This document shows, one piece after another, positions 1 to 29,603 of a DNA stretch of 29,603 bases. Source of the stretch: an uncultured virus (IMG/VR IMGVR_UViG_3300033145_003180) (taxonomy: Duplodnaviria; Heunggongvirae; Uroviricota; Caudoviricetes); the IMG/VR virus record IMGVR_UViG_3300033145_003180. One strand, given 5' to 3'. Every line of letters starts with the position of its first letter. Position 1 is the stretch's first letter. The position numbers and the translations under genes are program-made. The notes under the pieces are model-generated. The model saw only the letters and a list, made by a program, of their open reading frames with translations. It ran no database searches and was not told where the DNA came from.

Positions 1-2
1 AT

Positions 3-200
3 GTGCAATTGAGCAGGATACTCCTTAATAGATGCTTTGCGAACCTCTAATTTTTTAACGTTAAAATGGTTCTGCAGCAACACATAAATATGATATGGAT
101 CTATTCCTTCATTCATGTTTTTGTAGAATTTTTTATATGATTCCTCACTTACCAACATCTTTATTTCGACTAGTTTTTCCCCATTCTTCATCTTTATCAT
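3..200 (-). CDS. hypothetical protein (runs off window edge)
   Basis: ATG at 200 preceded by GGAGA; open frame MIKMKNGEKLVEIK... to the window start. Confidence 0.6.
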   Translation of the reverse strand, partial: MIKMKNGEKLVEIKMLVSEESYKKFYKNMNEGIDPYHIYVLLQNHFNVKKLEVRKASIKEYPAQLH

Positions 201-206
201 TCTCCG

Positions 207-665
207 TTAACTAGATATTTCTATTAAACAAACTGATTTGCTATATAATATCGCTGTAGCAATAGTGTGACAAGTTCCATATGAAAATTTATCCCAGAAG
301 GCAATCACCTCAGATGGGTTGCTTTTTACCATCTCGATATTCCTGAAAAGGAAACCCCCCTTTCTTGCTAGATGTCTCTCTACTAATATTCCATTATTGT
401 TGGCCCATTCCTCGGCAAAAACATCTGCACTGTCAGGGCAACAACCTGAAATGATACATTCAGGTTTCCAATCTTCTCCATACATTTCCTGGTGGGATGA
501 TAACATCTTATCCAGTTCCTTGAAAACTAAATCCCTATAATTGGGGTATGGCTTTCCTTTTTTACGTGAACCGCAAACCAACCAACGTTCCTTTTTTAGT
601 TCCTCGTCTCTCAACCTATCTATCTCCATATCTTTAATTATTTCATCACTATCTGGTTTTTCCAT
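207..665 (-). CDS. SLOG superfamily (YspA/DUF2493-like) protein
   Basis: Motifs WLVCGSR, IISGC..SAD.FAEEWA, RNIEM, IAFWD..S.GT.HTI typical of phage YspA-like SLOG proteins. Confidence 0.8.
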   Translation of the reverse strand: MEKPDSDEIIKDMEIDRLRDEELKKERWLVCGSRKKGKPYPNYRDLVFKELDKMLSSHQEMYGEDWKPECIISGCCPDSADVFAEEWANNNGILVERHLARKGGFLFRNIEMVKSNPSEVIAFWDKFSYGTCHTIATAILYSKSVCLIEISS

Positions 666-705
666 ATTTATTCACATCCTTTAATTCTGAAATATCTGTT
701 TAGCA

Positions 706-1035
706 TCATCTATCAAATATTCCAAGGGTGGTTCTGAAATCATATCCTTTTCTTCCATATGCTTCAATCCCCCCTTTTGGATTTCTTCTAAATTTACAAC
801 TCATTTTATTCATAAGTTGATTTAAAAAGTTATTTTCTGCTTCAGATATTGGGTCAATCTCATTAAGATACTCTATCATATCTTCATCTTCACACCCACA
901 ATCTGCACAACTTACATTCTCTGGACAGTTACAAGGAGTAAATTCATAAGTTTCACACCATTTCTTGTTTAAGATTATTTTTGTTGTTTCTAACGCTACA
1001 TTAAATACTTCCCCAAGTTTTCCATGTTTTTCCAT
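706..1035 (-). CDS. hypothetical Cys-rich protein
   Basis: 109-aa ORF with GTGA-type RBS upstream; Cys cluster. Confidence 0.6.
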   Translation of the reverse strand: MEKHGKLGEVFNVALETTKIILNKKWCETYEFTPCNCPENVSCADCGCEDEDMIEYLNEIDPISEAENNFLNQLMNKMSCKFRRNPKGGIEAYGRKGYDFRTTLGIFDR

Positions 1036-1069
1036 ATTTCATCACTTCCTTCTTTCTTGATTAGATTAT

Positions 1070-1426
1070 TCATATTTTATCGATGACTTTTGAAATTGCC
1101 TCATATGAATTTCTTAAATACTTTTCATTCCTAGTTATAAATGCTTCTTCCAACCAATTCTCAGCGCTATCTATTAAAATTCTTTCGTCATTTCTTACTT
1201 CGTTTCTTAATTTATTAAGGATAGAAATAATTATTTCTTTGTGTGTACCTTTTTGTAAAAAAGCAGCCCTTTTTCCATTCAAAATACCAGAGTAAGCCAG
1301 TATACAATAATTTTTCTCCAATTGATAGTAGTAAGTTATTACTTCAGGATTACATTCCTTTAGATGATTCTTAAATGATATTTTTGATTTTGTCTTAAAT
1401 CCACATTTACATTCCAATATTACCAT
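1070..1426 (-). CDS. hypothetical protein with N-terminal zinc finger
   Basis: CKCG...HLKEC motif; co-oriented with neighbours. Confidence 0.6.
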   Translation of the reverse strand: MVILECKCGFKTKSKISFKNHLKECNPEVITYYYQLEKNYCILAYSGILNGKRAAFLQKGTHKEIIISILNKLRNEVRNDERILIDSAENWLEEAFITRNEKYLRNSYEAISKVIDKI

Positions 1427-1444
1427 TTTATCAAATCCTTCTTA

Positions 1445-1630
1445 CTATGACTCTGGGTTTTTAACCAATTTATTACATTTCTTACAACGCCACCATTCAT
1501 CAATGCGAACATCATCACTACTCCAACCATCATATTTCATTTTAGAACCGCAATCAGGGCAATGCTTTGGTTTACGACCTTTGAAATCTATATCATAATA
1601 TCTTGGGATATCAAAGCTGACTTCATTCAT
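1445..1630 (-). CDS. small zinc-ribbon protein
   Basis: CPDCG...CKKC. Confidence 0.65.
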   Translation of the reverse strand: MNEVSFDIPRYYDIDFKGRKPKHCPDCGSKMKYDGWSSDDVRIDEWWRCKKCNKLVKNPES

Positions 1631-1636
1631 TTTTCG

Positions 1637-1777
1637 TCATTTATCCTTTATTTTTGATTTATATCTTCTGCATAAAAGAACGCAATCCCATATAGTGCTT
1701 GCGTTGAAAACACAACCAACACATTTTTTAATTACTTTAGACCCATAATATCTTGCACTGAACTCTGTGATCATCAT
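1637..1777 (-). CDS. small Cys-rich hypothetical protein (46 aa, not in ORF track)
   Basis: MMITEFSARYYGSKVIKKCVGC...; overlaps the upstream stop, GGTGA RBS, fills the gap. Confidence 0.45.
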   Translation of the reverse strand: MMITEFSARYYGSKVIKKCVGCVFNASTIWDCVLLCRRYKSKIKDK

Positions 1778-1962
1778 TCACCAACCTTTATTGGTCTTAT
1801 CTGCATGACAGTAATCTTTACAACCGCTACACATTCAGGATCTCTAATTATTCCGTCAAGTTGGCAATCATGCATAATCTGTACTAATTGATCGCCGAAG
1901 TCTGTTATCCCATCTTCATTCCACAGATAAGCACCATCTTTACCACATTTAGGGCATCGCAT
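1774..1962 (-). CDS. small zinc-ribbon protein
   Basis: MRCPKCG start. Confidence 0.6.
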   Translation of the reverse strand: MRCPKCGKDGAYLWNEDGITDFGDQLVQIMHDCQLDGIIRDPECVAVVKITVMQIRPIKVGE

Positions 1963-1972
1963 GTTTCTGTCT

Positions 1973-2476
1973 TTATAATGGGTGTTCCATCAACACTTGA
2001 ATAATGTCGATATCATTGATCGCTTGGATGTGAAAGAATTTATTGTATATATTCTGCTCGATTTCCTTAATTACTTCGATATCCATATCTGTGGTGACAT
2101 CTAAGATCCAATCATATTTTCCATGTGTGATCGAGCTGCCATTAATAGTAACACCCAGAGATGATATAGTCTCAACAATTCCATTAAGCATATCATAATC
2201 ATGTTTACTGTTGTCGTTTCCAAGAAGATTGAGTGTCCCTTTTACTGAGATCATTATAAGGAATCTTTTCAATCCCAGTTTTTTATTATCAACAATCGCT
2301 TTGTACCCGAGGATCGTCTTGTTCTCTTCCAGACGGTTTACATACCTCCAAACCTTCTGACGGGAAAAACCACAAGCTTTTGCTATATCCCCAAAATTCA
2401 CCCTGCCATCTTTTTGCAGTTCTGTTATTACTAGCCTCTCATCCATTTCAATTTGCACATTACTGGTTTTCGCCAT
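1973..2476 (-). CDS. Lrp/AsnC family transcriptional regulator
   Basis: DERL..ELQKDGR..F.DIA..CG.SRQ.V...V.RLEE...I.GY.A.VD..KLG HTH; C-terminal RAM domain with HGKYD. Confidence 0.92.
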   Translation of the reverse strand: MAKTSNVQIEMDERLVITELQKDGRVNFGDIAKACGFSRQKVWRYVNRLEENKTILGYKAIVDNKKLGLKRFLIMISVKGTLNLLGNDNSKHDYDMLNGIVETISSLGVTINGSSITHGKYDWILDVTTDMDIEVIKEIEQNIYNKFFHIQAINDIDIIQVLMEHPL

Positions 2477-2566
2477 ATCTATCGCCTTTCAATATTTCTT
2501 TATGTGTGAATAAATGTATAAAATACGCTTTTATAAAACTTCTTATCCATAAGAGATATGTCTAAT

Positions 2567-2742
2567 GAAAATACAGATAATTCTAATGGATACTTGAAAA
2601 TACCTGAGAAGTACTAGAAATACCTCAAAAGGGTGTTAAAAGGGCGTTAAAAAGATGTTAAAAGGTTGCTGGATAGATTCTCGTTAGCATCTAATTAGAA
2701 TTATAAATTTATGGTATATGTACGGTATATATGTGGTAAAAA
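2567..2742. repeat. clusters of degenerate ~11-bp tandem repeats in an intergenic region
   Basis: AAAAGGGTGTT/AAAAGGGCGTT/AAAAAGATGTT (2627-2659); TATGGTATATG/TACGGTATATA/TGTGGTAAAAA (2710-2742); recurring GAAAATAC-like units. Confidence 0.6.
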
Positions 2743-3171
2743 TCAACCAACCTTTTTTAGATACTTTGGTGGGATCTTACCTAAAATACATGCAGATCCT
2801 TCATCCTTCCATCGTTTCCAATCTTCAGGTTTTTTTGACCAATCCTCATCGGGTCTCATTCTAGTATGAAATTCTTTAACATCTGGGATTTTAACTTCTA
2901 TTATTGGAAAATTACTACGCTTGGCGTCTGGATCGACATCTAACATCTGGTTTTGATTTTCTTTTGCTTGCCATTTGACAGCAAATATATATGTCCCAGT
3001 CCAATATGGTTTGTAACACTGCCATGGCCCACTTTGAGTTCCTGGCACCATTCCTTGTTTTTTAATCTTATTCCAAGAATCATTATCTGTTATATGATAT
3101 CCTATTATTGCAGGAACGCATTTTCCTTTATGTATAACTTGATTAACTGGGCAACCATCACGTTTGGCCAC
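2743..3171 (-). CDS. tagged ADP-ribosyltransferase-fold (Tpt1/ART-like) protein
   Basis: N-terminal MAKRDG-Cx10C tag; GYHIT...IKKQGMVP, GTYIF, IIEVKIP, IPPKYL pattern of ART/KptA-like folds; GTG start. Confidence 0.6.
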   Translation of the reverse strand: MAKRDGCPVNQVIHKGKCVPAIIGYHITDNDSWNKIKKQGMVPGTQSGPWQCYKPYWTGTYIFAVKWQAKENQNQMLDVDPDAKRSNFPIIEVKIPDVKEFHTRMRPDEDWSKKPEDWKRWKDEGSACILGKIPPKYLKKVG

Positions 3172-3172
3172 A

Positions 3173-4111
3173 TCAACCAGCCGTCCTCGGTTTAATTCTT
3201 TCCCCCGTCTTCGGGTTATAGTTCATGATCATGAGCTCAGTGACATCCTTCTTCTTTCCCCGCATTCCTTTATTCGAACTCTGCATCTCATATTTTGTGT
3301 CATGCTTCTTTTTTTTCCATTTGCCACCATTAAATGCCCTGCGAACTTCAGGAACATTATCATAAGAAACTAGAACTTTACCTTTCATCTGATTGGCACA
3401 CCCTGCGACATCATTCGGATGGACCTTCGGCAATCCATACTTATGAGGAGTATCCCAATACGGTGGATCTAAATAATGGAACGCATCCTTGGAATCGTGC
3501 TTTTTCATCACCGTGCAAAAATCATCACTCTCAATAACAGTATGATTTAGTTTTTCCTGGAACATATCAGCATTTGAAATAATCCTGGTCATCCTTGAAG
3601 TGGATTTAAACTTCTGGTTATTTGGTCTGTCTTCAATTATTGGCATATTGAAGATCATGCCTTTTGCTCCATAAGACCTTTTCATGACTTTTAGATAGTC
3701 GCATGCATCTTGGTATGTACCATCTTTCCGGGCACTTGCCTTTGCCGCCTCGAACTCTTTTTTAGTGGTTGGAAGCCTACAACCCACAAGATTAGACGAG
3801 GGCCGTTTCTGGACATCCCGATAAAACTTGACAAGCGCAGGATCCATATCATTAATGACGGTCTTATCCTCGGCCAGAGGAAGATGCCAATAAAGAGTCC
3901 CACCACCAATAAAAGGCTCAACATATGTTTTATGATCAGGAACATGATCCACGAGTTTTTTCTTTAGCTTTGTTTTACCGCCGACACGGGCTACCATAGG
4001 AGGCATCCCTGCAAGACCATCCCGGCGCTGAATATTAGCCCTTGGAATGTCCCTAACGCATTTTCCTTTCTCATTATGAAAACCTGATCTGCAACCATTT
4101 CTCTTTGCCAT
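3173..4111 (-). CDS. D12-class (Dam-family) N6-adenine DNA methyltransferase with N-terminal tag
   Basis: GGKT, YVEPFIGGG, INDMD, YLDPPY, SYDN, TELMIMNY motifs; N-terminal MAKRNG-Cx10C extension. Confidence 0.92.
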   Translation of the reverse strand: MAKRNGCRSGFHNEKGKCVRDIPRANIQRRDGLAGMPPMVARVGGKTKLKKKLVDHVPDHKTYVEPFIGGGTLYWHLPLAEDKTVINDMDPALVKFYRDVQKRPSSNLVGCRLPTTKKEFEAAKASARKDGTYQDACDYLKVMKRSYGAKGMIFNMPIIEDRPNNQKFKSTSRMTRIISNADMFQEKLNHTVIESDDFCTVMKKHDSKDAFHYLDPPYWDTPHKYGLPKVHPNDVAGCANQMKGKVLVSYDNVPEVRRAFNGGKWKKKKHDTKYEMQSSNKGMRGKKKDVTELMIMNYNPKTGERIKPRTAG

Positions 4112-4128
4112 AATAATCTACCTAAAAA

Positions 4129-4449
4129 TTATTTTCCAGGAACACCAAATCTTTTATATTCCTCGGTGAGTTTTTCCCAGTCCTTCCCTTCAGTCTTTGC
4201 CTCTCGTACAGATGGAAACACATCACTGAACATATGAGCCTTATCGTGGTTTTTTATCTTTGCATTAAATATATCAAGATAAATATCATCCTTCTGTTTT
4301 GTGATATTCATATCATATCCCTTTGATAATCGTTGCCATGAGTTTTTCCTAATTTTACGCCAGACACCATCACGAAGTGGTATGCATTTTCCTTTGACTC
4401 TTTTATATCCAATTTTACAGTACCTTTTACATCCAGCTTTTTTAGACAT
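4129..4449 (-). CDS. tagged hypothetical protein
   Basis: MSKKAGCKRY-CKIGYKRVKGKC tag. Confidence 0.8.
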   Translation of the reverse strand: MSKKAGCKRYCKIGYKRVKGKCIPLRDGVWRKIRKNSWQRLSKGYDMNITKQKDDIYLDIFNAKIKNHDKAHMFSDVFPSVREAKTEGKDWEKLTEEYKRFGVPGK

Positions 4450-4451
4450 CG

Positions 4452-4790
4452 TTATCTCCTTTTGGGTTGTGCCTTCTTAAGTTTTTTAATGAGATCTTCC
4501 CCTTCCTTCCAAGACGGGGAGGAATGCCCCATATTTTTCATAAATTTGATATGCTTGTCCGCCTCTTTTATCAAAGCTGATTTATTACTGCAGGTTATCT
4601 CAGCCGTGTCTCCCTCAGTATAAGAAAATATCTTTTTTGTTTTAGGATCAATGACAGCCCAATGATAAGGCGCGGTGTAATAAAGTTCTTTATACCCCTG
4701 CCTTCTCAACTTTGATAATAGACTAAAATCTTGACCATCCGTACTTAAAAAAAATCCTCTCTTTATTTTACATCCTGCTTTTTTTGCCAT
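4452..4790 (-). CDS. tagged hypothetical protein (short tag)
   Basis: ATG at 4790 gives MAKKAGCKIKRG; second tag Cys absent. Confidence 0.8.
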   Translation of the reverse strand: MAKKAGCKIKRGFFLSTDGQDFSLLSKLRRQGYKELYYTAPYHWAVIDPKTKKIFSYTEGDTAEITCSNKSALIKEADKHIKFMKNMGHSSPSWKEGEDLIKKLKKAQPKRR

Positions 4791-4793
4791 CAA

Positions 4794-5096
4794 TCAATAC
4801 CTCCTACTTGATCTACGTTTTTTAATGTCCTTTTTAACCTCTTTGATCACCCATTGCTCACCATGCCCCTCATCCAAAGCATAAAGCTTGTGTTCAAGGC
4901 CCACCATTGAAAGTTCGTTATTCTCAATTTCATTAACATGCGGTCTGTCATCCAGTGGTGTTTTCATAATATGGTCACGATAATGTTTATGTCTTAAAAA
5001 TCTTGAATGTGTCTGGCCCCACCAATTTGGGGATACGCCAATACATATTCCCTGCACTCTTTCCTGCCCAAATGGACAACCTTTCTTTTCAGACAT
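4794..5096 (-). CDS. tagged hypothetical protein
   Basis: MSEKKG-CPFGQERVQGIC tag. Confidence 0.8.
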   Translation of the reverse strand: MSEKKGCPFGQERVQGICIGVSPNWWGQTHSRFLRHKHYRDHIMKTPLDDRPHVNEIENNELSMVGLEHKLYALDEGHGEQWVIKEVKKDIKKRRSSRRY

Positions 5097-5435
5097 TTAA
5101 GCTTCCTCAATAATTCTTCTTTTTAATGTTGTCATATCTCCTCGTTTAATCATATTTCTGGCCCCACCTAATTTACTATCAGGAATGGACCAATAACCAC
5201 TTGGAGATTTTTTATAAATCACATATCCTTTATAATCACCAGTTACTGCTATGCCAGGGATTTTGCTATTTCTATGCCAATCACCCCATCCATCGCTTTT
5301 GTAAGCAAAAAAACCAATGTCTTTCATTTCTTTATATCCGCGTTTTGCCTTTATCGGTCTAAACAATTCAGTTTTTTTAACACATTTATTATTAAAACGA
5401 ATATGCCCTTTACCGCAACCTGATTTTTTTGCCAT
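5097..5435 (-). CDS. tagged hypothetical protein
   Basis: ATG at 5435 after GGTGA; MAKKSG-CGKGHIRFNNKC tag. Confidence 0.8.
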   Translation of the reverse strand: MAKKSGCGKGHIRFNNKCVKKTELFRPIKAKRGYKEMKDIGFFAYKSDGWGDWHRNSKIPGIAVTGDYKGYVIYKKSPSGYWSIPDSKLGGARNMIKRGDMTTLKRRIIEEA

Positions 5436-5440
5436 ATCTT

Positions 5441-5746
5441 TCACCCTAAATGTTTTTCGATAAATGATGCTCTGTTCTCTGGGGAAATCAAAGCAAAATT
5501 TCCACCTGATTTGATATTTAATGAACGCAACGCAATCCGTTCACGATCTGTGAAATTACCAAAGTCACCGCTACCACTAATTTCTACCCAACCCCAAGCA
5601 GTACCTTGACCATTACGAACAGAAACAGTTTTTGTTTTACCCTTGACAATTTTACGGATTGTAGAAATTTGTTGCTTAGTATCCATAGGAGTACATTTAT
5701 CCTTTATCTTTACTTCACCCCATGTGCAACCACTTTTTTTAGCCAT
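5441..5746 (-). CDS. tagged hypothetical protein, first gene of the operon
   Basis: ATG at 5746 gives MAKKSG-CTWGEVKIKDKC; the ORF-track extension to 5848 overlaps the promoter. Confidence 0.8.
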   Translation of the reverse strand: MAKKSGCTWGEVKIKDKCTPMDTKQQISTIRKIVKGKTKTVSVRNGQGTAWGWVEISGSGDFGNFTDRERIALRSLNIKSGGNFALISPENRASFIEKHLG

Positions 5747-5776
5747 GACACCAATAACACAAAATAATAACAGTTC

Positions 5777-5804
5777 TTTTAAAGTTATCCAGGAAATATT
5801 TCCG
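5777..5804 (-). promoter_or_regulatory. palindromic operator plus TATA promoter of the tagged operon
   Basis: Minus strand CGGAAATATTTCC-TGGATAAC-TTTAAAA, about 30 nt upstream of ATG 5746; recurs at 18997-19025 and 17719-17750. Confidence 0.7.
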
Positions 5805-5856
5805 ATAAATATCAAAATTGATTTTATCGCCATAAAATTAAAAATCAATAGAAAAA

Positions 5857-6195
5857 TGACGGCTTCCGCAAAAAATGATGGCTTTTATGCACAGTTTCTG
5901 ACCTTTTTCATTAGAAGTAATGAAGGCTTTGACGGCTTTAAAAATAGGTAGGGCACCATGCAGGCTTGACGGCTTGACGTTGCCTTTATAATTATATTAA
6001 TAGATCTAATAGTAAATTTTTATTATTGCCATAATAGATGTATTTATAACTCCAGCTTAAGGTCAGCTAGCCCCAGCTATTAAATATTAACGATTAACAT
6101 AAAGGAAAAAATTAGTCGTCAAAGCCGTCAGCACCCCCGTTGAAAGTGTGCATAAAAGCCTTCATAAACCAGTCATATTTTTTTATAAGCCGTCA
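5857..6195. other. putative replication origin (inverted iteron clusters around an AT-rich core)
   Basis: TGA(C/A/T)GGCT at 5857, 5876, 5921, 5930, 5967 (+) and 6123, 6157, 6188 (-); 23-bp inverted repeat 5876-5898 / 6142-6164 with 2 mismatches; AT-rich centre ~5985-6050. Confidence 0.65.
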
Positions 6196-6430
6196 TCCTT
6201 TAAACCCATCAAATATTCTTTGTAATTCCATCAACCGACTTATCGTTCTTTTATTATAAACAACCCATCTACCGACACTCAATCGTTTAACTTCTATCTT
6301 CATCTTCTTGAGGGCGTATCCTATTTTTTGGCAATTTTTAAAAAATGTATCGACTGGATCATCAACTGATCCAATATCTAATAGGTTAACAATTTCACCA
6401 ATTGATATTTTCTTTTGTACCCCACTAGTC
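6193..6430 (-). pseudogene. 3' half (winged-helix domain) of the interrupted HNH-wH gene
   Basis: In frame with 15315-15618 across the TSD; QKIGYALKKM..KRLSVG resembles QKLGYILKNM..KHKSIG of the helicase C-terminus. Confidence 0.8.
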
Positions 6431-6477
6431 GGTACTGTAAAATCTGAGTATGGCAAATCTAGTGTGTAAAATTTAGT
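6431..6477 (+). repeat. left terminal inverted repeat
   Basis: GGTACTGTAAAATCTGAGTATGGCAAATCTAGTGTGTAAAATTTAGT. Confidence 0.9.
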
Positions 6478-6491
6478 ATGATATAGTTCTA

Positions 6492-7001
6492 CTATCTCAA
6501 TAAAAAGATAAAAAATAAAATTAAAAGTGTGCTCCATACAACAGTAATAACAGATATATATTGGAAATCGGAAAAATATTTTTCGGGATGATAAGCACTA
6601 ATGCTCTCCGGTTTATTAATTTCTTCAAAATAATGGAACCAACCACAATATAATGCACTTATCACAGATATTGAAAATAAAATAGACATAAATATTAGCG
6701 AATATTTAGCGGAAATAAAACAAAGAAAATATGTTGATAAAAATAAAAAAGCAAAGAAAAAAAATTCTAATTTCTTACCAACCTTCTCTTTATTCTCTCT
6801 ATTAAAGTCCCGTATCCATTTAGCAATAGATTTCCATATCACAACAATAGATGAGTTTACCAAGAAAAAATACACTACCCATAATCCCCAATTTTTAAGT
6901 TCATAATATTTAATAATTAATATGGTCCAAGCTCCTATAAAAAAAAGAAATAATCCAAAAGCCAGTATTAATTCTAATTTTCTTTTATTAAGATTAATCA
7001 T
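6492..7001 (-). CDS. multi-pass membrane protein
   Basis: About 5 hydrophobic segments; very AT-rich. Confidence 0.65.
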   Translation of the reverse strand: MINLNKRKLELILAFGLFLFFIGAWTILIIKYYELKNWGLWVVYFFLVNSSIVVIWKSIAKWIRDFNRENKEKVGKKLEFFFFAFLFLSTYFLCFISAKYSLIFMSILFSISVISALYCGWFHYFEEINKPESISAYHPEKYFSDFQYISVITVVWSTLLILFFIFLLR

Positions 7002-7149
7002 ATTTTTAATATTATTTCTTTATATAATAATCTATCGTTATTTTTATATTAATTAATACTTATTTCTTCTTTTATCCCTCATCATTAGTTTAATATTTTT
7101 GTCAAATCTAAGATGGCATATGTTTTTAAAAACATAAATGTTGGTACTA

Positions 7150-7234
7150 TTGGTCTCCCTTTAGCGTTTGTCACCAACTTACGCAAGTAGACTACTTTGA
7201 CAACAGGAGTTTTCTATCAAAAAAGGGAGACCAA
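7150..7234. repeat. stem-loop / inverted repeat
   Basis: TTGGTCTCCCTTT (7150-7162) pairs with AAAGGGAGACCAA (7222-7234); inner TTGTCA/TGACAA. Confidence 0.6.
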
Positions 7235-7244
7235 AAAATACATT

Positions 7245-7652
7245 TTATTTTTCTTCTTCAATTTCTACCTTACACCATTGCATTCCAAATTTCTTAGATA
7301 AATGAATAGGTTTTTTCCATTTTTTTGCGTTCTTTAAAACCCAAATATACAAGTTTTTATTTTTATCAACATGGGGAATTAAATGATTTGGATAATATTT
7401 AAGATAATTGATTCCACCAAGTTCTTTTAATTTTACTTTGATTTCATTTGATTTTACTTGAATAACTTTAGTTAGAATTACTGAACCAATAATCTGAGAT
7501 TTATAATGTATTTTTATATCCAGCCCATTCAATTGTGCATTTCTATACCAAATTTTATCAATACTTCGTGTTGAAAGAATGCCAATCCTGCCTCCGATAT
7601 AAGAGTTAAAAGACCTGACAAGATATTTCATATTTCCTTCAACAATAGCCAT
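7245..7652 (-). CDS. ASCH/PUA-like domain protein
   Basis: GRIGI.ST, IIGSV.L..V, YIWVLKNAKKWKKPI....G.QW pattern; N-terminus possibly eroded. Confidence 0.6.
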   Translation of the reverse strand: MAIVEGNMKYLVRSFNSYIGGRIGILSTRSIDKIWYRNAQLNGLDIKIHYKSQIIGSVILTKVIQVKSNEIKVKLKELGGINYLKYYPNHLIPHVDKNKNLYIWVLKNAKKWKKPIHLSKKFGMQWCKVEIEEEK

Positions 7653-7899
7653 GCAGGGAATATCCGCTTATCGAGCATGGGTTTATCTGCCTTAGAATTG
7701 AAGAAATATTAAGAGAAGAGGGGGGTAATGATTGGATGGACGACTGGCTGTATAAGCTATATCCTAATCATTACAAAAAACTGCCATATGAATCATGATG
7801 TAAATTACATGTGTTTTATGGATTAAACCTTCCTCAATCTTAGTTCTAAGATATGTTTTTAAAGAAATAGAGGTTGTGAAATTGTAGTTTGAGATGTAA

Positions 7900-9375
7900 A
7901 TGAAAAATCAATTCGTATACATTATTTGCCTATTGTTCATTATCCTCCCTATTTTATTTCAAACTGTCTCTTCGGAAACGATAAATGAGTATAGTCCCAG
8001 TAACAATCCCCCCGATGAATTATATTGGGATATTGTATACTGGAATGAATTAATAAGAGTTGATGATGAAGGAAATGTGAATATCTCTGTTAGAATAATG
8101 TTCGAATTTTACAATAAAACTTCGAATATCTGGCACGTTTCAATTAATCTTGGTTCAAATATTACAAAGCCTGTCCTCCATAAAAATAATCACAGCGGAT
8201 TTATCGATGAGGCAGAATTTGTTTATGAAAAACATGGGACATTTCTTGTACTATCTTTTAACTCCTCAATCAGTAGTGTTTATATGATTTATAGTCTAGG
8301 TTTTTCTTATCAAGTGGAGACTCCGTTAATTGTTGAAAAAGTAAGCGCATTTTATGAAACATTAAATCGATTTAGATTGAGTAACCCAACTTCATTCTTT
8401 TCGAGTTTTTATCCCCAATACATCAATTATTACATAGCCCTGCCTAGTAGGGCATCTATTCACAGACACAATGTTGATTTAACCGAAAATGTGGTAATTG
8501 ATCAAAATCAGTTTTCTCTACTATATTTCGATCCGGATTTTCTTTATCCCGATACTGATGATTCCTTCTTAGAAGTCCCAGATATTGAAGAATATCATAT
8601 CTCCAAAATAACGATAAATAAAACTTTTGTTGATAATAAGATATTCATCGAATACACAACACCGAACGACATTATTGGCATTTTGATAATTTTCGCTGCA
8701 ATATTTAGCATTCTGGGTTTCTTAGCAACAATATTTAAAAGAAGAAATAATAGGTTTCAATGGCATTGGAGGAGAGAAAAAATGAAAATTTCTTGGGAAA
8801 AATTACAAAACGCCTTTCTATTAATTGGGTTAGTGACTTTAGCCACTGGTGTTCTTTTTATATTAACCGGCGTATTCTTTAACATAGTTAATCTTATAGA
8901 TGCTGCAAGATGGCTTGCATCTATTGGTATCGCTTTTATCTCTACTGGTATCGCTTGTCGTTCGGTTATGGTTTCGAATCAATCAGATGAAAAAATGATA
9001 GCTAATGCAAACGAATCTTTTCTCAAGATTGTGGATACTTTTGAAGACAAAAGAATACAACTTTTACAACATCCAGATTGGCTTGGTATCGAGGGTACTA
9101 TCTGGAAATGTCAAACTTATTTAGACAGAGCGATTAAGTTAAAAAAATCATCCAAGATTGCTATTGATAACCAAAATAAGTTATTCTACCAATTTGACCT
9201 TCTTATTAATAGAACAGGATTGCCTTGGGGTACTGATGTTATTAAACCGAATGATTTCAAAAATATTCATAAAATGGAATCTAAATTTTTAGAACTAGAC
9301 TTGACAGATGAATCTAAAGAGAAACTAAAAAGAATTAAAGAATATATGAAGAAATTTGAGATTAAAAAGAGATGA
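7900..9375 (+). CDS. exported/membrane protein (possibly two fused genes)
   Basis: Signal peptide, extracellular domain, TM helices; internal GGAGG..ATG near 8782. Confidence 0.65.
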   Translation: MKNQFVYIICLLFIILPILFQTVSSETINEYSPSNNPPDELYWDIVYWNELIRVDDEGNVNISVRIMFEFYNKTSNIWHVSINLGSNITKPVLHKNNHSGFIDEAEFVYEKHGTFLVLSFNSSISSVYMIYSLGFSYQVETPLIVEKVSAFYETLNRFRLSNPTSFFSSFYPQYINYYIALPSRASIHRHNVDLTENVVIDQNQFSLLYFDPDFLYPDTDDSFLEVPDIEEYHISKITINKTFVDNKIFIEYTTPNDIIGILIIFAAIFSILGFLATIFKRRNNRFQWHWRREKMKISWEKLQNAFLLIGLVTLATGVLFILTGVFFNIVNLIDAARWLASIGIAFISTGIACRSVMVSNQSDEKMIANANESFLKIVDTFEDKRIQLLQHPDWLGIEGTIWKCQTYLDRAIKLKKSSKIAIDNQNKLFYQFDLLINRTGLPWGTDVIKPNDFKNIHKMESKFLELDLTDESKEKLKRIKEYMKKFEIKKR

Positions 9376-9865
9376 CATCCTGCTTTATTGCACTATTACG
9401 GTTGCTATTCTCTTCTTCCTTTCCTTTTTTATCAACCATACTACCAATGCATAATTATTAGCTTTGTTAAAGATTTTGGTTCACTTATAATCTGACTTAA
9501 AAAGCCAAATTTTTCTCCTGTTGGAAAATATGCAATAATGACTTAAAGTGGTGTGGTTCTCCTTAAACTAGGATTTTGCAGATAGAAACAGGGTAAAAAA
9601 GTATTGTTAATTTGAGTTAGCAAAAATTTTATTAAACATTAAAGTATGACATCCCATTGAATAATTTAACGACTAGGAGAGATATGGGATGCTATATGGG
9701 GAAAAGACAGATAATAGTTGGGGGAAACAATTAAATAGGGATAATTATATAAATAATAAAAACAGTAATTATATATATGATTTCATCAATCATTACAATG
9801 AAAATGGGGAGGCGTTTTGATGTTTATGCTTAATAACAAAATAAAAGACAAAAAGGAGATAAACA

Positions 9866-10444
9866 ATGTTTCCTTGTAATAATGATTTCTCCGGTCAATA
9901 TCAGATGGGTAAATCTCCGCGTTATCAAAGAGAAAACACTTCACAAAATTTTAGAGGTGATTTTACGACAGAACCTGATCCTGTTGAAAAATGGATACAA
10001 CCAGATATTGTCGCTAGCATCTCCCCATGGGCAACTCAACCTGTTGTTATTGATTTAACACAATTTAAGCCTGAATTTTTATCAAATATTGGAAATAAAA
10101 CGAAAGAAACATTACTCCTACCGGAAAGCATTGCTAAAAATGTGGACGAACAATTGCAATTAAAGATTTCCAATGATGAGTATTTAAGAAGAGTTTTGGT
10201 AAAATCCATTGAGGAAATTGAAAAATACTTGAAAAAAACGAGGAAAAAATACAAGATAAAAGCCTCTGTTTGGCACGATATTGAAGATGCCGAATGGGAA
10301 GAAAATACTATTTTTGTAAAAGTTGAATGTAAGGACAATAAAGAAAAAAGAGAAATTTGGGATAGGATTGATGAAATTGTAGGAAAACAAGAAGAACATG
10401 AAGTCGTAATCTTAACCAATGTTGATAAATATGAATTTTCGTAA
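9866..10444 (+). CDS. hypothetical protein, putative partner of the HEPN protein
   Basis: GGAGA RBS; overlaps the start of the HEPN gene. Confidence 0.65.
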   Translation: MFPCNNDFSGQYQMGKSPRYQRENTSQNFRGDFTTEPDPVEKWIQPDIVASISPWATQPVVIDLTQFKPEFLSNIGNKTKETLLLPESIAKNVDEQLQLKISNDEYLRRVLVKSIEEIEKYLKKTRKKYKIKASVWHDIEDAEWEENTIFVKVECKDNKEKREIWDRIDEIVGKQEEHEVVILTNVDKYEFS

Positions 10445-10835
10445 TTTTCTGGGTTTGGGTAAAGAACTTATTGAAGGAGAAAATATTCCAGAAGTAAAAA
10501 TTAGAACTTCTATGGGTAGAGTATACAACTATGTTTTTCATTACATGAGAGAAAATCATAGAGGGCATCCAGATAGTAATTTCGGGAATGGAAAAGGTGA
10601 TCATAGCGAAGCGATCAATTTTTTAAAAAGATTGGAAGAGAGGCGTTTAGCATCTACCTTACATTCCTTAACTCATAAGAGGAATAGGGCAGAGTATGAT
10701 TTAAACCTCTCTTTTAAAAAGCAGAATGCGATTGATTATATAGAAGATGCGGAAGATTTTGTTAAAAAAATGGATAGTGGAAATGTAAAAACAAGACGTG
10801 TTAAAGCAAAGAGAAAATTTGCAAGGAGAAAATAA
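10431..10835 (+). CDS. HEPN domain protein
   Basis: RTSMGRVYNYVFH (cf. RSAISRAYYAAFH), DH..AI..L, L..KRNRAEY motifs. Confidence 0.75.
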   Translation: MNFRNFLGLGKELIEGENIPEVKIRTSMGRVYNYVFHYMRENHRGHPDSNFGNGKGDHSEAINFLKRLEERRLASTLHSLTHKRNRAEYDLNLSFKKQNAIDYIEDAEDFVKKMDSGNVKTRRVKAKRKFARRK

Positions 10836-10836
10836 T

Positions 10837-11280
10837 ATGTTGAAGGATTATGAATATGCGGATTTTGAGACAAAAGAGGAGAATTGGAATGAATATAAAA
10901 TAGAGGATGGTACTACAATACGTGTAAAATTTATAATGGTTAAGATTCTTAGAAGGGAAATTACCGGAGGTCATGATTTTAGATTTAACAGCAGTAAAGT
11001 GATTAGTGTTAATGCTCCGTTAGAAAAAAGTGGGAAACCATCTGATGGGAATTACTCCCCTGAAGAACTTTTTGATTCTATCACCGAAACGGATATGAAA
11101 TTTAAACAAGTAAACGAAGAGAAATGGAACAAGTATCTTCTTAAAGATGGAACTAAAATAATGGCTAAACTAGCGATTACGGATATTGGAAAAACGGACA
11201 AGTATGATGAGTTTGGCGATCCAATATATAATATCCAATCACAGCCATTATTTAAGGCAGTTCCGCCAAAAAAGCGTTAA
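10837..11280 (+). CDS. hypothetical protein with internal domain duplication
   Basis: EENWNEYKIEDGTTIRVK vs EEKWNKYLLKDGTKIMAK; ATG 10837 after GGAGA. Confidence 0.75.
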   Translation: MLKDYEYADFETKEENWNEYKIEDGTTIRVKFIMVKILRREITGGHDFRFNSSKVISVNAPLEKSGKPSDGNYSPEELFDSITETDMKFKQVNEEKWNKYLLKDGTKIMAKLAITDIGKTDKYDEFGDPIYNIQSQPLFKAVPPKKR

Positions 11281-11317
11281 TTGATAAATGAAATTTGTTC
11301 AGTGGTAAATATCAAAG

Positions 11318-11464
11318 TTAGTTTACTTTTTTTATTCTAAGTTCATTATTGCCTATGGGCTCAATGCTAAACTTATCATTTGGCTTAAAGCCGTATAAGT
11401 CACATACCTGCTTTGGAATTGTGATTATATAGCTGCCGTTGATCTCACGTAGTTTACGTTCCAT
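11318..11464 (-). CDS. AbrB/MazE/SpoVT family DNA-binding protein (48 aa, not in ORF track)
   Basis: MERKLREINGSYIITIPKQVCDLYGFKPNDKFSIEPIGNNELRIKKVN. Confidence 0.8.
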   Translation of the reverse strand: MERKLREINGSYIITIPKQVCDLYGFKPNDKFSIEPIGNNELRIKKVN

Positions 11465-11498
11465 ATAGAAAACGATATAGAAAACGATACATAAAAAG
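11463..11498. repeat. 12-bp tandem repeat upstream of the AbrB gene (possible operator)
   Basis: ATATAGAAAACG x2 plus degenerate ATACATAAAAAG. Confidence 0.55.
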
Positions 11499-11552
11499 GT
11501 ATGTTTTTGGTAATAAATATCACTTATAAAAATATATAACTCTTGTAAACAA

Positions 11553-11828
11553 ATGTTTATGAATCAACAATTGCAAGGTCATGAAGGATATTTAAGCCGT
11601 TCTTATAAACGATATACAGAGAGGGAGCTGGCAGAAGCTTACCAGAAAGGAGTTGGTGCTCTACTTGTTTTTGAAACACCAGTAGATTTAAGCGATGTTC
11701 ACGAAGAAATAGCGGGGTTAAAGGATGAAAACCAGAAGTTAAAGAAAGATGTCGATAGTCTAAGGATGGAATTATTGGAAGTCAAATTCAAACAGATCCA
11801 GGAAATGCAAAAAAAGGAACAGAAGTAA
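11553..11828 (+). pseudogene. C-terminal remnant of a tyrosine integrase
   Basis: QGHEGYLSRSYKRYT..EL.EAY (GH...Y catalytic end) plus coiled-coil tail; N-terminal catalytic region missing. Confidence 0.65.
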
Positions 11829-11871
11829 AATAGCAAATCAAAGAAAACCTATTAAATTTCTATTAAAACCC

Positions 11872-12087
11872 CTAATCATTGCCTCCTTTATCTGGTGGTT
11901 CCCAATAAAGCTCTCCTTTTGAATCAAAAAGAATTTTGCCTGCATCTGTCCCCATCTTTCCAAAATTTTCAAGTTCAGATGCGGTCAGTTTTCTCGTGTA
12001 CTTAGTAATCTTTGATCCCAAAGCACCCTCAATCATATCTTGGATATCCTCAAAAGATGCATATACGATACCAGATACATAGACCAA
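11872..12087 (-). CDS. short hypothetical protein or gene remnant
   Basis: 71-aa ORF downstream of the RM gene; weak start. Confidence 0.4.
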   Translation of the reverse strand: MVYVSGIVYASFEDIQDMIEGALGSKITKYTRKLTASELENFGKMGTDAGKILFDSKGELYWEPPDKGGND

Positions 12088-12127
12088 GGTTGCATTAACA
12101 CTAAACTATGTGTGATTTTACCCAAAT

Positions 12128-14689
12128 TTAATCACCAGAAAACAAACGTTTAAGAATATCCCAAGAAGAAACACTTTTCACAACTTGTTCAATATAATCT
12201 TCATCAATATTATCATTTTCATCCATTGGGATAAAAATCTTTATTTTGTCAATTTTATTTTTATATGCTTTTCTACCATAAGAAAAACGCCATTTTAAAC
12301 GATTTAGTTCAGAAATCAAGTACATTATCGTTGTAAATTTATATTCCTCTTTTGGAAAACAAACCAATACATTATCTTTCGCACAGAATTTATAATAGTG
12401 ATAGAACGTGCTTAACGGCATACCATCTGAAGCAATAGTTATACTCTTATCATAGGTCGTTTTAATAGCTACATCCTTATTTCTTTTCTTAACAAATATC
12501 TGATCTTCAACATCAACATAAGTTTCAACACCATCATTTATAGAAGAACAGGAAATTAATGGAATATCGCCATCATCTAAACTACCACTAACATGATAAA
12601 AACCCGTATCTATCGGTGTTTCAAAAATATCTGAAATTGGAATTTCTTTAACTTCAATATTACTTGTTTTTCCCTTAGCATCAGAAGAAAAAATATTTTC
12701 CTTATCAATGATATTTTCCCTGAAATCCTTTTCTTTATCAGAATTGATAAGGTATGAAAGGAGATTTCGTAAACAATAATCTATGTCTAGTTTAATTTTT
12801 TCTTCAGATGGTTTTTCTTCATCAAGATATACTTCTGGCACAAGTTCCAACATTTTATCGTTGAAATCTATCGGACATGCCTTTTGAAGTTCTTGAATAT
12901 TATCTACATTAATAGTTGGATTGATTAAAAATGATGTTAATACGCCTCTTATTTTCTCAAAATCATTTTCTATTTTTGAATTAGGCAATCTTTTACCTTT
13001 ACTTTTTAAAAATCCATCATTCAATGCTCTAATCCATAATACATTTTGTTTTTTATCATGAGGCACACCTTTTTTTATAAATATCCCAACACTATGAACC
13101 CCTATTGGATAAAAAAGGTCAAAAGGAAAAGTAATTCCAGATAGTAATGTATGTTTTTTCAGTAATTCCTTTCTCCATGTCAAAAAACCTGCTGATTTGA
13201 CCAAATTTGAATAAGGTAATATCGAAAACAGGATACCGCCATCTTGCATTTCATCTAAACCATAATCAACAAATTGATATGCTTTTTCGCTTTCATCTTT
13301 AAGGGCAAATGGTGGGTTCATTAATACTTTTGTAACGGCATCAATTTCTTTATCATCATTCTTCTCTTTTTGTTTTTTCCTTATCTTATTTTTATCCTCC
13401 TTCTTGATATATTTAGCAGATGAATCGGTTTTTAACAGGCTGTTCTTAAAACAATTACCTTCAATAATGTTGTTTTTACCATCACCTCTAAAAATCATAT
13501 TCACTATTGCTAATGAAACAACCTCATCATCTTGTTCTATTCCAAATAAATTCTTTTGTTTAAACCTATTCAACTGTTGCATATTTGCATTTTTTCTTAC
13601 GTGGTCAAATGATGCAACAAGAAATCCACCTGTACCACAAGCAGGATCAAGAATAATATCATTATGTGTAACATTCATTACTTCAACTGCAAATTTCGTA
13701 ATATGTCGAGGCGTTAACACAATACCTATCTCTTTTGCACCATTCCCATATTTCAAAAAAACTTCATAGAATTTTCCAAGTATATCAGTCCCTGATTCCA
13801 TTGCGGATCGGATGTTTATACTTCTAAGTTGTTGAATAGTATCTACTAATGCTTTTCTATGTTTATGATGATTATCTGATTTTGTTGGTAATGCTAATTT
13901 AATAAAATCATAAAACCTTGGTTTTCCCTGTTTATCTAAAACATTGCTCACTCTTGTATTTATATCATTGATTAAAACGCTTGGAGATGAATCAATGATT
14001 AAGGGATTTTCATCAATCAATGATAATAGCAATGCAGACATCACTCTTGCTCGTTTATTCTTATTTATTGCTCCTCTATGCAATATTTCATTTATTTTTT
14101 CTGCTTTTTGAAGAAACAGTCTTTGAAATCGGTCATCAAAAGGTAACTCTTCAATATCAGGTTTATTATTTTCAATAATTGATAATAACTGTTCTTGAAT
14201 TAGAAAACCAGAAATATTTCTCTTGTTTATGGTTACTGGATGAAAATGTTTTCCATCGAAATATTCAGTTTCAATAATATAACCATCATAATCATTCCCT
14301 GCAACACCCGAAACAAAAGCAACTTGGATTTGATCGCTTTTATTGATTTTTTCCGCATATTGTTCTTTCGCCTCTTTTAATGCCTGATCTTTTTGCCTAT
14401 GTTCCTTTTTTGATTCAATAACCCATAACTTTGTTTCTGTTACTTTAACAATAGCCTCTGGTCTTTCTTTATCAAGAAATTTTTTAATCTCTTCATTTTC
14501 AAGGCATTCGTTTTGTGTATAAACTTGTCCTTCTGGATCACGTTCTGGATTTTTTGTATTCCATCCAAGATTCCTTAATTCATCTCTGATAAAAATATAG
14601 GCGTTGACTTCTGTTTTTCTTGGTTTAGGTAATTTGTTTTTTTTGTTTTGAATTGATTTGCCATTCTGTTTTTTTTGAGTTTCTACCAA
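12128..14689 (-). CDS. fused restriction-modification enzyme (Type IIG/BcgI-like: nuclease, N6-MTase, specificity domain)
   Basis: N-terminal PE...IESKK nuclease-like motif; LTPRHI, ILDPACGTGGFL, MNPPF; C-terminal HsdS-like TRD (IPLISCSS..DG, RFSYGRK). Confidence 0.88.
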   Translation of the reverse strand: MVETQKKQNGKSIQNKKNKLPKPRKTEVNAYIFIRDELRNLGWNTKNPERDPEGQVYTQNECLENEEIKKFLDKERPEAIVKVTETKLWVIESKKEHRQKDQALKEAKEQYAEKINKSDQIQVAFVSGVAGNDYDGYIIETEYFDGKHFHPVTINKRNISGFLIQEQLLSIIENNKPDIEELPFDDRFQRLFLQKAEKINEILHRGAINKNKRARVMSALLLSLIDENPLIIDSSPSVLINDINTRVSNVLDKQGKPRFYDFIKLALPTKSDNHHKHRKALVDTIQQLRSINIRSAMESGTDILGKFYEVFLKYGNGAKEIGIVLTPRHITKFAVEVMNVTHNDIILDPACGTGGFLVASFDHVRKNANMQQLNRFKQKNLFGIEQDDEVVSLAIVNMIFRGDGKNNIIEGNCFKNSLLKTDSSAKYIKKEDKNKIRKKQKEKNDDKEIDAVTKVLMNPPFALKDESEKAYQFVDYGLDEMQDGGILFSILPYSNLVKSAGFLTWRKELLKKHTLLSGITFPFDLFYPIGVHSVGIFIKKGVPHDKKQNVLWIRALNDGFLKSKGKRLPNSKIENDFEKIRGVLTSFLINPTINVDNIQELQKACPIDFNDKMLELVPEVYLDEEKPSEEKIKLDIDYCLRNLLSYLINSDKEKDFRENIIDKENIFSSDAKGKTSNIEVKEIPISDIFETPIDTGFYHVSGSLDDGDIPLISCSSINDGVETYVDVEDQIFVKKRNKDVAIKTTYDKSITIASDGMPLSTFYHYYKFCAKDNVLVCFPKEEYKFTTIMYLISELNRLKWRFSYGRKAYKNKIDKIKIFIPMDENDNIDEDYIEQVVKSVSSWDILKRLFSGD

Positions 14690-14691
14690 AA

Positions 14692-14847
14692 TTACATCCC
14701 ACCATTTTTCTTGATATAATCCTTAATTAATTCTTCAAGAATTGTACTGGCATAGCGATTTCCATGTTTCCCAACAACTATAGAACAAAACTTATTCCAC
14801 AACTCCTTATCTACACTAATAGAAGTATTTATCTTTCCATCCGACAT
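14692..14847 (-). CDS. ribbon-helix-helix regulator upstream of the RM gene
   Basis: ATG 14847 after GGTGAG; NTSISVDKELWNKF...S.ILEELIKDYI. Confidence 0.7.
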   Translation of the reverse strand: MSDGKINTSISVDKELWNKFCSIVVGKHGNRYASTILEELIKDYIKKNGGM

Positions 14848-15020
14848 CTCACCACTAACCCCACTTGCCAATACTTGTAATTGATCGTTCATTTAATTAC
14901 CTTTTTACCCATATGTCTTTATACCGCTATATATTTATAAATATATGCCGATATGTTTATATACCCATAAGACATACCTATTATGTTTTGAATTTTGAGT
15001 TAATCTGTTCTTTATCCATT

Positions 15021-15242
15021 TCAACCAAAAAGCTCTTCAAACCATCCTTTTTTTGTTTTCTTTGGTTTAGGTTTATACGACCCAAGAATTTGTCCTTTTC
15101 TTCCTTGTGAAGTTGTCCGTTCCCTCAATTTATAATATTTTCTTGTTTTAGGATTATAAATTCTCTTTTTTACCATTATCAAAAAATTCATAGCTTTTAA
15201 TATGATATTTAGTTTTCGATTTATTTGATTTAATTTTACCAT
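15021..15242 (-). CDS. small basic hypothetical protein
   Basis: ATG after GGTGG; Lys/Arg-rich; true start may be the internal MVKKRIYNP. Confidence 0.5.
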   Translation of the reverse strand: MVKLNQINRKLNIILKAMNFLIMVKKRIYNPKTRKYYKLRERTTSQGRKGQILGSYKPKPKKTKKGWFEELFG

Positions 15243-15267
15243 AGCCGAACCACCTTTGATACACCCC

Positions 15268-15314
15268 ACTAAATTTTACATACTAGATTTGCCACACTCA
15301 AATTTTACAGTACC
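15268..15314 (-). repeat. right terminal inverted repeat
   Basis: Reverse complement GGTACTGTAAAATTTGAGTGTGGCAAATCTAGTATGTAAAATTTAGT. Confidence 0.9.
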
Positions 15315-15618
15315 CACTAGTCAATGGTGTATTTGAAAATAAAATATCATGTATCTTTCTATGCAATCCATCAACTGGGAAATTAATATTGTTGATAAAC
15401 CCCACTGACTTGAATGTTTTGTCCATCTGGTCATAGCTTTCTCTTATTGCTGAAACAATATCTGTTAGATCTCCCAATATGTATTTGTGGATTTTTTTAT
15501 GACATTTTTGGCAGAGTGGCACGGTTTTATTCCATTTAGGAATTATACTTCTCGGTACTGTGTGGTGATCTTCAATTGCATCCATATCCTCTTCTTTACA
15601 CATTATACAACGTTTCAT
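15315..15618 (-). pseudogene. 5' half (HNH endonuclease domain) of the interrupted HNH-wH gene
   Basis: CIMC...EDHHTVP...LCQKCHKKIH; currently terminates inside the TIR at 15298. Confidence 0.82.
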
Positions 15619-15659
15619 AATACATCCACCATTATTATAAGGAGAACACCCCATATTTT

Positions 15660-17045
15660 TTAAAAGTTATTACTTAATTTATACCTGCGATACAAATAAC
15701 CAAGGCGCTTTCCATTCTCCCGCCCAAGTGAAAGCACCTTTCCAATACTCTTATGTTTTGTTTTCAACCCCATATTTTTCAGAATATACCCAAGTTTCTG
15801 CTTATCTTTCTTATCTTCCCACCCTAGGCCTTCACAAATATCAGTTACCTTGATATCATCTGGTGCATCATCCAATGTTGCACACTCCCTGTAATTTTTG
15901 ATCACCCTTAATACTTCATATTGAATAGTTCCCTGCAGTTCCTCTTCCGCATCCTTTTCCTTTTCCTGTGCGAATTTTATAACATCGTCTACTTCCTGAC
16001 CGATGTGTTTTCCTGTTGCGATTATGCTTTCATATACCTCTCTCGTCCGGCCTGTTAAAATAAATGAACGCCCTAGATCTGGTGGGTCACCTGTTTTATA
16101 TTTATAGTTCAGAAGCATGGATCGTATTATGGCAAGTTCCTCCTCAAGATATTCCATCTTTGCTGCAGGTGGGATTGATTTCTCCATGAAAACGTCTATT
16201 CCCCTACTTACAAGTGCAGGATCAAAAGATTTCTCACCCGCAAATGCTTTGAACCCAAAATTATGCGTGGCGATAACTTCCTTTTGGTTATTTAGATCCG
16301 AACTTATATAGACAGATCCTTTTTTATAGCTCTGTTTTATAAAATCCAGTAATTGCGCTCCGCTTTCATTTCTAGGGTTCAGTCTGTTGTTCGCCTCATC
16401 TATTGTAATGCTGATATTCCAGTATTCGCTCAATCTGGATAATGCCGAGAAACTTACAATCGCAGCTGGAACAGAACGATATGCCAACGCCTGTATGACA
16501 TTTAACGCTCGAGTTTTTCCACTGCCTATAATCCCTCTAAAAACTGGAAAACCAACTGTCTCCCAGCATTCCTGTTTCCATGTACTTATAATCCAGAGAG
16601 TAAAAATTTTGTAGAGTATCTCCTCTGGAAAAATCACAAGTTCATGCATAACATTGATTATTGTATCATATATTTCAAAAGGATCCACTTCGCTCTCTTC
16701 CCACACCGGGAGTTTCCATATATCCGTTTTTATGATTCCTGTTAATGCTTTAAAAGTCGCTGTCCTCCCACACCCGCCTTGTTCTTCATAACATACTGCG
16801 GGTTCGCCTGGGTTCGATTCAATAATACAATTACATCTTTGGCATTTCCAAAGTCCCTGTTTTTTTGTATAAAAGACGGTTTCTGTCTTTGGCGGTAATG
16901 GATCAGTCACTACGTCTTTTACATCCCTTCCGCTATCTTGAGCAACCTCTCTTTCTTTTATAAAAAGCCAACATGGTTCACCATTGAAAATTACTGGTTC
17001 TTTAATCTCCTTCACTTCTTTAATGGGTTGAAGATTAGTAGACAT
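15660..17045 (-). CDS. P-loop ATPase, putative replicative helicase/Rep with zinc finger and C-terminal winged helix
   Basis: CQRC...C...C zinc motif; Walker A GIIGSGKT; Walker B ITIDEA; ALVSR Arg finger; wH tail. Confidence 0.75.
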   Translation of the reverse strand: MSTNLQPIKEVKEIKEPVIFNGEPCWLFIKEREVAQDSGRDVKDVVTDPLPPKTETVFYTKKQGLWKCQRCNCIIESNPGEPAVCYEEQGGCGRTATFKALTGIIKTDIWKLPVWEESEVDPFEIYDTIINVMHELVIFPEEILYKIFTLWIISTWKQECWETVGFPVFRGIIGSGKTRALNVIQALAYRSVPAAIVSFSALSRLSEYWNISITIDEANNRLNPRNESGAQLLDFIKQSYKKGSVYISSDLNNQKEVIATHNFGFKAFAGEKSFDPALVSRGIDVFMEKSIPPAAKMEYLEEELAIIRSMLLNYKYKTGDPPDLGRSFILTGRTREVYESIIATGKHIGQEVDDVIKFAQEKEKDAEEELQGTIQYEVLRVIKNYRECATLDDAPDDIKVTDICEGLGWEDKKDKQKLGYILKNMGLKTKHKSIGKVLSLGRENGKRLGYLYRRYKLSNNF

Positions 17046-17241
17046 TGCGGTTTTCCCCCCTCGGAAAGCAACTTATAAAATTAGAACCAAGCCCTATAAT
17101 TACATCTTTAACTACAATATAATTGCTGTCCAGATTAACTTCATTCAGTACTCCAATAACAGCTTTTGTTTTACCATCATCAACATAGAGTACCTTAACT
17201 ACACTACCTAACAAATTTTGAAAATGATTGTTATCTCCCAT
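17035..17241 (-). CDS. Sm/LSm-fold-like small protein
   Basis: LLGSVVKVLY.DDG.....GVL.EV....IVV pattern; overlaps the helicase start. Confidence 0.55.
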   Translation of the reverse strand: MGDNNHFQNLLGSVVKVLYVDDGKTKAVIGVLNEVNLDSNYIVVKDVIIGLGSNFISCFPRGENRNVY

Positions 17242-17718
17242 ATCATCACGTCTCGTCTCATTTCAATCCACCTATTTTATCCCATCCTCACCACGATGGG
17301 CAACCAACCGACATACACTATGATTTTATAAAAGCTCTGTTTTTATCAAATCATCATTCTAGCAAATACCAGTATCATACCTATTAGACATAATGTTCCT
17401 TCGAAAAAGTATGGATTTGTCAATAGCCCATCATTGCTATTTTGCATCTCTGCCATAACGGTGCATATCCTGTTTTGTTTCTTTAGTCTTTCGATTTACC
17501 TGGCTGCTGATTTCATACATATAGATATTGTTTTTTACATACACATATCATGTTTTATATACACTATTTGTATATCTAATTTATAAATAGCGGATCTAAA
17601 ATATAGAGTGCACAGAAGGAGCAAAATCCTCATGGACCCAGTCATGCCCCCTCTGGTAGTTGGTGATCACACCAAAATAAAGCATGTCCTTCATATTATA
17701 TAAAATATGTCAACTGAC

Positions 17719-17750
17719 CGGAATTTTTTCCTAGATAACATTTTATAAAA
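17719..17750 (+). promoter_or_regulatory. operator plus TATA promoter (third copy of shared motif)
   Basis: CGGAATTTTTTCC-TAGATAAC-ATTTTATAAAA, ending 23 nt before ATG 17774. Confidence 0.65.
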
Positions 17751-17773
17751 CAAAAGCATTCTAAAATTGAGAT

Positions 17774-18106
17774 ATGAAATATACTACAGCTGGGATAGCC
17801 GCCATATTGTTATACATATACGCCGGGTTCTTAACACCAGCATTTTTAGATCCGACTGATTTTATTGTAAGCCCGTTGTGGATAACCTGGGCTTATGTAA
17901 TGTTTCCTGATCATGCAGGATATATTGTCCCTATCTGGATGTGGACGGGATATGTTGCTGCCCTGGGGATAGTTGTATTAATTGGAAAAAGTGCAGCAAA
18001 GAAATTTAAAATCTCAGAAGATATGGTTGATCTTATGATCGTTGTCTTGGTATTGATATCTATTGTTTTACTGGCTGGTATTCTTCATCAATGGCATATT
18101 ATTTAG
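17774..18106 (+). CDS. small multi-pass membrane protein
   Basis: 3-4 hydrophobic segments. Confidence 0.7.
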   Translation: MKYTTAGIAAILLYIYAGFLTPAFLDPTDFIVSPLWITWAYVMFPDHAGYIVPIWMWTGYVAALGIVVLIGKSAAKKFKISEDMVDLMIVVLVLISIVLLAGILHQWHII

Positions 18107-18127
18107 GAACGGGATTCGACATTTTAA

Positions 18128-18637
18128 TTAAAAAGGTATTAACAACCATATAAATAAAACAAAAAAACCAAGCAATATCAAACCAATTGATATAACTCCA
18201 CTTACTATCTTTATCATAATTGCTTTTGAACGGGGGATCTTCCACATTCTTGAAATAAGCTCTACTGTCGCTAAAAAGCCAGCTACCTGCCCGACAGCCT
18301 TTCCAACATTTCTACCAAATATACTAGCCGCCGATCCTGATACACCACCTACCAGACCACCCAGAAACGTTGATGCTACAAATTTAGACCAACTCCATTT
18401 CAGACCAAACATTTTGATAGTAACGTAGAAACCGATGATAACCGATATGAACACCCAGACGAGCAAAAGCATTATAGAAATTATTAGACCAACGGGTGAT
18501 CTAACTTCATATTCATACCCTTCTGGCATTTCAGCCGTCTCAACACACCCACTTGTTAGAGTCGCTAATATTAAGAATAACACCCCTAGAATAACGACTT
18601 TATATAAATCCCCTTTTCCCATTTTTGTGTTTTGCAT
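18128..18637 (-). CDS. membrane protein with archaeal lipobox-like motif
   Basis: LTSGCV after a hydrophobic stretch; Gly-rich TM helices. Confidence 0.7.
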   Translation of the reverse strand: MQNTKMGKGDLYKVVILGVLFLILATLTSGCVETAEMPEGYEYEVRSPVGLIISIMLLLVWVFISVIIGFYVTIKMFGLKWSWSKFVASTFLGGLVGGVSGSAASIFGRNVGKAVGQVAGFLATVELISRMWKIPRSKAIMIKIVSGVISIGLILLGFFVLFIWLLIPF

Positions 18638-18649
18638 CCTATCAACTTT

Positions 18650-18967
18650 TTAATCTTTGACACACTTTTCTGCCTTTGAGCTCCATTTTTGTCCTACTGG
18701 GCACCCATCTATTCCATGGGCATGTAATAATTTATGACCTTTTAACTTTGCAGAGCGTTCATTTTTGTATATGCTGGCAATATCTCTCTCACGCAATCCC
18801 CCGCCAACCTGCAACATCATTCCTTTGACATTTGATTCAAATACGATATCGTTAAGGGTGCTGTCTTTAGAGGGATTTGTCACCACCCAAAATGATGGCA
18901 TGTCTGCATCCACTTGTATTCTTTCTGCTGTTTTTACCATCTCTTGGTATCTTTCTTGTTCATCCAT
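18650..18967 (-). CDS. hypothetical protein with C-terminal copy of the Cys tag
   Basis: Ends DG-CPVGQKWSSKAEKC-VKD; ATG 18967. Confidence 0.75.
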   Translation of the reverse strand: MDEQERYQEMVKTAERIQVDADMPSFWVVTNPSKDSTLNDIVFESNVKGMMLQVGGGLRERDIASIYKNERSAKLKGHKLLHAHGIDGCPVGQKWSSKAEKCVKD

Positions 18968-18996
18968 TTTTATCAATAATGGAAGTGCAAATCCAT

Positions 18997-19025
18997 TATA
19001 TAAAAGTTATCTGGAAATATTTCCG
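18997..19025 (-). promoter_or_regulatory. operator plus TATA promoter (second copy of shared motif)
   Basis: Minus strand CGGAAATATTTCC-AGATAAC-TTTTATATAA. Confidence 0.7.
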
Positions 19026-19137
19026 CCCGTCTAAATAAGCGTTTTAACCGTCCACTTATTTCAAAATTTGATTTTACTATAATAAAATCAAAAAATCGAA
19101 GCTTTTATAAAAGGTGTTTGCATGGATAATATAAGGT

Positions 19138-19767
19138 TTGGATATGAAACATAAATCAAAAGTAATAATCATTGTTGCTTCTATAGTAATAGTAGCAATT
19201 ATCATAACCTGCGGTATGATAAATTTTTATCTAGAAAGGGAAAGGGAACAGGAAGAAGGCAGGAATGCCCGTTTAGATATGGAGATAGAATACTGGAGAT
19301 GGCAAATGAAGTGGGAACAAGCAGCAATTGCATCATATGAGGAATGTATCAAAGACAATGAAACAATGGATGCGTTTTACGCCTTGAGAAAAATCGATCC
19401 TTTTCTGAAGGATCAGATACCCCCTCTTAGAGAATACATGGAAATTTTATATGATAATATAACGACGGAAAATTACGGGAAAGCCTACGATCAATTTATA
19501 TTGTGTAATGTGATGGATAAAACATACAGCGAGAACTATAGTTTTTATTTCCAACAGATCGATGAAAAATATGAAAATATGACGTACATCGGGCATGACT
19601 CAGTTCCGTATATAAATCAAATGGAGGATTATTGGAAAGGGGGGTATTTGTTTGCTATTGAAAGTGATTACGATGACGATCATGACGATGGTTTTGAACT
19701 TGAATATTACACAGATGAATTGGAATATTACCAGGATCAAATAAGTTACATACAAGATATATTATAA
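19138..19767 (+). CDS. membrane-anchored acidic protein
   Basis: N-terminal TM helix; TATA-like TTTTATAAAA about 30 nt upstream. Confidence 0.7.
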   Translation: MDMKHKSKVIIIVASIVIVAIIITCGMINFYLEREREQEEGRNARLDMEIEYWRWQMKWEQAAIASYEECIKDNETMDAFYALRKIDPFLKDQIPPLREYMEILYDNITTENYGKAYDQFILCNVMDKTYSENYSFYFQQIDEKYENMTYIGHDSVPYINQMEDYWKGGYLFAIESDYDDDHDDGFELEYYTDELEYYQDQISYIQDIL

Positions 19768-19789
19768 TGAATAAAAAAATTAGGGAGAT

Positions 19790-19957
19790 ATGAAAAAAAT
19801 GGAACAAGAATCCAAATTAGAAGATATTTGTTTAAAATGTGAGTTTGATCTTGGTGAGCATTGTGAAGAAGCGGAGTTCAGTGATACTGTCCAGACTGAA
19901 AATGGAAGATGTCTTGAATGTAAAAAATTTAAATTAAAGAAGACTAATAGAAGATGA
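19790..19957 (+). CDS. small Cys-rich protein (55 aa, not in ORF track)
   Basis: GGAGA RBS; CLKC...C...CLEC; ATGA overlap with next gene. Confidence 0.6.
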   Translation: MKKMEQESKLEDICLKCEFDLGEHCEEAEFSDTVQTENGRCLECKKFKLKKTNRR

Positions 19958-21129
19958 AAATAGAACATAAAATAATAATAAAAAACATACCTGATGAATT
20001 TATTAGATGCAGAGAATGTGATAGACCATTCAAAAAGATAACTATCTCTCATTTGAATAGTAGACATGGTACAACTATGGAATTGTATCGTAAGAAACAT
20101 CCAGATGCGCCATTAGTGTGTGCTGAAGTACTATTAAAAAGTAGTAAAACAATGAAAAAAAAGTTTGAATCAGATCCTAAATGTTTTGAATATCTTCAAG
20201 AAGCAATTACACCTGAAAAAAGGAAAGAAATACTTAAAAAAGCATTATCAAAAGAGTCGATAAAAAAAAATGTAGATACGATGAGACTCATCCGTGAAAA
20301 AATACCCGAAGTTCAGGAAAACTATCATAAAGCAATGGAAAAAGTGTACGCCGATAGAACATATGATGATGTGTATTTAATTGAACAATATAATATGGTT
20401 AAAAATAAATTGGGGCATGTTCCTTCAACATTAGAAATTAAAGAACATACGGGTATTAGTGTAGGACCATATACTCGGCGTTGGGGCTCTTTTAATGATT
20501 TTGTTTTGAAACAAGGTGATATTCCAAAAAAAATGTATCAGATAACTAAGAAGGAATATATCGAAGATATAAAACGAGTATGGAATGAACTTGGCCATCA
20601 ACCAACTATAAAGGAATATGATAGTCATGGAAGATTTCATAGTAGTACATCACATAACAAATTACATATGCCTTGGGCTGATTTATTGATTAGTCTTGGT
20701 GGTGTTAATCTTGGTTTTCTAGTGGGAGGATACAATAAAATATCCAGAGAGAAATTAGAAAAAGAATACGTCAAAGTTAGAAAAATGATCAATTCTCCAT
20801 TAACCCAAGATGATATGATTAATACTGGTAAATATTGTTGTGCTCCTTATGCTAGAGAATGGGGGGCATTTTCACAAGCAAGAAATTATTTAGAGAGGAA
20901 ATATTTTAATAAACAATACAATGAAGAAGAATTTATGAAAAAACTCATGTCGGAAAGAATATCATATTCTCATAGTAAGAAAAACAAAATTTTGTTACAA
21001 AAAGCGATAGAACTACATAATGATGGGTTTAATCAATATGAAATTGGAGGGAAAATAGGAGTTAGCCAAGCGACAATATCTAATTGGTTGAAAAACTTGC
21101 GATCTATGATGAAGATGCACAGTAATTGA
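19954..21129 (+). CDS. multi-domain DNA-binding protein (MucR-like zinc finger, homing-endonuclease-associated repeats, HTH)
   Basis: CRECDRPFKKITISHL..RHG; repeats LGH.P(S/T)..E...Y.R.WGSF; C-terminal QYEIG.KIGVSQATISNW HTH. Confidence 0.75.
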   Translation: MKIEHKIIIKNIPDEFIRCRECDRPFKKITISHLNSRHGTTMELYRKKHPDAPLVCAEVLLKSSKTMKKKFESDPKCFEYLQEAITPEKRKEILKKALSKESIKKNVDTMRLIREKIPEVQENYHKAMEKVYADRTYDDVYLIEQYNMVKNKLGHVPSTLEIKEHTGISVGPYTRRWGSFNDFVLKQGDIPKKMYQITKKEYIEDIKRVWNELGHQPTIKEYDSHGRFHSSTSHNKLHMPWADLLISLGGVNLGFLVGGYNKISREKLEKEYVKVRKMINSPLTQDDMINTGKYCCAPYAREWGAFSQARNYLERKYFNKQYNEEEFMKKLMSERISYSHSKKNKILLQKAIELHNDGFNQYEIGGKIGVSQATISNWLKNLRSMMKMHSN

Positions 21130-22034
21130 ATGATAAAAAAGGAGATATGAAAAATATGACACAACAAGGATTAGATGAAGCAAAAGAAAATAAAGAAGAA
21201 AAGAAGCAGTTGACACCGCCAGATAAGGCCAAGCTTTTATTGGAGCTAGATTTTAGGGAATCAACGGAAAAACATGGGTTGTGGTTTAAACATATAGATG
21301 ATAACACAGTATTTTTCTGGAGTTTTCAAAAGGTAAAAAAGGGCACATCTTGGTGTAATAGAGATAGAGTAAAGATCTCTGATGAAGAGAAAAAATCAAT
21401 GGTTGAATATACATACATACATCAGGAAATAATCGATGGCCAGAAAACCGAGACAAAAGAAAAGAAAACAAGGATCACAACTCCTAAATCTGATGAGAAG
21501 GCGTTGGTACCTGCAGACAGACAGAAATTCATACGTGGCACTGAAAGGGATCTCATACGTCTAATGGATGAAAAGATACAGCTTGATTCTATTATTGCCG
21601 CGTCTAGTGACAAAAAGAAACTTGGTGAGGGCATGCTCTGGCATGAATTAAAGTTTGGCGATAAAACCAGTGTAGAACCATCGGCAGAACTTGTTGATAT
21701 GATGACGTTGGATATGGGGAGCATCAATACCAAAATTGTGGAGTTCGATACTAATATTCTTGAGGATCCAAATTCACATAAAAAATATTTGACGTATTAT
21801 TGCGTTGTAGAAGCAATGGATGGTGTTTCAAGAACTTCAGGTCTTGGGGCAGCAGAACAGATAGTTGATTTTACAGATATTACAAGCAGAGGGCGAACGT
21901 TCGCTCGTACAAATGCAATCCGCAAAGCTGAGAGAAATGCAAAAGAGCGATTGATCCCGATACCAAGAAAAGCAATGGTGGCTGCGGTTCGTAAAAAACT
22001 CCAGGAACATGCAGATAAACAATCAAAGAATTAG
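21126..22034 (+). CDS. putative Rad52/Rad22-like single-strand annealing protein
   Basis: C-terminal VEAMD......G.G.AEQ...FA.T.A..KAERNA...LIP pattern; start may be ATG 21147. Confidence 0.5.
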   Translation: MNDKKGDMKNMTQQGLDEAKENKEEKKQLTPPDKAKLLLELDFRESTEKHGLWFKHIDDNTVFFWSFQKVKKGTSWCNRDRVKISDEEKKSMVEYTYIHQEIIDGQKTETKEKKTRITTPKSDEKALVPADRQKFIRGTERDLIRLMDEKIQLDSIIAASSDKKKLGEGMLWHELKFGDKTSVEPSAELVDMMTLDMGSINTKIVEFDTNILEDPNSHKKYLTYYCVVEAMDGVSRTSGLGAAEQIVDFTDITSRGRTFARTNAIRKAERNAKERLIPIPRKAMVAAVRKKLQEHADKQSKN

Positions 22035-22209
22035 GAATGGCACACGCCATTCTACATACCATATGCCACATGCGATAAATGGTTTGATAAAATGGAAAAC
22101 AATCACGATTCTTATATGGTAAGCCTAATGCTATTTTATGATGAAGAATCAGGTCTTTACCAGGCCGTTATGCCAGGAAATAAATTGCAGTTGATGAAGG
22201 AAAAATGAA

Positions 22210-22362
22210 ATGCCGATAATAATATTTACATGCCCCATATGCGGTCAAGATAACGAATTACAAACAGAAATAGAAGATGTTGGCGGTAAGATATTTATCT
22301 GTGGTTATTGCCAAAGAGAGATAAAAATGAGGAAACAACAACATAGGATACCAGTATCCTAG
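22210..22362 (+). CDS. small zinc-ribbon protein (50 aa, not in ORF track)
   Basis: CPICG...CGYC. Confidence 0.6.
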   Translation: MPIIIFTCPICGQDNELQTEIEDVGGKIFICGYCQREIKMRKQQHRIPVS

Positions 22363-22374
22363 ATAGGAGAAAAA

Positions 22375-22815
22375 ATGGAAGAAATTGAAAAAGCAAAAAA
22401 TAAACTTCGGGATCTGAAGTCACAACAAAGAAAGCAAAAAATTCAAAAAAAGTTAGATTGGATCGGCATTCATAAAGAAGGTTTGGTCACTGCAACTATT
22501 ATTCTAATGCTTGTTTTCATTATTTTCAATCAGGTGACATACACTGATGTGGATCAACAGATATATATTGGACAGGTTAAAGATATTGGCGTTATGTGGA
22601 GTAATGATAACGGTATTACTAAATCAGGAATAGCGTCTCTTTTCATGATATTCAATGATTCCAATAAAATAATTTTTCAACGATATAATTTTAATATTTA
22701 TGAGATATTTGAAGATCAACCAGAACGATTTGATGAAAAATATGTTATTGTAACATATGAAAAGGCAGGGGATGTAAGAACTTTATTGGCTGTTATGGAA
22801 TTACCATATAGTTAA
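22375..22815 (+). CDS. single-pass membrane protein
   Basis: Coiled-coil N-terminus, one TM helix; GGAGA RBS. Confidence 0.7.
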   Translation: MEEIEKAKNKLRDLKSQQRKQKIQKKLDWIGIHKEGLVTATIILMLVFIIFNQVTYTDVDQQIYIGQVKDIGVMWSNDNGITKSGIASLFMIFNDSNKIIFQRYNFNIYEIFEDQPERFDEKYVIVTYEKAGDVRTLLAVMELPYS

Positions 22816-22833
22816 AAATACCAAGGAGAGAAA

Positions 22834-23823
22834 ATGAACCTACATACATTATCAGATGAGGAAATAATAAAGGAATATTTCGTGTGCAAGGAATATAAGC
22901 CGAAGGTGGAAACATATCAAAGTTGTATAATGAACGGATTTATGAAGTATATCAACAGCCAGGATAAGACGTTCAGAGAATTTGATATGAAAGATGTCCG
23001 GGAATACTACAGAATGAAACAGGCAAACGATGAATGGAAAGCACCAAAGAGCATCCTTACTTTTATTGTTATCATTAAGTCATTCTGTGATTGGATGCGC
23101 GATAAGATCGATGTCGTTATGATAGGGAAACGTGGTGACGATCTGGATGCATTACTCACTGAAAAAACACGCCTGAAGGAGATTATGGGTATGCGTGCTC
23201 CAAGAATGCCTCAGCGTATAACAACAGTGCCGCCCGTGACACTCCCGGAGCTAAAAAAGATATTCACTGCCATGATCAGAAACAAAACAGATGACAGAAA
23301 TTATGCTTTTAAGAGAATGTGGGTATTGTGTTATTTCGGGTGCCGTGTTGATGAGATGGCTTCCATCACTCCAAATATGCTGTATCTTGATGATAATAAA
23401 TTGCATTTCATGACTAAAAAAACAGAGGTTGAGCGTAAAGTTTTTTATGATGATTTTACAAAACAGATCTTCGTGGATTATATCGAGAACAATAAATTAA
23501 TCAATGTTGTACCTGGGGCATGGTGGCATTGTGTAAAACAATATAGTGATGTCCTTGGTAAGAAGGTGAATACTAAACTGGGGAGAGAGGCGTTTAACAC
23601 AAATATGGATAGCATGGATTTCTATTATTACGAGGAGGATATGAGAACGCATGCCAAACTCGATAACAATTTTGCGAAGGTTATCTCCGGGCATTCGATT
23701 CCGGGACTTAAAGATATAACTGCTGTCTACCGGAAGTATTCAAATGCTCTCATCAAGGCGGCAATGACAGAACATCATTATCTTATTCCGTTGGAAGAGG
23801 ATCTAAAAAAATTGTTGTATTAG
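22834..23823 (+). CDS. tyrosine recombinase/integrase family protein
   Basis: SAM-like N-domain; FGCRVDE (Arg I), TKKT (Lys), KLGR (HxxR variant), SGH, VY (Tyr). Confidence 0.82.
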   Translation: MNLHTLSDEEIIKEYFVCKEYKPKVETYQSCIMNGFMKYINSQDKTFREFDMKDVREYYRMKQANDEWKAPKSILTFIVIIKSFCDWMRDKIDVVMIGKRGDDLDALLTEKTRLKEIMGMRAPRMPQRITTVPPVTLPELKKIFTAMIRNKTDDRNYAFKRMWVLCYFGCRVDEMASITPNMLYLDDNKLHFMTKKTEVERKVFYDDFTKQIFVDYIENNKLINVVPGAWWHCVKQYSDVLGKKVNTKLGREAFNTNMDSMDFYYYEEDMRTHAKLDNNFAKVISGHSIPGLKDITAVYRKYSNALIKAAMTEHHYLIPLEEDLKKLLY

Positions 23824-24576
23824 GTGAAATATATGAAAGATAGAAATAAAAAAATAGTAGTGGTTGCCTTAGTTATAATCACTGTTGTTTCAATAGGTGT
23901 AATTATCAACTGGGCGACAAACGCAGAAGAAGAAGCAGAATCAAGTGTGGGTATATATAGCAATGATGGAAATACTGTTTTTACATTAGTCGGAGATGGC
24001 GAATGTGAAAAAGACCTGATGATATATTATAACAACAGGTGTGAAGAAGATGCGGACAATGAATACGTTTTTTACATAGCTGATGATGATTGGCCCCCCT
24101 CTTCTTTTATGGTGTATACGAGTGAATTGACAGTGCTTGCAGGAATAGATAATCCTCATTCAAATGCAGAGGTTATAAGGCTACCATATATAGATTGGGT
24201 TGAGGCGATGCATCTAAGGGTTTCCATTAATAATGAGATTGAAAAATATTTTGAGGAGGGGATTTTTACACTAAGCTGGAGAAATATGGAAGGTGGACCA
24301 GACGGTCATCAACCATTCCTCATCAGATATTACAACATTGATAAAGTTACTTCTCTTAACTGGTCTGTTCCAGAAGGATTTAATTTAACATTTGACAACG
24401 ATTGGGTTGAAGATAATTATGCAGATGCCACAACGAACCATAGTGGATGGTATATGCTGAAAGGACGTATTATCAACGACATAGAACCTTGGCGAAGCAC
24501 CGATGTGGATCTATGGTTTAACCCTGATCAAAACGAAACGCACATGGTACCCTATCGAAGTATAGAGGATAATTAA
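23824..24576 (+). CDS. membrane-anchored/exported protein
   Basis: N-terminal hydrophobic anchor, acidic ectodomain. Confidence 0.7.
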   Translation: MKYMKDRNKKIVVVALVIITVVSIGVIINWATNAEEEAESSVGIYSNDGNTVFTLVGDGECEKDLMIYYNNRCEEDADNEYVFYIADDDWPPSSFMVYTSELTVLAGIDNPHSNAEVIRLPYIDWVEAMHLRVSINNEIEKYFEEGIFTLSWRNMEGGPDGHQPFLIRYYNIDKVTSLNWSVPEGFNLTFDNDWVEDNYADATTNHSGWYMLKGRIINDIEPWRSTDVDLWFNPDQNETHMVPYRSIEDN

Positions 24577-24578
24577 GG

Positions 24579-25112
24579 ATGAAAATAACCAAATCAATAA
24601 TATTGTGTGGTATAGGTCTCTGTGTGTTTTGTATCCTAATGTTACCCACCAATTCCACCAATGAAATAATTACAAGCCAATCGGATTATACATATGAAAC
24701 AGGGATTAAAATAGCAGAGGATGGCCAGGTGGTAAAAAACAAGACGTTCATTGATATCCCGATAGGAATTGCAGTATGGGGATCCATGGCTACTATTGAA
24801 AACTGCACATTTATTAACTGCAGTGATGAGGGGATTGTATTCTTCAAATCGTCACATAACAATACTGTCAGGAATTGTGTTTTTTACCAATGTGTTGATG
24901 GAATAGAAATGCAGAGTTCTAGCGATAACTCATTTTATAATTGTGATTTTATTGAAAACAGTCATGCAGCCATTGATGCCATACATGGAGCAAACAATGA
25001 TAACTCATTCTGGAATTGTAGTTTCCTTGATAATTATATGGGGATCTATTCGTATGATTCATATGGTAATATATATATCAACTGTCGATTTAAAGGAAAT
25101 ATAATCCGGTGA
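24579..25112 (+). CDS. right-handed parallel beta-helix (NosD/pectin-lyase-like) protein
   Basis: Signal peptide; repeated GI....S.NN....C.F..N units. Confidence 0.85.
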   Translation: MKITKSIILCGIGLCVFCILMLPTNSTNEIITSQSDYTYETGIKIAEDGQVVKNKTFIDIPIGIAVWGSMATIENCTFINCSDEGIVFFKSSHNNTVRNCVFYQCVDGIEMQSSSDNSFYNCDFIENSHAAIDAIHGANNDNSFWNCSFLDNYMGIYSYDSYGNIYINCRFKGNIIR

Positions 25113-25118
25113 TCAAAA

Positions 25119-25880
25119 ATGTTAGGAGAATTATATAAACCAAAAGGTCTTGCATTGGAGACAGCGTCAGCGGTATTCCAATCAGAGAATGTCCACGCCT
25201 GCAATGTTGCATGGGGTTGTACTAATTGCTGTAAAGACTGCTATATCCAATATATCAAACGAGGGCATATACGATATCCAAAGGAAAAACCAGGCAACCT
25301 GGTTGAACATCAGTTGAAAGGTGGTTTTAAAACAGATGGTGTGTTTATTAGCTTCAATACAGATCCATTACTGCAAACAAACATGATTAATACAGTTAAT
25401 CTTGTTATGGAACTCCGGGAACGATGTATTCCTGTTGCTATTTTATCTAAAATGGGGCATGTACCTATCTCTAGTTTCAATTTTTGGCATAAGAAAATTG
25501 ATATCAGACATGGTATGACGATTAAATCTGGTGATGAGAAGTTCAGGATGAAATTCGAGCCAAATGCAAAACCCATCAATTTTAGAATAACAGAGTTAAG
25601 GGATTTGCATCTTGATGGGGAATATACATGGGTATCCGATGAACCACATCCATGCCCTGCACTCTATAAGCAGAACGATCAGAAGTTTTGGGAGAGCATA
25701 AATTTTGTTGATTTTATTATCTTCGGCAAATGGAATTATAATAAACTGGCATCCACACCTGAATCGAGAGATTACTATAGTGAAACCGTGCCGAAGTTTA
25801 TCGATTTCTGCAATGATCATGGGATCCGGTATCATGTTAAATCCGAAACAATGGATTTTATTAAAAAAGAGGTGATATAA
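25119..25880 (+). CDS. radical SAM protein (spore photoproduct lyase-like clade)
   Basis: N...GCTNCCKDCY (CxxxCxxC), S..TDP, ILSK, FEPNA, WVS.EP. Confidence 0.82.
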   Translation: MLGELYKPKGLALETASAVFQSENVHACNVAWGCTNCCKDCYIQYIKRGHIRYPKEKPGNLVEHQLKGGFKTDGVFISFNTDPLLQTNMINTVNLVMELRERCIPVAILSKMGHVPISSFNFWHKKIDIRHGMTIKSGDEKFRMKFEPNAKPINFRITELRDLHLDGEYTWVSDEPHPCPALYKQNDQKFWESINFVDFIIFGKWNYNKLASTPESRDYYSETVPKFIDFCNDHGIRYHVKSETMDFIKKEVI

Positions 25881-25910
25881 ATTACAGAAAAAAAAGAAAC
25901 AAAAGAAGAA

Positions 25911-26228
25911 GTGAAAACACATGATGAAGCTGGCAGAATGGAAGAATTTACAAAAGATGAAAAAATAAAAATCTTAACCGACCAAAAACGAGATCTGGAA
26001 GGCATAATCCGTCTTCTAAAAGAAGAGAGCGGATGCGTTACCATATCTGATGATATAGGAAACAAGAAAATGGTAAAGGGGACGATAGGTGGTTTTTCAG
26101 TCAGAACAGCAGTGACTAGAAAAAAACTTCCTGGTGTATGTATTACTGATTTGGATTGGAGTTGGATGGGTGGTAAAGTTCTATGTTTGCTAATAGAACC
26201 ACCTCAAGGCAAGGATGCATTAGCATGA
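25911..26228 (+). CDS. hypothetical protein
   Basis: ORF within the operon; ATGA-type overlap downstream. Confidence 0.6.
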   Translation: MKTHDEAGRMEEFTKDEKIKILTDQKRDLEGIIRLLKEESGCVTISDDIGNKKMVKGTIGGFSVRTAVTRKKLPGVCITDLDWSWMGGKVLCLLIEPPQGKDALA

Positions 26229-26668
26229 AGATCGTTATAGAACGCGCATTGTCAATAAAACAGCCCTGGCTTTTTTTGATCCTGAACGGTTTTAAGGATA
26301 TGGAGATACGCACTACAAATGTCAAGTTCCGTGGGGTATTCGGGTTGCATGCCAGTAAGCAATTCGATCACGATGGATACAATTATCTAAAAGATGAATA
26401 CGATGGATATTTCGAGGCCTTTAGTGACGATTATTTCAAAAAAGGAGGCATAGTTGGGGTCGCTAAACTATGGAATGTCATGAAATTCAAGGATAAAGAT
26501 CAGTTCCATGGTTTCAAAGGGCGACATCTTAATGATCCGGAGTGGTATAGTAAGAGAATGAAAGCGTATGTTCTGCAGGATATCCATGAGATTAAGAAAA
26601 CCATTCCATATAAGGGGCAGCTTGGAATGTTTAAACTTGAGGAACCTTTGGAGGTAATTATCAAATGA
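26225..26668 (+). CDS. ASCH domain protein
   Basis: ALSIKQPW..LILNGFKDMEIR..., GLHASK, GGIVG, PYKGQLG. Confidence 0.9.
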   Translation: MKIVIERALSIKQPWLFLILNGFKDMEIRTTNVKFRGVFGLHASKQFDHDGYNYLKDEYDGYFEAFSDDYFKKGGIVGVAKLWNVMKFKDKDQFHGFKGRHLNDPEWYSKRMKAYVLQDIHEIKKTIPYKGQLGMFKLEEPLEVIIK

Positions 26669-26795
26669 ATAAAAAAGAAATGAAGATGTTGAAGAGAGAG
26701 TTTAATCTGAAGGACGACTTCGATAAAATGGTATTTGAAAAAATAGTAAACGGGGATCTATCAGCTATCTTTACACCGATCAGTTAAGGAGAACA

Positions 26796-27128
26796 ATGGG
26801 CAAGAATAATTATCATCATTGGGCAATACTCAATGATGACGGAATGAAAAATCTCGGTCATATCTTTCCAGATGGAGTTGTGCCAGTGAAATGCATGACC
26901 ATGACTAGAGCTACATTTGAAGATAAAAAAGGTGTTCATGAGATCTTTAAAATCGACTGGAATGAACTAACAGATGAACAGAAAGAACAATGTGTTGAGT
27001 ACCTGCATCAGAAGCATCATGTGCCTGATCATATTATCAGGAAAGAGATAGAGCGTCTTGGATTTATACCATTGCAATCGAAACATGCATGTGGCAGTGG
27101 GACGGATCAAGTTCAAATATTCCTATGA
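26796..27128 (+). CDS. hypothetical protein
   Basis: GGAGA RBS; 110 aa. Confidence 0.7.
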   Translation: MGKNNYHHWAILNDDGMKNLGHIFPDGVVPVKCMTMTRATFEDKKGVHEIFKIDWNELTDEQKEQCVEYLHQKHHVPDHIIRKEIERLGFIPLQSKHACGSGTDQVQIFL

Positions 27129-27152
27129 TAATGAAATATGAGGTAATATGAA

Positions 27153-27251
27153 ATGAAACATAAACGTTGTTTGGATTGTGGACGAGAGTATTTTAGTGAT
27201 GAATGCCCCAATTGCGGAAGTGAAAAATTCGCGGTCATTGGTGAGATCTAA
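27153..27251 (+). CDS. tiny zinc-ribbon protein (32 aa)
   Basis: MKHKRCLDCGREYFSDECPNCGSEK; GAGGT upstream. Confidence 0.5.
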   Translation: MKHKRCLDCGREYFSDECPNCGSEKFAVIGEI

Positions 27252-27403
27252 TGCCGAAAAAAGTCGAATGGGTATGTAGAGAATGTAGTAGTGGACCATG
27301 TTTCGAGTATGAAAGAAAGAAGCCATATATCTGCGAAAAAGGAAAAGGAAAGCCAAAATTTAGGAAGTCTTACAAAAGATAATGTGGAGAGCGGTGTGAT
27401 AAA

Positions 27404-27823
27404 ATGTGTGACGATTTTGATGAATTTGCAGAAAAGGTTAAGGATTTAGCAATAAAAATCAGAGCCGGTGTCTGTCCGATATGGCAATGTGGCGGAGAAC
27501 TTGAATTTATAGAGGAAAGGATCAACTGGCAAGAACCGGATCTAAAATGTAAAAGTTGCGGTGCCCTTTGGCTTTTACAGAAGGAAGATAAGGATGGAAA
27601 GAAAACGTTAAATTTCTGTTGGGTCAAAAAAATTACATTTTGTATAATGTGCCCTAAATGCAATACGTCTAGCGGATGCTATTCTATTGACGAGATCCTT
27701 CTTAACCATAAGAATGGTGAAGAATGTGGAAATTGTGGCGCGGTCATTCCCATTATAGGAGACAATATCCAATATGCTGAATTGGAGGTAGATAAAGATG
27801 GTAAAATCATACGAGAGAATTAA
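27404..27823 (+). CDS. double zinc-ribbon protein
   Basis: CPIWQCG..CKSCG and CPKC..CGNCG. Confidence 0.7.
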   Translation: MCDDFDEFAEKVKDLAIKIRAGVCPIWQCGGELEFIEERINWQEPDLKCKSCGALWLLQKEDKDGKKTLNFCWVKKITFCIMCPKCNTSSGCYSIDEILLNHKNGEECGNCGAVIPIIGDNIQYAELEVDKDGKIIREN

Positions 27824-28316
27824 GAATTTCAGCACTTCGATAGCCGTGGAAAAAACCATTGCTGAAATCGAGAAGATGCTGGCTAAATATGGGGCCACTA
27901 AGATAATGAAGGAATACGACATCGATGGAAATCCCACAGTTTTAATTTTTGGAATAATGACAGAGCATGGAGAAAAGCCAGTGCGTCTCCCTATTAAAGT
28001 AAACAAGATTATGGATGTTTTCAAATTGCAGGTAAGTAATAAGAAACTCCCGAGTAAATTCTGGGGGACTGATTGGGCAAAGGAACAGGCTGCAAGAGTG
28101 GGTTGGCGAATTATTAAGGATTGGCTTGATGCTCAATTAACTCTTCTAAATATTGAAATGGTTAAAGTTGAGGAGATATTTCTCCCGTATATGTATCATA
28201 GCGGGTTGGGTAAAACTGTCTTTGAATTACTCGAGGAACGAGATTTTAATCTTGATCTACTCGAACCGCACAATGAAAATAAAAAAAGAAAGATTATTGA
28301 TGTTGGATCCGGGTAA
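27798..28316 (+). CDS. conserved phage-type hypothetical protein
   Basis: KTIAEIEKML.KYGA...EQA.RVGWRIIKDW..AQ...EEIFLPY pattern. Confidence 0.75.
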   Translation: MVKSYERIKNFSTSIAVEKTIAEIEKMLAKYGATKIMKEYDIDGNPTVLIFGIMTEHGEKPVRLPIKVNKIMDVFKLQVSNKKLPSKFWGTDWAKEQAARVGWRIIKDWLDAQLTLLNIEMVKVEEIFLPYMYHSGLGKTVFELLEERDFNLDLLEPHNENKKRKIIDVGSG

Positions 28317-28363
28317 ATTTACTATTAAAACTTTAGGATTTAAATAAGGAGCGTGATAAAAAA

Positions 28364-28654
28364 ATGTGTAAACAATATTGGGCAGCAGCTGCAACTAAAA
28401 ATTGTGTTTGGTGCTTCCAAATAAAAGAAGAAAGATATGATGGAGAGGGTAACGCTGTAGAATCATGGAGAACAGAAACTATCTTCTTAACCGAAGAAGA
28501 AGCAATGGCACACGGCAACTCAAGACTTTATGCATGGGGTAAATACCAAGAAGGATGGAGAATTTGGGGTGTTATGTGCAAAGGACTAATGGCAGAACTA
28601 CTTGGGAAACACAATAAAGAGTTTGAGGATAAAGTCGAATATATTTCCAATTGA
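28364..28654 (+). CDS. hypothetical protein
   Basis: 96-aa ORF with RBS. Confidence 0.65.
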   Translation: MCKQYWAAAATKNCVWCFQIKEERYDGEGNAVESWRTETIFLTEEEAMAHGNSRLYAWGKYQEGWRIWGVMCKGLMAELLGKHNKEFEDKVEYISN

Positions 28655-28734
28655 TATAAATTCAAACAAGATTAGTATTTAAAAATAATGGAAGTGATCA
28701 ACTGGGACATAGTTATGAAAATCTCAAGTATAAA

Positions 28735-28947
28735 ATGGTCAAAGGCATGCGTAACAGAGCAATCACTTTCAAGAGTAGATCAGAGACAAAGGAAAAAGAA
28801 GAGGCATGGGATGAGGTCATATCATGGTTCGATAGTTTCCTAAAACCAGAATATCGGATATTGACAAAATCAGGTGCAATTGGTTTGCCCTTCGGTTTCA
28901 GAAAACTCAAGGAGGTTTTTGGTGACTGCCCAGAAGAAGGCGAATGA
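28735..28947 (+). CDS. hypothetical protein
   Basis: 70-aa ORF, ATGA overlap downstream. Confidence 0.55.
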   Translation: MVKGMRNRAITFKSRSETKEKEEAWDEVISWFDSFLKPEYRILTKSGAIGLPFGFRKLKEVFGDCPEEGE

Positions 28948-29281
28948 AGAAGATGTAAAAAAGAACATCTCAGATATTATATTTAAGGCATTGACACAGC
29001 CAGAACCAATTACATCTGAACAGGATAAAAAAATAAGAAAAGATATTATAATGGAATTGGAGAAGTTAGATGAAACGGGAAGCGATAAAATGGAAAAAAT
29101 TTATGAAGATAGCCGTCTGCAGGAAGCATGCGAACAAGGTTATGATGCTGGGTTAAATACAGCTAATACAATCAACAGCCGTTTCTCTCTATTTGATACA
29201 CCTGATAGAACTAAAGCATGGGAACGTGGCCACCGATTAGGTGTTAGGAGAAAAAATAAGAAAACCAGAACTAAAGGGTGA
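28944..29281 (+). CDS. hypothetical protein (start uncertain; ORF track 28874-29281)
   Basis: Open frame co-oriented with the operon; the upstream part overlaps the previous gene, so the true start is unclear. Confidence 0.5.
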
Positions 29282-29514
29282 TAAGAATGGCATGTAAGAC
29301 TTGTGATAGGGATGAAGATTGTGCAGGAAATGATAGTGGTATATTTCCATGTCCTGACTATGTTCCAAAGGTTTCCCATGATAATCCATGTGAATATTGT
29401 CCAATAGCAAAGGATGGTAATAGGTCAGAAAGTATGTGCGGTCATCTTGACTGTTGGAATGAATATAACGAATACGAAAAGACTAAAATCTCTACCCCAG
29501 AAAGAAGGATTTGA
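29278..29514 (+). CDS. small Cys-rich protein
   Basis: CKTC...C...CPD, CEYC...C; GTGA overlap. Confidence 0.6.
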   Translation: MIRMACKTCDRDEDCAGNDSGIFPCPDYVPKVSHDNPCEYCPIAKDGNRSESMCGHLDCWNEYNEYEKTKISTPERRI

Positions 29515-29519
29515 TAAAT

Positions 29520-29603
29520 ATGGAAATAACAGAGGAAATGCTTAAAAAATGTTTTTCTAAAGTACAGAAAATTGCAAAAGAGAAAAGCAGAATAGACTTA
29601 ATG
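29520..29603 (+). CDS. partial hypothetical protein (runs off window edge)
   Basis: ATG 29520, MEITEEMLKKCFSK... Confidence 0.45.
   Translation, partial: MEITEEMLKKCFSKVQKIAKEKSRIDLM

Follow-up and report, generated by a model that had tools for sequence, protein, structure and literature searches.

Seven minus-strand genes lie back to back at positions 2743 to 5746 of the window (the whole 29.6-kb stretch analysed here, about one third of a 91.6-kb contig), and each of them starts with M-[AS]-K-[KR]-x-G-C. This start belongs to a short tag, which is real, modular and terminal and sits on cysteine-poor cargo proteins (Table 1). We propose, as a tentative reading that is possible rather than probable, that the tag is a stapled basic terminal adaptor, which takes accessory proteins of various kinds to a partner that they all share.

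The intergenic gaps in the operon are 5, 0, 3, 2, 17 and 1 nt in the 5' to 3' order of the genes, and a purine run resembling an SD site lies 5-10 nt ahead of the tag methionine in each of the seven genes. The N-termini and the gaps of 0-17 nt are exactly those listed in an earlier note on this DNA, whose seven tagged genes have to be read as six full tags and a degenerate remnant in gene 4. Five of the genes carry G-C-x10-C and gene 5 has a CKRY insert resulting in C-x3-C-x10-C (tag profile i-E 1.5e-5), in agreement with the claimed Cys-Cys spacing of ten in six of the seven. A profile built from 36 tags recovered six window ORFs at i-E <= 1.5e-5, all from this operon, and none of the remaining window ORFs was significant; in gene 4, only the first 8 positions of the profile were aligned, which is not significant (E 0.35).

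Table 1. Tagged operon and further features of the window.
Feature	Position	Strand	Description
Gene 1	5441..5746	-	101 aa; tag 5690-5746, bacterial-PH-like cargo
Gene 2	5097..5435	-	112 aa; tag 5379-5435, cargo
Gene 3	4794..5096	-	100 aa; tag 5040-5096, helical cargo
Gene 4	4452..4790	-	112 aa; degenerate tag (MAKKAGC only) 4770-4790, cargo
Gene 5	4129..4449	-	106 aa; tag 4381-4449 with 4-residue insert, cargo
Gene 6	3173..4111	-	312 aa; tag 4055-4111, linker of ~17 residues, predicted orphan D12/Dam DNA adenine methyltransferase
Gene 7	2743..3171	-	142 aa, GTG start; tag 3115-3171, cargo
Repeat site AGCCGTCA	5857..6195	3 copies minus, 2 plus	intergenic, upstream of operon
Look-alike hairpin ORF	18650..18976	-	108 aa; ends G-C-x12-C-VKD-stop, ~18653-18706; found by regex only

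All 36 tags have M1, G6, C7 and C18, and more than 90% have G10. The tag of about 20 residues opens with the basic lead M-[SAT]-K-K-x-G and continues as C-P-x-G-[QY]-x-K-[VI]-x-G-K-C-[VI]-[PK]; of 60 canonical tags, 56-60 contain its core, C-x2-G-x(4-6)-G-x-C. A degenerate DNA pattern of the tag matched three times in the window (0.00 expected; 0 of 100 shuffles). The codons of the invariant residues vary from gene to gene (G: GGT/GGA, C: TGC/TGT, K: AAA/AAG). Judged by these codons, the tag is shown to be selected at the protein level rather than to stem from a recent duplication, as had been claimed before. Pattern statistics and differing codons together rule out both chance and recent duplication.

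One alternative is that the tag addresses its proteins to nothing at all: the AAA-rich M-x-K-K lead would boost translation initiation, whereas the hairpin would serve as a folding or stability cap spread by recombination. The tight coupling of the genes, with an SD-like site for each, is in agreement with this idea, as is the dominance of lysine codons at positions 3 and 4 (51 of 60 tags each). We nevertheless regard it as highly improbable, because it leaves the invariant cysteine pair, the fixed spacing, the cysteine-free cargo and a significant C-terminal copy of the tag unexplained, and because the tag DNA is not conserved, which excludes a recent spread by recombination.

The tag is not confined to the window. 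A 41-bit DNA pattern of the tag gave 12 matches across ten metagenome loci, one of which (L001, 7.2 kb) contains ten tagged genes by profile and 11 by regular expression, and altogether 72 non-identical tagged proteins were collected. The recurrence on variable cargo that the earlier note wanted checked with a profile of the tag was thereby found. The pattern gave no match in species genomes, and in IMG/VR neither a relative nor a tag was found with methyltransferase and helicase queries and two tag DNA patterns; Atlas feature matches for the tag did not exceed the chance level (scores 0.77-0.80). Besides the 91.6-kb contig, contigs of 45.6, 37.2 and 16.8 kb encode tagged proteins. Orthologues in other contigs retain the tag. 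This holds for gene 1 (P0001, P0168, P0169), gene 2 (P0012), gene 3 (five tagged orthologues in the alignment), gene 6 (P0014 with 90% identity and L010:3129-4055 with 64%) and gene 7 (P0018, 74% identity).

Behind the tag, the proteins have little in common. Pairwise BLASTP of the seven proteins after tag removal yielded no pair at E <= 1e-3, which bears out the claim that the downstream domains are dissimilar, and the idea of full-length paralogues was dropped for the lack of similarity among the cargos. Of the 72 collected proteins, 71 have a cargo of at least 25 residues, and these fall into 39 cargo families (48-312 aa, median 101), although the loci are few and mutually related, so that the family counts are not independent. 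No two cargos within the same locus are related. The cargo of gene 1 matches Pfam bPH_4 (E 2.9e-5, 24.5 bits, cut-off 22.9), while gene 2 is without a match in Pfam, PHROG, NCBIfam and PADLOC. Its homologue P0170 makes gene 1 informative in a second way: this protein, encoded on a contig of 30.4 kb and with 56% identity, has no tag, indicating that the tag is modular.

The one cargo with a clear assignment is that of gene 6, which by its domain matches is an orphan D12/Dam DNA adenine methyltransferase. Pfam PF02086 covers residues 43-270 (E 1e-20, 75 bits, cut-off 22), NCBIfam dam covers residues 36-297, the translation contains a DPPY motif, and no nuclease partner is located beside the gene. 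The Dam domain begins at residue 36-44 and phage Dam homologues align only from residue 36-58 onward; the tag forms a 35-residue N-terminal extension on the methyltransferase. Together with the 39 families and the untagged P0170, this supports a modular label on unrelated cargo, as had been suggested from the window.

The cargos are also poor in cysteine. No cysteine is found in 59 of the 71 cargos, and the content is 0.39% compared to 1.70% in 32 other window ORFs. At the level of families, 30 of 39 are cysteine-free versus 10.1 expected.

In nearly all tagged proteins, the tag is located 4-5 residues from the methionine. One significant C-terminal tag was detected in L010:5014-5451 (i-E 3e-3), together with its counterpart in L008 (1.7e-4). 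In the window, the hairpin at the end of ORF 18650-18976 is a possible C-terminal copy by its motif, with E 1.6 against the N-terminal tag profile. None of 37 tagged library proteins has a signal peptide, defined as a 12-residue window with a mean hydropathy of at least 1.8 within the first 60 residues, and the tag contains no visible cleavage motif. A lipoprotein or signal peptide reading was dropped because the hydrophobic core is missing. A sulfatase-type cysteine motif was rejected by eye only, as in most tags the proline is at +1 rather than at +2.

The core of the tag matches no Pfam or NCBIfam model. It is nevertheless widespread: 197 library proteins match the tag profile at E <= 1e-3 and are named by neither Pfam nor NCBIfam. 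Among the best 150 of them, 124 contain at least two copies of the core, in arrays of 3-16 tandem units, with the unit consensus C-P-x-G-[QY]-x-L-[VI]-N-G-x-C-V-P, which is near-identical to the tag. These repeat units are much less basic, with leucine and asparagine in place of lysines of the tag. An N-terminal hydrophobic segment is present in 71 of 107 multi-repeat proteins that start with methionine.

The only PDB match of the profile was 5w54, a disulfide-closed insect peptide of 25 residues, with a weak E of 0.031, in which residues 8-22 align to profile positions 7-21. Weak echoes in Pfam were the EB module, CC, EGF-like and GBP_PSP families, and structural look-alikes were weak as well (TM 0.5-0.6 over 21-27 residues). 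The AF2 models of gene 3 (pLDDT 55.2, with two short strands placed at the tag) and gene 7 (pLDDT 43.8, unusable) were poor, and the putative hairpin and its staple are for this reason derived from sequence analogy and the weak structural look-alikes. Both ENF/GBP/PSP peptides and the C-P-x-G-x5-G-x-C repeat proteins share the core pattern and length of the tag, but they are secreted or bear signal peptides (71/107 versus 0/37), occur as repeats or free peptides and are less basic. With marginal matches to named families (5w54 E 0.031, GBP_PSP E 2.9), homology to single-disulfide EGF-like peptides is indistinguishable from convergence, and the tag could, on its sequence, resemble the exported repeat through convergence of a simple C-G-K-rich motif.

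The closest logic to that of the tag, by analogy, would be found in the adaptor domains of giant viruses. The 2-cysteine adaptor (PF08793) and the PBCV basic adaptor are described, in passages of PMC6163548 and PMC3281028, as short modules on unrelated enzymes of large DNA viruses, with a proposed role in specific interactions and with virion or DNA-associated proteins as bearers. Like both of these NCLDV adaptors, the tag is short and fused to unrelated cargo families, in an element whose status as a virus is that of a candidate; its two invariant cysteines recall the first adaptor, which has two conserved ones, and its basic character the second. In contrast to them, it is strictly terminal and single-copy, does not match PF08793 and comes from elements of prokaryotic layout with SD-like sites and overlapping operon genes. 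PF08793 hit 0 of 8 proteins of the window at E <= 1 and 0 of 21 of the loci at E <= 10, values to be read with the HMMER filters in mind, which drop most matches above ~0.1; for 14 tagged small-protein matches, the precomputed Pfam annotation was blank. The motifs of the tag and of the 2-cysteine adaptor presumably look alike. In a few searches of open-access text on CX10C in viruses and on 2-cysteine and basic adaptors, no description of the tag was found for prokaryotic elements. The previous statement that no equivalent has been described has to be narrowed insofar as the giant-virus adaptors share its logic and its core is a widespread repeat unit in long proteins.

A direct contact to a polyanion would require no protein receptor. 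The lysine-rich hairpin could clip onto DNA, RNA or acidic lipid and concentrate each cargo on the nucleoid, on incoming DNA or at a membrane, an explanation that we consider rather unlikely. The net charge over the first 20 residues is indeed high (mean +4.5, range +1 to +7 in 60 tags), and the sole cargo of known function acts on DNA. Passages on giant viruses point in the same direction: PBCV-1 kinases with the basic adaptor are among the DNA-associated virion proteins (PMC3281028), and ascovirus P64 precipitates DNA with its N-terminal half, where four 2-cysteine adaptor motifs are located, an activity credited there to an arginine-rich insert (PMC6163548). Charge alone, however, explains neither the invariant G6, C7, G10 and C18 nor the fixed C-x10-C spacing, and no nucleic-acid-binding family was matched. 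The related repeat units of long proteins are much less basic, indicating that the hairpin fold is not there for charge.

The elements encode an integrase and a DUF3631-type replicative helicase. We searched 41 window ORFs and 33 ORFs of four loci of 7-9 kb each (L001, L003, L007 and L010) with Pfam and PHROGs, and neither capsid, portal, scaffold, terminase large subunit nor prohead protease was found; the linkage of the tag to capsid, scaffold or protease genes that the earlier note had proposed to look for is thus missing from these regions. The window and the loci likewise yielded no secretion genes. Upstream of the operon, all five window copies of AGCCGTCA are clustered (0.23 expected; five reached in 0 of 100 shuffles), which may be operator or iteron sites; the sequence is absent from L001-L010. 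In the window, scans for sigma-70 promoters and terminators showed no excess over shuffles, a tRNA scan found 0 genes and Rfam gave 0 matches, and PADLOC named only methyltransferases and one regulator.

Helicase and integrase had no match among phage records, those of the ASCH protein and the methyltransferase were distant, came from bacterial phages only and are uninformative on the host, and 50 pattern matches of the helicase in species genomes yielded 0 relatives confirmed by tblastn. An archaeal origin of the element is only suggested, by the taxa of look-alike clusters.

Short terminal peptides that address unrelated proteins are known from several systems. The capsid targeting sequence of T4 is a short N-terminal peptide that is not known to contain cysteines and is cut off by the prohead protease, and the P1 Dar proteins are packaged anti-restriction proteins. 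The tag resembles them as a short N-terminal peptide on unrelated proteins with DNA-protecting cargo, but unlike in T4, neither the window nor the loci yielded genes for protease, scaffold or capsid. Encapsulin cargo-loading peptides and microcompartment encapsulation peptides are not known to contain cysteines, and their cargo genes lie beside the shell gene. Here too, short N- or C-terminal peptides address unrelated enzymes to one shell, whereas an HK97-fold or shell gene was not detected in the window or the loci.

As a special case of the adaptor, and as the earlier note proposed, the tag could be a signal for loading cargo into a virion or another particle, binding to capsid, scaffold or portal, with anti-defence or takeover proteins delivered along with the genome. 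An orphan Dam methyltransferase would be useful at DNA entry, the small and fast-changing cargo set adjoins the replication module, and a cysteine pair on cysteine-free cargo suits an oxidising, extracellular fate. Moreover, tailed viruses are among the nearest clusters of the helicase, and adaptor-bearing proteins of giant viruses occur in virions according to passages of PMC6163548 and PMC3281028. Set against this are the absence of particle genes, including a maturation protease, from the window and the four loci, the empty result of IMG/VR for the tag pattern and three proteins, and the lack of a cleavage motif, which make particle loading unlikely.

Another explanation starts from the radical SAM/SPASM enzymes encoded at L001:258-1442 and L010:301-1392, which share 49% identity and are convergent to the 3' ends of the arrays. 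Their SPASM domains score 32.9 and 40.5 bits (curated cut-off 27), and their best family matches include peptide maturases, though the scores to named maturases are all far below the respective cut-offs. Such an enzyme might recognise the tag and cross-link or convert its cysteines, extending a RiPP-like use of leaders to entire proteins; many genes with a common cysteine-bearing end and a variable remainder are reminiscent of multi-precursor clusters, and cysteine-poor cargo would escape off-target chemistry. A handle for modification is nonetheless very unlikely. Only two of five contexts of at least 7 kb have the enzyme, and no such maturase was found beside the arrays in the window, L003 and L007; the sole radical-SAM-like window ORF (25119-25880) is of another type. 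As L001 and L010 are related, the linkage of enzyme and array may be inherited synteny. In addition, the substrate could equally well be a small basic protein whose gene adjoins that of the enzyme (L010:1451-1678, L001:3060-3320).

Taken together, we favour the adaptor and infer for it a staple, a shared partner and a destination. The tag would be a portable, roughly 20-residue module, a basic lead plus a beta-hairpin with two invariant cysteines, which a family of uncultivated mobile elements fuses to the extreme N-terminus, and occasionally to the C-terminus, of accessory proteins; its cargo comprises dozens of small accessory proteins that are unrelated to each other, plus a single orphan Dam methyltransferase. 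Through a disulfide or a bound metal, the cysteine pair would staple the hairpin and turn it into a small autonomous knob, and this knob would dock every tagged protein on one common partner or destination. A disulfide would call for an oxidising destination, given that signal peptides are missing from the tagged proteins. Most likely, the purpose would be that accessory proteins stay with the element DNA or its transmissible form and act together on arrival. It seems doubtful that the tag amounts to a full protein-sorting code, in which the stapled basic hairpin would load dozens of interchangeable accessory proteins, the methyltransferase among them, into the transmissible form of a possibly archaeal mobile element or virus, to be delivered together with its DNA, and in which the radical SAM/SPASM enzyme instead of oxidation would install the staple in some lineages.

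Should the tag prove to be an address label, its 20 residues would mark every accessory protein that is deliverable or co-localised in an uncultivated group of elements, and the 39 families together with one Dam methyltransferase would become candidate host-takeover or anti-defence proteins. The tag would also be a candidate for a minimal, transferable targeting peptide. Whatever its function, it exposes a widespread and so far unannotated two-cysteine hairpin repeat, and it may represent a prokaryote-style counterpart to the adaptor domains of giant viruses.

The seven genes of the minus-strand operon (2743-5746) are separated by spacers of 5, 0, 3, 2, 17 and 1 nt and share an N-terminal basic two-cysteine hairpin (the tag), followed by the rest of the protein (the cargo). 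Their N-termini, as quoted in the earlier note, agree exactly with the translations. The Cys spacing of ten claimed for six of them is found in plain form, M-[AS]-[KE]-[KR]-x-G-C-x10-C, in five genes and in gene 5 despite an insert; gene 4 keeps a remnant of the tag. Every tag methionine has an SD-like purine stretch 5-10 nt before it, which makes the gene starts credible. Codon choice at the invariant Gly, Cys and Lys positions varies from gene to gene, so conservation acts at the protein level, as had been proposed. At the DNA level, a degenerate pattern of the tag matched three times in the window (0.00 expected). A profile from 36 tags detected six window ORFs at i-E <= 1.5e-5, every one in the operon, with no significant ORF outside it and a non-significant E of 0.35 for gene 4. 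The downstream domains, described earlier as unrelated, indeed gave no BLASTP match to each other at E <= 1e-3 once the tags were trimmed.

Public gene calls lengthen gene 1 at its N-terminus, to 130 aa in total (library protein P0005). This call is probably wrong, because the orthologues P0001, P0168 and P0169 begin at the tag methionine. Just upstream of the operon, a 340-bp gap contains all five window copies of AGCCGTCA (expected count 0.23), three in one direction and two reversed. The motif is absent from ten tag-bearing metagenome loci (L001-L010), and the cluster may represent operator or iteron sites.

Features of the window and of the metagenome loci
Feature	Sequence	Position	Strand	Remarks
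Gene 1, public call	window	5441-5848	-	130 aa
Gene 4	window	4452-4790	-	tag reduced to MAKKAGC
Gene 5	window	4129-4449	-	four-residue insert with third Cys; tag end still C-x10-C
AGCCGTCA cluster	window	5857-6195		
Type IIG-like restriction-methylase	window	12128-14689	-	853 aa; single-chain N6-methylase plus specificity domain
66-aa ORF	window	14692-14892		precedes N6-methylase
MGC- ORF	window	15021-15269	-	
MGC- ORF	window	15298-15654	-	HNH endonuclease
P-loop protein	window	15660-17045	-	461 aa; DUF3631-type helicase look-alike; no Pfam match
68-aa ORF	window	17035-17241	-	overlaps P-loop gene
C-terminal look-alike	window	18650-18976		
302-aa protein	window	21126-22034	+	no family match
Radical-SAM-like protein	window	25119-25880	+	253 aa; C-x3-C-x2-C
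Integrase-like protein	window			PHROG 1
HNH, homing-endonuclease-repeat, membrane and beta-helix proteins	window			
SPASM radical SAM enzyme	L001	258-1442	+	
SPASM radical SAM enzyme	L010	301-1392	+	
Lysine-rich protein	L001	3060-3320	+	
Lysine-rich protein	L010	1451-1678	+	
C-terminal hairpin copy	L010	5014-5451		
P-loop gene and 68-aa ORF	L010	8415-9447		
TnpB/OrfB_IS605 and LAGLIDADG genes	L003	2271-4566		
TnpB/OrfB_IS605 and LAGLIDADG genes	L007	2082-4377		

The DNA pattern had no match in IMG/VR or in one genome per prokaryotic species, and 12 matches in the ten metagenome loci. L001 (7.2 kb) carries 11 tagged genes by regular expression and 10 by profile, and L003, L007 and L010 have six tagged small genes apiece. 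All orthologues of genes 1, 2, 3, 6 and 7 found on other contigs keep the tag. Pooling window, loci and library hits yielded 72 non-identical N-tagged proteins with the consensus M-[SAT]-K-K-x-G-C-P-x-G-[QY]-x-K-[VI]-x-G-K-C-[VI]-[PK] (M1, G6, C7 and C18 invariant); the 71 of them with cargo of at least 25 residues fall into 39 cargo families of 48-312 aa (median 101). The tag is modular, since a homologue of the gene 1 cargo on a 30-kb contig (P0170, 56% identity) has a different N-terminus without it, and a hairpin copy forms the extreme C-terminus of an L010 protein (i-E 3e-3) and its L008 counterpart (i-E 1.7e-4). Three more C-terminal look-alikes, one in the window, were seen at the regular-expression level only. 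The original observation holds up, with a stronger case than in the earlier note, and the idea of a modular tag recurring on variable cargo is supported; that the tag serves translation or stability as a cap, without any part in targeting, is very unlikely. Two neighbouring window ORFs that begin MGC- showed no relation to the tag profile.

Only two of the seven cargos could be named. Gene 1 scores above the Pfam cut-off for a bacterial PH domain (24.5 bits, cut-off 22.9). The cargo of gene 6 belongs to the D12/Dam DNA adenine methyltransferases (Pfam E 1e-20, residues 43-270; NCBIfam dam, 36-297) and has a DPPY motif; no adjoining nuclease partner was found. Alignments with phage Dam enzymes start no earlier than residue 36-58, so the tag and linker of gene 6 make up an extra stretch of about 35 residues. 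Pfam, PHROGs, NCBIfam and PADLOC returned nothing for the cargos of genes 2, 3, 4, 5 and 7. The AF2 structures predicted for genes 7 (pLDDT 43.8) and 3 (55.2) were poor and unfit for fold search; both have two short strands at the tag.

The earlier note had considered that the tag might be a known domain; no Pfam or NCBIfam model covers it, and its resemblances to small disulfide motifs stay at chance level. The sole PDB sequence match is 5w54, a 25-residue insect stress-response peptide (E 0.031), and the structural look-alikes in the Atlas, EGF-laminin-type hairpins and cysteine-rich repeats, are weak (TM 0.5-0.6 over 21-27 residues). Against 1.84 billion representative proteins, the tag profile matched 197 at E <= 1e-3. 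Among the best 150 of these, 23 are small N-terminally tagged proteins (20 by regular expression, three by eye) and 124, mostly long, contain the core (profile positions 7-21) at least twice; the profile itself reports as many as 16 matched stretches in one protein. The unit consensus of the multi-copy proteins, C-P-x-G-[QY]-x-L-[VI]-N-G-x-C-V-P, differs little from that of the tag. In contrast to the tagged proteins (0 of 37), 71 of 107 Met-starting multi-unit proteins have an N-terminal hydrophobic segment. In the library, P0019-P0167 (e.g. P0019, P0053, P0054) carry 3-16 tandem copies of a C-P-x-G-x5-G-x-C-V-P hairpin repeat; it is widespread, and its bearers are long and mostly have a signal peptide. 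No Pfam or NCBIfam model describes this repeat, whose echoes of the EB-module, CC and EGF-like families are weak. The simplest reading of the core is a small hairpin that its own two cysteines close. By analogy, closure would be by a disulfide, with metal binding or enzymatic cross-linking as alternatives.

The Cys pair of the tag usually provides the sole cysteines of the protein: 59 of 71 cargos are Cys-free, and the cysteine fraction is 0.39% in cargos versus 1.70% in 32 other window ORFs. By family, 30 of 39 are Cys-free (10.1 expected), a statistic that is suggestive rather than clean, as the families come from few related elements. Cys-poor cargo argues for specific chemistry at the tag pair that stray thiols would upset. 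The tag might serve a radical SAM/SPASM enzyme as a handle. In L001 and L010, such an enzyme, with a SPASM domain above cut-off (49% identity between the two loci), lies convergent to the tagged array; the window, L003 and L007 have no such enzyme, and we regard this role as highly improbable. The radical-SAM-like protein of the window, which weakly matches NrdG-type activases, DNA-repair photolyase and 'radical SAM mobile pair protein B', differs in type. A conserved lysine-rich protein (75-86 aa, one Cys), encoded in both L001 and L010 and in the latter directly after the SPASM enzyme, may form an enzyme-substrate pair with it. The 3' flank of the array differs between loci, with the radical SAM gene in L001/L010 versus directly adjoining TnpB/OrfB_IS605 and LAGLIDADG endonuclease genes in L003/L007.

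In the Atlas, the P-loop protein resembles DUF3631-type helicases from phages, plasmids and archaea (feature score 0.97, structure TM 0.6-0.75). Together with the 68-aa ORF, with which it is kept in L010 (46% and 66% identity), it is probably the replication module of the element. Window and L010 are related mobile elements, as they have the helicase, its 68-aa neighbour and a tagged methyltransferase in common. An archaeal origin is hinted at solely by the taxa of the look-alike clusters. By eye, the C-terminal third of the 302-aa protein looks like a single-strand-annealing recombinase.

In its logic the tag stands nearest to two domains, the 2-cysteine adaptor of giant viruses (PF08793) and the basic adaptor domain of PBCV; both are fused to unrelated enzymes, and their bearers are virion- or DNA-associated (PMC6163548, PMC3281028). 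None of 29 tagged proteins matches PF08793. The T4 capsid targeting sequence, likewise an N-terminal address, is defined by its linkage to capsid and protease genes, and encapsulin and microcompartment targeting peptides offer further analogies. In contrast to T4, the linkage to capsid, scaffold or protease genes that the earlier note proposed to look for did not emerge: among 41 window ORFs (the window being about one third of a 91.6-kb contig) and 33 locus ORFs, none matched a family of capsid, portal, scaffold, terminase large subunit or protease proteins. A strict virion-loading signal is unlikely. With its mean net charge of +4.5 across 20 residues, the tag could also be a polyanion clip without receptor that binds DNA, RNA or membrane, which we consider unlikely.

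We rate the tag among terminal adaptor or targeting modules and tentatively favour, with less than even confidence, a terminal adaptor that takes many unrelated accessory proteins to one shared partner or place. For such an adaptor, the two cysteines would staple the hairpin into a basic knob, through which the unrelated accessory proteins of the element would gather at one shared partner; the most attractive destination would be co-delivery with the DNA or particle of the element.

What the first reader, a model, noticed from the sequence alone, without database searches (positions are those of the whole stretch)
6193..15618. HNH-winged-helix gene split in two by the insertion; halves rejoin in frame
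Seen: ORF 15618-15298 ends ...NTPLTSG|YCKI and ORF 6537-6193 contains ...VPTSG|VQKKISIG..., both reading TSG in the same frame over the duplicated CCCACTAGTC. Removing the insert plus one repeat gives a 177-aa protein with an N-terminal HNH nuclease and a C-terminal domain resembling the helicase's wH tail (QKIGYALKKM/QKLGYILKNM; KRLSVG/KHKSIG). Both halves lack internal stops. Inference: an origin-targeted nickase/nuclease (initiator, resolvase or homing-like element) that is either recently inactivated or switchable by precise excision.
Basis: partly seen in the sequence, partly recalled or inferred. Interest (0 to 1): 0.75.

Follow-up and report, generated by a model that had tools for sequence, protein, structure and literature searches.

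The report
Transposon-split HNH nuclease gene beside origin
A small DNA-cutting enzyme gene that sits next to the replication origin of an uncultured virus- or plasmid-like element has been cut in two by an 8.9-kb jumping element, which is an ordinary gene knockout, although both the enzyme family and the jumping element are undescribed.

Summary
An 8,884-bp element (6431-15314) lies inside a minus-strand gene. It has 47-bp terminal inverted repeats (44/47 identical) and an 8-bp target duplication, CACTAGTC.

Joining 15618..15315 to 6422..6193 gives one open 177-codon frame. Intact 166-199-aa homologues exist, and both halves align collinearly with them. Against P0003 (180 aa) the N half gives E 3e-43 and the C half E 7e-17.

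The N half is a zinc-ribbon HNH domain. The C half models as a winged-helix-like domain. That domain resembles the C-terminal tail of the adjacent replicative helicase-like NTPase, both here and in relative L005. In 2 of 2 loci seen, the gene abuts an origin-like array of inverted iterons around an AT-rich centre.

That the halves rejoin in frame follows from any insertion with a target duplication, so it is no evidence of a switch. No empty site was found.

The insert carries a type IIG restriction-modification gene and a MazE/AbrB-type gene, but no recognisable transposase.

Verdict: a recent, ordinary transposon knockout of a rare nuclease family that is probably origin-associated. The function is inferred, not shown.

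The parts
15298..15618 (-). N-terminal half of the split gene. It encodes the HNH nuclease domain and a helical linker, then ends with 4 codons and a stop that come from the right inverted repeat. The start is most likely the ATG at 15618; an alternative in-frame ATG lies at 15654.
   Evidence: Pfam HNH PF01844, E 1.1e-4, 22.7 bits against a cut-off of 21.4. 58/106 identical to residues 1-105 of P0003, E 3e-43. Homologues begin at the residue aligned to 15618. A GGTGGA stretch lies a few bases upstream of that ATG (sequence).
6193..6429 (-). C-terminal half of the split gene: the winged-helix-like domain, from T-S-G to the stop. It now forms the 3' part of a 114-codon ORF (6193-6537) whose first 39 codons come from the left end of the insert.
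   Evidence: 32/71 identical to residues 102-172 of P0003, E 7e-17. Collinear in alignment A1. AF2 model of this half: pLDDT 78.5, topology strand-helix-helix-hairpin-helix. 15/43 identical to the helicase tail.
6423..6430 (.). Left copy of the 8-bp target-site duplication, CACTAGTC.
15315..15322 (.). Right copy of the 8-bp target-site duplication, CACTAGTC.
   Evidence: A contig in run X4 diverges exactly after 15314.
6431..6477 (+). Left terminal inverted repeat, 47 bp, tip GGTACTGTAAAAT. It is built from about three 14-bp sub-repeats.
   Evidence: A contig in run X1 begins to match at 6431 (table 5c).
15268..15314 (-). Right terminal inverted repeat, 47 bp, 44/47 identical to the left one.
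   Evidence: In run X4, 15258-15314 is flanked by unlike DNA on both sides (table 7).
6431..15314 (.). The inserted mobile element, 8,884 bp, GC 0.305 against 0.356 and 0.360 in the flanks. No recognisable transposase or recombinase.
   Evidence: All 11 ORFs of at least 60 aa inside it were scanned with Pfam, PHROGs, PADLOC and NCBIfam.
12128..14689 (-). Cargo: an 853-aa fused restriction-methylase-specificity protein, type IIG-like.
   Evidence: Pfam N6_Mtase 8e-31 and Methylase_S 7.6e-7. PADLOC REase_MTase_IIG 2.8e-41.
11318..11464 (-). Cargo: a 48-aa MazE/AbrB-type protein. The DNA here is present on many contigs of the four metagenome runs.
   Evidence: Pfam PF04014, 1.6e-6, 28.4 bits against a cut-off of 24.7. 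Depth and contig counts at 11364-11478.
5857..6195 (.). Origin-like region directly 3' of the split gene. GACGGCTT occurs five times (three on +, two on -) around an AT-rich centre, and the last copy overlaps the gene's stop codon.
   Evidence: 5 matches against 0.16 expected. Inverted pairs I1 and I3-I6.
15660..17045 (-). Upstream neighbour: a 461-aa helicase-like P-loop NTPase of the replication module. Its C-terminal tail is related to the C half of the split gene.
   Evidence: ESM Atlas structure rows: DUF3631 and Toprim-fused clusters, TM 0.57-0.75. 22.5% identity over 90% of its length to the C-terminal half of an 849-aa Haladaptatus plasmid protein, which carries an NrS-1 polymerase helix-bundle domain in its N-terminal half. 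Tail similarity.

Best explanation
Shown: a 177-codon gene directly downstream of the replicative helicase-like gene was interrupted by transposition of an 8,884-bp element. The element has 47-bp terminal inverted repeats and made an 8-bp target duplication. It landed in the low-confidence linker between the gene's two domains.

The gene belongs to a rare family known only from metagenomes, with about 10 full-length members of 166-199 aa. The N terminus is a zinc-ribbon HNH nuclease domain. The C terminus is a winged-helix-like domain that is a paralogue of the C-terminal tail of the cognate helicase.

Inferred (about 0.35-0.4): the winged-helix domain tethers the HNH domain to the iterons of the adjacent origin-like region, where it nicks or cuts DNA. 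This could serve initiation, processing of replication intermediates, or interference with related replicons.

The insertion separates the nuclease from its DNA-targeting domain, so it most likely inactivates the protein. The event is recent: the duplication is perfect, both halves are still open, and all invariant residues are kept. Reversion could happen only by rare, unprogrammed precise excision between the 8-bp repeats.

The insert is a cargo transposon. It carries a type IIG restriction-modification gene, a MazE/AbrB-type gene, membrane proteins and ORFs of unknown function. It has no recognisable transposase, so it is either mobilised in trans or encodes an undescribed one.
For: Insertion anatomy:
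- Inverted repeats of 54 nt at 93% complementarity, or 44/47 identical when read as element ends.
- Perfect 8-bp direct repeat.
- GC of 0.305 against 0.356 and 0.360 in the flanks.
- Contigs from other samples match up to 15314, or start matching at 6431, and continue with unlike DNA (tables 5c and 7).
- Insert segment 6528-7003 is almost identical in four runs of three studies (1 difference in 246, 151, 151 and 179 bases; records 1, 2, 19, 26). Flank segments differ by 5-10% (for example 24/241 and 24/264; records 16 and 25) (table 8).

One gene:
- The joined frame is open.
- The HMMER scan of 1.84 billion representatives gave 54 hits at E <= 1e-3. Eight are 166-199 aa and align from their residue 1 (P0003-P0009, P0011).
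- Both halves align collinearly with them: N half E 3e-43, C half E 7e-17.
- P0003 is intact on contig L005.

Domains:
- Pfam HNH above its cut-off.
- The family profile hits the HNH domain of an IscB structure, E 2.9e-4, and McrA, E 0.036.
- Invariant CxxC...HH...CxxCH...H residues.
- AF2 model of P0003, pLDDT 80.5, with a beta-hairpin plus helix at 15-72 and a helix-helix-hairpin-helix domain at 110-178.
- VIA best Z 8.1 (rmsd 2.4, 84 aligned). About 40 of the 50 rows shown are titled as MarR/SarA/ArsR/CRP/PadR/TubR-type DNA-binding proteins, over model residues about 76-180.
- The insertion point corresponds to P0003 residues 102-104, where pLDDT is below 50.

Link to replication:
- Winged-helix domain against own helicase tail: E 4e-5 in the window, E 3e-6 in L005.
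- Origin-like inverted iteron arrays abut the gene in 2 of 2 loci.
- Evidence that the neighbour is a helicase.
Against: No biochemical or in-silico test of DNA binding or cleavage was possible.

Only two genomic contexts could be seen. In L005 the gene is separated from the helicase by four methyltransferase-like ORFs, and the origin-like array lies upstream rather than downstream. The position is therefore not fixed, as expected for a mobile homing-type gene.

The iterons of the two elements differ, yet the winged-helix domains of the two HNH proteins are closer to each other (score 111) than to their own helicase tails (65 and 81). Cross-element scores are 73 and 48, so there is no co-variation signal.

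The fold matches are statistically weak. Foldseek's best is E 0.03 for the whole model and 0.11 for the window's own C half. A VIA Z near 8 is the range that the tool says can reflect a common arrangement.

No transposase was found, so the mobility mechanism of the insert is unexplained.
Confidence: 0.85

Rival explanations
1. The HNH + winged-helix gene is a free-standing, selfish homing-type endonuclease. Its DNA-binding module happens to derive from the helicase tail, it has no role in replication, and its place next to the origin-like region is incidental. The transposon has simply knocked out a dispensable selfish gene.
For: Small HNH proteins with a C-terminal DNA-binding module are the usual build of phage homing endonucleases (established knowledge, recalled). 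The gene's position differs between the two related elements. The family is rare and patchy: 8 full-length hits in 1.84 billion representatives, and 6 proteins at E <= 1e-5 among 3,181 candidates of the profile search. Loss by insertion is evidently tolerated on an assembled 91.6-kb contig. No winged-helix/helicase co-variation was seen.
Against: In both loci the gene directly abuts an inverted-iteron, AT-rich, origin-like region. In both, its DNA-binding domain is related to the tail of the cognate helicase. No interrupted or adjacent target gene typical of homing was seen.
Confidence: 0.3
2. The split is functional rather than inactivating. The HNH-only product (106 aa plus 4 residues from the transposon end) and a winged-helix-only product (the 114-aa ORF that starts inside the left end of the insert) are both made. 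They act separately, for example the winged-helix fragment as an origin-binding competitor or regulator.
For: The insertion lies in the interdomain linker, so both domains are whole. An ATG at 6537 inside the insert opens a frame that reads through the inverted repeat into the C half. The window's C half alone models as a compact domain, pLDDT 78.5.
Against: There is no expression data. No ribosome-binding or promoter signal was established for the fusion ORF. The open frames are equally well explained by a recent insertion.
Confidence: 0.1
3. The insertion is a programmed, reversible switch. Precise excision of the element restores the nuclease gene on demand.
For: Removal of the insert plus one 8-bp repeat restores an open 177-codon frame. 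Short direct repeats flanking inverted repeats allow rare precise excision of bacterial transposons (established knowledge, recalled).
Against: In-frame restoration is true of every insertion that makes a target duplication, so it carries no information. The 11 insert ORFs include no recombinase, excisionase or transposase. Ordinary cut-and-paste excision would leave the 8-bp duplication and so shift the frame.
Confidence: 0.03
4. The structure is an assembly artefact: a chimeric join of two unrelated metagenome sequences.
For: The contig is a metagenome assembly, and the insert has a different GC content.
Against: A chimera would not produce a perfect 8-bp direct repeat flanking 47-bp inverted repeats, with the two gene halves resuming in the same frame.
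Confidence: 0.02

Closest known systems
Free-standing HNH homing endonucleases of phages (HNH nuclease plus a C-terminal DNA-binding module, for example I-HmuI; recalled, not tested here)
   Same: Small size, an N-terminal HNH with a zinc ribbon, a C-terminal DNA-binding domain, location on a mobile element, and patchy distribution.
   Different: The DNA-binding module is a winged-helix-like domain related to the tail of the neighbouring replicative helicase. The gene abuts origin-like iterons in both loci seen. No hit in 50,697 GenBank phage records. The four HNH hits in IMG/VR (L001-L004) match only the HNH part of the query (residues 3-44 or 4-107). The ORFs read at two of them (L001, L004) are generic phage HNH proteins of a different build.
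HNH domain of IscB/Cas9-type and McrA-type nucleases
   Same: Closest solved sequences to the family profile: an IscB HNH domain at E 2.9e-4 and McrA at E 0.036. NCBIfam guided_IscB at E 2.3e-4, far below its cut-off. The same CxxC...HH...CxxCH pattern.
   Different: Only the roughly 60-residue HNH core is shared. There is no RuvC, RNA-binding or methyl-cytosine-reading domain.
Primase-helicase replication proteins of phages and plasmids whose C-terminal winged helix binds origin iterons (P4 alpha type; DUF3631 / prim-pol-helicase proteins; the origin-binding role is recalled)
   Same: The neighbouring 461-aa NTPase resembles DUF3631-type and Toprim-fused proteins by predicted structure, and the helicase half of a haloarchaeal plasmid prim-pol-helicase. 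Its tail is the paralogue of the C-terminal domain of the split gene.
   Different: Here the tail domain is also found fused to a nuclease on a separate small protein. Origin binding by either protein is untested.
IS6/IS26 family insertion sequences
   Same: 8-bp target duplication and a GG dinucleotide at the element tip. Passages of the review PMC7986276 were read with 'find'.
   Different: IS6 members are about 0.8 kb with 15-20-bp inverted repeats and one DDE transposase. This element is 8.9 kb with 47-bp repeats made of sub-repeats, and no DDE transposase hit. It is not a member.
Non-autonomous cargo transposons (inverted repeats and a target duplication but no transposase, moved in trans)
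   Same: Inverted repeats, a target duplication, passenger defence genes, and a copy of the same end in another DNA context in another sample.
   Different: No autonomous partner is known. The repeat was not found in IMG/VR or in 185,579 species genomes.

Membership tests
HNH endonuclease superfamily (PF01844) | Match to the family profile at or above the curated cut-off. | tested here: met
   N half: 22.7 bits against a cut-off of 21.4, E 1.1e-4. P0003 scores 19.8 bits, just below the cut-off.
HNH endonuclease superfamily (PF01844) | Conserved catalytic and metal-binding His residues and zinc-ribbon Cys pairs on a beta-beta-alpha core. | tested here: met
   C4, C7, H18, H19, C36, C39, H40 and H44 are invariant in 8 of 8 intact members and kept in the window's N half. 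The model has strands 15-19 and 32-36 followed by a helix from 37. Catalysis itself was not tested.
Winged-helix DNA-binding fold | Helix-helix-helix core with a beta-hairpin wing; structural match to solved winged-helix proteins. | tested here: met
   Models: helices 110-116 and 129-142, hairpin 147-156, helix 160-178 in P0003. The same order is seen in the window's own C half. VIA Z 8.1, 8.1 and 7.5 (rmsd 2.4-3.8, 83-84 aligned), with about 40 of 50 rows being MarR/SarA/ArsR/CRP/PadR/TubR-type proteins. Foldseek probability 0.93-0.99 but E >= 0.03, and E >= 0.11 for the C half alone. The statistics are weak and the agreement among hits is good.
Transposon with terminal inverted repeats (DDE-type cut-and-paste or replicative) | Terminal inverted repeats. 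| tested here: met
   47 bp, 44/47 identical.
Transposon with terminal inverted repeats (DDE-type cut-and-paste or replicative) | Target-site duplication of fixed length. | tested here: met
   8/8 CACTAGTC. Only one insertion was seen, so constancy of the length is untested.
Transposon with terminal inverted repeats (DDE-type cut-and-paste or replicative) | Element-encoded transposase. | tested here: not met
   0 of 11 insert ORFs of at least 60 aa match a transposase, integrase or recombinase family in Pfam, PHROGs, PADLOC or NCBIfam. The Atlas search of the 192-aa ORF gave no such lead. A novel transposase cannot be excluded.
IS6/IS26 family | About 0.8 kb, 15-20-bp inverted repeats with a GG tip, 8-bp duplication, single DDE transposase with an H-HTH domain. 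| tested here: not met
   The GG tip and the 8-bp duplication are met. The length (8.9 kb), the repeat length (47 bp) and the transposase are not.
Homing endonuclease (as a way of life) | Presence/absence polymorphism at a cognate target site between otherwise collinear relatives. | tested here: inconclusive
   Only one relative locus (L005) was available. The gene is present in both, at different positions.
Type IIG restriction-modification enzyme (cargo gene 12128-14689) | Single chain with methylase and specificity domains plus a nuclease domain. | tested here: inconclusive
   N6_Mtase and Methylase_S domains and PADLOC REase_MTase_IIG at 2.8e-41 are met. The N-terminal roughly 270 residues have no domain hit; a nuclease motif there is my reading of the sequence only.

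The most novel reading that the evidence does not exclude
HNH + winged-helix proteins are an undescribed class of origin-associated nucleases of uncultured (probably archaeal) viruses and plasmids. They carry a copy of the replicative helicase's iteron-reading winged helix. They use it to nick or cut at the origin, either to start or resolve replication or to destroy the origins of competing related replicons. The 8.9-kb insertion would also represent a new family of defence-carrying transposons whose transposase belongs to no described family or acts only in trans.
Probability: 0.2. Interest if true: 0.7.

Novelty: new variant of a known kind. Interest (0 to 1): 0.45.

Why it matters
Gene disruption by a transposon is routine, and that part needs no new biology.

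Two things are worth keeping:
- A rare, unannotated nuclease family shares its DNA-binding domain with the replicon's helicase and sits against the origin-like region. If it acts at the origin, it would be a new accessory of replication or of replicon competition in poorly known mobile elements from cold-seep and subsurface samples.
- A large transposon with inverted repeats carries a restriction-modification system into a virus- or plasmid-like genome, without any recognisable transposase. It is a lead to a new mobile-element family and to how defence genes travel between such elements.

Tried and rejected
Searches that found nothing:
- The word-index search with the N half found only the window's own protein.
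- No whole genome is held for this window.
- IMG/VR scans with the helicase, the restriction-modification protein, the 491-aa protein and P0005 found no relatives.
- The family alignment found only four loci in IMG/VR that match only the HNH part (L001-L004).
- The genome-contig scan with P0011 found nothing.
- The inverted repeat was not found in IMG/VR with a 29-nt pattern. An 18-nt pattern gave 5 loci that share only the 18-mer: 23-31 of 47 positions, judged chance. It was also not found in genome contigs.
- The helicase and P0003 have no match in GenBank phages.
- Earlier findings of this scan: nothing for this genome, the repeat or P0003.
- Rfam: no family at gathering score in the window. 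No tRNA.
- Paper search for HNH + winged helix + origin of replication + iterons: 0 papers. DUF3631 + helicase: 1 paper, seen as a listing only.

Empty site: four cold-seep or other metagenome runs (X1-X4, Logan contigs, at least 90% likeness) show no contig joining 6430 to 15323. They hold only fragments, so this neither supports nor excludes an empty site. Uncovered parts in those runs are not used as evidence.

Co-variation of the winged-helix domain with the cognate helicase tail: no signal with two elements.

Sub-threshold NCBIfam hits of the restriction-modification protein's specificity domain to metallo-beta-lactamase models (17 bits against cut-offs of 400-550) are noise.

Rows left out of the family alignments:
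- P0002: 4,282 aa with 31 repeated matches to the Cys/His core. Not examined.
- P0010: 92 aa, a fragment.
- P0012: 177 aa, C-terminal part not examined.
- P0056 was added only in alignment A4.

A 13-nt exact copy of the repeat tip at 4412-4424 has no partner and no further similarity. I treat it as unexplained or chance.
Full report
**1. Observation**

The window carries two minus-strand ORFs, 15298-15654 (118 aa) and 6193-6537 (114 aa). Both read T-S-G across the same bases.

Between them lies a block bounded by inverted repeats. The repeat finder gives arms 6424-6477 and 15268-15321, 54 nt long and 93% complementary. Read as element ends, 6431-6477 and the reverse complement of 15268-15314 agree at 44 of 47 positions.

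The direct repeat is best read as 8 bp, CACTAGTC (6423-6430 and 15315-15322). Independent support for the boundary comes from public runs. In run X4 a contig matches 15258-15314 and then continues with unlike DNA on both sides. In X1 a contig begins to match at 6431 (tables 5c and 7).

The element is 8,884 bp, with GC 0.305 against 0.356 and 0.360 in the flanks. A 27-nt inner part of the repeat occurs twice, against 0.00 expected in 100 shuffles.

Joining 15654..15315 with 6422..6193 by coordinates gives 189 codons and one terminal stop, which is 177 codons from the ATG at 15618. Shuffles of either half are open in at most 0.05% of 20,000 trials.

**2. One gene, with intact relatives**

The word-index search found only the window's own protein, on a 91.6-kb contig.

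The exhaustive HMMER scan of 1.84 billion representatives with the N half gave 54 hits at E <= 1e-3 and 11 at E <= 1e-10. Eight of them (P0003-P0009, P0011; 166-199 aa) align from their first residue to query residue 13, which is the ATG at 15618. They extend 65-100 residues beyond the end of the N half.

The C half matches exactly that extension. Against P0003 it is 32/71 identical over residues 102-172, E 7e-17. The N half is 58/106 identical over residues 1-105, E 3e-43. In a joint alignment the two halves are collinear and meet at the T-S-G position. The 13 columns that are invariant in the eight intact proteins are all kept in the window's halves.

A profile search of the 5.8-billion-protein set added only one more member: P0056, 198 aa, labelled by its source as a hypothetical protein of a subsurface metagenome. 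That search gave 6 proteins at E <= 1e-5 among 3,181 candidates. No member carries a functional name. The family is real, rare and unannotated.

**3. Domains**

The N half reaches the Pfam HNH cut-off (22.7 bits against 21.4). The family profile finds the HNH domain of a solved IscB at E 2.9e-4 and McrA at E 0.036.

I could not submit the joined protein, so I folded the closest intact homologue, P0003, using the 8-sequence alignment. The model has mean pLDDT 80.5. It shows a beta-hairpin and long helix at 15-72, then helices 110-116 and 129-142, a hairpin at 147-156 and a helix at 160-178. Residues 102-104, the equivalent of the insertion point, fall below pLDDT 50. The element therefore landed in the interdomain linker.

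- Foldseek against the PDB gave no hit at E <= 1e-3. The best rows (E 0.03-0.05, probability 0.93-0.99) are the Cdt1 C-terminal domain, SSV1 F-93, MarR-type regulators and AF1382.
- VIA-align against 48,161 chains gave Z 8.1 (SarS, SarR) and 7.5 (AF1382). About 40 of the 50 rows are titled as MarR/SarA/ArsR/CRP/PadR/TubR-type DNA-binding proteins, over model residues about 76-180.
- The window's own C half, folded with the family alignment, gives pLDDT 78.5 and the same order of elements. Its Foldseek hits are weak (E >= 0.11) and are again mostly proteins of this kind.

I accept HNH plus a winged-helix-like domain. The fold statistics are modest.

**4. Link to replication**

The C half resembles the last ~45 residues of the adjacent 461-aa protein: 15/43 identical, E 4e-5.

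That neighbour has no Pfam, PHROGs or NCBIfam hit. Other evidence points to a helicase:
- The ESM Atlas places its model next to DUF3631-type and Toprim-fused clusters, TM 0.57-0.75 (a lead only).
- Its only relative among 72,556 plasmids is the C-terminal half of an 849-aa protein of a 17.6-kb Haladaptatus plasmid (22.5% identity over 90% of the query, E 1e-7). The N-terminal half of that protein holds an NrS-1 polymerase helix-bundle domain.

It is therefore the helicase module of a replication protein.

One relative locus could be fetched: L005, an 11,062-bp metagenome contig with P0003 intact at 7750-8292. It shares three things with the window: the helicase (42% identity, E 2e-138), the small ORF before it, and a 295-aa protein (53% identity). 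In L005, four methyltransferase-like ORFs lie between the helicase and the HNH gene. There too, the C-terminal domain of the HNH protein resembles the tail of its own helicase: 17/39 identical, E 3e-6.

Both loci have an origin-like region touching the gene.
- In the window, GACGGCTT occurs five times (three on the + strand, two on the − strand; 0.16 expected) around an AT-rich centre at 5857-6195. The last copy overlaps the stop codon.
- In L005, three direct and three inverted copies of a TTGGGTTAAT-type unit flank an AT-rich centre at 7364-7673, 76 nt before the start. A 13-bp tandem array follows the stop.

So 2 of 2 contexts fit an origin-associated role, but the sample is tiny and the relative position differs. 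A comparison of the four winged-helix-like sequences shows no within-element co-variation.

**5. The insert**

All eleven ORFs of at least 60 aa inside the element were scanned with Pfam, PHROGs, PADLOC and NCBIfam.
- The 853-aa protein is a fused methylase-specificity protein scored as type IIG (N6_Mtase 8e-31; PADLOC 2.8e-41).
- A 48-aa ORF is MazE/AbrB-type.
- The 138-aa ORF matches a PHROG of unknown function.
- None matches a transposase, integrase or recombinase. The Atlas search of the 192-aa ORF gave no such lead.

Each repeat is built of about three 14-bp sub-repeats, as expected for multiple protein-binding sites.

The 8-bp duplication and the GG tip recall IS6/IS26. However, that family's size, its 15-20-bp repeats and its DDE transposase (passages of PMC7986276) are not met.

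The repeat is absent from IMG/VR and from the species-genome collection.

In four metagenome runs of three studies, insert pieces at 6528-7003 are nearly identical to the window: 1 difference in each of 246, 151, 151 and 179 bases. Pieces of the flanking replicon differ by 5-10% (table 8). Together with the repeat seen in another context, this points to a currently mobile element moving between diverged hosts. I read it as a cargo transposon that is moved in trans or encodes an undescribed transposase.

**6.

Shown: a transposition event separated the nuclease domain from its DNA-binding domain.

Inferred: this disables a sequence-directed nuclease that probably acts at or near the origin.

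The idea of a switch has no support. In-frame restoration after removal of the insert and one repeat copy is a necessary consequence of how target duplications arise. The insert encodes no excision function. No empty junction was seen, though the runs available are too fragmentary to count against one.

A separate life for the two halves cannot be excluded. These would be the HNH-only product and a fusion ORF starting at the ATG at 6537.

**7. Context and novelty**

The surrounding DNA looks like a virus, plasmid or integrative element: a tyrosine-integrase-like ORF at 22834-23823, DNA methylases, a beta-helix protein and many ORFs of unknown function. It has no relatives among GenBank phages. 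The nearest runs are cold-seep and sediment metagenomes.

Archaeal leanings are only hints. They come from the Haladaptatus plasmid relative, the Atlas taxa and a TRASH-domain hit in L005.

The disruption itself is ordinary. The nuclease family with a helicase-derived DNA-binding domain, and the transposase-less 8.9-kb element, are new variants of known kinds. My two paper searches found nothing on such a nuclease. That is a narrow search and no proof of absence.

Noticed in passing
window 4412-4424 (-): An exact 13-nt copy of the transposon's tip (14 nt against the right end) lies inside ORF 4129-4449. Three matches were found where 0.07 is expected at <= 1 mismatch. There is no further similarity and no inverted partner. 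It may be chance or a pseudo-end.
   Followed up: partly
window 4129-4449, 5097-5444, 5441-5848 (-): Three neighbouring small ORFs begin with a similar K-K-(A/S)-G-C ... K-C motif, which suggests a paralogous family just beyond the origin-like region. One has a weak bacterial PH-domain hit.
   Followed up: no
window 11364-11478: The DNA of the 48-aa MazE/AbrB-type ORF is covered by many contigs at high summed depth in three of the four runs (10-16 contigs at position 11408 in X1-X3, 1 in X4). This is far more than the rest of the insert, so this small gene or a repeat in it is widespread in these samples.
   Followed up: partly
window 6193-6537 (-): A 114-codon ORF starts inside the left end of the insert and reads through the inverted repeat into the winged-helix half. 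It overlaps the end of the 169-aa membrane-protein ORF (6492-7001) by 46 nt.
   Followed up: no
L005 4632-7355: In the relative, four ORFs with partial C5, N4/N6 and D12 DNA-methylase hits fill the space between the helicase and the HNH gene. An MT-A70 methylase lies at 733-1914. This looks like a variable methylase island.
   Followed up: no
L005 8274-8364: A tandem array of a 13-bp unit (TGATAGTCAGTAC type) starts at the stop codon of the intact HNH gene. The repeat finder gives five overlapping 39-nt copies at 13-nt spacing, so about seven units.
   Followed up: no
window 19954-21129 (+): A 391-aa protein combines a ROS/MucR-type zinc finger, two homing-endonuclease-associated repeats (PF18780, 3.9e-24) and an HTH_23 domain.
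   Followed up: no
window 22834-23823 (+): A tyrosine-integrase-like ORF (phrog_1, 2e-10) lies outside the insert. It suggests that the host element can integrate.
   Followed up: no
protein P0002: A 4,282-aa metagenome protein matches the Cys/His core of the HNH half in 31 separate stretches (E 1.2e-52). It is a giant repeat protein and was not examined.
   Followed up: no
window 10419-10835 (+): The 138-aa cargo ORF matches phrog_5176 (unknown function, 1.6e-10). By eye its K-R-N-R-A-E-Y stretch recalls HEPN-type motifs; this was not tested.
   Followed up: no
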